DNA from: Candidatus Dadabacteria bacterium
GTDB taxonomy: Bacteria; Desulfobacterota_D; UBA1144; Nemesobacterales; Nemesobacteraceae
Assembly (NCBI GenBank): GCA_022819805.1
Contig: JAJEGO010000018.1
Span: 1 to 54,392, forward strand
DNA: 54,392 nucleotides
Direction: 5' to 3'
This document shows positions 1 through 54,392 of this stretch, piece after piece. The translations under genes and the position numbers were made by a program. Under the pieces are notes generated by a model. That model searched no databases, was not told where the DNA came from, and saw only the letters and a list, made by a program, of their open reading frames with translations. Numbering within the stretch: the stretch's first letter is position 1; every line of letters begins with the position of its first letter.

Positions 1-96
1 TGCAAATTTTAATTGAATTAGTGCCCGAATTATAATATCTTCTATAGTAGGTGGTTTGGTTTCCTGTTCGCAATAGCAATTTAATAGAAACTATAA

Positions 97-1041
97 ATGA
101 GTAGATTTATAACCCTTACCTCTTTTTTGCTTGTCCTGATACTGATTCCTTTTTCATCAAATGCCCAGCGGTTGTATATAAGCACTGAACTGGGATTTGG
201 TATCGGAAATTCCATAGATACTGATGCCAGTGACACTGATTTTCCGACCTTGTGCGACAAGCATCTTGACCCCGACAATCTTTTCTCTGCGCCGGGAGTC
301 ACGGAACCTGAGGGATGCTCTTCCGCGGCGTCAACCTGGAGTAACAGCTTTGATGGTGCAACCGGGGTAATCGCTGGCGTCGCTCTGGGCTTGAGCACAG
401 ATTTCGGTGCGAGAATCGAAGCCGAATATTTTAACTTCGGCGCGCAATACGACGCGACCTCTGCGGTCGGTGGAGGTGGCGGGGATGTTGTGGATAAAGC
501 AACTCAGGAACTTGTCCGTTCTGATGAGCGCATAGGAGCGGTAAATATAAACAGTCTGTTCGCCAACGTTTATTATGACCTTCCGGTCTCCGGACGACTC
601 CGTCCTTATATAGGAGGCGGTGTGGGATTCGGAATGGCCGAAGTGGAATTTGACGCCGTTTGGGCCCGGAATCTGGATCCGGATACCATCAAAACGGCGG
701 ATGGGGCAACTTATAACGGCAGCGGGGATGAAAACGCTGACCGCGAGGCCCTGCATGGGAGAATCGCGGGTGCCGCGACCACGGAAAACCACACTCTCGA
801 AGACACGGTGTTTGGTTATCAGGCGGTGGTCGGAGTGGACTACATGCTGACCGATAATGCTTCAATCGGAGTCAAGGGACGCTGGGTCAGGTACGCCAAG
901 TTCAGCGATGGAGATGAGTGGGACCAGTTGCGCGGTCATGAACCAAACAACGGCCCAGGAACAAATACGGTTGTGTATACGATTGAAACCGACGACTTAA
1001 GTGCGTTCGGGGTCAGTCTGGTAATGAAATATGTGTTTTGA
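97..1041 (+). CDS. Outer-membrane beta-barrel protein (opacity/P44-Msp2-like porin superfamily)
   Basis: Signal peptide, amphipathic beta-strand motifs (LFANVYYDL, PYIGGGVGFG, FGYQAVVGVDY), C-terminal aromatic ...MKYVF. Confidence 0.8.
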   Translation: MSRFITLTSFLLVLILIPFSSNAQRLYISTELGFGIGNSIDTDASDTDFPTLCDKHLDPDNLFSAPGVTEPEGCSSAASTWSNSFDGATGVIAGVALGLSTDFGARIEAEYFNFGAQYDATSAVGGGGGDVVDKATQELVRSDERIGAVNINSLFANVYYDLPVSGRLRPYIGGGVGFGMAEVEFDAVWARNLDPDTIKTADGATYNGSGDENADREALHGRIAGAATTENHTLEDTVFGYQAVVGVDYMLTDNASIGVKGRWVRYAKFSDGDEWDQLRGHEPNNGPGTNTVVYTIETDDLSAFGVSLVMKYVF

Positions 1042-1252
1042 TTTCCGTTTTTTCCAAGTGAAGCGGAAAAAAGTTTAGCGGATCGAGGTCCCTTATGTTT
1101 TCTGGTACATGGCGGTGACTTCATGTAAAAATGGAGGCATTGGGCCGGTCACCGTGAATTCATAGGGGACCCTCGATTCCGCTTCAGCAAAAAATCTGAG
1201 TTCCGCCCTTACAGTTACCTTTTCTGGAACCTTTAAATGGGAATTGTCCCTT

Positions 1253-3871
1253 TTATATGAGATTTCCCAGGTGGCCAAGCATCTTCGGTATGTTGCCGGG
1301 CACATTTCCGCCCGCCTGCGCCATCTCGGCACCCCCGCCCCCTTTTCCGCCGACAATCCCGGCAAGCTCCTTTACGATTTTTCCAGCGTGATACTTGCCG
1401 ACAATATCCTTGGTAATACCCACAAGAATAAAAACCCGGCCTCCGTTCTCAGCGACAAGCACGGCGATCCCCTTACTCATTTTCCCCTTCAGGTAATCCC
1501 AAAGAGAACGCAGTTCTGCAGGTTTCGAAACAGAAACTTTGACCCGAAGGAGATTGACTCCTCCTATGTCCTCAACTTTGTCAATCAGCCCTGCAGCCGT
1601 TTCCACAAGAGTCCTCGCCCTGGAAGATTCGATTTCCGCCTGGAGCCGGGCATTTTCGTCAATCACTCCGGCAAGCCTGGAAAGAAGTTCGGAGCGGGGG
1701 GCGTTAAGGGTGGTGGAGAATTCGTTCAGGATATTCTCCTGCCCTTTCACGTAATCCCATGCCGCCTGGCCGCTCACGGCCTCGATCCTCCTTACCCCCG
1801 CGGAAGACGCGCTCTCGGACACTATCTTCACCATTCCTATCTCGCCCGAGGCCCTGACATGGGTACCGCCGCAAAGCTCCTTGCTGTAATCCCCTATCAT
1901 CACCACCCTCACCCTGTCGCCGTATTTCTCTTCGAATATAGCGGTGGCCCCGTCCTTTATGGCCTCGTCGTACGAAACATCCTCTTTTGTCACGACCTCG
2001 TCATCACGCCTTATTCTCTCGTTGATGCCCTGTTCTATGGAATCGAGCTGCTGTATCTCGATCGATGAATAGTGGCTGAAATCAAACCTGAGCCTGTCGG
2101 GCCCGACGAACGATCCCGCCTGGTTGACGTGATTGCCGAGAACTTCCTTCAGGACGGCGTGAAGCACGTGTGTTGAAGTATGGTGAGCCATGACCCCCTG
2201 CCTGAACACGGGGTCAACCTCCATGTGTACCTGGTCGCCGACCCGTGCGTTTCCCTTCTCGATAACGACATTGTGAATGAAAAACGTGGGGGTGAGCTTT
2301 TGCGTATCAAGGACTTTCGCCTGAAATCCCGGCCCGGCAATTTCACCCCTGTCTCCAATCTGTCCGCCCGACTCCCCGTAAAAAGGGGTGATGTCGGTAA
2401 TTATCTGGGCTTCCTGGCCCTCCCAGGCAGTGTCGGAAACCTCTCCCTGGCTTATTATTCCGGTAACCGAGCCTTCAGAAGAGAGGGTCTTGTAGCCAAC
2501 AAATTCTGTTGTCATCTCTCCGGAAAGCTCAAGCAAAACAGACGCAAGGCCGTCTTCTCCTCCGCCGCGGGCTTTTCTTGACTTGGTTCTCTGTCTCTCC
2601 ATTTCCTTCTCAAAGCCCTGGAGGTCAATATCTATACCCTCGGTTCTGGTTATGTCCTCGGTCAGGTCGACCGGGAACCCGTATGTATCGTAGAGACTGA
2701 AAACCACCTTGCCGGGAAGCTTCTTCTTTTTCCCGAGCTTCGCGATTTCCTGGTTAAGAAGTTCAAGTCCTCTGTCCACCGTCTCGAGGAACCTCTCCTC
2801 CTCGCTTTTTACGACCTGGGATACAAAATCCCCCTTTTCCCTGATCTCGGGATAGGCATCCGCCATGGTCTCCTCAACCGCGGGCAGGACCCTGTAGATA
2901 AAGGGTTCGTCTATACCCAGAAACTTGGAGTGGCGGACGGCTCTTCTGAGTATTCTCCTAAGAACGTATCCCCTGCCCTCGTTTGACGGGAATACTCCGT
3001 CCGAGATGAGAAAGGCGAGCGCTCTTGAGTGATCCGCAATAACCCTCATCGCAACCTCGGTCGAGCGGTCGGTGGAATAATCCTTTCCGGAAAGTTCCTC
3101 TATCCTGCCTATTATCCCTCTTAGAAGGTCGGTCTCATAGTTGCTCCGCACTCCCTGGAGAACCGCCGCAAGTCTTTCAAGTCCAAGCCCCGTGTCGATG
3201 CTGGGACGAGGAAGAGGCGTCATCTCTCCGCTCTGGTTTCTCTCAAACTGCATGAACACGAGATTCCAGAGCTCAAGGTAACGATCGCATTCGCATCCGA
3301 CGGCGCACCCCGCTTTCCCGCAGCCAAGCGATTCTCCCTGATCTATCAGTATCTCGGAACACGGACCGCACGGACCCGTATCCCCCATTGACCAGAAATT
3401 GTCTTTCTCGCCCATCCTCACGATCCTTTTCTTGGCAACGCCGATATTCTTGTTCCAGATCTCAAAAGCCTCGTCGTCGTCCTGATAGACGGTGACCCAG
3501 AGTTTATCCTTGGGAAGCCCGTAAACATTGGTAATAAGATCCCATCCATAATTGATGGCTCCTTCCTTGAAGTAGTCGCCAAAGGAAAAATTCCCGAGCA
3601 TTTCAAAAAAAGTGTGATGTCTCGCCGTATACCCGACGTTGTCAAGATCGTTGTGCTTTCCCCCGGCCCTGAGGCACTTCTGGGAAGAGACCGCTCTTTT
3701 GAAATCCCTGGTCTCGTTCCCGGTGAAAACATTTTTGAACTGAACCATCCCGGCGTTGGTAAAAAGGAGGGTCGGATCGTTCTCCGGGATGAGAATGGAG
3801 CTGCGCACCGGTTCGTGTCCCCTTTCGGAGAAATACTCGATAAATTTTCTTCTGACCTCGGATCCCTTCAT
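1253..3871 (-). CDS. alaS: Alanine--tRNA ligase
   Basis: DPTLLFTNAGMVQFK, HHTFFEMLGNFSFGDYFK, editing HHTSTH and ELCGGTH, C-terminal GGKGGG. Confidence 0.99.
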   Translation of the reverse strand: MKGSEVRRKFIEYFSERGHEPVRSSILIPENDPTLLFTNAGMVQFKNVFTGNETRDFKRAVSSQKCLRAGGKHNDLDNVGYTARHHTFFEMLGNFSFGDYFKEGAINYGWDLITNVYGLPKDKLWVTVYQDDDEAFEIWNKNIGVAKKRIVRMGEKDNFWSMGDTGPCGPCSEILIDQGESLGCGKAGCAVGCECDRYLELWNLVFMQFERNQSGEMTPLPRPSIDTGLGLERLAAVLQGVRSNYETDLLRGIIGRIEELSGKDYSTDRSTEVAMRVIADHSRALAFLISDGVFPSNEGRGYVLRRILRRAVRHSKFLGIDEPFIYRVLPAVEETMADAYPEIREKGDFVSQVVKSEEERFLETVDRGLELLNQEIAKLGKKKKLPGKVVFSLYDTYGFPVDLTEDITRTEGIDIDLQGFEKEMERQRTKSRKARGGGEDGLASVLLELSGEMTTEFVGYKTLSSEGSVTGIISQGEVSDTAWEGQEAQIITDITPFYGESGGQIGDRGEIAGPGFQAKVLDTQKLTPTFFIHNVVIEKGNARVGDQVHMEVDPVFRQGVMAHHTSTHVLHAVLKEVLGNHVNQAGSFVGPDRLRFDFSHYSSIEIQQLDSIEQGINERIRRDDEVVTKEDVSYDEAIKDGATAIFEEKYGDRVRVVMIGDYSKELCGGTHVRASGEIGMVKIVSESASSAGVRRIEAVSGQAAWDYVKGQENILNEFSTTLNAPRSELLSRLAGVIDENARLQAEIESSRARTLVETAAGLIDKVEDIGGVNLLRVKVSVSKPAELRSLWDYLKGKMSKGIAVLVAENGGRVFILVGITKDIVGKYHAGKIVKELAGIVGGKGGGGAEMAQAGGNVPGNIPKMLGHLGNLI

Positions 3872-4004
3872 CTAACAAACCCCCGGGCACACAGTACGGT
3901 GAACCGCTATCGGCTGAGAAGCCGGTTTTCGGCCCGGATGAGAAAATATAACAGGAATGGTAGAAAACTAAATTGAAAAGGGGGAGCGAAGCAAGGAAAG
4001 AGCG

Positions 4005-5525
4005 CTATTTTCCGGTCCGCTGCAACGCTTCTTCCTCGACCCCGGTAACGGCGTAGCAGAGATTCCCGTCGACCTTCTCACGTCTCACTTCGAGATAATC
4101 GCTCGCGCCCTCGCGGAAGCCGGTCGTAACAAATACGCTCCAAGGCTTCGCCCCGTCGCAAAGAGCCTTGGCCTCGTCCACAAAGGGTTTGGCGAGCGCG
4201 AAAACATCCGATTCCTCAGACACCGGCAAATCAGCCGAGGAAATGCCCATCTTAAGCTTTATATCCGACCGGGCGGATACTTTCTGCCCATCGACCACCC
4301 CGGCAAAAAGCTGCATCATCTCAACCGCACAGCACACGCAGCCGAGCTTCGCGGCGGGTCCAAGATCGGGATCGGAGTTGGCGAAGAAAGCCACGACCTC
4401 ATCGCGAAGTATGGCCTCTACGGTTCCTCCGAAGGAACTTATAGTGGTTGAAACAAATTTTCTGTAATCGGCCGTAAGAGAGTTGACGCTGGCCGACGAA
4501 ACATCTTCGATCAGGTTTTCAAAATCCGCGATCTTTACGACGAGTATGCTGACATCTGTCTTCTCTCCCTCGGAATCTGCAATTTCGGTAACAGCAGAGG
4601 GAGTCTCCTGTCCGGGTTCCGTATCCTCTTCATCGGAAACATGCACAATTTCCACCAGACCCTCTTCAAAGGAATCTTCGGGGACCTCAGAGGGAGTCTC
4701 CTGTTCGGGTTCTGTATCCTCCTCATCGGAAACATGCACGACCTCCACCAGACCCTCTTCAAAGGAATCTTCGGGGACCTCGAATGGAGAAACTTCAGAC
4801 GGTTGCTCCTGGCTTAAGACTATCTGCGGACGGAAATCCGTCTGCAGTTCATCGGAACGGTCAAAGTCCGCACCTACTGACTCTTCTGTGTCGTCCCGCT
4901 CAGCCGGTCCGCCTTCAAGCGAAGAGGCCATTTCGTTGAATTCACGGCAGAGCCACTGAACCCCCGCCCCCGCGATGAGCGAAGACCGTCCATCCAGACG
5001 AACCGAGTAGTCTCCGCCGGCGACGGAGCCCACGGCTTCAGAGAATTCTCCCAGAAACCTGAACGCCCGATCGCTTATAAAGCGTATCAGGGAGGCAAAT
5101 ACAACCGCCATCAGGGAAGCGAAAATGAGGCTCCAGAGCAGAGCGTCAAAGTAGAACTTCTTGCTGACGGAGCTTTTCAGCCCCAAAAGGACGGTCTTTC
5201 CCTCAGGTCCCTTGAACGCGAGCTTCTCAAAACCCTTGTCATCCTGAAAACCGAAGCTCTTCTTAAGCACCCCGTTATGATCAAGGAGCCTTACGTACCC
5301 CACATCGTTTCTCGTATCGAGAACGCTTCTGGCGCGATCGGCGAAAAACTGCTCCTCGCCGAACACTTCTTCCATCTCCGCGACTCTTAGGTCGGCGTAC
5401 CTCTCCGGGAAATAAAAATACTGGAACACGAAGAGCGCTGAAAACGAAATCAAAAAACAGAAAATAAATACGGGAGTAAATGGAACTAGATTGAAAGATT
5501 TTTTCCGGTTTTTCAAAGGACTCAA
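4005..5525 (-). CDS. Membrane protein with HAMP-like segment, acidic linker and degenerate class III nucleotide cyclase-like domain
   Basis: Two TM segments, HAMP-like 'EFNEMASSL', C-terminal 'VSILVVKIADF...FGGTVEAILRDEVVAFF...LKMGIS' resembling the cyclase fold; TTG start uncertain. Confidence 0.6.
   Translation of the reverse strand: MSPLKNRKKSFNLVPFTPVFIFCFLISFSALFVFQYFYFPERYADLRVAEMEEVFGEEQFFADRARSVLDTRNDVGYVRLLDHNGVLKKSFGFQDDKGFEKLAFKGPEGKTVLLGLKSSVSKKFYFDALLWSLIFASLMAVVFASLIRFISDRAFRFLGEFSEAVGSVAGGDYSVRLDGRSSLIAGAGVQWLCREFNEMASSLEGGPAERDDTEESVGADFDRSDELQTDFRPQIVLSQEQPSEVSPFEVPEDSFEEGLVEVVHVSDEEDTEPEQETPSEVPEDSFEEGLVEIVHVSDEEDTEPGQETPSAVTEIADSEGEKTDVSILVVKIADFENLIEDVSSASVNSLTADYRKFVSTTISSFGGTVEAILRDEVVAFFANSDPDLGPAAKLGCVCCAVEMMQLFAGVVDGQKVSARSDIKLKMGISSADLPVSEESDVFALAKPFVDEAKALCDGAKPWSVFVTTGFREGASDYLEVRREKVDGNLCYAVTGVEEEALQRTGK
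4596..4781. repeat. Two near-identical 93-bp tandem repeats (31 aa: EVPEDSFEEGLVEvVHVSDEEDTEPxQETPS)
   Basis: agagggagtctcctg starts at 4596 and again at 4689; the units align along their full length. Confidence 0.95.
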
Positions 5526-5627
5526 GGTAAATTTCCGTCTAAACTATCCAGAAGGACAACATACCGGCAAATACATTCAATAATTATAATAGGAGAAAAA
5601 CAAAAAACTAGTTTTACGGGGAACCGC

Positions 5628-5882
5628 TCAGGCGGGAACTACGGAAACCTTTGTTCTGCCCTTTCCGGATTTCTGAAATTTCACGACCCCGTCGGCCATT
5701 GCGAATATCGTGTAATCCTTTCCAAGCCCCACGTTCAGACCAGGCTTGATGCTGGTACCGCGTTGCCTTACTATTATGTTCCCCTTGACAACCGGCTGGC
5801 CTCCGAATTTCTTTACGCCAAGCCTTCTGCCTATTGAATCCCTTCCGTTTTTGGAGCTTCCGCCGCCTTTTTTAGTCGCCAT
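5628..5882 (-). CDS. rpmA: 50S ribosomal protein L27
   Basis: [16 protein letters not shown]...RLGVK...IIVRQRGT. Confidence 0.99.
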
Positions 5883-5901
5883 GCTTATCGGCCTCCGCGA
5901 A

Positions 5902-6216
5902 TCAAGAGCTTATGCTCGTAATCTCGACGCTGGTCAGGTTCTGGCGATGGCCCGCCTTTTTCCTGTACCCTTTCCTTCTTTTGAACTTGAAGACTACTAT
6001 CTTCTCGCCCTTTTTCTGTTTTACTATTCTACCCTCAACTCTGGCACTTTCAACAACAGGGCTGCCCACCTTAACGTCCTCCCCGTCAGCGGATACGAGC
6101 AGAACTTCCTCAAAGTTCACCTCTTCGCCGGGTTCGCCGGAGATTTTCTCTATGTCGATAATGTCACCGGGCTTGACTATATACTGTTTTCCGCCGGTCT
6201 TTATAACAGCGTGCAT
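5902..6216 (-). CDS. rplU: 50S ribosomal protein L21
   Basis: [10 protein letters not shown]...[14 protein letters not shown]; upstream of rpmA. Confidence 0.99.
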
Positions 6217-6270
6217 AACATCCTCCGCACTTTATGGAAGCACTATTTTGCCTGTTAGAAAATTCCTTTG

Positions 6271-6849
6271 TCAAATGCCGCCCTGAAGATCCCATTCCCC
6301 GAGGCGGGTGTAGCGGGATCCCCGGGGTCCAAGTTCGCTCCGCACAAGACCGATCCTGGTAATATGGAACTCCGCTCTGTGCGGTCGAGAAACTTTTGCG
6401 ATCCCCTCAAAACTTCCTCTGATCCTGCCCAGAGTCACATGCGGGATGAATTTTCTTTTCTCCTTCTCAAACCCGTTCCGCAGGACCGCTTCCTGCACTT
6501 TGTCAAAAACAGACTGAAACCGCCCGGTCTTCACGAGACCCAGGGCCAGCACCCTGGGATTTCTCGGGCCCGGAAACAGGCAAAAATCGTCAAACGCGGA
6601 ATCTATGCCCCCCGAACCGCGAACCGCGGAACCCACATCGGCCGATATGCTCTCAAGGCGGGATTCATCAACATCTCCAAGAAACCTGAGCGTGACGTGG
6701 AGTTTCTCCCTCGGCTCCCACCTTACGCCCCGAAGAGAACTCCTAAGCGACTGGACGTGGCGAAAAAGCGCGTCTTTGGTTTCCTCGGGAAGAAAGGCCG
6801 CGATGAAAAGTCTCAAGAGCAAAGCCTCCCCGTCCGCTACTTCACGCAC
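6271..6849 (-). CDS. thpR: RNA 2',3'-cyclic phosphodiesterase (2H family)
   Basis: RLFIA N-terminus, two HxT motifs (LHVTL, PHVTL), SEL..G..Y C-terminus; start uncertain. Confidence 0.92.
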   Translation of the reverse strand: MREVADGEALLLRLFIAAFLPEETKDALFRHVQSLRSSLRGVRWEPREKLHVTLRFLGDVDESRLESISADVGSAVRGSGGIDSAFDDFCLFPGPRNPRVLALGLVKTGRFQSVFDKVQEAVLRNGFEKEKRKFIPHVTLGRIRGSFEGIAKVSRPHRAEFHITRIGLVRSELGPRGSRYTRLGEWDLQGGI

Positions 6850-8102
6850 CAGGTGGAAAACGAATCATTCTTGCCCCGGGAGAGCGGAAGCTTGTTCTCA
6901 CCGTTTAAATACATGAGATATATCTGCCTTTTCCCCCGCTTCTTTGAAGAGAAAGTGATGTAGTGACCATCGGGAGACCACGAAGGATGCTCGTTTTTTC
7001 CCGAAGAGGTAAGCCTCTGCTGGCCCCGGCCGTCAGGTCCCACGGCGTAGATGTCGGCCTCGGACCTTCTTACTTTCACAAACGCTATACGGTTGACCAG
7101 GGGGCTTGGAGACCAGACCGGGTCGGTATTGTAGCCCTCCGAGGTAATTCTTGCCGCCCGGCCCCCCTCGGAACTTATCACGTATATGTTCGGCGCCCCC
7201 GCCCGATCCGACACAAAGGCAATTTTTCCGCCGTCGGGAGACCAGGTGGGGGAGATATCTATGGCGGGAGACCTGGTAAGCCGCTTGAGTATTTCCCCTG
7301 AGGACGAAGCTATGTATATGTCTCCGTTGCGGCTAAACGCCACGCGCCTGCCGTCCGGGGACCAGCTCGGAGAACTGTCGAGGTGAATGCCCCGGGTTAT
7401 TCTCCTGCCCTCGGCGGGAAGGCGGGTGGCCTTGAAATTCAGCAGGTAGACGTCATGGTCCCAGCTTCTGTCGGAAGTGAAAACCACCTGGCTTCCGTCA
7501 GACGAACAGTCAGGAGAGAGGACCGAAGATCCGTGATTGGTAAGCTTTTTTGCGTTGTGCCCGTCGTAATCCATGATAAAGAGATCACTTCCATGACCGT
7601 CCTTCCTGACAAACACGACCTCGGAGTCAAAAAACCCGTCAAGGCCGGTAATCTCCTTCATAAGTTCGCCCGCGAACTTGTGCACCACGTTCCTTATGTG
7701 GCGCGGAGACGCCGTGTATCTCCTTCTCATGCGCTCCTGTCGGCCGGGCACATCGTAAACTACGAGATCGTAAGAGACCTCCCGAGGCGAAACATCGAAA
7801 TTTCCGCTCACCAGATATCTGGTCCTCTGAGCATGCAGATGTTCGAAATCTATATCTTCAAAGGGGGATGAAAACAGGATGTTCACCTGGCGGACGTCAA
7901 AAAGGGCCGCGTTGGTAAGATCGTTCTTCAGGATATCAGTGAAATTCTTCCCGTATACGCTTAAATCCCCCCTGGCCTTAAGCACCGCGAGGGCAATCGG
8001 TATTTTTTTTATCGAGGAAGCGGCCGGGGGAAGCTGTATCTGCGCGCTCGCCAGGCAGGGAATAAACAAGAGCGTAAAGAAAACCGCAAGAGCTGATCTC
8101 AT
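6837..8102 (-). CDS. tolB: TolB-family beta-propeller periplasmic protein
   Basis: Signal peptide from ATG 8102 (MRSALAVFF), TolB N-domain, repeated PSWSPDG (PD40) motifs. Confidence 0.9.
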   Translation of the reverse strand: MRSALAVFFTLLFIPCLASAQIQLPPAASSIKKIPIALAVLKARGDLSVYGKNFTDILKNDLTNAALFDVRQVNILFSSPFEDIDFEHLHAQRTRYLVSGNFDVSPREVSYDLVVYDVPGRQERMRRRYTASPRHIRNVVHKFAGELMKEITGLDGFFDSEVVFVRKDGHGSDLFIMDYDGHNAKKLTNHGSSVLSPDCSSDGSQVVFTSDRSWDHDVYLLNFKATRLPAEGRRITRGIHLDSSPSWSPDGRRVAFSRNGDIYIASSSGEILKRLTRSPAIDISPTWSPDGGKIAFVSDRAGAPNIYVISSEGGRAARITSEGYNTDPVWSPSPLVNRIAFVKVRRSEADIYAVGPDGRGQQRLTSSGKNEHPSWSPDGHYITFSSKKRGKRQIYLMYLNGENKLPLSRGKNDSFSTWCVK

Positions 8103-8179
8103 CTTTATTTTTCTTTCCAAGCGCCGAGGCCGCGGACGGAAAATGATCTCGCGGCGAAAACACATCCTGAGATAAACCT

Positions 8180-8776
8180 TCAGTCAGTCAGTTCAACGTT
8201 CCAGTAAGACACATCGACAAAGCTCAGAAAAGGCTCCCACTCCTCATACCTAACGGTCCTGAAGTGGAGGTTGGAAAAAATACTGGCAGCGGGTTTCACA
8301 GGTTTGGCGAGCAGTTTCATGTTCGCCTGCTCGGGAGTCTTTCCTCCCTTTTTCCTGTTGCACTTAACGCAACAGCACACTATGTTATCCCAGGTACTTC
8401 TTCCGCCCATTGACCGCGGAATCACATGGTCAAGGGTAAGATCTCTTTTCGGAAAAGCCTTCGCGCAGTACTGGCAGGTGTCCGCGTCCCTTCTGAAGAT
8501 GTTTATCCTGTTGAACTTGGGCTGCTTTCTGTGATACCCCTCATACCTGACGAGAATTATCACCCGGGGAGCCTTTATGACGTTGGTGACGGTCCTCACG
8601 CAGTCGTCAGCGTCGACCGAACGGATATCCTTCCACGAATCGAAGTCAAAGGTCTCATACTCCCTGTTTACGGCCCTCGCGGCACCGCCATAAAGAAGGA
8701 TAAAAGCCCTCTTAAGGCTCGTTACCGAGACAGGGACGAAAAATCTGTTCAAAACCAGTACCGGTGACTGAAGCAT
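8180..8776 (-). CDS. HNH endonuclease family protein
   Basis: VLVLN, RD..TCQYC, LTLDHVIPRSMGG, CVKCNRKKG. Confidence 0.92.
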   Translation of the reverse strand: MLQSPVLVLNRFFVPVSVTSLKRAFILLYGGAARAVNREYETFDFDSWKDIRSVDADDCVRTVTNVIKAPRVIILVRYEGYHRKQPKFNRINIFRRDADTCQYCAKAFPKRDLTLDHVIPRSMGGRSTWDNIVCCCVKCNRKKGGKTPEQANMKLLAKPVKPAASIFSNLHFRTVRYEEWEPFLSFVDVSYWNVELTD

Positions 8777-8891
8777 ATTAGCCGACTAATTTACCGGCTT
8801 GGAAAGGTTATTCAAGCACGCGGCGGCACTTTTATTTTCCTTAACTGTTCGTTAAAATTGTCACCGCCCGGCCAAGAGGAAGTCTCTTAAC

Positions 8892-9020
8892 ATGGAAATG
8901 AAAACCAACCTGCTGATTCAGATAATCCTCTGCGCAACGCTTTTTCTGTCCATATTCCTTCTCTCAAGATCAAACTCCGAAGCGGAAAAACAACTTCAGT
9001 CCGGAGAAGAGAAGAAGTAG
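8892..9020 (+). CDS. Putative 42-aa single-TM small protein (MEMKTNLLIQIILCATLFLSIFLLSRSNSEAEKQLQSGEEKK)
   Basis: Read by hand: AGAGGA upstream, ATG 8892, hydrophobic helix, TAG directly abutting the lgt ATG. Confidence 0.45.
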   Translation: MEMKTNLLIQIILCATLFLSIFLLSRSNSEAEKQLQSGEEKK

Positions 9021-9779
9021 ATGTTTCCTGAACTTCTCAGAATAGGCGATTTTCATATTACCTCTTTCGGAGCGATGGTCGCCGTCTCTTTTCTCGTCGC
9101 TTTCTGGGTTTCCGGAATGGAGTTTGAGAGAAAAGGAATGTCCAGGCGACTTCACGAACACGTTTTTCTCGCCGCTCTCGTTGGAGGCATACTGGGCGCC
9201 AAGTTCCTTTTCCTGATCGAGAACGTCCCCATAAGCGATCTTCTTTCTCACCCCAAGCATTATCTGCTTCTAAGGGGCGGCCTTACTTTCTACGGGGGGC
9301 TTTTTCTGGCTCTCTTCGCCTCTTTCGTAATAACAAAAAAACACAAGGAAAGCTTCTGGAAGGTTCTCGACGCCACCGCCCCGGCCCTCGTAATAGCTTA
9401 CGCGACCGGAAGGGTCGGCTGCTTTCTGGTCGGAGACGATTACGGAATCGCCTCCACGCTTCCCTGGGCAATGCCGTTTCCGAAGGGTTCCCCCCCGACA
9501 CTTGAGGCGGTTCATCCGACTCAGGTTTATGAAACGATCATAATGTCGCTTGTGTTCTTAGCGCTGTGGAAGATGAGAAAGAAGGACAGGCCCATCGGCT
9601 GGCTCGCCAGCATATACCTTGTGCTCGCGGGTCTTGAAAGGTTCTTTGTCGAGTTCATAAGAACCACCACCGAAAGCCCGATATCCGGCCTTTCGGTAGC
9701 GCAGGTAATGGCACTTATTCTGATTTTTATCGGAACGCTTAAGTATATGTCCGTTCGCAAACGCAGTGAATCGCCTTGA
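9021..9779 (+). CDS. lgt: Prolipoprotein diacylglyceryl transferase
   Basis: GGLTFYGG, GRVGCFLVGDDYG, HPTQVYE, RFFVEFIR. Confidence 0.96.
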   Translation: MFPELLRIGDFHITSFGAMVAVSFLVAFWVSGMEFERKGMSRRLHEHVFLAALVGGILGAKFLFLIENVPISDLLSHPKHYLLLRGGLTFYGGLFLALFASFVITKKHKESFWKVLDATAPALVIAYATGRVGCFLVGDDYGIASTLPWAMPFPKGSPPTLEAVHPTQVYETIIMSLVFLALWKMRKKDRPIGWLASIYLVLAGLERFFVEFIRTTTESPISGLSVAQVMALILIFIGTLKYMSVRKRSESP

Positions 9780-11385
9780 GCACGTAATTTCCCCACTACA
9801 CATGAAAAAGATCCGGATAAACAAGCCAAGCGGAAGTCAAATCCTGGCCGCCGGGTCCGGAGTGCTCTTTTCCATGTCCCTTTTCTCAAGCGCTTTCGGC
9901 GTACTGGGCTGGATATGCTTTGTCCCGCTGCTTGCGGCCCTTCGGGGAAAAACCGCCCGACAGTCCCTTCATCTGGGAATGATATCCGGAACATGCATGA
10001 ATCTCGTCGCGCTTTACTGGCTCGTCGGAACCCTGACCAGATTCGGGGGAGTACCCCTGGTCCCCAGTACGGTGGTTATATTCGTTTTTTGCGTCTACTC
10101 GTCTCTTCAGTTCGGAATTTTCACCTGGTATATCTCGAGATTTGGACTCTGCAGCGGAAAAAGCGTCGCGAACGCGCTTGTGATTTCTTTTGCCTGGGTA
10201 GTCGCGGAATTTTTCTTCCCGGTTCTTTTCCCCTACGGAATAGGAGCCTCCCAAGGCTACTATCCGACGGCAATACAGGTGGTCGACACGCTCGGGGTGA
10301 ACTTTCTTGGGTTTTTGATGCTTTTTGCAAACGTATCGGCTTTCTACCTATTAGACGATATGCGGCAAAGAAGAAGACCCGCGTTCGCTCCCCCGGTGAT
10401 CTCGATCGCCGTAATTGCAATCGTGCTCGGCTACGGAACTTTCAGAATAGATGAAATAGAGAAACTTCTTGAGACAGAACCCCGGGTGGAAATCGCGATG
10501 GTTCAGGCAAATTTCGATTACGCGGGAAAAACCCTCCACAACGAGCCGATCATAACGGAAAAACACAGGGAGATGTCGCGAGAGTTCACGGAGGCGGATC
10601 TTGTGATCTGGCCGGAGACATCGGTTCAGTACTGGTTCCCCGAAGAAGATTCCGTGTACAGAATCGATTACCAGAGAGACGTGGTGCCGGCGGGACACCC
10701 ATCCCACTTCCTTATCGGGGGACTCTCCTTTGCCAAGGACCCCGCCCTGCTTGAGGACGGCTGGGACGAGGAAGATCTCAGAAAATACAACACGGCTTTT
10801 TTAGTTGATCCCCAAAGCAATATCCTTGGGCGATACAGCAAGACCCGGCTTTTTCTGCTGGGTGAATACTTCCCCTGGATAAACGAGGAACTCAGGTTTT
10901 TGAAAAGGTTCTTTCCCATGATCGGGGACCTCACCCCGGGAGAGGGAGCAAGAGTGCTTGAGGTTCCCGGAAAGAACATAAGAATAGGACCCCTTATATG
11001 TTATGAGGATATGATGGCGGAACTTTCGAGAAACTACGCGAAAACGGGAGCCAACCTGCTCGTTAACCTCACCAATGACGCATGGTTCGGAAGGAGCACG
11101 GCCCCCTACCAGCATCTGCTCCTTTCAGTTCCGAGGGCGGTCGAGACGCGCCGCTACCTAGTAAGATCAACAAACAGCGGCGTAAGCGCGATCGTATCTC
11201 CGACAGGGAAAATAGAGGCCCGCACGGGCATATTCACTGAGGAGAGTTTGAAGGGAGAGGTGGTCTTGATCGATTCGATTGAAACTCTTTACACAAGAGT
11301 GGGGGATATATTCGCGTGGATAGCGCTTGCCGTAACGATTCTTTTCGTCGTGAAAAACTACCTAGGAAGAAAATATACCGACTAG
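9766..11385 (+). CDS. lnt: Apolipoprotein N-acyltransferase
   Basis: Multi-TM N-terminus; nitrilase triad motifs WPE, YSK, ICYE; TNDAWF; RAVE..R; real start may be ATG 9802. Confidence 0.96.
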   Translation: MNRLEHVISPLHMKKIRINKPSGSQILAAGSGVLFSMSLFSSAFGVLGWICFVPLLAALRGKTARQSLHLGMISGTCMNLVALYWLVGTLTRFGGVPLVPSTVVIFVFCVYSSLQFGIFTWYISRFGLCSGKSVANALVISFAWVVAEFFFPVLFPYGIGASQGYYPTAIQVVDTLGVNFLGFLMLFANVSAFYLLDDMRQRRRPAFAPPVISIAVIAIVLGYGTFRIDEIEKLLETEPRVEIAMVQANFDYAGKTLHNEPIITEKHREMSREFTEADLVIWPETSVQYWFPEEDSVYRIDYQRDVVPAGHPSHFLIGGLSFAKDPALLEDGWDEEDLRKYNTAFLVDPQSNILGRYSKTRLFLLGEYFPWINEELRFLKRFFPMIGDLTPGEGARVLEVPGKNIRIGPLICYEDMMAELSRNYAKTGANLLVNLTNDAWFGRSTAPYQHLLLSVPRAVETRRYLVRSTNSGVSAIVSPTGKIEARTGIFTEESLKGEVVLIDSIETLYTRVGDIFAWIALAVTILFVVKNYLGRKYTD

Positions 11386-12435
11386 GGCTTCTATGAGCCG
11401 GTCGTTCTCATCGCTGGTTCCGACCGTGATCCTGAGGCAGTTTGCAAGGCGTCCCTCTCCCTTGAAGCGGCGGACCAGGATATCGTTTCTGACCAGTTCT
11501 TCGAAAAGAAAATCCGCATCCGGAACCCGTACCAGGAAAAAATTCGCGTCCGTCGGATAAACGTGGATATCCCCAATCCCCTCAAGCGACGCGCGGACTC
11601 TTTCTCTCTCGCTCAATATAAGGCCTATCTTCCGTTCAATAACCTCTGGGTTCTCAAGAGCGAAAGACATTACGTCCTGGCTGAAAGAATTTATGTTGTA
11701 GGGAAGACGCGCTTTGTTAACTTCGCCTGCGACCTGCGGTCGCGCGAAGAACATTCCAATTCTCGCCCCCGCAAACCCTATCTTGGACATCGTTCCAAGC
11801 ACCAGCAGGTTTTCATATTTATCTATATGGGGAATATAGCTTTTTTTCGAAAAATCGCAGTAGGCCTCGTCGACAACCACCGCGCCCCCGCTTGCCTCCA
11901 GGATCTCGAGCACTTTTTCTTCCGAAAAGGAGTTCCCTGTAGGATTGTTCGGGGTCGCGAGAAAAACGATGTCAGGATCCTGCGCGCGAATCGCCTCCAG
12001 GGTCCGTTCGAGATCTATGTCAAAATTCTCATCAAGCTCAACCTCCGTCACCTGTTTTCCCAGAATAAGCGACGTGATTCTGTACATTGAGAAAGTCGGG
12101 GACGGCACGAGCACGCGACCGCTTTTTCCTCCGAACACCTCGACGATCATCTGTATGATCTCGTCTGAGCCGTTGCCAAGCAGTATGCCGTCCGCGGGGA
12201 AGCCCACGGCGCGGGAAAGAGAAGCTCTTACTTCCAGAGCCTCGGGATCCGGATAACGGTTTACGGGAAGCTTCGCCAGCCGTTCGGAAAGCGCAGCCTT
12301 CTCTTCTCCCTCAAGATCGTAAGGGCTCTCGTTTCCATCAAGCCTCACCGAGCACTCTATCCTCGGCACCGAGTAGGCGGATACTGACCTTACGCTCTCA
12401 GAAATCCTGCTTTTGATCGAACCTGCGTCAGACAC
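11362..12435 (-). CDS. hisC: Histidinol-phosphate aminotransferase
   Basis: NRYPD, GNGSDE, PNNPTG, VDEAY, TMSK; next to hisD. Confidence 0.96.
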   Translation of the reverse strand: MSDAGSIKSRISESVRSVSAYSVPRIECSVRLDGNESPYDLEGEEKAALSERLAKLPVNRYPDPEALEVRASLSRAVGFPADGILLGNGSDEIIQMIVEVFGGKSGRVLVPSPTFSMYRITSLILGKQVTEVELDENFDIDLERTLEAIRAQDPDIVFLATPNNPTGNSFSEEKVLEILEASGGAVVVDEAYCDFSKKSYIPHIDKYENLLVLGTMSKIGFAGARIGMFFARPQVAGEVNKARLPYNINSFSQDVMSFALENPEVIERKIGLILSERERVRASLEGIGDIHVYPTDANFFLVRVPDADFLFEELVRNDILVRRFKGEGRLANCLRITVGTSDENDRLIEALVGIFSS

Positions 12436-12472
12436 TGGCGTCTCCCGCTCTAAACATTAGCGTTAACATTAC

Positions 12473-13765
12473 TCAGGAATCCTCAATACGTCTTTTTACC
12501 GAAAACGCGTGACCCGAAAGCCCCTCGACGTGGGCAAGGTTCATAACGGTCGCGCCGAGAGACGAAAAGCCTTTTTTCGACATCGATATGGTGCTCGGCA
12601 TCCTCAGGAAGTCATAAACGCTGAGAGGAGAGGAAAACCTCGCCGCTCCTCCCGTCGGAAGAACGTGACTCGGCCCCGAGACGTAATCGCCGAAAGGCTC
12701 GGTCGAGAAAGACCCCAGAAATATCGCTCCCGCGTGTTTTATGCCTTTGAGAAGGGATTTGGGGGAGCGCACGCAGAGTTCAAGGTGCTCGGGAGCGACC
12801 GCGTTTGAAAGCGCCACGGCCTGCTCCATGCTCTCGGTCACGTAGATTTTTCCGTTGTTTGAGACCGCGGCGCCCGCGATCTCTTCCCTCGGAAGCTCCC
12901 CTAGCTGCGAGAGCACTTCCTTTTTCACCTCTTTTGCGTAATCGTAGCTGGTGGTGGCGAGAATCGGGATTGACATCTCGTCGTGCTCGGCCTGGGCGAG
13001 CAGGTCCGCGGCCACCCATCCCGGCGGACACGAGCCGTCGGCGATAATCAGAACCTCGGTCGGCCCCGCCAGCATGTCAATGTCGCAGAAACCGTAAACC
13101 AGTTTCTTGGCTATCGTGACGTAGATGTTCCCCGGGCCCACTATCTTGTCCACTTTCGGTATGCTTCTGGTTCCAAAGGCCATGGCCGCTATGGCGTGGG
13201 CCCCGCCTATTTTGTAGACGTTGCTCACCCCGGCGATCTCGCACGCCAGAAGAATCTCGGGATTCACCCGTTTCCCGGAACACGGGGTGACGACGCTTAT
13301 CTCGACCGCTCCGGCGACCCGTGCCGGCACTACGGTCATAAGAACAGTCGAAGGGTAAGAAGCCTTGCCTCCCGGAACATACACTCCCACCTTCTCAATG
13401 GGCCTTATCAGCCAGCCAAGCTCGTTTCCGAGCGCGTCCTTGTAGGCCCCGGCCCTCGGAAGCTTCTTTTTCTGGTAGGAGCGGATCCGCGAAGCGGCCT
13501 TCTTGAGGTCCCTCGCAATGCCGGGCGCGACGGCCGCTCTTGCCTCTTTGAATTCGCGACCGGTGACCTTTACGTTCTTCGCGGTTACGTGCGGTCCGTC
13601 AAACTTCTTCGCGTAGCGGAAAAGCGCCGAGTCTCCCCGCTTCCTCACGTCCTCCACGATCCTCTCCGTCTGCGAAACGAGCTCCGGGTCGAAATGCGAG
13701 GCCGATTTCTCTATTTCTCTCGACCTTCTCTCCAGATTTTTCGAATTTATCCTTACAATCTTCAT
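12473..13765 (-). CDS. hisD: Histidinol dehydrogenase
   Basis: GVYVPGG, KIVGPGN, IDMLAGPTE, DLLAQAEHD, APEHLEL, GPSHVLPT. Confidence 0.98.
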   Translation of the reverse strand: MKIVRINSKNLERRSREIEKSASHFDPELVSQTERIVEDVRKRGDSALFRYAKKFDGPHVTAKNVKVTGREFKEARAAVAPGIARDLKKAASRIRSYQKKKLPRAGAYKDALGNELGWLIRPIEKVGVYVPGGKASYPSTVLMTVVPARVAGAVEISVVTPCSGKRVNPEILLACEIAGVSNVYKIGGAHAIAAMAFGTRSIPKVDKIVGPGNIYVTIAKKLVYGFCDIDMLAGPTEVLIIADGSCPPGWVAADLLAQAEHDEMSIPILATTSYDYAKEVKKEVLSQLGELPREEIAGAAVSNNGKIYVTESMEQAVALSNAVAPEHLELCVRSPKSLLKGIKHAGAIFLGSFSTEPFGDYVSGPSHVLPTGGAARFSSPLSVYDFLRMPSTISMSKKGFSSLGATVMNLAHVEGLSGHAFSVKRRIEDS

Positions 13766-13832
13766 GGTTCCAACGGCGTTTTTTTCTTAAAAACCGAGAT
13801 TCAGTTTATCCCGTCTGGAGAATTCCCCAAAC

Positions 13833-14126
13833 TCAGTTCCCCGGATCGATCCCTTCTCCGAAGCCGCTTTCAATCAGACGGGAGACTTCCTCCATCGCAA
13901 GCTCCGAGTCTTCCCCCTCTATCGTGATGGCAACTTCAGTGCCGCAGATTGCCGCGAGGGACAGAACGCCCAGTATGCTTTTTCCGTCTATCTCGAAACT
14001 GTCTTTTCTTATCATTATACTGGAACTGAACCTGCTGGTCAGGGCGACCAGAACCGCGGCCGCTCTGGCATGAAGACCCAGACGGTTTCTTATTACGAAG
14101 TTTCTTACAAGGGGTTTCTGCGACAA
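13833..14126 (-). CDS. ptsH: HPr family phosphocarrier protein
   Basis: NRLGLHARAA and DGKSILGVLSL motifs. Confidence 0.93.
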   Translation of the reverse strand: MSQKPLVRNFVIRNRLGLHARAAAVLVALTSRFSSSIMIRKDSFEIDGKSILGVLSLAAICGTEVAITIEGEDSELAMEEVSRLIESGFGEGIDPGN

Positions 14127-14127
14127 T

Positions 14128-14880
14128 TCACCGTTCCTCCGCGGACCGGAAAAAAGAGATATCCGCCTTTGAGTTTACCCGTAAATTCTCGTCATAATTC
14201 ACGCTGAGACTGTAATCGGCGGTCTCAAACACAAGCTTTCTCGGGAAATAGGTATCCGAGGCAATCCGCTTCGGCAGCGAGAACTCAACTCTGGCTTTCT
14301 CTCCGTCAGAAAGCGCGCCCTCCACCCTGGTTATGAAGTTTCTCGGGAAATCGACCGTGACCCGGAGAGGAGTATCTCCCGAAAACACGAAAACTATCTC
14401 CCCTTTTTTATCCCCGGCCCGAACGGAGTAGCTTTCCCCGGGAATGGCAAACGGGGATCCCCCCAGCAGGAAGTTCACTATGTCCTCTACTCCGAGCTGG
14501 GGCGGGAGTCCCGGATAAAGGTAGGAAAGCCTGAAATCCTCCGGATTCTCGAAGATCAGCTCTTCCCAGTTGGTCTTCATTCTCACGCTTTCTCCGTCCG
14601 AGACCACCCTCGCGAGCATCTCGCCGAAAGGAGCGAAGACCGAAACTCTCAGAAACTCCGGGCGGACGACGGTGGCCACCTGATCGAAGACAATCTTCCC
14701 CTGCGGGGATTTTATCGACACCCTGGCCCTGGCCTTTATCGAGGTGAAGCCCATCTGGGTGCGTTTCGCCTTCGCCAGTATGGCGGAAAGATCAGAACGG
14801 TCGGCAATAGAGGGCGGGAGCTTGCCGGCGCAGGAGAAAAGCAGAAGAACAAGCGGAATAAAAACCCAGCTATGCCTCAT
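14128..14880 (-). CDS. Lipoprotein, LolB-like/DUF4292-like
   Basis: Lipobox LLFSC; 'LRVSVFAPFG' motif; follows TPR gene. Confidence 0.6.
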   Translation of the reverse strand: MRHSWVFIPLVLLLFSCAGKLPPSIADRSDLSAILAKAKRTQMGFTSIKARARVSIKSPQGKIVFDQVATVVRPEFLRVSVFAPFGEMLARVVSDGESVRMKTNWEELIFENPEDFRLSYLYPGLPPQLGVEDIVNFLLGGSPFAIPGESYSVRAGDKKGEIVFVFSGDTPLRVTVDFPRNFITRVEGALSDGEKARVEFSLPKRIASDTYFPRKLVFETADYSLSVNYDENLRVNSKADISFFRSAEER

Positions 14881-16639
14881 CGCGTCTGAATCCCTTTAGC
14901 TTTTTCTGAAGCCTCGCGCGTATCTTCCTGTCTTCAGCCGTAACCAGTTTCTTGGAATCCAGGAGTTCAAGGGCCTTTGCGTAATTCTCCCCCGCGAGTT
15001 CCCTTCTGCCGAGTTTCTCGTACACATCGCCCACGTGCTCCAGGATGGCCGCGTCGGGAGGGGGAATCTCGGAGGCGCGAAGCAGATACTCGAGGGCTCT
15101 TTTGAAATCGCCCTTCTGGTAGTAAACCCACCCCATGCTGTCGATTATGTAGGCCCGCCCGGGAGCAAGCTCAAGAGCCTTGCTGATGAGTTCCTCCGCG
15201 TAATCAAGTCTCTCTCCCCGCTCGGCGTGCGTGTACCCGATGAGATTCATCGCGTCGAAATTCTGCGGATTCCTGCTGATTATATCCTCCATTACCGAAA
15301 GCGCTTCCGGTATGCGGTCGCCGTAGTAATACGAAACGCCAAGCGAATACAGAACGGATTCGTCATCGGGGTGCTTTTCAAGATACCCGCCGTAAAGGGA
15401 GATCGAATCCTCCTGTCTCCCCTGCCTACCGTAGATTTCACCAAGAGAATTCACGGCCTTGGGATTATAGGGGTTTTTCTCATGAAGCTCCCTCAGTATA
15501 TCGATCGCCTTCTGCGCCGAACCCTCAAGCTCATGTATGTACGCCCCGTGAATGACCGCGTCTACGTGGAAATCGGAGCTCTGGGGTATGGAATCGAGAA
15601 GCTTCCTTGACTGGGAATACCTCCCGAGCTTGGTGTGGGCGAGGGCGGAGTAGTATTTCGCCCCGAAATGCGCGGGCAGGCGCCCGCGAACCTGTTCCAG
15701 TTCCGCTATAGCTTCCTCGTAACCGCCGCTTTCAAGATACAGAAGACCGATTCTGAAGCTAATCTCGGGATTCTCCGGATCCGCGGCCTCCGCGTTTCGG
15801 TACTGCTTGATGGCGTCATCGAACCTGCGCTGGCGGTAAAGCATGTTCCCGTAGGAAATAAAGACGTCGCGGTAAGGGGCAAATTTCCTGATCGCCGACT
15901 CGTACTGCTCTATCGCTTCCTCGATCCTTTTCGCCTTCTCGAGGGTCTCAACGAGCCCGGCGAAGGCGGGGTAGTACGTCCGCTGAATCTCAAGGGCCCT
16001 TTTGTAGTGCTTTACCGCGGCATCAAGATCGTCCCTTCTTGAGGCGATGCTTCCAAGGTAGAAGTGTCCCGTGACATCCGCGGGGCTTATTGAAAGGCTT
16101 TTCTCGGCGTACCGCTTCGCCCCCTCAAGGTTCCCTGAATAAAGTTCAGTCGCGCAGAGAAGCAGATAGGTTTCCTTGTCCCCGGGATCGATCTCGGCCG
16201 CCTTGAGCAGGAACTTCTTACCCCTTTCCTTCATGGCTTCGTCCGGGGATGCGAGGTAGATGCGGGCAAGGTCCCTGTATGCCGGGGAATTTGACGGATC
16301 AAGGACGATGGACCGGGTGAACTTGGCGACGGCCTCATCGCGCATGTTGAGAACCATGTAAACCAGGGCGAGACGGTAATTTATTTCAGAAGACTTGGGG
16401 TCAATCCGCTCCGCCTCTTCAAGGCTCTCAAGAGCCTGGGGAAGATCTCCCCGCTCAAGATAAAGCGCCGAGAGCGCGAAATGATAGTACGCATCCTCCC
16501 GGTTTACGCTCTCAAGCTTCCTTTCGGGGGCAAAAGAGAGTCCAGCGCCGCTGCAGGAAAGACAAAGAAAGAGAAAAAACAGAAGAAAAAGCTTTTTTTC
16601 AGGAAATTTCTTCAAGCCACGCACCCAAGCACACATCAA
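14870..16639 (-). CDS. Tetratricopeptide repeat (lipo)protein
   Basis: Many TPR units; 'AMNLIGYTHAE...IIDSMGWVYY...ILEHVGDVY' tail; start uncertain. Confidence 0.92.
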   Translation of the reverse strand: MMCAWVRGLKKFPEKKLFLLFFLFLCLSCSGAGLSFAPERKLESVNREDAYYHFALSALYLERGDLPQALESLEEAERIDPKSSEINYRLALVYMVLNMRDEAVAKFTRSIVLDPSNSPAYRDLARIYLASPDEAMKERGKKFLLKAAEIDPGDKETYLLLCATELYSGNLEGAKRYAEKSLSISPADVTGHFYLGSIASRRDDLDAAVKHYKRALEIQRTYYPAFAGLVETLEKAKRIEEAIEQYESAIRKFAPYRDVFISYGNMLYRQRRFDDAIKQYRNAEAADPENPEISFRIGLLYLESGGYEEAIAELEQVRGRLPAHFGAKYYSALAHTKLGRYSQSRKLLDSIPQSSDFHVDAVIHGAYIHELEGSAQKAIDILRELHEKNPYNPKAVNSLGEIYGRQGRQEDSISLYGGYLEKHPDDESVLYSLGVSYYYGDRIPEALSVMEDIISRNPQNFDAMNLIGYTHAERGERLDYAEELISKALELAPGRAYIIDSMGWVYYQKGDFKRALEYLLRASEIPPPDAAILEHVGDVYEKLGRRELAGENYAKALELLDSKKLVTAEDRKIRARLQKKLKGFRRDEA

Positions 16640-16792
16640 TCCCCGGTTCCGAAACCCCGGCGCCTACCAGTCACGAAGGGAAAGACCGCCGGGGAGAACC
16701 TTCTCAAACAGAATAACAAAAATGGGTAAAAATACACAGCGAGGGGAAACCAACCCCGACTGCTTCCGCGCAGAAAGCCGGTCGGCCAAGAG

Positions 16793-17599
16793 CTACTGTC
16801 TTTCGGGCCGCTCCCTCCAGCCGCGCTCCGCAAGGATCCGGGCGAACTCCTCGATTCGCGCCGCGCGCTCCGGATCAACTCGTTCGACTTCACCTTCGCG
16901 CTCGATAAAGAAGTGGAGCTCTGAGAAAATGCAGCCCGACGGACAATCGCCCCATGCCCTGCGAAACACCGCGTACCATTTCCCGCCCGACCAAAGCATC
17001 TCGATATCGGGACCATCTCCCAAAAGGGGCTCGGGCCTGGCGTAAATGACTCCTTCTATTTTCTCATATGATGCGCCCGCGGAGTAGACGTGCTCGTGTG
17101 GGTCAAACCCGATCACGATGACCCGCGTATATTCAAAAGGAAGAACTTCCACGGCATGAAGGCCGACCGCGGCATTGAGAGCGTCAAATTCGGGTTGCCC
17201 CGTGCAGAAGGGAGCGGAAGCACCCTCTTCGGGCAGGCTGACGGACACGGCCTCGAACAAAGACGGCTCCAAACTCAAAATCAGCCTTCCGGGCACCCAT
17301 ATTGGACGCGCATTCACCTCGGCCATCTCCGGCCACCTAGAACGTATCATCCTCAGAACTCGCTCTATCTCGTCGATCAGACCGTGTCCGGAAAAATCCG
17401 GGACCGGGATTTCTAAGACGCGCCGGGCCAAAATCACGGGATCAGCCTCGCTAGTCAGCTCAAGAGTTCCGCGAGTGACAACCGGTGCCTTGTCGCCGCA
17501 CGCATCAGGCGGAGTAACAGCAGGTGGTGATACCGGAGAACCCGCGAAGCATGCCGCTACCAGCATCCACAAAACAGCAATGATTGAGATCCTGACCAT
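16793..17599 (-). CDS. Hypothetical exported/lipoprotein
   Basis: Hydrophobic N-terminus with LVAAC; C-terminal 'WGDCPSGC' motif. Confidence 0.65.
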   Translation of the reverse strand: MVRISIIAVLWMLVAACFAGSPVSPPAVTPPDACGDKAPVVTRGTLELTSEADPVILARRVLEIPVPDFSGHGLIDEIERVLRMIRSRWPEMAEVNARPIWVPGRLILSLEPSLFEAVSVSLPEEGASAPFCTGQPEFDALNAAVGLHAVEVLPFEYTRVIVIGFDPHEHVYSAGASYEKIEGVIYARPEPLLGDGPDIEMLWSGGKWYAVFRRAWGDCPSGCIFSELHFFIEREGEVERVDPERAARIEEFARILAERGWRERPERQ

Positions 17600-17947
17600 T
17601 GATATCCGAAACCTCTTAACAGATAGAGAGTATATATTTTTTCAAGTCACAAGGGTTATTTCAAGCCTGGATAAGACATTAAAGCCACACGCAGATAAGC
17701 CGTTAAACTTTTATCACGCCGCCAACCCGCAGGCGCCGGACACTACGCCTCTTAACTATACGCTTTTCCCCAACTGCGGGAAACCTCCCGTTCACGCCCG
17801 CTTCGAAGGCAGCTTCAGGAACACCGCTTGCAAGCCCTATTTTCGCATGTTGCTATTTTCAATCCGAACTGTTATAGTGTATTTATGCGTTTTGAGAGCA
17901 AACAGTCCGACCTAAGAAAAATCTTCATGAAACCAGTCTGCTCTACT

Positions 17948-17956
17948 CCCCCCCCC
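17948..17956 (+). repeat. C9 homopolymer between the likely ATG (17885/17927) and the signal-peptide frame of the downstream surface protein
   Basis: act-CCCCCCCCC-atataa; ATG frame stops at TAA right after the tract; C10 or C7 would restore the frame. Confidence 0.8.
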
Positions 17957-18063
17957 ATATAAAACGGCGATGTAGCTTAACAAGCGTCGCGAGTTCTCGC
18001 TTCCCGCTCACGTTTTCCGCCCTTTCGCTTGCCGCATTCGTCCTGGTTCTCACCATCGCAGCG

Positions 18064-20451
18064 TTGACCGGCACACAGTCAGCTTCGGCACAAACAATAA
18101 CATGCTATCAGGCACAGAGCGTAACGGTAAATGAAAACGCCGGAAGTGTCAGCTTTGAGATCAAAACTACTCCTATTATCAGTGGTGGTATTAATGTTAA
18201 CCCAAATGGTATAACTGGGGGAACGAGGAACATCAGCTGGGTGACGTCGGACGGAACGGCGCGGGCCGGGAGTGACTATACGGGGGTTACAACCAAGCAG
18301 ACGGTCAGTTGGACGGGCTCGGAAGGCACACAGAGCAACCCTAAAACGGCTTCCGTGACCATCCTCGACGACAATGTCGGCGAAGATGACGAAACATTCA
18401 CCATAACGCTGAGCGATCAAAGTCCCACCAGCATTGTTACCACCAACGATGTTGGTGTATGCCATGGCACGATCACGATCAGGGACAACGACCCCCCGGC
18501 GGTGAATAATGCGGCGGCGAATGGGACGGCGCTCACAATCACCTTCAGCAAGTCCCTCGCCGCGGCTGCCAACCTGGCGAACGGCGCGTTTACGGTGAAG
18601 AAGACCCCGCAAGGGGGGACCGAGGAAACGGTCATGCTCAGCGGGTCGCCTTCCATCAGCGGCACCACGGTGGCCCTGACCCTAGAGAGCGCTGTGCTGT
18701 CCAGCGACACCGAGGTAAAGGTGAGCTATACCAAGCCCACTACGGGCAGCAATAACAAGCTACAAGACTCTTCCGGCAATGAGGTGGCGAGCTTCTCTAA
18801 CCAGCCGGTGAGCAACGCGCAACTGCCATCACGCCCGCGCCCGACGCAACATCCTACTGTCATCGAGTCCCCCAAAGGGGTTCGGGTCGGCGCTCTCACG
18901 GATGACGGGTACCCCATTACCCTTGATGAAGAAGAAGGAAGCTTTCTTTACAGGAAGAAAACTATAGATATTACCGTCACGCGGGATGAAGAATGTACGT
19001 CCAACCCGGCTGTGATCATACCCATAAACATCCTTGACCGTGTCCTTAACCCCGGTGACCAGGAAATAGCCTTCGATCTCTCGGAAACCTCTTCCCAGGA
19101 TCCACCTTCCGGGTTCCGCATGGAGGGCTGCACTTTGGAAATAGATCCGGGAGTGAGACTCAGGACAACAGAGACAGTGACTGTATGCCTGCCCCCTGCC
19201 GATATTGAAGGGAAATCCTATATTCACCGTTATAACGACGAAGCAGAACAATGGGAACTTCTTCCCTCGCAATTGCAGACGGTTAACGATGATGAGCTTC
19301 TCTGCGCGGAGACAGACACCTTTTCCCCGTTCAGAGTTTCCGTTCCCGTGATTGAGTCAGCAGAAGGGGTTCGGGTCGGCGATCTCACGGATGACGGTTT
19401 CCCCATCACTCCCCTTGGAGAGGGAGGAAGCATGGTTTACGGACAGGGGACAATAGATCTTTCAGTTACCCGGGATCAATGCACATCGCCTGGAAATCCC
19501 GCACTGATCATGTCCCGAAGCATCCTCGACCGCGTAGAGGAGATAACCTTCGAGCTCTCGGAAACTTCTCCCCAGGACCCTCCTTCGGGGTTTCGTCTTG
19601 AGGGCTGCGCCGTGGAAATAGATCCGGGAGTAACACTTGGGGAGGGGGAGACCGCGGTTGTATGCCTGCCCCCTGCTGAGATTGAAGGGAAATCGTACGT
19701 TCACCGTTACGATGAAACAGAAGGTGAGTGGGAGAGTCTTCCCTCGCAACTTGAGACTGTTAACGGAGATGAGCTTCTCTGCGGGAATACGGATACGTTC
19801 TCCCTGTTCGGAGTTTTCCTCCCCGTAATAGAGTCAGCAGAAGGGGTTACCCACAGTGAAGACGAAGAAGGTGTTTTTTCCCTTACTCCCCTTGGAGAGG
19901 GAGGAAGCATGGTTTACGGAAAGAGAACTATAGATCTTTCAGTCACGCGGGATGTGGATCCCTCTTCAGGAGATCCCGCAATCATAGTGTCCCGCAATAT
20001 TCTTGACCGCGTAGAGGAGATCACCTTCGAGCTTTCGGAAGTCTCTCCATATGATCCCCCTCCGGGGTTTTATCTTTCGGGTTTCGCGGTGGGAGTGGAT
20101 CTGGGAGTCGCGCTTGGACAAGGAGAGACAGTGTCTGTGTGTCTTCCGTCTTCGGGAGGGGAGGAGGATATGTATTACCGTTACAATGAAGAATTGGGGG
20201 AGTGGGAAGTTCTCGAGTCGCAATTGGAGACTGTTAACGGAGAGGATGTTGTCTGCGGGGATGCGGGTGCGGTTTCCCTCTCGGGAGTTTTCGTTGAGGA
20301 AACGGGAGGGTGCGCTATCGCCGCCGCGGGCGGGGAAGGGATAGTCCGGTGGCAGGGAGCAGTGCTTAACCTTCTATTTACCATATCCGTGCTGCTGCTC
20401 TTTCCGGGGATGAGAAAGCTTGGGGTCTATGACGGGAAGACGTCTGGATGA
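18064..20451 (+). CDS. Large surface protein: Calx-beta-like domain, SwmB-like repeat, three ~160-aa repeats, GGC+TM C-terminal sorting signal; true start likely 17885/17927 across the C9 tract
   Basis: TSDGTARAGSDY..ILDDNVGEDDETF (Calx-beta); NGTALTITFSKSL..VSYTKP..LQDSSGNEVASF (SwmB-like); GGCAIAA followed by TM and basic tail. Confidence 0.8.
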   Translation: MTGTQSASAQTITCYQAQSVTVNENAGSVSFEIKTTPIISGGINVNPNGITGGTRNISWVTSDGTARAGSDYTGVTTKQTVSWTGSEGTQSNPKTASVTILDDNVGEDDETFTITLSDQSPTSIVTTNDVGVCHGTITIRDNDPPAVNNAAANGTALTITFSKSLAAAANLANGAFTVKKTPQGGTEETVMLSGSPSISGTTVALTLESAVLSSDTEVKVSYTKPTTGSNNKLQDSSGNEVASFSNQPVSNAQLPSRPRPTQHPTVIESPKGVRVGALTDDGYPITLDEEEGSFLYRKKTIDITVTRDEECTSNPAVIIPINILDRVLNPGDQEIAFDLSETSSQDPPSGFRMEGCTLEIDPGVRLRTTETVTVCLPPADIEGKSYIHRYNDEAEQWELLPSQLQTVNDDELLCAETDTFSPFRVSVPVIESAEGVRVGDLTDDGFPITPLGEGGSMVYGQGTIDLSVTRDQCTSPGNPALIMSRSILDRVEEITFELSETSPQDPPSGFRLEGCAVEIDPGVTLGEGETAVVCLPPAEIEGKSYVHRYDETEGEWESLPSQLETVNGDELLCGNTDTFSLFGVFLPVIESAEGVTHSEDEEGVFSLTPLGEGGSMVYGKRTIDLSVTRDVDPSSGDPAIIVSRNILDRVEEITFELSEVSPYDPPPGFYLSGFAVGVDLGVALGQGETVSVCLPSSGGEEDMYYRYNEELGEWEVLESQLETVNGEDVVCGDAGAVSLSGVFVEETGGCAIAAAGGEGIVRWQGAVLNLLFTISVLLLFPGMRKLGVYDGKTSG
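18859..20298 (+). repeat. Three tandem coding repeats of ~480 bp (starts 18859, 19348, 19825)
   Basis: VIES.EGV...DPPSGF...VCLP...RY.E..EWE.L.SQL.TVN....C recurs three times; DNA similarity is visible. Confidence 0.9.
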
Positions 20452-20604
20452 AGCAGAGATTTCAAATCAGCCTCAACTGACTTGAAAAGAAAAAATTTCC
20501 GGACAACCAATTTAATTCAAAAGCCAGCCATTTTAATCCGCTTCCTGCAAACACCGCTTGCGGAATTGACTTTGTCCCCGCTATTAGCTTTATTAATTTT
20601 CTCT

Positions 20605-21684
20605 ATGGGTTCGCTTGAAAATATCTACGCGAAGGTTTTTGAAGGTAAGCGGATATCGACCGACGAAGCCGCCTTGCTTCTCGCAAAGGCCGATCTCCTC
20701 CAGCTCGGTTCCCTGGCTGATATCGTAAGGAAAAAGTTTAATCCGGAGAACATAGTGACCTTCGTCGCGGACACGAACCCCAACTACACGAACGTCTGCG
20801 ACACGGAGTGCCTTTTCTGCGCCTTCTGGAGACCGCCGGGCGCCTACGACGCCTACACCCTGAGCGTCGACAAGGTGATTGAAATAATACGCACCTCGTA
20901 CCACAACGGCGCCACTACGGTCCTTCTGCAGGGCGGTCACAACCCAGAACTCAAGCTCGACTACTACATTGAAATCGTAAAAAAGGCCACGAAAGAGATA
21001 CCGGATCTTCATCTCCACGCCTTCTCCGCCCCGGAGATAGCCGCCATTGCCAAATATGAAAACCTCGATACCACATATGTGCTGCAGAGCCTCTGGGACG
21101 CGGGGTTAAGAACAATACCGGGAGGCGGAGCCGAGGTGCTGTCCAACAGGGCGAGAAGAGCGATAAGCCCTCTCAAGATAGACGCCGACACGTGGAGGAG
21201 AATCACCAGGGAAGCTCACCTTGTGGGCTTCAAGACGACCGCGACCATGATGTTCGGCCACCTTGAGGAGGACGAGGACATTATCGAGCACCTCCTCAGG
21301 ATAAGAGAGCTTCAGGATGAAACGGGGAATTTCCTGGCGTTTATCCCCTGGACGTTCAAGCCGAAAAACACCCTGCTTGAAAAAAGAATAAAGGACGAGG
21401 TCGGCGGGGAAAGATACCTCAGGGTTCTCTCGGTATGCAGGATATTCCTTGATAACTTCAAGCATGTGCAGGGATCCTGGTTTACCCAGGGAAAGAAAAT
21501 GGGTTCTATGTCCCTGCACTACGGCGCGAGCGACCTCGGCGGGACCCTTTACGACGAAAACGTCCTGGGGTGTGCCGAGAACAAGATCCGCTCGACCGTG
21601 GACGAACTCGTTCACATGATAAAAAGCGCAGGGTTTAACCCCGCGCAGAGAAATACCTATTATGAAATTCTGGAGCGGTTCTAG
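20605..21684 (+). CDS. mqnC: Radical SAM protein, cyclic dehypoxanthine futalosine synthase (CofH/MqnC family)
   Basis: NYTNVCDTECLFCAF (CxxxCxxC), LLQGG, IPGGGAE, TATMMFGH, FIPWTF; ATG 20605 preferred. Confidence 0.85.
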   Translation: MGSLENIYAKVFEGKRISTDEAALLLAKADLLQLGSLADIVRKKFNPENIVTFVADTNPNYTNVCDTECLFCAFWRPPGAYDAYTLSVDKVIEIIRTSYHNGATTVLLQGGHNPELKLDYYIEIVKKATKEIPDLHLHAFSAPEIAAIAKYENLDTTYVLQSLWDAGLRTIPGGGAEVLSNRARRAISPLKIDADTWRRITREAHLVGFKTTATMMFGHLEEDEDIIEHLLRIRELQDETGNFLAFIPWTFKPKNTLLEKRIKDEVGGERYLRVLSVCRIFLDNFKHVQGSWFTQGKKMGSMSLHYGASDLGGTLYDENVLGCAENKIRSTVDELVHMIKSAGFNPAQRNTYYEILERF

Positions 21685-21757
21685 AGGCTATAATCCGGCC
21701 CCGCCTCGGCGACTCTAGTCTTCCCTTTCCCGTCCGCTTCCAGAGCAAACGGCTCGC

Positions 21758-22117
21758 TCATCGGTTGCCCCTGCCCGCGGGACCATTCAGCACGCTTCCC
21801 CAGTAACATGTCCGGACATAACCTTTTCCGATGCAGTTCTCACCCGTGCCGAAATTATAGTAATATCCCGTCCGGCTATCGTAAATCCAGGGATTGAAAT
21901 TGCTGTCGTAGCCCCTCATGTCCCCATCCGGTTCGACAGTCGCATTCCAGTACGCACCTGTTTTGGTGTCGAAGCCATGAACGGTCGTCCTGCCCTTGGA
22001 ATCCGTATTCCAATAGTAGCTGTTTCCCGAATACCAGTCGTGGCCCGTCCCGCTCTGGGCATATGCAGGCAGCGAAAACGCGGTCACTAACACAAGCAGT
22101 AACGGCAAGAACCTCAT
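21758..22117 (-). CDS. Small secreted hypothetical protein (Y/W/G-rich)
   Basis: Signal peptide MRFLPLLLVLVTAFSLPAYA from ATG 22117. Confidence 0.7.
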   Translation of the reverse strand: MRFLPLLLVLVTAFSLPAYAQSGTGHDWYSGNSYYWNTDSKGRTTVHGFDTKTGAYWNATVEPDGDMRGYDSNFNPWIYDSRTGYYYNFGTGENCIGKGYVRTCYWGSVLNGPAGRGNR

Positions 22118-22457
22118 TTTGCTAAGGTAACAGGTTTTAAGCGAGCCCGCAAAAAAGCAGACCGGGGAGGAAAACCAATATTTCATAATGGAGATTATCA
22201 AGCTAACTAGCCAAAGTCCCCTTTTCTCAAGTTTTTTCGGTAGGTTATGATACGGCGAAAAAATGGCAAAAAACAAGTTACCTTTGAGGGATTTCAGCGT
22301 GCCTCAGACCCTCTGTTTTGGTGTGTCACAAGTGCCTGAAATCATTAGGTCGCCATTTTCAGATTTTCGGGATCTGAGGGGTAAAGCCTCTGCGGTGACG
22401 GTAGCCAGTTACCCGTGTTTTTTATGAAGAGAAAAAATGAAAGGACAAGAAGTGGAA

Positions 22458-22721
22458 TTAACGAAAGATGAAATCAGGTGCGACAGGGCGCTTACCGGGG
22501 CGGTATGTGATGTATTCGGACGGCCTCGAGAAGGCTTTACGGAGGGCATCCTGTACGATACTGTCAGCCTCGTACTTAGCGGCGATTGTGTACGCTTTTT
22601 TAAGCTCACAGAACACCTCACAACTGACGCAACGTATCATGTCACTGCGACCTTCCTCCCTGACAAGTTTGGGGCGGCGGTTGCATCTACGGCATACAAG
22701 CTTCTTATTGACCGATTTCAT
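22458..22721 (-). CDS. Small hypothetical protein with two CxxC (Zn-ribbon-like)
   Basis: CRRC...CVSC in an 87-aa ORF; competing overlapping ORFs are less protein-like. Confidence 0.5.
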   Translation of the reverse strand: MKSVNKKLVCRRCNRRPKLVREEGRSDMIRCVSCEVFCELKKAYTIAAKYEADSIVQDALRKAFSRPSEYITYRPGKRPVAPDFIFR

Positions 22722-22884
22722 GCTTCACAAACTACCCAGAGTCTGCGTAACTAGTCAAGTATGCCTCCGCCAGAAGTGTTAATGACAGATGGGATTGTCC
22801 GCTTTTATGTTTCATGGCATAATCATCGGACAGGACAATTATCAGAAAAGCAATTGCAAGAAATGTTATCTACGGAGGATATTA

Positions 22885-23451
22885 ATGATAAATGTTGTTA
22901 CTATTATCGCTTTATTCTTGGGTCCATTGGTGGCGGTGTGGATTGCCCGGAGAATGGAGGACAGGCGCGCAAAACACGAACGGCGTATGAGCGTCTTCCG
23001 TGCCCTTATGTCTACACGTAGCAACGCATTGTCTTTTGACCACGTCTCTGCGTTAAACCTCGTTGAAATTGAATTCTATGACAATCCTGAAGTAGTTAAG
23101 AAGTGGAAAGCGTACTTTGACGACCTAGTTGAATATCCCAGACTGGAAGATGAAAAAATATCGGAGGGTCTTAGCGACGCAGAGATTGCCAGGAGACAGG
23201 CGAATTATGACAAGAGAGTAAAAGAGGGTCGTTCAAAACTTCTCACCGAACTCCTTTACGAAATGGCTCAAGTTCTCGGCTACGAGAAGATTAAAGTTCT
23301 TGAGATTCTGGAAGGTAGCTACTTCCCTCAAGGATGGGGTCGCATCGAGGCTGAACAGGGACTCATAAGGCAATATGCTATTGACCTGTATTTTGGAAGA
23401 ACGGCATTGCCCGTGCTTGTGCGCTACGAAGAACCACCAACCAATGGATAA
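22885..23451 (+). CDS. DUF6680-like protein with N-terminal TM
   Basis: GGAGG RBS before ATG 22885; 'FRALMSTR...HVSALNLVEIEF...LLYEMAQVLGY...YFPQGW' recalled as DUF6680-like. Confidence 0.7.
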   Translation: MINVVTIIALFLGPLVAVWIARRMEDRRAKHERRMSVFRALMSTRSNALSFDHVSALNLVEIEFYDNPEVVKKWKAYFDDLVEYPRLEDEKISEGLSDAEIARRQANYDKRVKEGRSKLLTELLYEMAQVLGYEKIKVLEILEGSYFPQGWGRIEAEQGLIRQYAIDLYFGRTALPVLVRYEEPPTNG

Positions 23452-23763
23452 CAAATCGTATATTTCCCCTCCATTTCTCTGCAAAAAATCGACCGTCCGT
23501 ATCTCGTAACTCGGTCCAAACACTGGAAAAATCACCTTCTTCAAAAAACTTTGAAAAAATTTTTAGTCTGGGTAATTAGCCGGGAAATGGCGATTCCATA
23601 ATGTTTTCAGGAAGTTAGACAAAAAACACAGAAATTCTTGGCTAGTTAGTTCGATAATCCCCTTCATAATATGTTGATTTATATCCATCCCAATTGTGGT
23701 ATATTGTTGATCTCCGCGTCTGGAAGGCTGTGGTGAATGCGCTCGTCCCCGTAAGCCACAGGT

Positions 23764-25008
23764 ATGCGACTCACGCTGGCTTCCTTAATTGCGACCGATT
23801 ACGATGAATCGCCACTGTCATATACCCGCCCTCGTCTGCGGAGAAGCCAAAACGTGAACCGACCCTCTTATCGTCTATTCGTACTCGGGGCTGGCTTCTC
23901 GGCCCCTGCGGGCCTGCCTTTGGGAAAGGATCTCCTTGAACGCGTCCGAGAGGATGTCCGAGACTTGTTTCAGCGCTTCGGCTGGAAAGGTACTCTGGAA
24001 CAGGAAATCGAAGAATGGTCCTCGCTGTATCCAGGTGAATCGATCGATCTGGAGCGCGTACTCGCATATAGCCACCGGAAGCACTATCTCGGTCTCCTAG
24101 GTCCCGACGAATACTTCGCAGATGGCAGCCGATCAATAGTCGCTATGCGGCAAGCAGTCCAACAGATACTCATTCAAGCAACTCCCAGCCCCACCCCGAA
24201 GCTCTACCGGGATTTTGCTCAGCGGCTTTGCCCCCGCGATGTTGTACTTACGTTCAACTACGACACTCTTTTGGAGCAAGCGCTCGATGACATCGGCAAG
24301 CCATACACCCTTACTCCCGAGTGGTGGCTCAAAACGAGCCGGGGTGACTCTGAACCAAAGTTCGTTGACCTCCTCAAGCTCCACGGGTCGATTGACTGGT
24401 ACGATCGCTACTACCTTGATGATGCTATGCGCTGGCACACCGAAGAGGGTAACGACGTACCGAACCGGGATCCGATCTTCGGCCCAGCTCCGACAGTTCT
24501 TTCGGAGCCTCTTTCACGAGGACAGACAGATGAGAGGTTCGGGAATCACATCCTGCCACGAGTTTTCCGCGTCCCCGACCACGCAACATACTTCCCCATC
24601 AAGGAGGGGGAAAACGTGTCAAGGGTCGTTCCCTTCTTTCTCCCGCCGGCGTACGACAAGCTGCTTGGGTACGCACCCATCCTGGATCTGTGGGAGAATC
24701 TTCATCGGAACCAGGATTATTCGTCTATCGTCATGATCGGCTACTCGATGCCTCCATATGACGGCTACGCATATGAGGCGCTGGGCCAACTCTTCGTTGA
24801 GTACCAACAGGGCGGCGATGCTACCGACTTGGAGCATCGGCGCGTGCCCATTCAACTGATCACGCTGGTTGATCCAGGGCAGCATGACCTCAAGCGTTTT
24901 CCGTTCCTAGATCCCGCCAAGACACGCATATGGAATCAAGGATTCTCCACAGATGCTCTCAACTGGATCGACTGGGGGGATGGCGCGGATCATCCCGTGG
25001 TTACATAA
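23764..25008 (+). CDS. SIR2-like (SIR2_2) NAD-binding protein
   Basis: VLGAGFSAPAGLP, LTFNYDTLLE, LLKLHGSIDW, IGYS; real start may be GTG 23854. Confidence 0.88.
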   Translation: MRLTLASLIATDYDESPLSYTRPRLRRSQNVNRPSYRLFVLGAGFSAPAGLPLGKDLLERVREDVRDLFQRFGWKGTLEQEIEEWSSLYPGESIDLERVLAYSHRKHYLGLLGPDEYFADGSRSIVAMRQAVQQILIQATPSPTPKLYRDFAQRLCPRDVVLTFNYDTLLEQALDDIGKPYTLTPEWWLKTSRGDSEPKFVDLLKLHGSIDWYDRYYLDDAMRWHTEEGNDVPNRDPIFGPAPTVLSEPLSRGQTDERFGNHILPRVFRVPDHATYFPIKEGENVSRVVPFFLPPAYDKLLGYAPILDLWENLHRNQDYSSIVMIGYSMPPYDGYAYEALGQLFVEYQQGGDATDLEHRRVPIQLITLVDPGQHDLKRFPFLDPAKTRIWNQGFSTDALNWIDWGDGADHPVVT

Positions 25009-25062
25009 CTTGGATGTGGCGGGAGCCAGTTCGGGTCGCGCCACAATCGAAAGATCGGCGCG

Positions 25063-25170
25063 GTGCCTTTCACAGCAAGAATCCCTAGGGAGGAGACCTT
25101 AGAAGCTATTCGTCAGGCGCTTTCGGGAAAAGGTCTTATCGAGTATAACGATGTTGATGAGCTCATGACT
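25063..25170 (+). pseudogene. C-terminal remnant of a RelB/DinJ-type antitoxin
   Basis: PFTARIPREETLEAIRQALSGKGLIEYNDVDELM resembles RelB/DinJ C-termini; no N-terminal RHH domain or toxin seen. Confidence 0.5.
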
Positions 25171-25247
25171 TTTGAGCAAGTTTTTTCATGGGTTTGTCTA
25201 GTTATCGCTATAATTCCCTTAAAAACAGGCGGAAATAATGCCCGTTT

Positions 25248-25613
25248 TCACTCGGCAACGGCTATTATCCAGCTGTTTCCAGCGAAATCCACGCCGCAGA
25301 TGACTACCGGTCTCTGGGAGAAAACATAGTCAAAGAACTCAAGCGCGCTGCTTGTATGCACCGAGACCCCGAGATACTCCTCTAGATCCTCCGCGGAAAC
25401 ACCCGAACACTCAAAGGCGCAGAGCTCGAAGTCGACTGCCCCCTCTCGATTGACCGCCGCGGGGCGGGACGAAAAAGAAGCGCTCACGAGCGAGGTTTCT
25501 GAAGCAATTTCCATCCGCACGTCAAAGCCGCCGCCGAAAAGAAAGAAGACCTCGGCAAACACCTCGTCTATCGAGTTAAGATAAAACTCCCTTGCATGGG
25601 GCTTCGTATCCAT
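25248..25613 (-). CDS. Hypothetical protein
   Basis: 121-aa ORF starting 2 bp after the eda stop, same strand. Confidence 0.6.
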   Translation of the reverse strand: MDTKPHAREFYLNSIDEVFAEVFFLFGGGFDVRMEIASETSLVSASFSSRPAAVNREGAVDFELCAFECSGVSAEDLEEYLGVSVHTSSALEFFDYVFSQRPVVICGVDFAGNSWIIAVAE

Positions 25614-25615
25614 TT

Positions 25616-26227
25616 TTACGCGGAGAGCCGGGAGAACTCCTCTGCCCTTTGCTTTATGGACCGGTAGCCGTCTCCTCCGCCCAGAAGCGCGGTAGACACC
25701 CCGGCAAGCGCGGCTCCCGCCGAGAAATAATCCCGGATGTTGTCCGCGGTAATTCCTCCTGTGACCATGATATCCATAAACCCGAGAGGCTCCTTTATGG
25801 CCTTCACGTAACCCGGACCGAAACTCGAAGCGGGGAATATCTTCACGAAGTCCGCTCCGATGCTGCGGGCGTTAACCATCTCGGACGACGTGAAGGCGCC
25901 TGAGACCGCCGTGACGCCGTTTTTCCGGCAATACTCGATTATCCCGGGGTCGGTGTGCGGGGAAACTATGAAACGGGCCCCGCAACCGGACATCCGCTCG
26001 GCTGAATCACGGTCAAGGACCGTGCCCGCCCCGACGCATATTCCGTCCTCAGAGGCAAGTTCCCGAAGAAGTTTTTCAGAACCCGGAGAGATTGATATGA
26101 TCTCTATGATTCTTATCCCGCCGTCGACGCATCCCCTTGCGAATTCAAGAGATTTTTCGTAACTCGTGGATCTTATAACGGCCACGACCCTGTTTTTCTT
26201 CATGAATTCAATCGCAGTTTCTTCCAT
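25616..26227 (-). CDS. eda: KDPG/KHG aldolase
   Basis: VAVIR, VGAGTVL, FIVSP, VKIFPA, MVTGGI. Confidence 0.92.
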   Translation of the reverse strand: MEETAIEFMKKNRVVAVIRSTSYEKSLEFARGCVDGGIRIIEIISISPGSEKLLRELASEDGICVGAGTVLDRDSAERMSGCGARFIVSPHTDPGIIEYCRKNGVTAVSGAFTSSEMVNARSIGADFVKIFPASSFGPGYVKAIKEPLGFMDIMVTGGITADNIRDYFSAGAALAGVSTALLGGGDGYRSIKQRAEEFSRLSA

Positions 26228-26304
26228 GGCGCGCGGTTTGAGGCTTAAGCACTTTTAAGGTACACTGAGACTGGCTTGCTTTAATGCCCATAAAGGGACA
26301 GATC

Positions 26305-26754
26305 ATGAAAAATTCGGAGCTCAGAACCGAAAACAAGATATCGCAATTCATAAAAAGAAGCAAAGAACTGGGGCTTAAGGTAACTCCCCAGAGAATAGCG
26401 ATATACAGGGAGCTTGCGGGAAGCATGCAGCACCCAAGCACCGAGATGATCTACAAGAACATAAAGGACTACTACCCGAACATATCCCTTACCACCGTGT
26501 ACAGAACGCTTGAGACATTCGAGAGGATGGGGCTCATATCCGTAGTCAACACCCTTTATCACGCCGCAAGATACGACGCCAACATGGAACCTCACCACCA
26601 CGTCGTATGCGTGAAATGCAAGAAGATAGAAGACCTCTACGACGACTCGATAGCTTACTCGGAACTTGACCCGCAAATAGACAATTACAAAATTCTTGGA
26701 TACTCGGTGCTTTTCAGCGGAATCTGCGAGGACTGCAAAACCCTTGACAGCTGA
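26305..26754 (+). CDS. Fur-family transcriptional regulator (PerR-like)
   Basis: TPQRIAI, HPS.E, SLTTVYRTL, HHHVVCVKC, C-terminal CEDC. Confidence 0.92.
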   Translation: MKNSELRTENKISQFIKRSKELGLKVTPQRIAIYRELAGSMQHPSTEMIYKNIKDYYPNISLTTVYRTLETFERMGLISVVNTLYHAARYDANMEPHHHVVCVKCKKIEDLYDDSIAYSELDPQIDNYKILGYSVLFSGICEDCKTLDS

Positions 26755-26803
26755 TGACCGGAAACCGGCCGTTCCTCGCAAGGCCGGCTAAAAGAGCGGA
26801 AAG

Positions 26804-28105
26804 ATGAAAATCCCGCAGGGCTTCGAACGAGCCATAAACTTCAGTCTTCTGGATTCCATATTCTCAAGAAGATCGCGCCGCTTCGGCCTCGGGATGGAAA
26901 TTCCCGAGGGAAACCTGGCATACAGTTCCGCTCACGACCCGGTCCCTCTCTCCGAACTTGAAGAGGCTTTTCTGATCTGGGCGGGCACGGGAACCACGGG
27001 TCTTTCCCTGGGGGACCTCCCGAGAACCGGCATATCGTGGCTTTTCCAGTGGACCGGAAGAAGCTGGCCGTGCTCCTGCAACTCCCATTCAACCGAGCTT
27101 TTCTACACAAACGACGAAGGCGTCTACATGGTGCGGCTTTTTGATCTCATGCCCCCAGACACCTCCATCTTCATGTCGCTTGACAGGGAAAAGCAGCTTG
27201 AAAAAATAGTCGAGCTTTTCAGGGCGAGCAGAATTACCCTTGAGAACCAAAGAGCCGATCTTCCGAAGGGAGAACCCGGCCTTTTCGACTTTAACGCGTG
27301 GAACACCAACAAGCCGGGAACGACTTTCTTTGTCCCGGTGACCAACACCACCGTTGAGTACATGGTGCTTCTGTTCATATACTTCGGGGCCAAATACGGG
27401 TTTAACATTATTGACGAACTAAACGGGGGAAGATCGTGCGGCCTCGATAAGTGGATAGAGAAAGGCTACATCAGAAACGACGTCAGGCTCTCTCTTTTCG
27501 ACCTGGAGCTAAGGGTGCTTACCACGCTTAACGTGGAGCAGGCCTTCATAAGCCAGAACATGAATCTCGCGCTGCAGGCCCTGGGTCTCGGAGGCTGGAC
27601 TTTCACCGGACTGCTTCCCCATTACGCGCTCGGGGTCGACCCTTCCCACAAGGGGCTCGGATTCCGGTTCGTCCAGCCGGAAGAGAGCCTCAGGAGCACG
27701 AATCCGCCTTATCCCGTCGGAAGGGACGGAGTTTTCGAATCCCTCTGCCCTCCCTACGTGGCGGACATGAGCGAAGCCGTCGACAGGTTTCTCGAGGTAA
27801 GGAGCCAGTTCTGGAATGAGGACAATCCGTTTCCCTACAGAGACCCCGCGTCTATTCTGCAGGATGAATACCACCCTTCCGAGGTCAGGATACAGATAGT
27901 AAAGGATTTCTGCACCTACGTGCATGAGAACTACGGAAGATTCCCGGCTTTCCTTGACCCGATGTTCGTTCGGCTGGTATTCCAGGCCCACCACCTTGAT
28001 CTTGATTTCTACGACAAGTATTTCGAGAAAGATTCATACCACGACCTGCATAAAGAACACTTCAAGCTCTGGCACCCGGAAATTGAGGATCCTTTCGGGA
28101 AATAG
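26804..28105 (+). CDS. Conserved hypothetical protein, possibly nitroreductase-like fold
   Basis: 433-aa ORF; N-terminal 'SIFSRRSRRF' and 'QNMNLALQALGLGGW' resemble FMN-dependent nitroreductase-superfamily motifs. Confidence 0.6.
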   Translation: MKIPQGFERAINFSLLDSIFSRRSRRFGLGMEIPEGNLAYSSAHDPVPLSELEEAFLIWAGTGTTGLSLGDLPRTGISWLFQWTGRSWPCSCNSHSTELFYTNDEGVYMVRLFDLMPPDTSIFMSLDREKQLEKIVELFRASRITLENQRADLPKGEPGLFDFNAWNTNKPGTTFFVPVTNTTVEYMVLLFIYFGAKYGFNIIDELNGGRSCGLDKWIEKGYIRNDVRLSLFDLELRVLTTLNVEQAFISQNMNLALQALGLGGWTFTGLLPHYALGVDPSHKGLGFRFVQPEESLRSTNPPYPVGRDGVFESLCPPYVADMSEAVDRFLEVRSQFWNEDNPFPYRDPASILQDEYHPSEVRIQIVKDFCTYVHENYGRFPAFLDPMFVRLVFQAHHLDLDFYDKYFEKDSYHDLHKEHFKLWHPEIEDPFGK

Positions 28106-28135
28106 GCCGCGGTCAGCAAACCAGGCAGTCTTCGC

Positions 28136-28705
28136 TCAGGATTTTGCCCTTTCGAGGTAGTTCCCGTTTCTGGTATCGACCTTTATCATGTCCCCGATAT
28201 TGATAAAAAGAGGAACCGCCACCACCGCCCCGGTCTCTATGGTCGCCGGTTTCGTGGTGCTTGAAACCGTATCCCCCTTCACTCCGGGCTCGGTGTGAGT
28301 GACCTCGAAGACGACGGCCGTGGGAAGTTCCACGCCTATGAGCTCTCCTTCATGCATCTGCACCGTGACTTCCTGCTGTTCCTTTAGAAACTTCGCCGTA
28401 TCCCCTATCGCATCCGCCCTGAAAGGAAACTGGTCGAAAGTCTCGGAGTCCATGAAGTAGAACATCTCATCGTCCCTGTAGAGATACTGCATGGTTCTTT
28501 TCTGGATATCGGGAACGTTAAACGTGTCTCCCGCACGGAATTTCATTTCCCGCACGGCCCCCGTGGCGATATTCTTAAGCCTCGCCGTGACTATCGGGCT
28601 TCTCTGCGCCATCTTTGAATGCTTGTACTCGACTATCTCCCAGATCGCCCCTTCGGTTTCGATCTTCATTCCCTTGTGAAAACCGCTCGTGTCAACAACA
28701 GCCAT
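28136..28705 (-). CDS. efp: Elongation factor P
   Basis: MQYLY..FMD.ETF.Q, TEPGVKGDT, KPATIETG, VPLFI..G..IKVDTR. Confidence 0.97.
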   Translation of the reverse strand: MAVVDTSGFHKGMKIETEGAIWEIVEYKHSKMAQRSPIVTARLKNIATGAVREMKFRAGDTFNVPDIQKRTMQYLYRDDEMFYFMDSETFDQFPFRADAIGDTAKFLKEQQEVTVQMHEGELIGVELPTAVVFEVTHTEPGVKGDTVSSTTKPATIETGAVVAVPLFINIGDMIKVDTRNGNYLERAKS

Positions 28706-28794
28706 TTCGGATTCGATCCTCCTTCATAAGTTTGCAGAAAACAGTTTTTCTCGGAAATTCTCGCTTGCCATAAGCGTGCTATCAATCTTCGCAG

Positions 28795-30600
28795 TCAGGT
28801 TCTCTTAAACATCTTCTCAAGCATATTGTACGATATCCGGGTCGCGACCGGCCGGCCGTGAGGACAGGCGTGCGGATTCTCAGAAGCGTCCATATCCGCA
28901 AAAAGAGTCCGTGCCTCCTGCTCCGAGAGCGTCCGGTTCGCGGTTATCGAACTGTGGCACGCCATGGTCGCGCACACGGTGTCAAGATGCTGCCCCAGGC
29001 TCTTGGGGTCGCCCAGACCGTCAAGTTCATCAAACAGATCGGTAAAAACCCGCGTATAATCGGAGTCCCTTAAAAAGCCCGGAACGGATTTCACCCTCAC
29101 CGCGCTTTCCCCGAAAACTTCAAAATCAAAGCCGAGCTTTTCCATCTCGTCCGCGAACCGCCCCGCCGTATTGATTTCCCGGGCCGTAAGTTCGACGACT
29201 TCGGGGATGAGAAGCTTCTGGGAGCAGGAAAAGGTTTTCTCAACATAGGATTTTTTTATTCTCTCGAAGTTAACCCGCTCATGGGCCGCGTGCTGGTCAA
29301 TGAGAATGATGCCGTCCGGATCCTCGCATACGAGATAAAGCTTTCCGACCTGTCCGAGGAACTTGAGGCTTGAGTAAAAGCCATCGGAAAACATGTCCCC
29401 TCCTGCCGCCTCAGGAGATTTCTCCAACATGGAGGAATCGCCGTGGTGAGAGTGCTGAGACACCGATTCTGGGTTGTAAGCGGCCTGCGTGGAGGCTTTT
29501 TTCGCCGAAGGCGCCGCGGCGGAGTGACCCCTGCCCTCGGGAAATCCTGGGTCTTTTTGCTTCTCGTAGAAATCTTCAAGGGCCTTCTGGGTTCTTTCCC
29601 TGCGGCTTTTCATCCAGGGAGCGTCGGCAAGCATGCCGCCTATCGCGCGGCGGATGCTCTGGCCGACTTCGTACTGGTTCTCGAACATCACCTCGCTTTT
29701 GGTCGGATGCACGTTCACGTCCACCAAGGCGGGGTCCCTTTCAATAAATATCGCTCCCTGGGGGTATTTCCCCTTTTCAATCATCCTTCCGTAGCACTCC
29801 ATTATGATCCTGTTTATAAAACGGTCCCTCACGGGCCTTGCGTTTACGTAAGTAAACAGCCTGCGCATCGAGGAGCGTGGGTCAAGAGGACTTCCCAGGA
29901 AGCCGTGGAGCTCAAGCGTCTCGTCTTCAAAGTCTATAGGGTAAAGCTCCGTGCCGGGAATTATCTGCGCTACGCGCTGCGTAAGCGATTCGCTCGCGCC
30001 GTAGCGATGGATGGTTCTGTTGTTCGAGAAGACCTCAAAAGACACCTCGGGCCTTGAGAGGGCCTCGCGCTGGATAACCCCGAGAACCCTGCCGAGCTCG
30101 GTCTCCGGCCTTTTCAGAAACTTAAGCCGCGGCTGCGTGTTGAAAAACAGATTCTTAACCTCAACGGACGAACCCACGGGAGATGCCGCCTCCTTTATCT
30201 TTCTCACGACTCCGCCTTCAATGTAGATTTCAGTGCCGGATTTCGAACCTTCGGCGGCGGTTATCATTCTGAACCTTGAAACGCTGGCTATGCTCGGAAG
30301 CGCCTCGCCGCGAAAACCGAGAGTCCCTACAGAGAAAAGATCGTCAATGTCCCTTATCTTACTCGTGGCGTGACGTTCAATGCTCATGAGGGCATCGTCA
30401 CGGGACATCCCGTGGCCGTTATCAACCACCCTCACAAGCCGCTTGCCTCCGGCTTCAAGGTATATGGATATTCTGGTTGCCCCGGCGTCGATCGAGTTTT
30501 CGACAAGTTCCTTTACCACGGAAGCCGGCCTCTCGACTATTTCTCCGGCGGCTATCTTGGAGACAAGGACATCCGGGAGTGTTCTGATTTTAGCCATCAA
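28795..30600 (-). CDS. mutL: DNA mismatch repair endonuclease MutL
   Basis: IAAGEIVERP, GFRGEAL, VDVNVHPTK, DQHAAHER, CPHGRP. Confidence 0.98.
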   Translation of the reverse strand: MMAKIRTLPDVLVSKIAAGEIVERPASVVKELVENSIDAGATRISIYLEAGGKRLVRVVDNGHGMSRDDALMSIERHATSKIRDIDDLFSVGTLGFRGEALPSIASVSRFRMITAAEGSKSGTEIYIEGGVVRKIKEAASPVGSSVEVKNLFFNTQPRLKFLKRPETELGRVLGVIQREALSRPEVSFEVFSNNRTIHRYGASESLTQRVAQIIPGTELYPIDFEDETLELHGFLGSPLDPRSSMRRLFTYVNARPVRDRFINRIIMECYGRMIEKGKYPQGAIFIERDPALVDVNVHPTKSEVMFENQYEVGQSIRRAIGGMLADAPWMKSRRERTQKALEDFYEKQKDPGFPEGRGHSAAAPSAKKASTQAAYNPESVSQHSHHGDSSMLEKSPEAAGGDMFSDGFYSSLKFLGQVGKLYLVCEDPDGIILIDQHAAHERVNFERIKKSYVEKTFSCSQKLLIPEVVELTAREINTAGRFADEMEKLGFDFEVFGESAVRVKSVPGFLRDSDYTRVFTDLFDELDGLGDPKSLGQHLDTVCATMACHSSITANRTLSEQEARTLFADMDASENPHACPHGRPVATRISYNMLEKMFKRT

Positions 30601-30604
30601 TACT

Positions 30605-30769
30605 TTAGAAAAGCTTGAACAGAATGAACAGGATGAGTATGGCCAGGGGCAGGATGACCGCGGCGACCGAGAAAAACGAAAAAGCCGAGAGGGTTTTTTT
30701 CGCGTGCGTTCCGAAAACGTCCCGCGACTGTTCTTCCACTACGCCGAAATATTTTTTAAACATCTTCAT
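30605..30769 (-). CDS. Small membrane protein
   Basis: ~54-aa ORF with C-terminal TM filling the gap between the GYD gene and mutL. Confidence 0.45.
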   Translation of the reverse strand: MKMFKKYFGVVEEQSRDVFGTHAKKTLSAFSFFSVAAVILPLAILILFILFKLF

Positions 30770-31094
30770 CTTCCCCGGATGGCGCTGGGGGCGCCTTCTC
30801 CGCCCTGGCTTTGTTGAGAGATTCAACCAGAGATTCGACCGAGACCGCCGGAAGAGTTATTAACTCGACCGTTCCCCTTGAGCAGAGGTCCACCGAAACC
30901 TTTCCTATGGTCTCGTTATCGGGCGCCTCCACTATATTCACAAAATCGTATCTGCCCAGAGTCGCATACTGCTCGATAACCCTGACGCCTATGTCCTCAA
31001 GCTCCTCGTCGACTTCCTTTATTCTCCCGGGCCGCTCCTTCACGGTTTTTCTGCCCTCGGGAGTAAGCCTGCTGAGTAATATGTAAATTGCCAT
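30756..31094 (-). CDS. GYD domain-containing protein
   Basis: MAIYILL..LTPEG...YATLGRYDFVNIVEAPD. Confidence 0.88.
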   Translation of the reverse strand: MAIYILLSRLTPEGRKTVKERPGRIKEVDEELEDIGVRVIEQYATLGRYDFVNIVEAPDNETIGKVSVDLCSRGTVELITLPAVSVESLVESLNKARAEKAPPAPSGEDEDV

Positions 31095-31273
31095 TGAAAA
31101 AACCTGCTGTTTCTATGAGTTACGGCCAATAGCGCGCCGAGAAAACCTTTAGTTGCCGGCTGGCCGTTCTAGATTTATAACCTTTTTGGAAGATATCTCA
31201 AGAAAAAACCCACTCCGGAACTTCCATAACAAAAACTCTCCGTTATATTATTACAAGCATTCCTTAAGACCTG

Positions 31274-32554
31274 ATGAAAAGCATAATCCGCGTCCTTACA
31301 GTCACATTTGTCCTCCTGTTTCTTCCGCTTCTTCCCTCTTTGCAGGCAGAGGTCGCTTACGCGCAGCCAAATCCGCGGGAGGATCTCACCGTAACGGACT
31401 ACTCGTGGAAATCCTACGGAGTGGGACGCATGGCGACGCTTGGGGAAATAACCGTCGCAAACTCGGGCAAAACCAGCTACAAGAACATCAAAATCAGGGT
31501 CGATCTGTTTACGAGAACCGGCAAGCTCCTGGGCTCGCTTCGCGGAAAGATACCCGGGGAACTGCCCGCAGGAAGCCGAAGAACCTTCTCCGACCTGGAC
31601 CTGGGGCTAATGAACGCGGACCTTGAGAATTCCGAGGCAATGGTAACGGGCGCGGAGGTGTCGGAAAGTCCTTCACTTGAAAGCCCCGAGAGCGTGGTTT
31701 TCATAAAGAACTGGGAGTTTGAGGGGGCAAGTTTCGGAACGGAGGGATTCATAACGGAAATCACCCTTGAAAACACGGGAAAAACCCACTTTAAGAACAT
31801 AAAACTGCTTTTAACGGAAAAAGACGGGGGAGGCGGACCGGGCAGCACTCACCTGTCCTCGGTAACGATACACAACCTGCTTCCCGCCGGGGAGAAAAGA
31901 ACTTTTACGGGAATAAACGTCGGGTTCTCGAGTCCGGACGCCGTTGAAAGATCCATCGCCGTCTCGGGAGCCGAGGAGATAACGACAAAGGAGCTCAATT
32001 ATATTCTCTCCGGCGGGGGAAGCCTTGGGGAGAGAATAAAGAAAAAAATCAGTTCCGTCAGCATACTCAGGAAAAAAGACGGGGAGAAAAAAGCCGAACC
32101 GCGCCAGGAAACATCATCTTCGGATGAACCCGAAAGCGCTTACGGTGGCGAAACCGGAAGCGTCCCCCCTCCGGCCGGTTCTGCCGGTTCTGTCAGCTCG
32201 GCCGCGGACGAGGACACGGAACTTTCCCAAAAACAGTACCGGGAAGCTTTCCCGAAGCACGACATAGTCATAAGGGAATTCGAATGGGGAAGCGGAATCC
32301 CCGGGGCGACCGCGACGCTCAGCAAGCTCGTCATCGAGAACATAAGCGACATCGCTTACGAGAAAATAGTGCTTGAAATAGAGTTTTTCAAATCCTCGAA
32401 CACCCCTTTCGGATCAAACCGCTTCAAGATAAAAGAGGTTCTGGCTCCGAAACAGGTAATGTGGCTCAGGAATGTTCAGGTCGGATTTATAAGCAAGCTT
32501 CCCGACCCGAACCTTATAAAGCTAAGAGTGGTAAAAGCAAAAGCGATCATGTAG
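31274..32554 (+). CDS. Exported protein with three FxLYD-like Ig domains
   Basis: Signal peptide; three 'I.v.N.g...y.nI.i...f' repeats. Confidence 0.65.
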   Translation: MKSIIRVLTVTFVLLFLPLLPSLQAEVAYAQPNPREDLTVTDYSWKSYGVGRMATLGEITVANSGKTSYKNIKIRVDLFTRTGKLLGSLRGKIPGELPAGSRRTFSDLDLGLMNADLENSEAMVTGAEVSESPSLESPESVVFIKNWEFEGASFGTEGFITEITLENTGKTHFKNIKLLLTEKDGGGGPGSTHLSSVTIHNLLPAGEKRTFTGINVGFSSPDAVERSIAVSGAEEITTKELNYILSGGGSLGERIKKKISSVSILRKKDGEKKAEPRQETSSSDEPESAYGGETGSVPPPAGSAGSVSSAADEDTELSQKQYREAFPKHDIVIREFEWGSGIPGATATLSKLVIENISDIAYEKIVLEIEFFKSSNTPFGSNRFKIKEVLAPKQVMWLRNVQVGFISKLPDPNLIKLRVVKAKAIM

Positions 32555-32602
32555 AGAGCTTTTGCCCGAATGGGGATGGATTAAAACTCCTGGGAACTTC
32601 TT

Positions 32603-32824
32603 CTAGCCTTCCACCAGTTCGAGGGATTGCTTTATCGTTTCGACCAGCTTGTCCCTGAACTGCTCTATTCCTTCAAAGGGAACGACTATGCTTGAGCGGC
32701 CGCCGCTCAGCTCGGTAATCCTAAGGTACTGACCCTTGTGGTTTTCCTTAACGTCAAAGAAAAATCTCTTGGATTCAATATCAACGTGGTTGCTTACATG
32801 CTCCTTTTCTGTCCTTTCTTCCAT
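32603..32824 (-). CDS. PUR-domain (Pur-alpha/DUF3276-like) nucleic-acid-binding protein
   Basis: IESKRFFFDVKEN.KG.YLRITE...RSSIVVP..G...F, a single PUR repeat. Confidence 0.85.
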   Translation of the reverse strand: MEERTEKEHVSNHVDIESKRFFFDVKENHKGQYLRITELSGGRSSIVVPFEGIEQFRDKLVETIKQSLELVEG

Positions 32825-32956
32825 CTGATTCTGCCTCCTAGAAAAATTTGTTGGAACAATTATTGAGGCATCACTATAACCCCTGAAAAGTAAAAAGCAA
32901 ACAATTCTTTTATAGCCCCGAAAATACGGATATATTCAGGGAGAGAACCCGCGAAA

Positions 32957-33388
32957 ATGGCAAGAATAAAAATAGATCTACCGAGCGAATTCGTCTTTTC
33001 AACGCAAATTCCGATAAGAATAGACGACATAAATTACGGTTCTCATCTCGGGCACGACTCGGTGCTGACCCTAGCCCACGAGGCCCGGGTAAGGTTCCTC
33101 TCAGCACACGGCTACACCGAAGCCGACATAGAGGGAGCGGGAATCATAATGGGGGACGTTGGAATCACCTACAGTTCGGAAGCGTTTTACGGAGACGTAA
33201 TGGAAATAAGCATCGGCATCGGCGAGTGCGGCAACCATTTCCTCGAGCTTATCTACGCGCTCGTGAACGAAAAAAGCGGCAAGGAGGTCGCCAGGGTAAA
33301 AACCTCGCTTGTGTTCTTTGACTACAAAGAGAGAAAAACCGTGCGGATGCCGGAGAAATTCCGAAGGAAAATCATCCCCGAAGAGTAA
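32957..33388 (+). CDS. Thioesterase (4HBT/hotdog) family protein
   Basis: IRIDDINYGSHLGHD..AHEAR; VFFDY. Confidence 0.9.
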   Translation: MARIKIDLPSEFVFSTQIPIRIDDINYGSHLGHDSVLTLAHEARVRFLSAHGYTEADIEGAGIIMGDVGITYSSEAFYGDVMEISIGIGECGNHFLELIYALVNEKSGKEVARVKTSLVFFDYKERKTVRMPEKFRRKIIPEE

Positions 33389-33405
33389 CCGCCGAAAGTT
33401 CGCCG

Positions 33406-34875
33406 CTACTGTTTCTTTTTGGGGGCGTAGCCAATGTATATGGTGTTCTGGCGTTTCTTTACCAGAAAAAGATACTGCTTTCCGGGTTTCAGGCCGCTTA
33501 CGATCTTGTTGTAGTCCCCCAGGTTTGCCACCTGGTTCTTGTCAACCTCGAGTATAACGTCCCCGGGACGGAATCCCGCCTCCCAGGCCGAACTGCCGCG
33601 ACTCACATTCGTAACCAGAACCCCGGCTTTGTCCTCAACGCCGAACCGCGCAGCGGTATCCGGGGTAATGTCGCTTAATTCGATATCTTCGTCCTCACGG
33701 GACTCGGCAGGAGCCTCTTCATCCGGCATTTTGCCGAGAACGACGGAAATTTCCTTACGCTTCCCGTCGCGGAGAATCGTGATTTCAGAAGAAGTGCCGG
33801 GAGCCTTCATCCCCACGAGTTTGGATAAGGACGTAAACTCCTTTATAGGCTCTCCGTCAAATTTCACTACCACGTCTCCCCTCTGCAGACCCGCTTTCTC
33901 CGCGGGGCTTCCCGGGCTTATATCGGATATAAGGGCCCCGTCGGTGCTTTCATGCCCCATGCTCTCAGCTATTTCCTGAGTTATCGGCTGAATAACGACT
34001 CCAAGCCATGCTCTGACCACCTTGCCCTTTTCCATGAGCTGGGATATGACCCCTTTGGCCATATTGGTTGGGATGGAGAAACCTATTCCCTGGCCTCTGG
34101 CCGCTATCGCGGTGTTAACGCCGACCACCTCCCCTCCCAGGTTAAAAAGCGGACCTCCGCTGTTTCCGGGGTTGAGGGACGCGTCGGTCTGAATGAAATC
34201 ATCGTAGGCGCCGAGACCCAGAGATCTCCCTTTCGCGCTCACTATCCCGACCGTTACGGTGTAGCCGAGTCCGAAAGGATTTCCGACCGCCATGACCCAG
34301 TCGCCGATCCTAAGCCTGTCCGAATCTCCGAAAACAACGGGCTCTAGCTCTTCTTCAGGCTTTATCTTAAGGACCGCGAGGTCCGTTTTCGCGTCCTGCC
34401 CCACAATCTCGGCCGTATATCTCGACCCGTCGTAGAGAACGACCTGTATATCTTCTGCTCTGCTGATCACATGGTTGTTGGTAACTATGTAGCCGTCTTG
34501 GCTGACTATGAACCCGGAGCCCAGGCCCTTTTTTCTGAACTCCCGCTCCCGGTCGTTCGGAAAAAATCTCTTGAAAAACTCCTCGAAAACATCTCCTTCG
34601 CCGAAATCAGGGAACGCCTTTCCACGTTTTACGACGCTCGTGGTGCTTATGTTCACGACAGAATGTTTTTGTTTCTCGACAAGGCCCGCGAGGGACGGGA
34701 ATTTTTCATAAGAGCCGGAAGAAGAGAGAAGTTCCGGGACGTTTTCGGGTGACAGGAATCCAGGGCTTTCTTCGTCTTCCTCTACTTTAGCGCACGAGAG
34801 GGAACCTACAAGCAAAAAACAGGCAGCAAGAAACAAGAAAACGTTTTTTTTCATAGTTAGAGCCTCCGACTTCAT
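33406..34875 (-). CDS. Do/DegP-family serine endoprotease
   Basis: GSGFIV, TNNHV, DLAVLKI, LNPGNSGGPL, two PDZ domains. Confidence 0.96.
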   Translation of the reverse strand: MKSEALTMKKNVFLFLAACFLLVGSLSCAKVEEDEESPGFLSPENVPELLSSSGSYEKFPSLAGLVEKQKHSVVNISTTSVVKRGKAFPDFGEGDVFEEFFKRFFPNDREREFRKKGLGSGFIVSQDGYIVTNNHVISRAEDIQVVLYDGSRYTAEIVGQDAKTDLAVLKIKPEEELEPVVFGDSDRLRIGDWVMAVGNPFGLGYTVTVGIVSAKGRSLGLGAYDDFIQTDASLNPGNSGGPLFNLGGEVVGVNTAIAARGQGIGFSIPTNMAKGVISQLMEKGKVVRAWLGVVIQPITQEIAESMGHESTDGALISDISPGSPAEKAGLQRGDVVVKFDGEPIKEFTSLSKLVGMKAPGTSSEITILRDGKRKEISVVLGKMPDEEAPAESREDEDIELSDITPDTAARFGVEDKAGVLVTNVSRGSSAWEAGFRPGDVILEVDKNQVANLGDYNKIVSGLKPGKQYLFLVKKRQNTIYIGYAPKKKQ

Positions 34876-35384
34876 TCGAGAATCTTGATTATTTTATCAG
34901 CAACCTCGGAAATACTAATATCATCCGTAAAGACGACATGCGGCGATAGCTCGTAAATACCCCTTCTTTTCATGAAAAGCTCATGGAACTCGGCGCGCGG
35001 GTTCTTAACCTCAAGAAGGGGTCTTCCCTTCTTGCGCCTCACCCTGTTCCAGAGGGTATCGACATCCGCCCTAAGATAGAAAACCTCGCCTGAGGCATCC
35101 ATCGTTTCGCGATTCTGCTGTCGCAGGACCGCGCCTCCCCCCGTTGAGATCACGGCCGGGGATGTTTTCTTTGAAAGAGCGGCGAGCATCTCGGTTTCCT
35201 TCCGCCTGAAACTCTCCTCTCCGCCCGCTTCGAATATCTCGGTTACAGAAAGACCTTCAGCCCGTTCCACTTCACTGTCAAGATCATAGAAATCCATTCG
35301 CAGTTTTCCGGAAAGCTCCCTTCCGACGCTAGTTTTGCCCGCCCCCATAAACCCAGTAAGGAAAATATGTCGTTTCTGGCTCAA
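34872..35384 (-). CDS. aroK: Shikimate kinase
   Basis: GFMGAGKT, GEESFR..E, STGGG, RPLL. Confidence 0.96.
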   Translation of the reverse strand: MSQKRHIFLTGFMGAGKTSVGRELSGKLRMDFYDLDSEVERAEGLSVTEIFEAGGEESFRRKETEMLAALSKKTSPAVISTGGGAVLRQQNRETMDASGEVFYLRADVDTLWNRVRRKKGRPLLEVKNPRAEFHELFMKRRGIYELSPHVVFTDDISISEVADKIIKILE

Positions 35385-35390
35385 GTCAAC

Positions 35391-36023
35391 CTACAATTTT
35401 CTTCCGACGGGAGAACCCTCGGCGGGGGTTGTCGCGCCGGAGAGCATTTTCTCGACGTACTTGCCTATTATGTCGCATTCTATGTTAACTTCCCTGCCGC
35501 GGCGAAATTCGGAAAACGTCGTTTCCCGAAGCGTGTAGGGAATTATGTTTACCGAGAACTCAGTGTCCTTTACCGAATTGACGGTGAGACTTACGCCGTC
35601 AACGGCGACCGATCCTTTTTCGACCACATATCTCGCAAGCGATGCGGGAATCGAGAAAGAGAAAACCTTGGATTCTCCCACCGGAGTGATGGACTGAACG
35701 ACCCCTACTCCGTCCACGTGGCCCGTGACGATATGTCCGCCCATCCTGTCCCCGACCCGAAGAGATCTCTCGAGATTCACCCCGCTTTCCGTCCGGAGGC
35801 CGGAAAGATTCGTTCTGGAGAGCGTTTCGTGAGAAGCGTCAACGGAAAAACTCTCCTCTCCAGTTGAAACCACCGTAAGGCATACGCCGTTTACGGACAC
35901 GCTCTCTCCCAGATCCAGTTCCCCGGCGTCGATCTTGCGGACCCCGATTCTTAAAAGAACGCCCTTGTCCTTTTTCTCAAGCGCCCGGATAGCTCCAACG
36001 TCTTCAACTATGCCGCTGAACAT
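35391..36023 (-). CDS. ribE: Riboflavin synthase
   Basis: MFSGIVE, SVNGVCLTV, GGHIVTGHVD, KGSVAVDGVSLTV. Confidence 0.97.
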   Translation of the reverse strand: MFSGIVEDVGAIRALEKKDKGVLLRIGVRKIDAGELDLGESVSVNGVCLTVVSTGEESFSVDASHETLSRTNLSGLRTESGVNLERSLRVGDRMGGHIVTGHVDGVGVVQSITPVGESKVFSFSIPASLARYVVEKGSVAVDGVSLTVNSVKDTEFSVNIIPYTLRETTFSEFRRGREVNIECDIIGKYVEKMLSGATTPAEGSPVGRKL

Positions 36024-36512
36024 TTAACTCTCCTTGTCTCGCCCCAAGACTCCGGAAACCAGGATCGAAATCGCCCCGACCGTGATCGCAGAGTCAGCCA
36101 CGTTAAAAGGCGGCCAGAGCAGATCCGGGTTCCCCGGCCAGTAGACCGCGATAAAATCGGTCACGTATCCGTAGGCAAACCTGTCTATTGAGTTTCCGAT
36201 CGCTCCCCCCAGCACAAAAGCAAGCGCGTACCGAAAAACCCTCTGCTCTTCCTCAAGCCTGCGAAGAAAGAAAAAAATCGCGACCAGCACCAAAACGAAA
36301 ACAACTATATAAAAATAAAGTCTTACATCTTCGGACATGTCCCTTAACATGCCAAACGCGATTCCCGGATTTCGCAAATGGGTTATATCGAACCATGAAA
36401 ACACGTTTATCCTCGATAGAAAAGGCACGTGAGCCTTGACGAGCCACTTGGTCAGCTGGTCAAGCGCCACTACCAGAAAGGATATAACGAATACGCTCGG
36501 ATAATTTCTCAT
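36024..36512 (-). CDS. lspA: Lipoprotein signal peptidase II
   Basis: DQLTK, NPGIAFG, GGAIGNSIDR, VTDF, FNVADS. Confidence 0.97.
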   Translation of the reverse strand: MRNYPSVFVISFLVVALDQLTKWLVKAHVPFLSRINVFSWFDITHLRNPGIAFGMLRDMSEDVRLYFYIVVFVLVLVAIFFFLRRLEEEQRVFRYALAFVLGGAIGNSIDRFAYGYVTDFIAVYWPGNPDLLWPPFNVADSAITVGAISILVSGVLGRDKES

Positions 36513-36570
36513 GAAAAAAAATCACGACCCCGGAAGAAAAGCCCGGAAACTTCCGGCAGACGGCTAAGCC

Positions 36571-37152
36571 TCATTCCAGCCGAAACTCTATCGGAACCTT
36601 GACCCAGCTTGAAACCGCCTTGAAGCCTCTTTGCGCCGGGACGAACCTCCATTTCTTTACAGCCTTCAAAGCGGCATTATCAAGAACCTTGTGACCGGAG
36701 GATTTGAAGACGGTCACTTCCTCGGGCCTCCCGTTCGGAAGCACGTGCACATTAAGCAACACGCTGCCCTCGTAACCGCGTCGTATGGCAACCGCGGGAT
36801 AGCCGGGTCTTGGGGTAAAACCGTAAGAGGGTCTCGCGCTGCTATTAGCCTCGTCGGGTTGTTGCTCCGGAGCGGATTTTTCTTCCTTTTTAAGCGCCAG
36901 AGAGTCATCCCGCTTTTTCACTTCTTCTACGGCTTTTTCTTCTTTCTTCTTAACAACCTTTTTTCTCTTTACGACTTTTTCCGCGGGCGCGGGTTTTTTG
37001 AATTCAAAATGCCTTAGGGAAACCTCTATGTGGTCGCCGTACACAGGAACGCTTTTCTGCACGACAATCTTCCCCCAAGCAAAAGATATAAGAACATGGA
37101 AGACAATTGAAAACAATATAAATCTCTTGAGATTGTCAACCGGCCTGCCCAT
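36571..37152 (-). CDS. tonB: Energy transducer TonB
   Basis: N-terminal TM with S..FH, K/P-rich linker, PGYP...G.V...SSG...LD.AA..AVKKWRF.PA. Confidence 0.9.
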   Translation of the reverse strand: MGRPVDNLKRFILFSIVFHVLISFAWGKIVVQKSVPVYGDHIEVSLRHFEFKKPAPAEKVVKRKKVVKKKEEKAVEEVKKRDDSLALKKEEKSAPEQQPDEANSSARPSYGFTPRPGYPAVAIRRGYEGSVLLNVHVLPNGRPEEVTVFKSSGHKVLDNAALKAVKKWRFVPAQRGFKAVSSWVKVPIEFRLE

Positions 37153-37161
37153 ACCAAAGGT

Positions 37162-37638
37162 TTATTCTATATCAATAACCAGAAATTCCTTAATTCCTCC
37201 GGGGGCCCTGACCTGTATCTCGTCGTCGACTCTCTTTCCGATAAGCGCGCTGCCGACCGGAGAGGTGACGGAGATAAAGCCATTTTCGGGCTCGGATTCA
37301 TCTTCTCCAACAAGCTTGTACTTCTTTATGTCCCCGGAATCAATATCCTCCACCGTAACCGTAAGACCGAAAACGACCCTGTCCCGCGAAGTGATTTTCT
37401 CGGGGTCGATTACTTCCGCGCGGCCAAGGCGGTCTTCTACTTCCAGTATCCTCCCCTCTATGAACGACTGCTTCTGCTTGGCGGTTTCATACTCGGCGTT
37501 TTCGGAAAGGTCCCCGAGGGATCTCGCGTATTCTATAAGCCTGATCACTTCCTGTCTTTCGACGGTCTTTAACCTGTGAAGTTCGTCCCGAAGCTTTTTC
37601 CATCCATCGGGAGTAATTAGAACTCTTTGGACACTCAT
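37162..37638 (-). CDS. greA: Transcription elongation factor GreA
   Basis: ARSLGDLSENAEY, ISVTSPVGSALIGK. Confidence 0.97.
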   Translation of the reverse strand: MSVQRVLITPDGWKKLRDELHRLKTVERQEVIRLIEYARSLGDLSENAEYETAKQKQSFIEGRILEVEDRLGRAEVIDPEKITSRDRVVFGLTVTVEDIDSGDIKKYKLVGEDESEPENGFISVTSPVGSALIGKRVDDEIQVRAPGGIKEFLVIDIE

Positions 37639-37677
37639 TTAATATCTCCTCCACACCTCAATCATAGCCCAACCGGG

Positions 37678-40600
37678 TTAATAGTAGCTTTGCAGGGCCT
37701 TCACGTCGAGGCCGCTTCTCACCATGGCCTCGATAGCACCGACTCCGGCCACCGCGCCGGCGAGAGTGGTGAAGTAAGGAACATTGTTTACAAGGGCTGT
37801 CCTCCGTATTGAATAAGACTGCGCGATCTCCTTTTTCCCGAAAGTGGTATTTATAACCAACTGCACCTCACCGTTTTTAAGATGATCGACTATGTGGGGG
37901 CGGCCCTGCTTAACCTTTTTCACCGTTCGGGAAAATATACCATTTTTATTGAGAAATTCAGATGTTCCCCCGGTAGCCATTATATCAAAACCGGTATCGC
38001 TCAGCCTTTGGGCTATATCAAGCATCTTGTCGGACTTGTCCTCGTCTTTTACGCTTATGAAGGCCATTCCGCCGGAGGGAAGGCTGTTGCCAGCCGCAAT
38101 CTGGGATTTGGCAAACGCCTGGTCAAGGTCGGGAGCGATTCCCATGACCTCGCCGGTGGATTTCATTTCCGGGCCCAGAATCGTGTCAACTTCCGGAAAC
38201 TTGACGAAAGGAAAGACCGATTCCTTCACGCAGTAGTGCTCCGGAACGATTTCCTCCGTGTAGCCGAGTTCCTCAAGAGATTTTCCGGTCATCACCTTGG
38301 TGCCTATCTTGGCCAGCTGAACCCCTATGGCCTTGCTCACGAAAGGAACGGTGCGGCTCGCTCTCGGGTTTACCTCGATTATGTAAATTTCCCCGTCCTT
38401 TACGGCAAACTGGATGTTAACAAGTCCTCTTACATCCAGAGAAAGGGCGAGTTTCTTCGTCTGGGATTTTATTTCCTCGACAATTTCAGGTTCCATCGAA
38501 AACGGTGGCAGAATCGCCGCGCTGTCTCCGGAATGAACCCCGGCTTCCTCGATGTGCTCGAGCACCCCGCCCACAACAACGGTCCTCCCGTCGCAAACCG
38601 CGTCCACGTCGACCTCCTTCGCGTCCTTCAGGAACTTGTCTATCAGTATCGGGTGGTTGGGCGAAACGCTCGCGGCTTCCCGGATGTAGGTCCGAAGAGC
38701 CTCCTCGTCGTAAACCGTCTCCATGGCGCGACCGCCCAGAACGTAGGACGGGCGGACCATGACCGGATATCCTATTTCGCGGGCTATGCCGATGGCTTCC
38801 CCCTCGCTTCTCGCGGTATCGCTTTCGGGCTGGAGGAGCCCCAGATCCGAAACGAGTTTCCTGAACCTGTCTCTGTCCTCGGCAAGATCTATGCTCTCGG
38901 GGGAAGTTCCTATTATCTTCACCCCCTCCTCCTCAAGCGCGAGGGCCAGGCGGAGCGGGGTCTGGCCCCCGAGGTGAACTATGACTCCCCATGGATCTTC
39001 CCTTCTTATAAGAGCCAGGGTGTCTTCAAGCGTAAGCGGTTCGAAATAAAGCCTGTCCGAGGTGTCGTAGTCCGTGCTCACGGTCTCGGGATTGCAGTTA
39101 ACCATAACGGCCTCGTATCCCTCTTCCCGAAGCGCAAAAGACGCGTGCACGCAGCAGTAGTCAAACTCTATGCCCTGGCCTATGCGGTTAGGTCCCCCGC
39201 CCAGTATCACAACTTTTTTCCTGTCCGTGGGAAGCGCTTCGCTTTCGCTCTCGAAAGTCGAGTAGAGATAGGGGGTGTAGGCCTCGAACTCGGCGGCGCA
39301 GGTATCAACCATCTTAAAAGCAGGTTCAATCCCCTCGCGCAGGCGGAAATCTCTTATTTCCCCTTCCTCCGCGGAAAGAAGTTTTGCAATCTCAATGTCG
39401 GAAAAACCGTGGCGCTTGGCCTCGAGTATGGTCTCTCGGTTAAGCCCGTCCTTCGCAATATCCGATTCGAAGTCGACAATCTGCTTTATATTCTGAAGAA
39501 ACCACGGATCCACGTGAGAGATTGAGTAAATTTCCTCCAAATTCATGCCCAGACGAAACGCGTCAGCTATGTACCAGAGCCGTCGCGGAGAGGGAATCCT
39601 GAGTTTCTCCCTTACCTCTTCGGGGTCATCGGATATTTTCTCGAAACCGTAGGAATCTATCTCAAGAGATCTCATCGCCTTCTGCAGGGACTCCTTGAAA
39701 GTTCTTCCCATGGACATGGCTTCCCCCACGGATTTCATCTGCGTGGTGAGAGTCGGGCTCGTCTGCGGAAACTTCTCAAACGCGAACCTCGGTATTTTCA
39801 CCACAACGTAATCTATCGTCGGTTCAAAAGACGCGGGAGTGTACTTCGTTATATCGTTTGAAATCTCATCCAGCGAATAGCCGACCGCAAGCTTCGCGGC
39901 TATCTTGGCGATCGGAAACCCCGTAGCCTTTGAGGCAAGCGCGGAGCTTCGCGAAACCCTCGGATTCATCTCTATTACCATCATCCGTCCGTCTTTGGGG
40001 TTGACGGCGAACTGGATGTTAGAGCCTCCGGTTTCAACGCCGATTTCCCTTATTATTGCTATGGACGCGTCGCGCATATGCTGGTATTCCTTGTCGGTAA
40101 GGGTCTGTGCGGGAGCCACCGTTATGCTGTCTCCCGTGTGAACTCCCATGGCGTCGAAATTCTCTATGGAGCAGATTATGACGACGTTATCCATGTGGTC
40201 CCGCATTACCTCGTACTCAAATTCCTTCCACCCCACTATGGATTCCTCTATGAGTATCTCGCTTGCCGGAGAGCTCTCGATGCCCGCCTTGGCGAACTCC
40301 TGGAATTCCTCCCTGTTGTAGGCGACGCTTCCGCCGGTTCCGCCAAGGGTAAAAGAAGGCCGTATGATGACCGGAAACCCTATCTCGTCCACGACGTCCC
40401 AGGCTTCTTCCATGTTATGCGCGATACCGCTTTTCGGCACCTCAAGACCTATGTCCGCTATCGCTTTTTTGAAAAGATCCCTGTTCTCGGCTTTTTTTAT
40501 CGCAGGTATTTTTGCCCCTATGAGTTCCACGCCGTGGCGCTCGAGCACGCCCGACTCGGCAAGCGAAACGGCAAGGTTAAGAGCCGTTTGTCCGCCTATC

Positions 40601-40866
40601 GTGGGCAGAAGGGCATCGGGCTTTTCCTTCTCTATTATTTTTTCCAGTATTTCGGGAACGAGCGGCTCTATGTAAGTCCTGTCGGCAAAGTCGGGGTCGG
40701 TCATTATGGTAGCCGGGTTGCTGTTTACGAGAACCACCCTGTAGCCTTCCTCCTTCAGCACCTTGCACGCCTGGGTGCCTGAATAGTCAAACTCGCAGGC
40801 CTGTCCTATGACTATCGGACCGGAGCCGATGACCATTATGGTTTTTATGTCAGTTCGCTTGGGCAT
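37678..40866 (-). CDS. carB: Carbamoyl-phosphate synthase large subunit
   Basis: [35 protein letters not shown], duplicated ATP-grasp, MGS domain. Confidence 0.99.
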
Positions 40867-41002
40867 GAAACGGAAAAGCTTGTAACAGGTTGCAAATATA
40901 TACTTAATAACGCGCTGACAGGCAATAAGAGAAATGTCCGTTTTCCGTGCGAGGGTCTATCCTTGCTAATACGTAGCGTATGTAGCAGCATCCCATTTTC
41001 CG

Positions 41003-41632
41003 ATGTCGCAACATATGTATAATGTATTTATGGGCGATGGCTTATCTCAACATGAAGTCGAACTGTTGAATGGTCAGGAACCATTTCACGGGCCGGGAGT
41101 CAAAGAACTGCTGCTGGTCGACTACTGGCGATGGTCAGGTTCTGTGCTTCTGGATAACACCACCCGCGGGATTCTGTCAGAATTTCTTATCGCTACAGCA
41201 CTAGGTCTCCACAAAAAACCAAGGAAAGAGTGGGATGAGTCTGATATCCGCATGGAATCCGGCACCTCAATTGAGGTTAAGAGCTCCGCATATGTGCAAT
41301 CGTGGGAGCAATCCAAAACTTCTGTTATCGAGTTCGGGATTGCTCCCCATAGAAGCTGGAACGCCGAAACTGGAGAGTACAGAGAAGGTGTTAAGCGTTG
41401 GACGGATATCTATGTATTCTGCGTTTTCACGGGGAAAGAACCTCTTCACCCGCTTGATACAAGCAAGTGGGATTTCTATGTTCTTCCAACGGAGGCGCTT
41501 GACCGGGAAGTTCCCGAGCAGAAAAGCATTCGACTGAATTCCCTCAAAAAACTCAAACCTTACGAGTGTCAATACGTTGACCTGAAAAAAACAATTGAGA
41601 ACATAGAGAACAGCATTAGAGAAAAAGCATGA
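41003..41632 (+). CDS. Hypothetical protein with PD-(D/E)XK-like nuclease motif
   Basis: RGILSEFLIA...WDESDI...SIEVKSSAY...DIYVFC; start uncertain. Confidence 0.65.
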   Translation: MSQHMYNVFMGDGLSQHEVELLNGQEPFHGPGVKELLLVDYWRWSGSVLLDNTTRGILSEFLIATALGLHKKPRKEWDESDIRMESGTSIEVKSSAYVQSWEQSKTSVIEFGIAPHRSWNAETGEYREGVKRWTDIYVFCVFTGKEPLHPLDTSKWDFYVLPTEALDREVPEQKSIRLNSLKKLKPYECQYVDLKKTIENIENSIREKA

Positions 41633-41811
41633 TAGCCCATCTCAAACTCTCGAACTGATCTGGAATCTATTTTCATGGGAATAGATGTCTATTTGGAACC
41701 TTGAGTAGATTATTAAGGGGACTTCCTACCTTTTATCAAGCGATAAATTTATATAACGATTTTATTTTTCAAAAACTTTTTCCGAGTTTTTCCATACTGT
41801 TTTTCCCATAA

Positions 41812-43071
41812 TCAGGCAGCAACTGCCTCCGGCACTTTTTTAAACTTCTTGTCAAACAACTCTCCCTTTTCCAGCAAAGAACAACACACAAGTAAAAGAC
41901 GGTCGCCCACAGTGCGAAGAGACCTTGCATGACTCAGTCCCCTGGCCCGTAACGACTTGTACCTGGACTTGCTTACCGGGTCATGTATAACGGCGACTCT
42001 TGCCAGATGATAAACCGCTTCCATTAGTCTTGGGGAAGCTGCGCGGCGTCGCGTAACATACTTGCTCTTACCCGACTGCTTCGTTACCGGGGCAGTCCCG
42101 GCAAAGCATCGCAGGGAGTTGTAGTCGCGGCGGCACAGCAGCTCATGAGCCTCTCCAAGCAACGCGCCCAGCACAATCATACCCACACCGGGAATTGACC
42201 GCAGGATTTCTATATCGCCTGGTTTTGCTTCCTTCCCCCTTCGGGCATTTTCTCGGGAAGCAATAATTTTGATAGTATCTTCGATTAAATTTTCCGTTTC
42301 GCTCAGTTGACGGTCAGCAACCTTGATTCGCTCAACAATGGTTTCTATATGCGCAACTCGACTGCGGACGGTTTCTTCCCGAAGGGTTATTTCCTGTGAA
42401 CGAAGAACCTTGAGCACTCCCTCGGTGTCAATACGCCGGATGCCGTGATGCTTGAGAAGCTTGCGCACCCTTGAGCGCCTGATTTTCCTTGCGGCAGCAG
42501 GGGTTGGTGCCAGCTCCCACAACTCAATGAGCCAAGGTCGCACAGCGTCACCGATAATCTCATTGAACTGGGGATAGTAACTCCACAGCAACTGACGCAT
42601 CCGATTCACCATACGGATTCGTTCCGCCACGAGTTCCTCTCTTGTACGCAGCAGTTCCCGCAGAACCGTGATGTCCGGATCCCGCGGCCTGACTCTGCGC
42701 AGGTGTCGACTGTCGGTGCGAAGCGCCTCTGCAAGCACCTGGGCGTCGCGACGGTCATCCTTGGCTCCGGATGGAGAGAATCGGTCTCTGAACCGGTCAA
42801 GCTGCTTGGGATTGACCGAGTGAACACAGAACCCTCTTTCCAAAAGACTTTCTACAACCGGACCATGGTTAACCTCGATTGAGACAGCGACATTATCCGT
42901 GGCTGAACCACAGGTTTTTAATATCCACTCGGCCATCTCGCAAAGACCTTTGCCTGTGTGGTCGAAAACCTTTTCTCCCAAAATAAAACCGTCTTGGTCG
43001 ATAACGCAGACTTGGTGGGAGGAAGAACCCCAGTCAATACCAGCAAAAAATAGTGTTTTATCATGTTCCAT
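41812..43071 (-). CDS. IS110-family transposase/recombinase
   Basis: RuvC-like DEDD (GIDWG, IEV, KDDRRDA), SIPGVG, FAGTAPVTKQSG; GGAGG RBS at 43081-43085 on the minus strand. Confidence 0.97.
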   Translation of the reverse strand: MEHDKTLFFAGIDWGSSSHQVCVIDQDGFILGEKVFDHTGKGLCEMAEWILKTCGSATDNVAVSIEVNHGPVVESLLERGFCVHSVNPKQLDRFRDRFSPSGAKDDRRDAQVLAEALRTDSRHLRRVRPRDPDITVLRELLRTREELVAERIRMVNRMRQLLWSYYPQFNEIIGDAVRPWLIELWELAPTPAAARKIRRSRVRKLLKHHGIRRIDTEGVLKVLRSQEITLREETVRSRVAHIETIVERIKVADRQLSETENLIEDTIKIIASRENARRGKEAKPGDIEILRSIPGVGMIVLGALLGEAHELLCRRDYNSLRCFAGTAPVTKQSGKSKYVTRRRAASPRLMEAVYHLARVAVIHDPVSKSRYKSLRARGLSHARSLRTVGDRLLLVCCSLLEKGELFDKKFKKVPEAVAA

Positions 43072-43094
43072 GATAAATTACCTCCGTGTGTAGT

Positions 43095-43260
43095 AGTCGG
43101 GTCTGCCGTGATGGTTACCTGATCCAGTACGGGTGCTCAGTGGCACGAACTTCCTACTGGGTATTCATCACGGCACTCGACCGAGGCACATGTCCCCCTT
43201 AGGCGCTCAAAAACGCTGAATTACATAAGGTAACTCCCGATCGAGTAGCCCGTGATAATC
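43095..43260 (-). ncRNA. Candidate IS110 bridge RNA (structured non-coding end upstream of the transposase)
   Basis: Stems tgccgtgatg(43104-13)/catcacggca(43166-75), ccagta/tactgg, gtgc/gcac, actcga(43175-80)/tcgagt(43241-46); the second stem-loop holds gaattacata, matching the insertion site; boundaries approximate. Confidence 0.65.
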
Positions 43261-43297
43261 TAATTCTGTGCTAAATAAAAGTTTTTAGGAAGGTACT

Positions 43298-43320
43298 GAA
43301 TTACATACATAAATAAAAAA
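43298..43320 (+). repeat. GGGAATTACATACATAAATAAAAA repeat, copy 1 (split by IS110; 5' GG at 41677-41678)
   Basis: gaattacatacataaataaaaaa is identical to 44578-44600. Confidence 0.9.
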
Positions 43321-43325
43321 TAAGG

Positions 43326-44549
43326 ATGGCTGCAAAGAAAGAGGTTGCTTCAAAAAGGAAGGTTGCGAAAAAGAAGACCGCGCGGCGTACGCACAAGGTC
43401 TGTAATAGGTGCGGTTTCGACTGCGCACTCAATGCCCGAACATGCAGTGAGTGTGGCAGCGAGAAGTTCGCGCCGGACTGGGTGATTGCCAAACGACCTG
43501 TCAACCGACAGGTCAGTGTCGAAGTGACCAAGTCAAATCCGAAGTTCGGAGAAGCTCAGGAACGTCTTACCCTGAGCAAGTGGTGGCCGGGCGGCAGTGC
43601 GACTTTTCACCTGCCCAATCTCGGGCAGTGGGAGGAAATCGAATGCATCATCAATAACGACCTTGCGCCGCTGATCGGCTGGAAGCCTGCCGATGAACTG
43701 GTCAAGTCAATCAAAAAGAAGTCAAAGAACGGTAAATCCGGTGCGGCGGGGGAAGACTATATAGAGCTGATGGACACGCACCCGGATTTTCTCAAGAAAC
43801 TGGTACAGGCGATTGATCCGAATAGGATATCAAAAAAGGAATTTGAAGATGTAGTCGAGATTTTCGGCAATATCTCGGATGCCCTAACGAATGCGAATGC
43901 CGGGTTCCGGGAAGCCTTTCTTGCTGTCGTTGAAAAACTCCCGAAACAGAAACAGCGTGCGCTTGAAGACCTCGACCTGCTTTTGCAAAGCTGGTCGTTA
44001 CAGGTCGTGACAAATGTCGCCCAACAAGTCAAGGCACGCATGGAGACGATTAAATTGTTCGAAAAGCAAATCCAGGACAAGAAGACGTTCGAGATTATCA
44101 GCGATAACTCCATCCACCGTATTCTTGAGCGCGCCATGTGGCTTGTTGACGAGCGCTACTGGCTTTTGCAGTCCAACAATACACTGCGCAAATTTATCGG
44201 CGAAGAAATGAGCAAGAAAGACAAGAAGAAGTACGGCAAAAAAAGACCGGATTTTGTCTGCGGCACCGTCGATAACAAACTCATTATCCTGGAGCTCAAA
44301 CGTCCTTCTCACAGTTTGACTGTTGAGGATTTAAATCAGCTTGAGGCCTACACGGTCATTGCCGAGGACTACAAGAAGTTCACCTCATACGAAGGCTATC
44401 TTGTTGGTAGTAAGGAAGATAGCGAGTTGCACCGCTATCTACGGCGGCGCTCAGGATTCAAGGTACTTCACTATGCAGACATCATCGAAAAGACGATGGG
44501 GCGCTACAAAGAGTTTCTCGATGCGATTGAATCCGATGGAGGTGCTTGA
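43326..44549 (+). CDS. Zn-ribbon + helical + C-terminal PD-(D/E)XK nuclease-like protein
   Basis: CNRC..CSEC; IHRILERAMWLVDERYW; RPDF..IILELKRP...QL..Y. Confidence 0.75.
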   Translation: MAAKKEVASKRKVAKKKTARRTHKVCNRCGFDCALNARTCSECGSEKFAPDWVIAKRPVNRQVSVEVTKSNPKFGEAQERLTLSKWWPGGSATFHLPNLGQWEEIECIINNDLAPLIGWKPADELVKSIKKKSKNGKSGAAGEDYIELMDTHPDFLKKLVQAIDPNRISKKEFEDVVEIFGNISDALTNANAGFREAFLAVVEKLPKQKQRALEDLDLLLQSWSLQVVTNVAQQVKARMETIKLFEKQIQDKKTFEIISDNSIHRILERAMWLVDERYWLLQSNNTLRKFIGEEMSKKDKKKYGKKRPDFVCGTVDNKLIILELKRPSHSLTVEDLNQLEAYTVIAEDYKKFTSYEGYLVGSKEDSELHRYLRRRSGFKVLHYADIIEKTMGRYKEFLDAIESDGGA

Positions 44550-44575
44550 TGAGTATTCTGTTAGGCGACCCTCTT

Positions 44576-45089
44576 GGGAATTACATACATAAATAAAAAA
44601 CCGTAAAATCTAAAAATATTTTTTTGTATGATCTAATCTGCATAAACAATAAGGAGGTTTTTTATTATGGCTGAAGAAAAAATTGCAACTAAAGTTTTTT
44701 CCATTCATACGCCGGATGGAGAAAGATTTGACTTTAAAGTACAGCAAATATCTGAAAATCAATTAAGAGTATTTGAAATTTTAGACGAGGACCACCCCAT
44801 AATTGTCACTTTTAGAGAGACTGATCCCGTTTGCACAATGAATTTTCAGAACGAAACGGGAATTGTAAAAGAAATAAAATCATCTGAACTAACAAATACC
44901 AATGCCAAATTCCAGATAATATTTGGAGAGATAAAATTACTATTAAAGGAAAGATTAGATAAAGCAAAAGCCTATAATTCATTAATTGAAGATGTAAAAG
45001 ATTTTGTTGATTTTCTTCCCAAAATAAGAGAGATTTGAACTCACGAACAATTAACCTCCCTCCTATTTTTATTTATGTATGTTATTCCC
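44576..45089. mobile_element. Non-autonomous cassette bounded by 24-bp terminal inverted repeats (44576-44599 / 45066-45089)
   Basis: gggaattacatacataaataaaaa vs reverse complement gggaataacatacataaataaaaa (1 mismatch); one cargo ORF, no transposase. Confidence 0.7.
44667..45038 (+). CDS. Hypothetical AT-rich cargo protein
   Basis: AAGGAGG RBS, 123-aa ORF inside the IR pair. Confidence 0.75.
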   Translation: MAEEKIATKVFSIHTPDGERFDFKVQQISENQLRVFEILDEDHPIIVTFRETDPVCTMNFQNETGIVKEIKSSELTNTNAKFQIIFGEIKLLLKERLDKAKAYNSLIEDVKDFVDFLPKIREI

Positions 45090-45367
45090 AAATTATGTCA
45101 GCCCTTGTTTGCCACTCTTAGCATAAAGAAGAAGTGAACAAACCATTTTTTCTCTATATAGGTTGTTTTATCTCTGCTGCTTATCAAATACCTAAAACAA
45201 AGCAGACTGAATTGGGAAGGTCTATTGTGACACTAACTGGTTCTTTAAAGCATCTTCTTAGCAATGAGGTCAGCAAGGCCATCAAGGTAATAATTGAAGG
45301 GAGTTATAATTAACACTTAAGATATTTTCTATCGTTTCTTTCTTGTTCTTTATTCTGCTCTAAAACC

Positions 45368-45395
45368 TTGACATACACCTTTTGATGATTAGTTT
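45368..45395 (+). promoter_or_regulatory. Possible sigma70-type promoter for rpoH-dnaK
   Basis: TTGACA at 45368, then TAGTTT 16 bp later; GGAGG RBS downstream. Confidence 0.35.
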
Positions 45396-45417
45396 GAGAA
45401 GTGGAGGTACATGTTAG

Positions 45418-46278
45418 ATGCAGACGGCAGTTGCAACGTGCGATTCTCTTTCGGTTTTCATGCGGGAGATGGAAAAACATCCGCTTCTCTCAAAAGAGGA
45501 AGAGCACGCGCTTGCGGTCAGATATTACGAAAACGAAGATCTTGAAGCGGCCAACAAACTTGTGGTGTCAAACCTCAGGTTCGTGGTGAGAATCGCTTCT
45601 GAGTACAGATCTTACGGTTTCCCGATGATGGACCTTGTTCAGGAAGGTTCGATAGGACTGATGCGCGCCGTTCAGAAATTCAATCCCTACAAGGGCTACA
45701 GGCTAATATCCTACGCGGTGTGGTGGATCAGGGTAAGGATCCAGAACCACATAATGAAGTTCTGGAGCAACGTAAAGATCGGAACGACGCAGTCCCAGAG
45801 AAAGCTTTTCCAGAGAATAGAAGGGGCAAAGCGCAAGCTCGGGATAACAGCCGCCAGCATGGAAGATGACGACATAAGTCGCCTGGCCGACCATTTCGGC
45901 GTCAAGGAAGAGGAAATCGGAGAGATGCAGGTTCGCGCTTCCAAAAGAGATCTCTCCCTCTCGGAGCGTCCCGCAGGGGACGACTCCTCGGCCACTTACG
46001 GGGAGTTGCTCCCTGACCCGTCGGATAACCAGGAGCAGGTGCTCGGCGAACTCGGGTTCGACAGCCTTGCCAGGGAGAATCTGCGCGAAGCTCTCGAGAT
46101 GCTTTCAGAGAGGCAGAAAAAGGTGATAAACGAGAGGTATTTCACCGAACCTCCAAGAAAACTCCACGAAATAGCCCGTGACCTCGGGGTTTCCCAGGAG
46201 AGGGTAAGGCAGATACAGGCCGAGTCCATAGGGAAACTCAGGGCGCACATGGCCGAAAAACTAGAAATTCACCCGTAA
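45418..46278 (+). CDS. rpoH: RNA polymerase sigma factor, sigma-32/RpoH-like
   Basis: LVVSNLRFVV, DLVQEG.IGLM.AV.KF.P, YAVWWI, RpoH box VKIGTTQSQRKLF, VSQERVRQI. Confidence 0.9.
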   Translation: MQTAVATCDSLSVFMREMEKHPLLSKEEEHALAVRYYENEDLEAANKLVVSNLRFVVRIASEYRSYGFPMMDLVQEGSIGLMRAVQKFNPYKGYRLISYAVWWIRVRIQNHIMKFWSNVKIGTTQSQRKLFQRIEGAKRKLGITAASMEDDDISRLADHFGVKEEEIGEMQVRASKRDLSLSERPAGDDSSATYGELLPDPSDNQEQVLGELGFDSLARENLREALEMLSERQKKVINERYFTEPPRKLHEIARDLGVSQERVRQIQAESIGKLRAHMAEKLEIHP

Positions 46279-46304
46279 CAAGAAGAAAATCCAGGAGGAA
46301 TTAA

Positions 46305-48224
46305 ATGGCTTCTAAGATAATAGGAATAGACCTTGGAACAACCAATTCATGCGTCGCCATCGTCGAGGGCGGCGAACCGAAAGTGATAATCAACGAGGAA
46401 GGCACGAGAACCACCCCGTCGGTGGTCGCGTTCCTAAAGGACGGAGACGAGGTTCTGGTCGGCGGACCGGCAAAGCGCCAGGCCGTGGCCAACCCTGAGA
46501 ACACCGTCTACTCTACCAAAAGGCTTATGGGCCGCAGGTTCGAGGAGATATCGAGCGAAGCTGACAGCCTAGCCTACAAGGTAGTGAAATCAGGCAAATC
46601 AGACGCCTGGGTCGAGGTCGAGGGAAAAGAGTACTCTCCCCCGCAGGTTTCAGCGCATGTGCTAACGAAGCTTAAAAAGGCTGCCGAGGACTACCTGGGT
46701 TCCGAAGTCCAAGAAGCCGTTATCACCGTTCCAGCGTATTTTAACGACAGCCAGCGCCAGGCAACAAAAGACGCCGGAAAGATAGCTGGTCTTGACGTAA
46801 AGCGCATAATAAACGAGCCGACCGCGGCGGCGCTTGCCTACGGGTTTGACAAGAAAAAAGAGGGCATGATAGTCGTCTACGATCTCGGGGGTGGAACTTT
46901 CGACGTATCGGTGCTTGAGGTCGGAAACAACGTAATAGAGGTAAAGTCCACAAACGGTGACACCCATCTCGGAGGAGACGATTTTGACAAGAGGGTCATT
47001 GATTACATTGTCTCCGAGTTCAAAAAGGATTCAGGAATAGACCTCGGGGCGGACAAGATGGCCGTGCAGAGACTTAGGGAAGCGGCAGAGAAGGCCAAGA
47101 TCGAGCTTTCAAACACCGTCGAGACGGAAATAAACCTGCCGTTTATAACGGCCGATGCAAGCGGTCCCAAGCACCTGGTGCTTAAGATAACACGCTCCAA
47201 GTTCGAGCAGCTGATCGAGGATCTCGTAAAAGGCACCCTCAAGCCCTGCGAGCAGGCCCTCAGGGATGCGGGGCTTCGCCCGGGCGAGATAGCCGAGGTG
47301 ATACTGGTCGGCGGATCGACCAGGATTCCGCTTGTGCAGAAAGTCGTGACTGACTTTTTCGCAAAGGAGCCGAGCAGGGGGATAAACCCAGACGAGGTGG
47401 TTGCCATGGGGGCCGCCATACAGGCGGGCGTGCTCGGCGGAGACGTAACCGACGTGCTCCTTCTAGACGTGATACCTCTCTCGCTTGGCATAGAAACCCT
47501 TGGAGGGGTAATGACCACCATAATCGAGAGAAACACGACCATTCCCACAAAGAAAAGCCAGGTTTTCACAACGGCAGAAGACAACCAGAACTCGGTTGAG
47601 ATCCACGTGCTGCAGGGAGAGCGGCAGATGGCGGCCGACAACAGGACGCTTGCCAGGTTCATCCTGTCGGGAATTCCCGCGGCGGCAAGGGGGATTCCCC
47701 AGATAGAGGTCACTTTTGACACCGACGCTGACGGAATACTTCATGTATCCGCGAAGGACAACGCAACCCAGAAGGAGCAGAAGGTCAAGGTCGAGGCTTC
47801 AAGCGGGCTAAGCAGCGACGAGATTGACTCCATGGTCGATGAAGCCGAGAAGATGTCCGAGAAAGACAAGGAGAAAAGCGAGCAGGTTCAGAAAAGAAAC
47901 CAGCTTGACGAACTTGTCTACAGGACGGACAAGAGTTTCCAGGAACTTGGCGACGGCCTATCCGAGGATGAGAAGAAAGAACTTGAACAGGCCCTTGAGG
48001 AAGGAAGGGAGGCGCTTAAGTCGGATGATCCGGGCAAGATCGACCAAGCGACGGAGAAAATAACCGCCGTTTCTCATAAGCTTGCGGAGCTTATGTACAA
48101 GAAGCAGCAGGAAGAAGCCGCCGCGGGAGCCGGAGAGGGCGGAGCTGAGGGCCAGGCCCCAGAACAGGGAAATTCCACCTCGGGCGATGACGTGATAGAC
48201 GCCGAATTTACCGAACAAAAGTAA
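46305..48224 (+). CDS. dnaK: Chaperone DnaK
   Basis: [42 protein letters not shown]-terminus. Confidence 0.99.
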
Positions 48225-48254
48225 TAGCGCTGGGTCTCACAGAGCTAGACAATT

Positions 48255-48677
48255 ATGCAGAATGATAAAGAAAGCAAAAATGATAGAAATTTTTACGTAG
48301 ACCATCTCATAAGGGGGTATTACTCAGCTAATTTCAACTACGACAGGAGTATCATGACCGTGGCGGGCGGTGCCCTGACGGTCTTCGTTGTTTTTATAGA
48401 CAAGATGGTGGATATGGACTCGGTTCAATGCTTTCCACTGATGAAGTTTTCTTGGATTCTCTTTGCCTTAAGCTTGGCTGTGATAATCTTTCGCCATTAT
48501 TCCGGGGTAAAAGCACATGAGAAAGCCCTTAAACAGTTGGATAAGGGAAAGGAGAAGAAAAATGAGCCGACGGGAGGCAAATGGAACAAAATCTCAGAAT
48601 ACTGTCTTTTTACCTCCTGCATATTAGTGAGTTTTGGATTTATTTTGGCCGCGATCTTTATTTACAAAAACATATAG
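48255..48677 (+). CDS. Hypothetical 3-TM membrane protein
   Basis: Three hydrophobic helices in 140 aa. Confidence 0.7.
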   Translation: MQNDKESKNDRNFYVDHLIRGYYSANFNYDRSIMTVAGGALTVFVVFIDKMVDMDSVQCFPLMKFSWILFALSLAVIIFRHYSGVKAHEKALKQLDKGKEKKNEPTGGKWNKISEYCLFTSCILVSFGFILAAIFIYKNI

Positions 48678-48688
48678 GAGGTAAAGTG

Positions 48689-48889
48689 ATGTCCAAGAAA
48701 TCAGATAGAATTACTCAAGAAATTCGTAAGATTAAAGAAAAATATCCCCCTGGTCGCCATTCCGTTCCCCACATCCCGGAGGAGAACTTTCCTAGTTCAA
48801 CCGAGGAACCTGAACCGCCGGCAGGGGGCCCTTCAGAGGAAAGCGACAATTCGGTCCAAGAAGATAGTTCTGGAGACAATACCGAGTAG
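48689..48889 (+). CDS. Small basic-then-acidic/proline-rich hypothetical protein (66 aa)
   Basis: AGGAGG RBS overlapping the upstream stop; ATG 48689. Confidence 0.5.
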   Translation: MSKKSDRITQEIRKIKEKYPPGRHSVPHIPEENFPSSTEEPEPPAGGPSEESDNSVQEDSSGDNTE

Positions 48890-49059
48890 TAAGTTTTGTC
48901 TTGCCCGTTTGTTGGTTGTTTTGCCGAGTTCTAGCCCTGAGAATCTTTTCGAGCATATTCCAAAGTTTCGGGAAGTTGTCAGATTCAGAAACAACGGCGA
49001 GAGAACAGAATAAGAAAGTATGCCAAGAATAATCGACACATGAAATTCATGATAAGGAG

Positions 49060-49818
49060 ATGAACATGACTCAAGGATTCAATGATTTGGACAAGAGGTT
49101 CACAGTGCGCTCTAAAAGTTTTCAGCAGGAGTTTCAGCACCTAAAAGACCCGGAGAATGCATTCGGAATTCGTTTCACCGCAGTACCCGTGGGTGATGAA
49201 GTCTGCTTGGATTGTGTTTTTCGCCACGAAACAGTCGCAGAAAAATTTAAAGAACCGCAGCCTAAGGTTTTCATTCAGAAAAGTGGAAGGAGCAGACGGC
49301 TTCTAAAAGATGAGAGGATCTTCTCTTCCCTCAGATGGTGGCCTATTCCAAATGGTGGCGCACGGCAAGCACTTGCAGTTGGTGACACCAAGTTCTCTGT
49401 TCATAGTTATCGGGAACTTCACCGCGACGGACTTATAGAAATGGGCTTTGTTTCAAACTTTCATTATGAAGGTGATCTTTGCCTTCTGTCCGACTTGCCT
49501 TTTGTTGTTTTCTCTAATCTGATGGTATGGACCAACCATATCAGAAATCAAGTTTCTGTTCCCACGGCGGAATATGCTATTGAAACTGAGATTCGTACCA
49601 GAGGCACTTATGTGATCGTAACAGATGAGTATGCAGCTAAAGATTTTGCAATAAGAACTGGAACGGTATTTCCGCCGGAAACAAGAAGTTCTCTCAGACA
49701 TCGGCTTGGTAATTCTGGAGAAATTTCAGAGCTCGTTGCATCGTTTTATTATGATTTTTGGGATTTTTTCCCTAAGTATGTTGCTGCCAAAGAGGTAGTT
49801 TTTACGATAGAAGATTGA
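49060..49818 (+). CDS. Hypothetical protein resembling the C-terminal domain of AlbA_2/Schlafen-like proteins
   Basis: AAGGAG RBS; 'GIRFTAVPV...YRELHRDGLIE' pattern; no N-terminal AlbA domain seen. Confidence 0.5.
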   Translation: MNMTQGFNDLDKRFTVRSKSFQQEFQHLKDPENAFGIRFTAVPVGDEVCLDCVFRHETVAEKFKEPQPKVFIQKSGRSRRLLKDERIFSSLRWWPIPNGGARQALAVGDTKFSVHSYRELHRDGLIEMGFVSNFHYEGDLCLLSDLPFVVFSNLMVWTNHIRNQVSVPTAEYAIETEIRTRGTYVIVTDEYAAKDFAIRTGTVFPPETRSSLRHRLGNSGEISELVASFYYDFWDFFPKYVAAKEVVFTIED

Positions 49819-49885
49819 ACGGGTGATTAAATTTTTCCCCGCACGGTATTTCAGATAAAAAGGAGTCCGAATTTTAAGACAACGA

Positions 49886-50326
49886 ATGAGCCAACATCGT
49901 ATACATGTTTTCATAAGCCACTCATGGTCATATTCGCATCACTACTCCACCCTGCGCAGATGGATATTTGAAGAAAAGAACCATCTCGGACAGGCTTCGC
50001 TGAGATTTCGCGATTTCTCTGTGCCGAAAGATAATCCGATCCATAAAGTGTCCAACGCCAAGGCTTTGAGGGAAGCCATTTACAGAAAGATTGAAAGGAG
50101 TCACGTTATAGTTATTCCATTAGGTATGTATGCAAACTACAGCAATTGGATTAAAAAAGAGATTCAAGGCGCAAAGCTAAAATCAAAGCCGATTCTGGGA
50201 GTCAATCCATGGGGTCAACTGCGAAGCCCTTCAGTTGTGGGGAATGCCGCTCAAAACACGGTCGGTTGGAATAAAAAAAGCATCATTCGAGGGATCTGGG
50301 AGTTGTATCGCAATGACCGATCTTGA
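49886..50326 (+). CDS. TIR domain protein (ThsB/DUF1863-like)
   Basis: VFISHSW, DFSVP..PIH, VIVIPLGMY...SNWIKKEI (putative catalytic Glu), KPILGV.PWG, VGWN. Confidence 0.9.
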   Translation: MSQHRIHVFISHSWSYSHHYSTLRRWIFEEKNHLGQASLRFRDFSVPKDNPIHKVSNAKALREAIYRKIERSHVIVIPLGMYANYSNWIKKEIQGAKLKSKPILGVNPWGQLRSPSVVGNAAQNTVGWNKKSIIRGIWELYRNDRS

Positions 50327-50735
50327 CCATAAGCTTGAGATCTACAAGGTTTACATTTCCACCATTACGGCCAATGAGAACCGCCGACAGCAGGCATCAG
50401 TCGTATATCTTGGCATGGTTGCGGCAATCGTTACTGCAGTTGGTGTTGTTAGCAATAGGATGCCGTTGATTTATCCGGCTTCGTTAATTTTCTTGATATC
50501 GGCGATCTGGTTTTTAACTATCAGATATTTTCGCAGGTTAGCAAAGGCGAAGTTTTCAGTGGTTTCTGAAATAGAGAAAGATCTTCCTATTGCCCCCTTT
50601 GAAATGGAATGGGAGATATTAAGCGCCGGAAAGAACAACCGAATCAGTTTGACTCATCTGGAGATGTTTCTTCCCTTGTTTATTGCTTTGGGTTGCCTAG
50701 CTTACATTGTTTTCCATGTCGTTCCTCGTTGTTAA
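50313..50735 (+). CDS. 3-TM membrane protein (RipA-like oligomeric membrane protein family) coupled to the TIR gene
   Basis: EIYKVY...RRQ...W...I..F.RL.KAKF.V..IE..LP..PF..EW...L..LE..LP; overlaps the TIR stop by 14 bp. Confidence 0.75.
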   Translation: MTDLDHKLEIYKVYISTITANENRRQQASVVYLGMVAAIVTAVGVVSNRMPLIYPASLIFLISAIWFLTIRYFRRLAKAKFSVVSEIEKDLPIAPFEMEWEILSAGKNNRISLTHLEMFLPLFIALGCLAYIVFHVVPRC

Positions 50736-50785
50736 TTAGGCAAGAACTATGCGTGTAATTTATGGATAGGATGGTCAATATTTTT

Positions 50786-51939
50786 GGGAATTACCAAATT
50801 AAGTTGACTGCTTTTCTTGCTTATTAAGTGGGAATTATTAAGTGAGCACAATGAGGTATGGATTTGGAACTTCAGCGAATCCAATCGAGTAAAGAAAACT
50901 CAGGTAAAATAACAAAGCTTGCTCTTAGGGTTGCAAAGTCTTTCTGCGGGCGAGCTTAGCTTGTAATTCCCAGAGAAAGGATTTACGTTATGGCTCGAAA
51001 AATTTCAGCATCTCAACTGCGTAGCAAACTTCGTCAGATTCAAAACAAAAATAGACAGGCTGTAGATAAGTATAACCGCGAAGTTCGTAAAGTTAACCGG
51101 AAGCTTAAGCAGTCTGTTGATCAATACAACAATCAAGTTCGAGAATATAATAGAAGAGTTCGGGCAAATCAACGAAGAATTAAGTCGGAGCTTAACAGAC
51201 TTCAGTCAAGAAAAGTATCAGTTCGCTATCAAGTGATAACAACATCTGCCATATCTCTTAACACTCACTACGAAATTCTCAATGCTAAGGAACAAGAGTT
51301 TGAAAACACACATTTTGGTAATGTTTTCCTTGATCTATCTGAAAAAGAAAACGCCAACAGCCTGCAAGTCTCAAACGTTCTGGAGTCTGATTCAGGTTCA
51401 GAGCAGATAATTGCAGACTTATCTTCATTGAGCCATACGGAAATCAGTGGCGATCTTGAATCAATCTCACATGATCTGAAAGACAGGTGGGAGGGAGCTC
51501 TGTTTTCATTGAGTCCTAGGAACCCTGATGCGGCACGTCATTTCTGTACAAGTGCTCGGGAGATACTTGTTAAGATTCTGGATACTGCTGCACCTAATGA
51601 CGCTGTGAAAAGCACTTTTCCTGGTTGTGAAACCACAGACCAAAATGTTCCAATTCGAAAAGAAAAGATCAGATATTTGCTTAAGCGGGCAGGGATAATA
51701 AATAATTCTGCAGTAAATTTCGTCGATGAAAATGTTAAAAATGTTCTTGAACTTATTCAAATGTTAAGCGGTGGTACACACGAGCCTTCGGGAAAATTCA
51801 GTATTAATCAACTCATGGTTATTAAAACGAGAGTCGAGGACGCAATAACATATCTTTTCTCTATTCAAGAACACCAAATATAAAAGAGCTTAACTATTTG
51901 CTCTTTATAACTTACTGTCAACTCAACTTGGTAATTCCC
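50786..51939. mobile_element. Non-autonomous cassette bounded by 25-bp terminal inverted repeats (50786-50810 / 51915-51939)
   Basis: gggaattaccaaattaagttgactg vs reverse complement gggaattaccaagttgagttgacag (22/25). Confidence 0.7.
50990..51883 (+). CDS. Coiled-coil + predicted pPIWI-associating nuclease-like domain
   Basis: Basic YN..VR coiled-coil N-terminus; W.GA..L...NPDAARHFCTSAREIL..IL...AP...V...R.EKIRYLL...GTH. Confidence 0.65.
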   Translation: MARKISASQLRSKLRQIQNKNRQAVDKYNREVRKVNRKLKQSVDQYNNQVREYNRRVRANQRRIKSELNRLQSRKVSVRYQVITTSAISLNTHYEILNAKEQEFENTHFGNVFLDLSEKENANSLQVSNVLESDSGSEQIIADLSSLSHTEISGDLESISHDLKDRWEGALFSLSPRNPDAARHFCTSAREILVKILDTAAPNDAVKSTFPGCETTDQNVPIRKEKIRYLLKRAGIINNSAVNFVDENVKNVLELIQMLSGGTHEPSGKFSINQLMVIKTRVEDAITYLFSIQEHQI

Positions 51940-52118
51940 CTTTATTCCTCTTCTTTTAGAATAAAAGAGTGATCAAACCATCCTTCCAACCACATTCCGA
52001 TTACCCAGAAATAACAATTCAGGCAATTAAGAGATTTACTTTCAAGAGAAGGACTGTTCAATCTTAAAATATGGTATGATCTTCAAACCAATTTTGCAAA
52101 TTATCTAGAAGTTCCAAT

Positions 52119-54110
52119 ATGATTGAGATCTTGGGAAACATTAAAGGTAGTGAATATGAAGCAGCAGAGAAGCTGAAAACACTATTTCTAAACATTTGGC
52201 CCGATCTCGCCAAAAGCAAAAATGACCGACTTGTAATCTTTGTTGGATACACGGTACATGAAGCAAGGATAAAAGATATTGACTTGATTGTAATAGGAGA
52301 TTTTGCCGACAATCGAAACGTTCAATTTCCAATAGATCCTTCTCAACCCCCAACTCGGCGTGGGAATGCCTCAAAAAAAACCTTCGAAGTAAAGAATTTT
52401 GTAATAGTAATGGAGGTCAAGAGTAACGACCCGCGATATGTTAGATTCTCGGGTGGAAACGCCTTGGTCAAATATTCCAACCGAGAAAGTTGGCATTCCG
52501 TTACTGACCAAAGTAGGGGACAGCTTTACTCTTTTAAAAATCACCTCAAATCCAAACAGGTAGATGATTTTTTCGTCAGCAACTTGATATTTTTTACACA
52601 ACTTGAGCACTTCAACTTACCTGGTGGCGGATTCGACAACTTCATCGCATCGAATACGCCCATCGAAACAATCCTATACAAAGCACATTCCCAGTTTGCC
52701 ACATACAAAAGCAGGCAGCCGGATGAAACCACCATGGCTTATGCAAAAGACAATTATGAAATTAAAAAACTGTATGAAATCATGGAGGAAATACGCCCAA
52801 CACCTCTGGATAGACGCAGAATGGACCAGATGGCAAGTGCCCAATGGAGAAGGAAATGGCTAAATGATATTGGGAAAAAGCAAATTATAATCAGAGGACG
52901 CGCAGGGACGGGGAAAACAGTTGCACTTATGCAACTCGCTGACCATGCTTTCCGTATACACAATAAACGTTCATTGTTGATTACATACAACCTAGCCTTG
53001 GTAGCAGACTTGAACCGACTGAAAGGACTGATGGGGATCCCAGATGATCTGATAAACGGTGGTATTTCGATTTCGACAATCCACTCTTTAATCGGAAAAT
53101 TGACACGGAGAATGGGCATATCTGGCGACAATTTTTATAATCGATTTGAAGACATAAAAAACGAAATTTTAGACCATATAAGACACGGATCTGTAACACA
53201 GGAAGATGTGGAGCAATATAAAAGATCTTCTCCGCAGGATTTTCGCTTTGATGTGGTTTTTGTGGACGAAGGACAGGATTGGCCAGACAATGAAATTGAG
53301 ATATTAAGGTGGTTTTTCGGTCTGCAAAATATTGTTGTAGCAGACGGGGTGGATCAGTATGTGCGAACCCGGAGAAATACTCGTCCGGAGAATGCTAAGG
53401 GTTGGGATCGAGGATTAGAACCTGACTCTTATGTTCGACACAGTTTGCGTAAAGGCGTACGCATGAAAAACAACCTAGCAGTGTTTATGGCCGATGTAGC
53501 CTGGGATGTTTTTAAGCTCGACAAATGGGATGTAGATCCAGACGATAAGGCCATTGGGGGACGTGTATTGATCCTTGAAGGTGATTTGGTTTCGCGACCA
53601 GACGTGTATAAGGAATTGTATGAACAGGCACGAGACGAAGGGAATTCTCCGATAGATATGCTAGCTTGTGTGCCCCCCAATATGGTCAAAAGATCAAAAG
53701 AATACGGGTACTCGGTAGTGGGAAAAAATTATGGAAATGATGGTATAAAATGTTGGGATGCATGCTCAGACATAGTCCGAAAGGAAGTTCTCCCAAGCAA
53801 GGATGCGTTTCGTATTGTACAGTACCAGTCAAGTCGAGGACTGGAGGGTTGGACAGTTTTTTTGTTTCGCTTTGATGAATTCTGGAACGTTAAATACAAT
53901 GAGGGCTTAGATACGGCAAAGGGCCGTAGGGAAATGTTCCCTGAAGATTATGCCTGTAGGTATGCAGGGCAATGGATGATGATTCCGATGTCAAGAGCAA
54001 TTGATACGCTTGTAATTAATTTAGGTCATGGAGACAGCACGATCAAAGACGATCTGCTAAAAATATACAAAAAGGGCGGTCATGACTGTATTGAGTGGAG
54101 AATACTCTAA
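52119..54110 (+). CDS. NERD-like nuclease fused to SF1 helicase
   Basis: E..A / DIDLIVIG / MEVKS nuclease motifs; Walker A GRAGTGKT; VDEGQD; SSRGLEG; MSRA. Confidence 0.85.
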   Translation: MIEILGNIKGSEYEAAEKLKTLFLNIWPDLAKSKNDRLVIFVGYTVHEARIKDIDLIVIGDFADNRNVQFPIDPSQPPTRRGNASKKTFEVKNFVIVMEVKSNDPRYVRFSGGNALVKYSNRESWHSVTDQSRGQLYSFKNHLKSKQVDDFFVSNLIFFTQLEHFNLPGGGFDNFIASNTPIETILYKAHSQFATYKSRQPDETTMAYAKDNYEIKKLYEIMEEIRPTPLDRRRMDQMASAQWRRKWLNDIGKKQIIIRGRAGTGKTVALMQLADHAFRIHNKRSLLITYNLALVADLNRLKGLMGIPDDLINGGISISTIHSLIGKLTRRMGISGDNFYNRFEDIKNEILDHIRHGSVTQEDVEQYKRSSPQDFRFDVVFVDEGQDWPDNEIEILRWFFGLQNIVVADGVDQYVRTRRNTRPENAKGWDRGLEPDSYVRHSLRKGVRMKNNLAVFMADVAWDVFKLDKWDVDPDDKAIGGRVLILEGDLVSRPDVYKELYEQARDEGNSPIDMLACVPPNMVKRSKEYGYSVVGKNYGNDGIKCWDACSDIVRKEVLPSKDAFRIVQYQSSRGLEGWTVFLFRFDEFWNVKYNEGLDTAKGRREMFPEDYACRYAGQWMMIPMSRAIDTLVINLGHGDSTIKDDLLKIYKKGGHDCIEWRIL

Positions 54111-54166
54111 TCTGTGTAGAACTGTATATAATCCCAAAAGATTAATTCGAATATAATTTCCCGGTT

Positions 54167-54392
54167 ATGAATGAAAACAAAGTCTTAAGAATGAGCTTCG
54201 ACCCCCAGACCATAGTGCATCTGGGGATAAAGATGTATTCTCGAATTCCCAATGCCATTGCAGAGTTAATTGCGAATTCCTACGACGCAGATGCCGGAGA
54301 GGCAAAAGTAAAGCTTTACGACAAGGTCAGCGAGAAGAGAATCGAGGTTGTCGATGACGGAGTCGGGATGGATTTTGCTGAAATTAACGAAA
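54167..54392 (+). CDS. GHKL (HATPase_c_3/MORC-like) ATPase, truncated by the window end
   Basis: Hand translation: MNENKVLRMSFDPQTIVHLGIKMYSRIPNAIAELIANSYDADA...IEVVDDGVGM. Confidence 0.85.
   Translation, partial: MNENKVLRMSFDPQTIVHLGIKMYSRIPNAIAELIANSYDADAGEAKVKLYDKVSEKRIEVVDDGVGMDFAEINE

Follow-up and report, generated by a model that had tools for sequence, protein, structure and literature searches.

An IS110-group insertion sequence of a sponge-associated Dadabacterium with a predicted bridge RNA matched to the terminal repeats of IS1595-family transposons

Introduction

The bridge RNA mechanism, in which a structured RNA guides a recombinase, has been described for IS621 of Escherichia coli (Durrant et al., 2024; PMC11208160; structures 8wt6 and related entries). 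The window analyzed here, a stretch of 54,392 nucleotides from a metagenome-assembled genome (MAG) of a sponge-associated Candidatus Dadabacteria bacterium, holds an IS110-type element that interrupts one copy of a short repeat and stands close to an intact one. Is the site of this element written in its own RNA, and what is the sequence into which it has inserted? A sequence-only reading had proposed that a candidate bridge RNA is programmed against the terminal repeat of another mobile element. We find that the element is an intact IS110-group insertion sequence (IS) and that its target sequence, 25 nt long, forms the terminal inverted repeat of an IS1595-family transposon; the most probable account, by a wide measure, is that the two are connected by a bridge RNA.

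Results

The recombinase gene is open and encodes 419 amino acids on the minus strand (41812..43071). Its product matches the Pfam families DEDD_Tnp_IS110 (PF01548, the N-terminal DEDD RuvC-like domain; E 1.5e-36, residues 10-167) and Transposase_20 (PF02371, C-terminal; E 2.6e-14, residues 288-372), as well as NCBIfam NF033542, 'IS110 family RNA-guided transposase', with 182.7 bits against a cutoff of 140, in agreement with the earlier assignment to the IS110 family. Comparison with the IS621 transposase (8wt6) by phmmer gave an E-value of 8.4e-7. In this alignment D13, E66, D106, D109 and S333 fall on identical IS621 residues, with S333 opposite the serine of the IS621 ESG motif. The first four are presumably the catalytic positions.

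The interior of the IS spans 41722..43297 on the minus strand and is 1576 bp long, or 1578 bp with one core copy. Its non-coding ends measure 226 nt upstream of the gene and 90 nt downstream, which places it in the IS110 group, where the long non-coding end lies upstream of the gene, and not in the IS1111 group, where it lies downstream (as set out in the part of PMC11187229 that deals with these groups). The core dinucleotide is GA on the plus strand (TC in the recombinase orientation) at the right-end junction (41720..41721), and the matching GA is found at the left-end junction (43298..43299); a one-base shift of the core register (TC versus CC) is possible. No tRNA was detected by ARAGORN between 40800 and 46400.

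Three copies of the 25-nt repeat were found in the window at up to 3 mismatches, versus none in 100 shuffles. Repeat A is the occupied target: its right 23 nt (43298-43320) abut the IS, its inner 21 nt (43300..43320, plus strand) are identical to repeat B, and its first bases, 41718-41721, lie beyond the opposite end of the IS. Repeat B (44576..44600, plus strand) is the intact, unoccupied copy that the earlier reading had noted. It carries the exact 11-nt target motif (left target, core and 2 further bases), and is the only exact match to this motif genome-wide apart from the occupied sites. Repeat C (45065..45089, minus strand), also unoccupied, is a third copy with one mismatch to the 11-nt motif; it is inverted relative to A and B, and the 26-nt arms of B and C are 96% complementary. 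Repeats A and B are in direct orientation, not inverted, and enclose a cargo ORF of 407 amino acids (43326..44549, plus strand) with only weak, sub-threshold nuclease-like matches. An ORF of 123 amino acids from the ORF list lies between B and C (44667..45038, plus strand) and has no Pfam or NCBIfam match. The sister genome G008 contains the orthologous repeat-ORF407-repeat unit with 96% DNA identity, its repeat A uninterrupted and therefore an empty site, and has other DNA in place of the 123-aa ORF region. The 'cassettes' of the window, at whose ends the IS had been said to sit, have neither a target-site duplication at repeats A, B and C nor a transposase between them (Pfam, NCBIfam).

The 230-nt non-coding end folds better than its shuffles (z -2.74), and the two large stem-loops previously seen in it are upheld by covariation across homologues, RNAalifold on 22 of them giving 39 pairs, 14 with compensatory changes on both sides. 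The underlying alignment (A1) holds 22 of 25 unique 5' ends, L100, L086 and L008_2681 being excluded because other DNA is inserted in them. Its hypervariable stretches coincide exactly with two internal loops, and it places the structured core of the candidate bridge RNA gene at 43097..43254 on the minus strand, with the target-binding loop followed by the donor-binding loop. Rfam gave no family in the IS region, where the best match was a snoRNA (E 1.4), nor any near repeats B and C. A promoter scan of the integrated copy returned 2 sigma-70-like sites versus 1.8 expected, neither of them preceding the bridge RNA.

Both segments first picked out as guides, GAATTACATA at 43218-43227 and tccccc at 43193-43198, are present. 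The left target guide (9 nt; 43218..43226, minus strand) repeats the left flank and core letter for letter, 9/9 positions agreeing with the minus-strand reading of 43298-43306, and covaries with the flanks across the family. The right target guide was also rightly located, but its extent has to be revised from GGGGA alone to AAGGGGGA, 8 nt including the core-binding GA (43193..43200, minus strand). It is complementary to the core and the C-run of the right flank, extends partly into DNA beyond the repeat, and pairs at 6/8 positions at copy 1 and, judged by eye, at 7/8 at the C60 copy. In the donor-binding loop, the left donor guide (43148..43157, minus strand) matches the IS right end GGTAGGAAGT, the reverse complement of 41721-41730, and the right donor guide (43123..43130, minus strand) is complementary to the IS left end (CAGTAC). 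Donor guides follow element ends across subfamilies, as compared by eye only: L082 and L084 have an A in the left donor guide and likewise an A in the IS right end, and the L085/L061/L009 subfamily has the right donor guide GTATCGG and the left end CCGATAC. The left end of the window IS has one C fewer than its right donor guide predicts, and a C expected from the right target guide is likewise missing from the copy 1 flank, so that these copies may be sub-optimal.

Taken with the covariation described below, these guide tables bear out the proposal that the target-binding loop matches the insertion site of its own IS. We consider it highly probable that this is a mobile IS110-group element working like IS621, with its guides set to the tips of IS1595 repeats. 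The 5' non-coding end would encode a bridge RNA with two internal loops, of which the donor-binding loop would read the junction between the element's own right and left ends, and the DEDD/serine recombinase would exchange strands at the 2-bp core (TC). With target guides covering 11-13 nt at the outer end of the 25-nt repeat and a few bases outside it, the IS would land 3-4 bp inside the tip and split the tip from the rest. We infer that the RNA is made, that it guides the recombinase, and that copies are still active in the genome.

The last of these points bears on an alternative in which the copies are immobile relics, their choice of site reflects the past and their RNA has ceased to guide. 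Such decay would fit the one-base disagreements of the two right guides with the left end and the copy 1 flank, and the fact that the perfect 11-nt site in repeat B, only 1.3 kb away, is unoccupied. It is at odds with the open recombinase ORF and with the 99-100% identity of the IS copies in the genome across contig-end overlaps. In three runs, where several different flanks adjoin it, the IS unitig reaches a word depth 3.4-5.5 times theirs, these ratios being word depths of contigs and not copy numbers per cell. Contigs of DNA runs X1-X3 also join the left flank of the G008-type site to the IS right end, and occupancy of this site is polymorphic. We judge the relic explanation unlikely, though it is the strongest of the alternatives. 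Neither a circle junction nor an empty allele of the window's own locus was present in the contigs of runs X1-X4.

Inspection of other flanks, one of the checks suggested at the outset, came out in favour of the proposed targeting: further copies of the IS, and the homologues L082, L083 and L084, which are 80% identical to it, adjoin ends of the GGGAATTA(C/T) type. The C68 flank beside the IS is identical to the window's repeat at 18 of 20 positions, and three more left-end flanks in X1-X3 match it over 10-23 nt. Against this, in run X4 one flank diverges exactly at the IS end.

The identity of the target follows from copies of the repeat elsewhere. In genome G023 the identical repeat, in inverted orientation, flanks a 3.08-kb element (L112) with an 8-bp duplication, the transposase of which matches DDE_Tnp_IS1595 (E 4.8e-46) and Zn_ribbon_IS1595; a 1.6-kb element in the same genome (L113) has the same ends and likewise an 8-bp duplication. 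The window's own genome (G000) contains elements with related ends and perfect 8-bp duplications on C55, C17 and C68, and that on C55 has an IS1595 transposase between its repeats. Duplications of 8 bp are given as usual for IS1595 elements in the relevant part of PMC8101967. Among 36 genomes of the genus, 15 carry the 24-mer of the repeat, at 31 sites in all, versus none for a reversed control. The insertion site is thus the outer tip of a terminal repeat of another mobile element family, as had been supposed, and that family is of the IS1595 type.

Not every site has the appearance of a complete transposon. The 8-bp duplication is missing at the C15 pair and at L114, and the second IS copy sits at an isolated motif, upstream of housekeeping genes, for which no partner repeat was found in C68 or C60. 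L001 and L084 have a partner repeat (18/22) without a duplication, no partner repeat lies within the 1.27 kb examined at L082 and L083, and a degenerate pattern scan of G023, G021 and G009 returned 1 match versus 1-2 in the control. One could therefore ask whether the target is a generic AT-rich intergenic motif, promoter- or REP-like, which IS1595 elements happen to carry as well, the IS then being an ordinary repeat-seeking IS110 element like IS621. The motif does often lie 30-250 nt upstream of a gene, reading into ORF407, ORF123, thiD (C15) and alr (C68), it has TATAAT-like letters in the recombinase orientation, and the copy-2 site and the thiD pair are among those lacking a duplication or a partner. 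A generic motif would not account for the five elements with inverted copies and perfect 8-bp duplications, two of which encode IS1595 transposases, and near letter-perfect conservation of the 24-mer at 31 non-homologous sites in 15 species-level genomes is the pattern of a mobile end and not of a promoter. We regard this explanation as improbable, and retain the IS1595 repeat tip as the target to which the guides are set.

If an RNA selects the site, loop and target should change together, and among homologues they do, which answers a second check suggested from the sequence. Of 53 copies sharing 52% protein identity or more, 31 had both loops matched by a regular expression, giving 25 unique sites; the 22 misses were mostly more distant copies from outside the Dadabacteria, together with nested or truncated ones. 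A first loop regular expression, which matched only 12 of 95 copies, was dropped. The variable part of the left guide agreed with its cognate flank at 4.64 of 7 positions versus 2.56 for non-cognate flanks (n = 22 and 500), and that of the right guide at 3.96 of 6 versus 1.68 (n = 23 and 533). None of 5000 shuffled pairings reached the observed sum for the left guide, and none of 5000 for the right, a permutation figure that overstates independence because the sequences are related. At 3 of the 25 sites (L089, L015, L091) the anchor search had probably set the left end at a wrong position; these were retained and count against the result. Recombinases that are 52-81% identical share a common RNA scaffold on which both loop segments vary with the flanks, in at least 10 guide versions. 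This is hard to reconcile with a recombinase that itself reads the DNA and for which loop-flank matches are a by-product; RNA guidance has, moreover, been demonstrated experimentally for IS621 and ISEc21 (in the experiments reported in PMC11208160 and PMC11187229, respectively), and we think site choice by the protein very improbable here as compared with guidance by the bridge RNA.

The boundaries given above rest on where copies part company. The second copy (C60/C68 contig ends), L082/L083/L084 and L092 diverge from the window at the IS ends 41722/43297; the sequence common to the second copy, four homologues and run unitigs begins at 41717, and the unitig common to all IS copies in runs X1-X3 covers 41717-43298/43303. 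Excision of the interior 41722-43297 with the 2-bp core restores a repeat with four G, as found in the G008 empty site, where GA is present once and nothing beyond the core is duplicated. The sequence-only reading had instead drawn a 1619-bp element at 41683-43301 with a 4-bp GAAT duplication. Deleting that interval does restore the repeat arithmetically, and the product, tGGGAAT plus repeat, even matches one more base of repeat B than the 41722 reconstruction, but there is almost no chance that these are the true ends: the 99.3% identity of the C60 copy sets in only at IS position 32, this copy and L082, L084 and L092 lose similarity at the G-run 41717-41720, the X1-X3 unitig starts at 41717, the left donor guide matches an end at 41721-41730 and not at 41683, and the four G of the empty site are those that the 41722 boundary predicts. 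The IS right end at 41683 was accordingly some 38 bp off, and the GGGAAT at 41677-41682, from which GAAT at both junctions was read, is best taken as coincidence.

Discussion

Comparison with IS621 shows a shared design. Both systems have a recombinase with DEDD and serine domains, an RNA from the 5' non-coding end with two internal loops, left guides equal to the top strand and right guides complementary, the core taking part in every pairing, a left target guide of 9 nt and a 2-bp core at both junctions. They differ in that protein similarity is distant only (E 8.4e-7; 419 amino acids in the window versus a 328-aa chain for IS621), the core is TC (or CC) instead of CT, the right target guide is longer (~6-8 nt), and the target is a transposon end instead of a REP element; the window system is, in addition, known from sequence alone.

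Other members of the family have comparable targets. IS1383 of Pseudomonas putida H, on which Muller, Lauf and Hermann reportedly worked in 2001, is said to integrate into the inverted repeats of IS1384; it is likewise an IS110 family member targeting the inverted repeat of another IS, with a different host, target family and sequences. IS4321/IS5075 resemble the window element as RNA-guided DEDD elements at a fixed position in the terminal repeat of another transposon (Tn21), but belong to the IS1111 group, with the RNA downstream of the gene, subterminal inverted repeats and a reversed guide order, and they insert into a 38-bp repeat of the Tn3 family that is carried on plasmids of clinical bacteria. 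ISPpu9/ISPpu10 and ISPa11 target REP sequences (according to the target descriptions in PMC11187229), and have in common with the present case a multi-copy short repeat as a safe and renewable landing site. REPs, however, are host repeats, whereas the window repeat is the working end of a DDE transposon, and for that reason insertion should disable the IS1595 end.

Since IS110 and IS1111 elements aiming at the inverted repeats of other elements are already in print, with IS1383/IS1384 and IS4321/IS5075, the claim of a new guide-target pair stands for the pair and not for the principle. No IS110/IS1595-end pair was found in the literature searched, though this IS clade or IS1595-type targets may already stand in Supplementary Table 1 or Data 2 of PMC11208160 or among the PMC11187229 target logos. 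The mechanism described in 2024 is unchanged by this system, which is a clean new example of it: a natural bridge-RNA system, fully documented, whose host is an uncultured symbiont of a sponge. One data set contains its recombinase and RNA, the two donor ends, occupied sites, a perfect but unoccupied site and, in the sister genome, an empty orthologous site. This makes it a ready candidate orthologue for bench work; its right target guide is long and its core is TC. It also offers a concrete setting in which to ask what benefit an RNA-guided IS draws from landing in the end of another transposon.

Were such targeting systematic, bridge RNAs would be weapons or hitch-hiking devices in conflicts between transposons, and selection would have favoured insertion 3-4 bp within the tip as a means of disarming or riding an IS1595 end. 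That IS110 elements of this Dadabacteria lineage have reprogrammable bridge RNAs aimed mainly at other mobile elements is a tentative extension, which we put forward as a possibility but would not expect to hold. For the window's own subfamily, which would track IS1595 terminal repeats, we propose that the G of the left guide, by forming a G-C pair with TACAT repeats or a G-T wobble with TATAT repeats, would allow a single RNA to serve two subfamilies of the repeat. Two insertions of a sister subfamily (L002, L008) lie in the donor-binding loop within other IS110 elements' bridge-RNA genes.

Recombinase and genomic setting

The IS110-group element (the IS) lies in a variable stretch between carB (37678-40866, minus strand) and the sigma-70 gene with dnaK (45418 onward), which encodes in order an ORF of 209 aa (ORF209), the IS, an ORF of 407 aa (ORF407) and an ORF of 123 aa (ORF123). 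The genome comprises 1.57 Mb in 71 contigs with a G+C content of 51.6%; among named entries of the public collection, Candidatus Dadabacteria / Thermodesulfobacteriota MAGs are closest to it, and the sequencing runs that contain the window sequence are mostly labelled as sponge metagenomes. The recombinase is an open frame of 419 aa on the minus strand (41812-43071), hereafter the recombinase orientation. It carries both IS110 recombinase Pfam domains, PF01548 (E 1.5e-36) and PF02371 (E 2.6e-14), and scores 182.7 bits against NCBIfam NF033542, 'IS110 family RNA-guided transposase' (curated cutoff 140). The solved IS621 recombinase (8wt6) is a distant relative (E 8.4e-7), and alignment of the two places identical residues at D13, E66, D106, D109 and S333 of the window protein, which we take to be the catalytic positions of IS621.

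The interval 40867-45417, upstream of sigma-70/dnaK, varies within the genus, as judged by comparison with loci L102 and L119 of a second genome, G008. There, a KwaB-like gene (PF16162, E 4.9e-8) precedes the ORF407 unit and the position of ORF123 is taken by different DNA. ORF407 itself has just sub-threshold matches to the BbrUII/HgiDII restriction enzyme model and to Cas4, and the interval may be a small defence island. A 60-nt block at 45090-45150 is found once each, at 84-90% identity, in eight or more further genomes of the genus, and gave no match in a tRNA search or in Rfam.

Boundaries and core of the element

A sequence-only reading of this DNA had described a terminal repeat interrupted by the IS, and this repeat is sound. 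The 25-mer of 44576-44600 (repeat B) recurs at 43296-43320 (repeat A), where its first two bases are replaced by IS sequence, and inverted at 45065-45089 (repeat C), with the 60-nt block directly outside it; 100 shuffles gave zero comparable matches. The boundaries proposed in the same reading (41683-43301, with GAAT at both junctions) are, however, contradicted by four lines of evidence. A second copy of the IS in this genome is divided between two contig ends, those of C60 and C68; on the recombinase 3' side its 99.3% identity to the window starts only at base 32 of the element as then drawn, and base-by-base comparison shows the two copies diverging at the G-run 41717-41720. Homologues at loci L082, L083 and L084 (= L001), with recombinases 80-81% identical, and L092 (75% identical) stop resembling the window at ...GGAAGTCCC on one side and CAGTACC... 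on the other. In Logan unitigs from three runs the piece common to all copies extends from 41717 to 43298-43303, with a word depth (not a copy number) 3.4-5.5 times that of the flanking pieces. As these data agree with each other and with an empty site in G008, the IS interior is placed at 41722-43297. A GA dinucleotide, TC when read in recombinase orientation, borders it at both 41720-41721 and 43298-43299. What had made the earlier deletion appear exact is GGGAAT at 41677-41682, which resembles the repeat tip; the similarity ends there, with none in the bases after, and this hexamer, 38 bp outside the IS, was rejected as a junction and taken as coincidence.

In the closest homologues the donor junction and the target both contain the bases TCC, so the sequence leaves the exchanged dinucleotide ambiguous between TC and CC. 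The wider family mostly reads CC at this position. We prefer TC because, with a left end that begins AGTACC, it explains both junctions and the empty site of G008 without gain or loss. In both copies of this genome the left end is one C shorter than the right donor guide predicts, and the right flank of the window copy has one C fewer than the right target guide predicts; such mismatches could mean a lower activity of the IS. The IS ends also have in common a 7-nt inverted CTTCCTA (43286-43297 and 41722-41729, with a four-base offset), which may be the counterpart of the short subterminal repeats that PMC11208160 reports for the IS110 group.

An empty orthologous site

The unit running from repeat A to repeat B, with ORF407 between them, is 96% identical to the window over 1304 bp in the congeneric genome G008, where repeat A is unbroken and reads ...ATAATTAGGGGAATTACATACATAAATAAAAAATAAGGATG... 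(L102). Once 41722-43299 is taken out of the window, what remains is, as in G008, the four G and then the repeat. Left of this repeat the genomes differ, with a KwaB gene (Kiwa-like) in G008 and ORF209 in the window. Sequencing runs X1-X3 contain a contig in which a left flank of G008 type runs into the IS right end (with a loose end before 41712), and therefore the locus is occupied in other samples and empty in one genome; X1 is possibly the source of the window and not an independent run.

The target is the end of an IS1595-family transposon

With up to one mismatch, the 24-mer of the repeat occurs at 31 places in 15 of 36 genomes of the genus (reversed control, none), and genomes of the genus other than the window's contain the 24-25-nt repeat as inverted pairs. 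One pair, in G023, bounds a 3.08-kb element flanked by the 8-bp duplication TAAATTTT and encoding a second ORF and a 309-aa transposase with an IS1595 DDE domain (E 4.8e-46) and IS1595 zinc ribbon. Another G023 pair encloses 1.6 kb without a transposase (duplication CAAAATTA), and a pair in G013 encloses 1 kb and lacks a clean duplication. The looser 14-nt tip GGGAAyTAyATAyA occurs 15 times in the genome of the window, compared with 2-6 in five block shuffles. Inward-facing tip pairs enclose an IS1595 transposase gene on C55 (duplication AAATGTTT), a TnpB gene on C17 (locus 985-2301; perfect 8-bp duplication AAAACCCC), a 720-bp piece on C68 (ATTACTTT) and, without a clean duplication, a 264-aa thiD-like gene, named by eye from its sequence, within C15:44749-45819. 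This genome has five or more additional IS1595-type transposase genes or fragments. Zinc-ribbon transposases and 8-bp duplications are usual for the IS1595 family (PMC8101967). Since repeat pairs with 8-bp duplications bound transposases with IS1595 zinc-ribbon and DDE domains, the target of the IS is the working end of an IS1595-family transposon, which the insertion splits 3-4 bp from its tip.

The earlier description of the window repeats as bounding cargo cassettes is only loosely right: there are passenger genes, but repeats A, B and C show no target-site duplication, and A and B point the same way. The best reading of these repeats is as leftover or rearranged ends surrounding passenger genes.

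The C17 TnpB (410 aa; OrfB_IS605, E 2e-22; Cas12f1-like TNB, E 1.5e-19) is the lone gene between its IS1595-type ends, as though TnpB had become the passenger of a DDE transposon. C40 has a similar left end at 14273.

A candidate bridge RNA matches both target and donor

The two stem-loops proposed for the non-coding end were recovered. The 226-nt segment from the left-end tip to the start codon has a more stable fold than shuffled sequences (z -2.74), and RNAalifold on 22 of 25 unique homologous sequences (recombinases 52-81% identical; three sequences with foreign insertions left out) gave 39 pairs, 14 with compensatory changes on both sides. Each predicted stem-loop has a large internal loop capped by a small hairpin, and variation is confined almost entirely to four segments of the two internal loops. 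This architecture of two loops with variable guide segments is that of the IS621 RNA, in which left guides have top-strand sense, right guides are complementary to the top strand and every pairing includes the core (PMC11208160).

The positions earlier assigned to GAATTACATA and tccccc are correct. On its 5' side (reverse complement of 43218-43226) the first loop carries nine bases identical to the nine that precede the IS when read in recombinase orientation; these are the repeat tip with the core at its end. The 3' side of this loop, AAGGGGGA (reverse complement of 43193-43200), complements the core together with the C-run on the far side of the IS, at 6/8 positions at the window copy and, counted by eye, 7/8 at the C60 copy. 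The second loop matches the two ends of the IS itself: GTAGGAAGT of the right end recurs on the 5' side of the loop, and the 3' side complements CAGTAC of the left end.

Loop and target covary among homologues, a check that the sequence-only reading had proposed. Guides reading ATATAATTC stand beside TATAATTC flanks and CCCCCC guides beside C-runs, while right guides CCTAACT, CCACATC or CCCCCTCA adjoin flanks of exactly those sequences. In the subfamily with the right donor guide GTATCGG the left end is CCGATAC, and where homologues have an A in the left donor guide, this A recurs in their right end. Over 25 unique sites, three with a left end that is probably misplaced, cognate pairings averaged 4.64/7 for the left guide (non-cognate 2.56/7) and 3.96/6 for the right (1.68/6); no shuffled guide-site pairing in 5000 reached the observed sum for either guide, a result that overstates independence because the sequences are related. 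The 11-nt motif required by an IS621-type rule (7 + core + 2) has one exact occurrence genome-wide beyond the occupied sites, namely repeat B, unoccupied and 1.3 kb away; 31 sites have one mismatch, several being other IS1595-type ends.

In recombinase orientation the repeat tip (43298-43312, minus strand; also the C68 copy) ends, two bases before the IS left end, in a -10-like hexamer, TGTAAT in the window and TATAAT in the TATAT variant. A consensus scan found no full promoter there; we speculate that the target might contribute part of a promoter for the bridge RNA.

Other insertions and related systems

At the second copy, on C68, 18/20 bases next to the IS match the repeat, well past the nine guided bases; this site lies upstream of alr and has no partner repeat on C68 or C60. 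Three further sequences beyond the IS left end in X1-X3 match the window repeat for 10, 19 and 23 nt and then diverge, and one in X4 diverges immediately. In G021 a homologue occupies the right end of a unit of 1.25 kb; at the left end of this unit 18/22 positions match.

The original observation is well supported apart from the boundary, and the support for a bridge-RNA-guided mechanism is comparative; by family membership the IS belongs, and by its proposed mechanism would belong, with the IS110 group of the 2024 bridge-RNA and seekRNA papers. Precedents for targeting another element's inverted repeats are IS1383, which reportedly integrates into the repeats of IS1384, and IS4321/IS5075, which insert into Tn21-family repeats. 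The literature searched, supplementary lists of natural targets aside, contains no IS110 element paired with IS1595 ends. The window IS offers a natural example that is complete and may serve as a new orthologue in bench work.

At L002 (~1456-2860) and L008 (~2700-3000), an IS110 subfamily is inserted head-to-head in the bridge-RNA gene of another IS110, of L009 type and L019 type. In two genomes the reconstructed 30-nt target, matched by the invader's guides, is identical (30/30) to the donor-binding-loop region of the host RNA, and 19 nt of it are also present in the window RNA.

What the first reader, a model, noticed from the sequence alone, without database searches (positions are those of the whole stretch)
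41677..51939. Family of transposase-free single-gene cassettes bounded by GGGAATTAC terminal inverted repeats
At least seven related ends occur only in the accessory DNA: 41677/43298 (split), 44576, 45089 (rc), 50786, 50830, 50971 (rc), 51939 (rc). They pair by subtype: CATACATAAAT ends bracket the 123-aa ORF (and, with copy 1, also the Zn-ribbon nuclease); CCAA.TT.AGTTGAC ends bracket the pPIWI-nuclease-like gene. As I recall it, the motif resembles the ggnnatTAT end consensus of ISNwi1-group IS1595 elements, which carry passenger genes. No such transposase is in this window and I found no 8-bp target duplications. Inferred: a mobile-cassette route delivering defence-like genes into islands, mobilised in trans.
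Basis: partly seen in the sequence, partly recalled or inferred. Interest (0 to 1): 0.78.

Follow-up and report, generated by a model that had tools for sequence, protein, structure and literature searches.

The report
Transposase-free IS1595 gene cassettes
The repeated GGGAATTA-type ends are the terminal inverted repeats of IS1595-family insertion sequences, and the window's copies are transposase-less derivatives that carry single accessory genes, a known kind of mobile element found here in a sponge-associated bacterium.

Summary
The ends are real: GGGAATTAY occurs 8 times in the window against 1.17 expected, 0 of 100 shuffles reaching 8. Two pairs are long inverted repeats.

One coordinate is wrong. 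The "split" end is split by an IS110-family element, but its left half is the G run at 41717-41720, not 41677.

22190-23662 is a transposase-free element with a perfect 8-bp duplication.

The IS1595 reading holds:
- The genome has four intact IS1595 transposase genes inside the same kind of ends; three have perfect 8-bp duplications.
- In congeners the window's exact A-type 24-mer bounds autonomous IS1595 elements.
- Empty sites exist: 22185-25222 is missing in at least 9 congeners, and a B-type cassette of G008 is absent from the window.

Caveats:
- The window's two cassettes have no duplication.
- No A-type transposase is assembled in this genome.
- Only some cargo looks defence-like.

This is a new member of a known kind (mobile insertion cassettes). 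Two side finds are more unusual: multi-copy TnpB cassettes with these ends, and an IS110 whose bridge-RNA-like loop matches the end's tip.

The parts
41717..41720 (+). Left remnant (G run) of the A-type end that the IS110 element splits
   Evidence: The intact orthologous end in G008 (L034 6560) has the G run directly followed by AATTACATAC.... Junction comparison of IS110 copies.
41721..43297 (-). IS110-family element: transposase 41812-43071 (-), 5' non-coding region 43072-43297. Boundaries are +/-2 nt because of the G run.
   Evidence: PF01548 E 1.5e-36, PF02371 E 2.6e-14. NF033542 IS110 family RNA-guided transposase E 1e-53. A second copy is split over the ends of C60 and C68. Unitig depth 70.7 against 17-21 for the flanks.
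43298..43323 (+). Right part of the split A-type end (A0), just upstream of the 407-aa gene
   Evidence: 23 of 23 identical to 44578-44600 (D9). G008 carries window 43298-44601 at 96% with the end intact.
43326..44549 (+). 407-aa cargo gene: possible N-terminal zinc ribbon and C-terminal nuclease-like region. Function is weakly supported.
   Evidence: No Pfam hit. Weak hits only: PADLOC Cas4 E 2.6e-4, NCBIfam BbrUII/HgiDII restriction enzyme E 6e-6, far below its cut-off. PDB only eL37 zinc-ribbon-like at E 0.2.
44576..44601 (+). A-type left inverted repeat (A1)
   Evidence: Homology with G008 ends just after it, at 44601.
44667..45038 (+). 123-aa cargo ORF, no recognised family
   Evidence: No hit in Pfam, PADLOC, NCBIfam or PDB. 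No DNA match among the matches listed for 40 relatives (66 weaker matches were not listed).
45064..45089 (-). A-type right inverted repeat (A2). The pair 44576-45089 is 514 bp, 29% G+C, with no target duplication.
50786..50811 (+). B-type left inverted repeat
50830..50971 (.). Possible nested 142-bp miniature element with weakly similar ends and no duplication
   Evidence: sequences. 13 of 18 identical by inspection. Inconclusive.
50990..51883 (+). 297-aa cargo gene, predicted pPIWI-associated nuclease family, with no Argonaute beside it
   Evidence: PF18165 E 9.4e-41. PADLOC Aga_Nuclease E 3e-8. A full-length match in G000 only among 120 genomes of the phylum; G042 holds a 42-aa fragment, G009 and G092 weak partial matches.
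51914..51939 (-). B-type right inverted repeat. The pair 50786-51939 is 1154 bp, with no target duplication.
54111..54136 (-). Solo end just after the 663-aa helicase-like gene (52119-54110). No left partner was found.
22190..23662 (+).
   Evidence: PF20385 E 2e-45.
23663..25218 (-). One-ended remnant with a right end at 25193-25218; cargo is a 414-aa SIR2_2 protein (23764-25008). Together with 22190-23662 it is absent from at least 9 congeners.
   Evidence: Empty sites in relatives join window 22182-22185 to 25220-25230. PF13289 E 5e-9. PADLOC SIR2 / Aga_SIR2 E 1.7e-9.

Best explanation
The GGGAATTA(C/T) sequences are the outer tips of about 25-nt terminal inverted repeats of IS1595-family insertion sequences.

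The lineage (a small-genome bacterium found in sponge metagenomes) holds several diverged IS1595 subfamilies. Each has its own inner repeat sequence, and many carry passenger genes. The window's copies are non-autonomous derivatives, that is mobile insertion cassettes: two matching ends around one cargo gene and no transposase.

Inferred mechanism. A cognate IS1595 DDE transposase made elsewhere binds the subtype-specific inner part of the ends and cleaves at the conserved tip. It then inserts the segment into AT-rich DNA with an 8-bp target duplication.

Such elements have piled up around the conserved sigma-dnaK pair and next to carB. In the window, later events have blurred them: an IS110 insertion into one tip, nesting, and probably recombination between ends. 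That would account for the missing duplications of the two cassettes. They may no longer be mobile in this genome, since no A-type transposase is assembled here.

Shown: ends, pairing, duplications, association with transposases, empty sites. Inferred: trans-mobilisation, and how the duplications were lost.
For: Ends and chance.

This genome. 7 PF12762 matches. Four are intact genes inside matching inverted repeats:
- C17 27702-30322, duplication AATGGAAA
- C55 25297-27084, AAATGTTT
- C11 66045-68543, ATTTCTTT
- C57 8385-13013, none
. NCBIfam transpos_IS1595 E 4e-55.

Transposase-free elements with perfect 8-bp duplications: C17 995-2290 (AAAACCCC), C68 8749-9470 (ATTACTTT), window 22190-23662 (TTCATAAT).

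Genus.
- The A-type 24-mer (up to 3 mismatches) is in 22 of 36 genomes, with 0 control hits. The B-type is in 12 of 36, 0 control hits.
- The 13-nt tip gives 255 matches (my sum of the table) against 3 control matches in the 36 genus genomes.
- A-type ends bound autonomous elements in G023:C2 and G051:C1. They also bound transposase-free ones in G023:C1 (CAAAATTA), G047 (TAAATTTA) and a 123-bp one in G009, duplication 7 of 8.
- More autonomous elements with duplications: G011, G021, G033, G051.

Empty sites.
- Window 22185-25222 is missing in G008, G011, G014, G050, G049, G023, G017, G006 and G003. The right edge falls 2-12 nt from the end at 25218.
- G008 has an 850-bp B-type cassette, duplication 7 of 8, where the window has the uninterrupted site near 20538.

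27 of 35 congeners have an IS1595 transposase at E <= 1e-10.

Family features (8-bp duplications, zinc finger plus DDE domain) and the concepts MIC, MITE and transporter IS: passages read in PMC8101967 and PMC3129680.
Against: - Both are single-copy.
- No A-type transposase is in this assembly, which is 93% complete in 71 contigs. All 3 A-type ends of G000 lie in the window. The best resident end matches 16 of 24, and resident transposases are 35-48% identical to A-type ones.
- The segment with the 407-aa gene has two ends in the same orientation and no right end of its own, in G008 too. A simple two-ended cassette does not explain this.
- C57 and several elements in relatives also lack duplications.
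- Eight congeners have no IS1595 transposase at E <= 1e-10. Four of them (G024, G014, G006, G015) still carry close relatives of the TnpB cassette. So ends can outlast the enzyme, or another enzyme moves them.
- Nothing here shows transposition directly.
- Promoter-like sites in the ends are no more frequent than in shuffles: 4 against 3.9, and 5 against 4.0.
Confidence: 0.85

Rival explanations
1. The window's A and B cassettes derive from IS1595 but are dead relics. They would be products of recombination or deletion between ends that never moved as the units now seen, and cannot move in this genome.
For: No duplications. Single copy; B's cargo is full-length in G000 only among 120 genomes. 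No cognate A-type transposase in the assembly. The 407-aa segment lies between two ends of the same orientation. An IS110 sits in one tip. carB and dnaK lie far apart in all relatives, which points to a rearrangement or a mis-join here.
Against: The repeat arms are still 96% and 91% complementary. The same end types flank elements with duplications in congeners. The assembly is incomplete, so a transposase may be unassembled.
Confidence: 0.4
2. The motifs are sites for some other function (a regulator's operator, or an integron-like or tyrosine-recombinase site) and not transposon ends.
For: Several ends lie just upstream of genes in one orientation (43298, 44576, 50786). One promoter-like match overlaps the end at 44580-44609.
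Against: Perfect 8-bp duplications at many independent pairs. IS1595 transposases sit inside the same ends. Empty sites are cut at the ends. Promoter-like sites are at chance level. No integrase search was run.
Confidence: 0.03
3. The ends belong to, and are moved by, a machinery other than the IS1595 transposase. For example the TnpB cassettes, the most numerous bearers of such ends, might move themselves.
For: TnpB cassettes with these ends reach 7 copies per genome. Some sit in genomes where no IS1595 transposase was found at E <= 1e-10: G015, G024, G006, G014.
Against: TnpB is known as an RNA-guided nuclease, not a transposase (established knowledge of IS200/IS605). An 8-bp duplication with GG-initial inverted repeats is the IS1595/Merlin signature (PMC8101967). 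Simple 1.3-kb ISs in G033 hold only an IS1595 transposase between such ends.
Confidence: 0.05

Closest known systems
Mobile insertion cassettes (MICs), for example MIC231 derived from IS231 in the Bacillus cereus group; also MITEs and solo inverted repeats
   Same: The ends of a known IS family surround passenger DNA with no transposase and are presumed to be moved by a cognate transposase made elsewhere. The concept is stated in PMC3129680 (passages). MICs carrying qnrS2 or effector genes appear in the listing.
   Different: The parent family here is IS1595. In the searches I ran I saw no paper describing IS1595-derived MICs. The Siguier 2009 IS1595 paper is not in the library and was not read. 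The host is an uncultured sponge-associated lineage. Cargo includes a pPIWI-associated nuclease homologue, a SIR2 protein and TnpB.
IS1595 family, including its passenger-carrying 'transporter IS' members (Siguier, Gagnevin and Chandler 2009; only the citation was seen)
   Same: Transposase with an N-terminal zinc ribbon and a DDE_Tnp_IS1595 domain, GG-initial inverted repeats, 8-bp duplications, passenger genes inside the ends (family features from PMC8101967).
   Different: The window's elements lack the transposase. The resident transposases are at most about 43% identical to annotated plasmid-borne IS1595 transposases. Group-level assignment (ISNwi1) rests on recall.
[quoted passage not shown]
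   Same: An IS110/IS1111-type element inserts at a fixed position inside the terminal repeat of another transposon family. Only the title of Partridge and Hall 2003 was seen, in the reference list of PMC11187229.
   Different: Here the target is the tip of IS1595 ends. The element is of the IS110 type, with its non-coding region upstream of the transposase.

Membership tests
IS1595 family (autonomous partners of the cassettes) | Transposase with a DDE_Tnp_IS1595 catalytic domain | tested here: met
   PF12762 E 1e-37 to 4e-42 in four G000 genes and E about 1e-46 in the A-type elements of G023 and G051. NF033547 E 4e-55.
IS1595 family (autonomous partners of the cassettes) | N-terminal zinc-ribbon domain | tested here: met
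   PF12760 in all four G000 transposases and both A-type ones. C11's scores 21.4 bits, below the 25.4 cut-off.
IS1595 family (autonomous partners of the cassettes) | 8-bp target duplication and inverted repeats starting GG | tested here: met
   Perfect 8-bp duplications at 3 of 4 G000 transposase-bearing elements and at G023:C2, G051:C1 (two elements), G011, G021 and one G033 element. The feature is taken from PMC8101967.
IS1595 family (the window's own cassettes) | The element encodes its own transposase | tested here: not met
   No PF12762 match on contig C19. The cassettes are derivatives, not insertion sequences.
ISNwi1 group of IS1595 | Group-specific end consensus and transposase clade as curated in ISfinder | not testable with these tools
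ISfinder is not available. The two closest annotated plasmid copies showed no clear matching ends.
Mobile insertion cassette (MIC) | Paired ends of an IS family around passenger gene(s), with no transposase | tested here: met
   44576-45089 (123-aa ORF), 50786-51939 (pP_pnuc_1), 22190-23662 (DUF6680).
Mobile insertion cassette (MIC) | Target duplication typical of the parent family | tested here: inconclusive
   Not met for the A and B cassettes. Met for 22190-23662, C17 995-2290 and C68 8749-9470, and for transposase-free A- and B-type elements in G023, G047 and G008, the last at 7 of 8.
Mobile insertion cassette (MIC) | A cognate transposase with matching ends is available in the cell | tested here: inconclusive
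   B-type ends match resident C17 and C55 ends at 18 of 24. A-type matches at best 16 of 24, and A-type transposases were found only in congeners. G023 holds both autonomous and non-autonomous A-type elements.
IS110 family with bridge RNA (the element splitting end A0) | DEDD transposase, a structured non-coding region with guide loops, and site-specific insertion | tested here: met
   PF01548 and PF02371, NF033542. Every right junction seen lies in an IS1595-type tip: window, C68, G023, G021, G009, plus two further flanks in X1. The predicted internal loop carries segments matching both target halves, with a G/A to C/T co-variation. No Rfam match. RNA expression not tested.

The most novel reading that the evidence does not exclude
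In this sponge-associated lineage IS1595 ends may have become a general, layered gene-delivery platform.

(i) Diverged transposase subfamilies move subtype-matched, transposase-free cassettes that bring singleton nuclease, SIR2 and restriction-modification-type genes into a few AT-rich hot spots.

(ii) The most successful cassette carries TnpB, an RNA-guided nuclease otherwise tied to IS200/IS605 and IS607. Its gene runs into the right end, so that its guide RNA may read the end itself and help the cassette spread or persist. This would be a prokaryotic counterpart of Fanzor genes riding DDE transposons.

(iii) An IS110 element uses a bridge RNA aimed at the shared tip, and so parasitises or disables the whole family.
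Probability: 0.25. Interest if true: 0.75.

Novelty: new member of a known kind. Interest (0 to 1): 0.5.

Why it matters
The finding gives a concrete mechanism for how small accessory genes reach the variable pockets of very small genomes in an uncultured sponge-associated lineage. Some of these genes are nuclease-, SIR2- or restriction-modification-like. They ride between IS1595 ends and do not need their own transposase.

It also supplies a simple annotation rule for these genomes: a 13-nt tip, a subtype-specific inner block and an 8-bp duplication.

The side observations may matter more than the main one. TnpB genes packaged between DDE-transposon ends in many copies would widen the known vehicles of TnpB in prokaryotes. 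An IS110 whose guide loop matches another transposon's tip is a natural example of programmable targeting of one mobile element by another.

Tried and rejected
- 41677 as the left half of the split end: rejected.
- Rfam scans of the window's right part and of five TnpB cassette loci: no match at E <= 1.
- The search for related loci with the 297-aa cargo in genome contigs: 55 pattern matches, none confirmed.
- Phylum-wide protein search for the same cargo: besides G000, only a 42-aa fragment in G042 with no end nearby, and two weak partial matches.
- A left partner for the end at 54136: best candidate 17 of 26, rejected.
- The pair C8 12661-13637 (20 of 30 identical, STAS gene inside, no duplication): treated as chance.
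- Homology between the window's 209-aa ORF next to carB and the 209-aa cargo of G013's A-type cassette: none; equal length is coincidence.
- Inverted repeats around the two closest annotated plasmid IS1595 genes: nothing comparable.
- PDB sequence searches with the 407-aa and 123-aa cargo: nothing significant.
- Promoter and terminator scans of both cassettes: counts at shuffle level.
- A copy elsewhere in G000 of the flanks of the A and B cassettes, which might explain the lost duplications: none.
- A 61-nt weak inverted match in one X1 contig beyond the window's end: not followed.
- Contigs of four runs laid on 40500-54392: no contig joins across a cassette or across the IS110. The unitigs break at the IS110, so the adjacency across it is neither confirmed nor refuted.
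- No structure prediction, complex prediction or large protein-database search was run. They would not bear on what the ends are.

Full report
**What is there**

The window is contig C19 of a 1.57-Mb assembly: 71 contigs, 93% complete. GGGAATTAY occurs 8 times against 1.17 +/- 1.06 expected, and 0 of 100 shuffles reach 8. With one mismatch to GGGAATTAC there are 26 matches against 13.8 expected.

Two pairs are long inverted repeats:
- 44574-44599 / 45066-45091: 26 nt, 96% complementary. It encloses a 123-aa ORF.
- 50786-50808 / 51917-51939: 23 nt, 91%. It encloses a 297-aa gene of the predicted pPIWI-associated nuclease family (PF18165, E 9e-41).

Neither pair has a target duplication. No IS1595 transposase lies in the window.

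**Corrections to the observation**

The end upstream of the 407-aa gene is indeed interrupted. 43298-43320 equals 44578-44600 at 23 of 23.

The interrupting DNA is an IS110-family element. Its transposase is at 41812-43071 on the minus strand (PF01548, PF02371, NF033542). Its left boundary is not at 41677:
- A second copy, split over the ends of contigs C60 and C68, is alike only from about 41714 onward.
- Three copies in congeners agree.
- G008 carries the orthologous segment (window 43298-44601 at 96%) with an uninterrupted end, whose G run is directly followed by the rest of the tip.

The left remnant is therefore the G run at 41717-41720. The GGGAAT at 41677 is unrelated.

A scan with all known end variants found four more ends in the window: 22190(+), 23662(-), 25218(-) and 54136(-).

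**What the ends are**

Genome-wide pairing of inverted ends gave 7 pairs with at least 23 of 30 identical positions, and 4 of them have perfect 8-bp flanking repeats.

| Element in G000 | Size | Content | 8-bp duplication |
|---|---|---|---|
| C17 27702-30322 | 2621 bp | IS1595 transposase, decayed passenger | AATGGAAA |
| C55 25297-27084 | 1788 bp | IS1595 transposase, 147-aa ORF | AAATGTTT |
| C11 66045-68543 | 2499 bp | IS1595 transposase, methyltransferase-like ORF | ATTTCTTT |
| C57 8385-13013 | 4629 bp | IS1595 transposase, restriction-modification-type genes | none |
| C17 995-2290 | 1296 bp | TnpB only | AAAACCCC |
| C68 8749-9470 | 722 bp | small ORFs | ATTACTTT |
| window 22190-23662 | 1473 bp | DUF6680 gene | TTCATAAT |

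The four transposases carry DDE_Tnp_IS1595 and the IS1595 zinc ribbon. Cargo calls are; the last three rows are.

The ends share the outer 9-13 nt and differ in an inner block. The four resident transposases are only 33-45% identical to each other. That fits subtype-specific recognition of the inner block, which is an inference.

These features are the ones a paper I read in passages gives for the IS1595 family: 8-bp duplication, zinc finger plus DDE domain, ends starting GG (PMC8101967).

**The family in related genomes**

- The window's A-type 24-mer (up to 3 mismatches) is found in 22 of 36 genomes of the genus, with no hit to the reversed control. The B-type end is in 12 of 36, again with no control hit.
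- The 13-nt tip gives 255 matches against 3 control matches in the 36 genus genomes (my sum of the table). It is also frequent in one genome of another family, G033, with 42 matches.
- With exactly the A-type ends, G023:C2 61005-64086 and G051:C1 120463-124431 are autonomous. Each has a 309-aa IS1595 transposase plus passenger ORFs, with duplications TAAATTTT and AACATATT.
- With the same ends, G023:C1 909746-911337 (CAAAATTA), G047 (641 bp, TAAATTTA) and a 123-bp element in G009 (7 of 8) have no transposase.
- So G023 holds both an autonomous and a non-autonomous A-type element, the situation in which trans-mobilisation is expected.
- Further autonomous elements with duplications were seen in G011, G021, G033 and G051.
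- 27 of 35 congeners have an IS1595 transposase at E <= 1e-10.

**Presence/absence polymorphism**

Window 22185-25222 is missing in at least 9 congeners: G008, G011, G014, G050, G049, G023, G017, G006 and G003. In these the two flanks abut. The right edge of the extra DNA falls 2-12 nt from the end at 25218.

The extra DNA has two parts:
- the duplication-flanked DUF6680 element;
- beside it, a one-ended remnant carrying a SIR2_2 gene.

The reverse case also exists. G008 has an 850-bp B-type, transposase-free cassette (185-aa ORF, duplication 7 of 8). It sits at a site that is uninterrupted in the window near 20538.

**Why the window's two cassettes lack duplications**

This is not settled. 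The surroundings are heavily reworked:
- The conserved block is only the sigma-dnaK pair (45289-48235, 74-93% identical across the genus). Every genome has different DNA on both sides.
- carB and dnaK are far apart in all relatives.
- Homology between the window and G008 stops just after the second A-type end, at 44601. Different DNA follows the same end in the two genomes.
- The 407-aa gene lies between two ends of the same orientation.

Recombination between ends, nesting and deletion would explain these facts, but that is inference. The contigs of the likely source runs break at the IS110. The join carB-IS110-407-aa gene in C19 is therefore not independently verified.

No A-type transposase is assembled in G000, so the A cassette may be stranded there.

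**Cargo**

Defence-like hits:
- the pP_pnuc_1 / Aga_Nuclease homologue;
- the SIR2_2 protein;
- restriction-modification-type genes in C57 and a methyltransferase-like ORF in C11;
- weakly, the 407-aa protein: Cas4 E 2.6e-4, and a restriction-enzyme family at E 6e-6, far below its cut-off.

No hits:
- the 123-aa ORF, the DUF6680 protein and the C55 and C68 ORFs among the PADLOC models;
- all 8 cargo proteins tested from relatives' elements.

The 297-aa gene has a full-length match in G000 only among 120 genomes of the phylum, which fits recent acquisition. The defence label is therefore only partly supported.

**Side observation 1: TnpB cassettes**

The 1296-bp element on C17 holds only a 410-aa TnpB (NF040570, E 4e-70).
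- Relatives at 75-84% identity occur in up to 7 copies per genome. 27 of 36 genus genomes have a match at E <= 1e-20.
- Of 26 loci examined, 8 have matching ends with a perfect 8-bp duplication, after correcting a one-base offset in my script's output by hand. These are L097, L098, L099, L100, L102, L107, L111 and L112.
- Three have 7 of 8: L103 and L108 (probably the same site) and L106.
- In the remaining 15, either no pair was found by my crude search or the flanks differ.
- G049 has a similar 1257-bp element.
- The gene's stop lies in or next to the right end.
- A conserved block lies about 20 nt before that end, and a predicted stem pairs an internal copy of the tip with the end. The support is thin: 5 of 59 pairs show compensatory change, and they are not in that stem.
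- My search for TnpB together with IS1595 listed 9 papers. By title and abstract start, none is about this arrangement (only the listing was seen).

**Side observation 2: the IS110 targets the tip**

- Every right junction seen lies in the tip of an IS1595-type end, whatever the inner sequence: window, C68, G023:C5, G021:C1 and G009:C86.
- In two sponge metagenome runs the IS110 unitig has depth 70.7 and 81.7 against 17-22 for the flanks. In X1, three different right flanks all begin with an A-type-like end. X1 may be the source of this DNA, so it is not independent support.
- The 5' non-coding region folds, by prediction, into a long stem. Its internal loop carries on one side a segment identical to the left target half, and on the other a segment matching the right flank plus the IS end.
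- The one variable position of the first segment (G or A) follows the C or T of the target tip in 4 of 5 copies. The fifth gives a G opposite T.
- A second stem-loop carries segments matching the two ends of the IS.
- This is the layout described for bridge or seek RNAs (abstracts of PMC11208160 and PMC11187229 seen).
- Targeting of another transposon's terminal repeat is known for IS4321 and IS5075 (title seen in a reference list).

**Context**

Earlier notes of this scan call the genome a member of the Dadabacteria from sponges. I did not test the name. The two runs that hold the stretch almost fully are labelled sponge metagenome.

**Verdict**

The IS1595 reading is supported.

The thing is a family of IS1595-derived mobile insertion cassettes, a known kind of element (PMC3129680), in a lineage where it had not been described in the papers I could search. 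The founding IS1595 paper was not available to me.

Noticed in passing
G000 C17:995-2290 (L001/L097); relatives' loci L098-L126, L086: TnpB-only cassettes of about 1.29 kb bounded by IS1595-type inverted repeats with 8-bp duplications, up to 7 copies per congener genome. The tnpB stop lies in or next to the right end, and a conserved block sits about 20 nt before it. TnpB riding between DDE-transposon ends seems undescribed in the one search I ran.
   Followed up: partly
window 41721-43297; C60 and C68 contig ends; L035-L037: An IS110-family element inserted in the tip of IS1595-type ends in every copy seen. Its upstream non-coding region has a predicted internal loop whose two sides match the two target halves, with one co-varying position. 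Depth suggests 3-4 copies.
   Followed up: partly
window 40000-48235 compared with relatives: carB (37678-40866) and the sigma-dnaK pair (45418-48224) are neighbours here but far apart in all relatives searched. The join runs through the multi-copy IS110, where unitigs break, so it is either a real rearrangement or an assembly mis-join.
   Followed up: partly
window 45289-48235 and L025-L033: The sigma-70 and dnaK pair is a conserved island flanked on both sides by DNA that differs in every genome of the genus: a hot spot for accessory genes.
   Followed up: partly
window 49886-50735: A ThsB-like TIR-domain gene overlaps a gene of the octameric membrane protein family (8xMP). The same pair lies directly beside dnaK in G022 at 83% identity. 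It may be a two-gene defence module with no ThsA.
   Followed up: no
window 52119-54110: A 663-aa helicase/NTPase-like protein (weak AAA_19, NERD+UvrD and Nhi-like hits) ends 26 nt before the solo end at 54136. Relatives at 70-79% identity sit at other loci in G023, G008 and G022.
   Followed up: no
L049 1501-1530 (G008:C10:251020-251049): The left end of G008's B-type cassette is followed at once by an inverted copy of the 9-nt tip, so that 30 nt read like two abutted tips.
   Followed up: no
G000 C55 25297; L138 (G051); L131 (G011): Elements of the C55 end subtype are flanked by nearly the same 8-bp duplication (AAATGTTT, GAATGTTT) in three genomes. This is either one orthologous old insertion or a strong target preference.
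   Followed up: no
L063 about 2245-2280 (G013 A-type cassette): A stretch inside the cassette looks like the reverse complement of a tRNA 3' half. Not checked with a tRNA finder.
   Followed up: no
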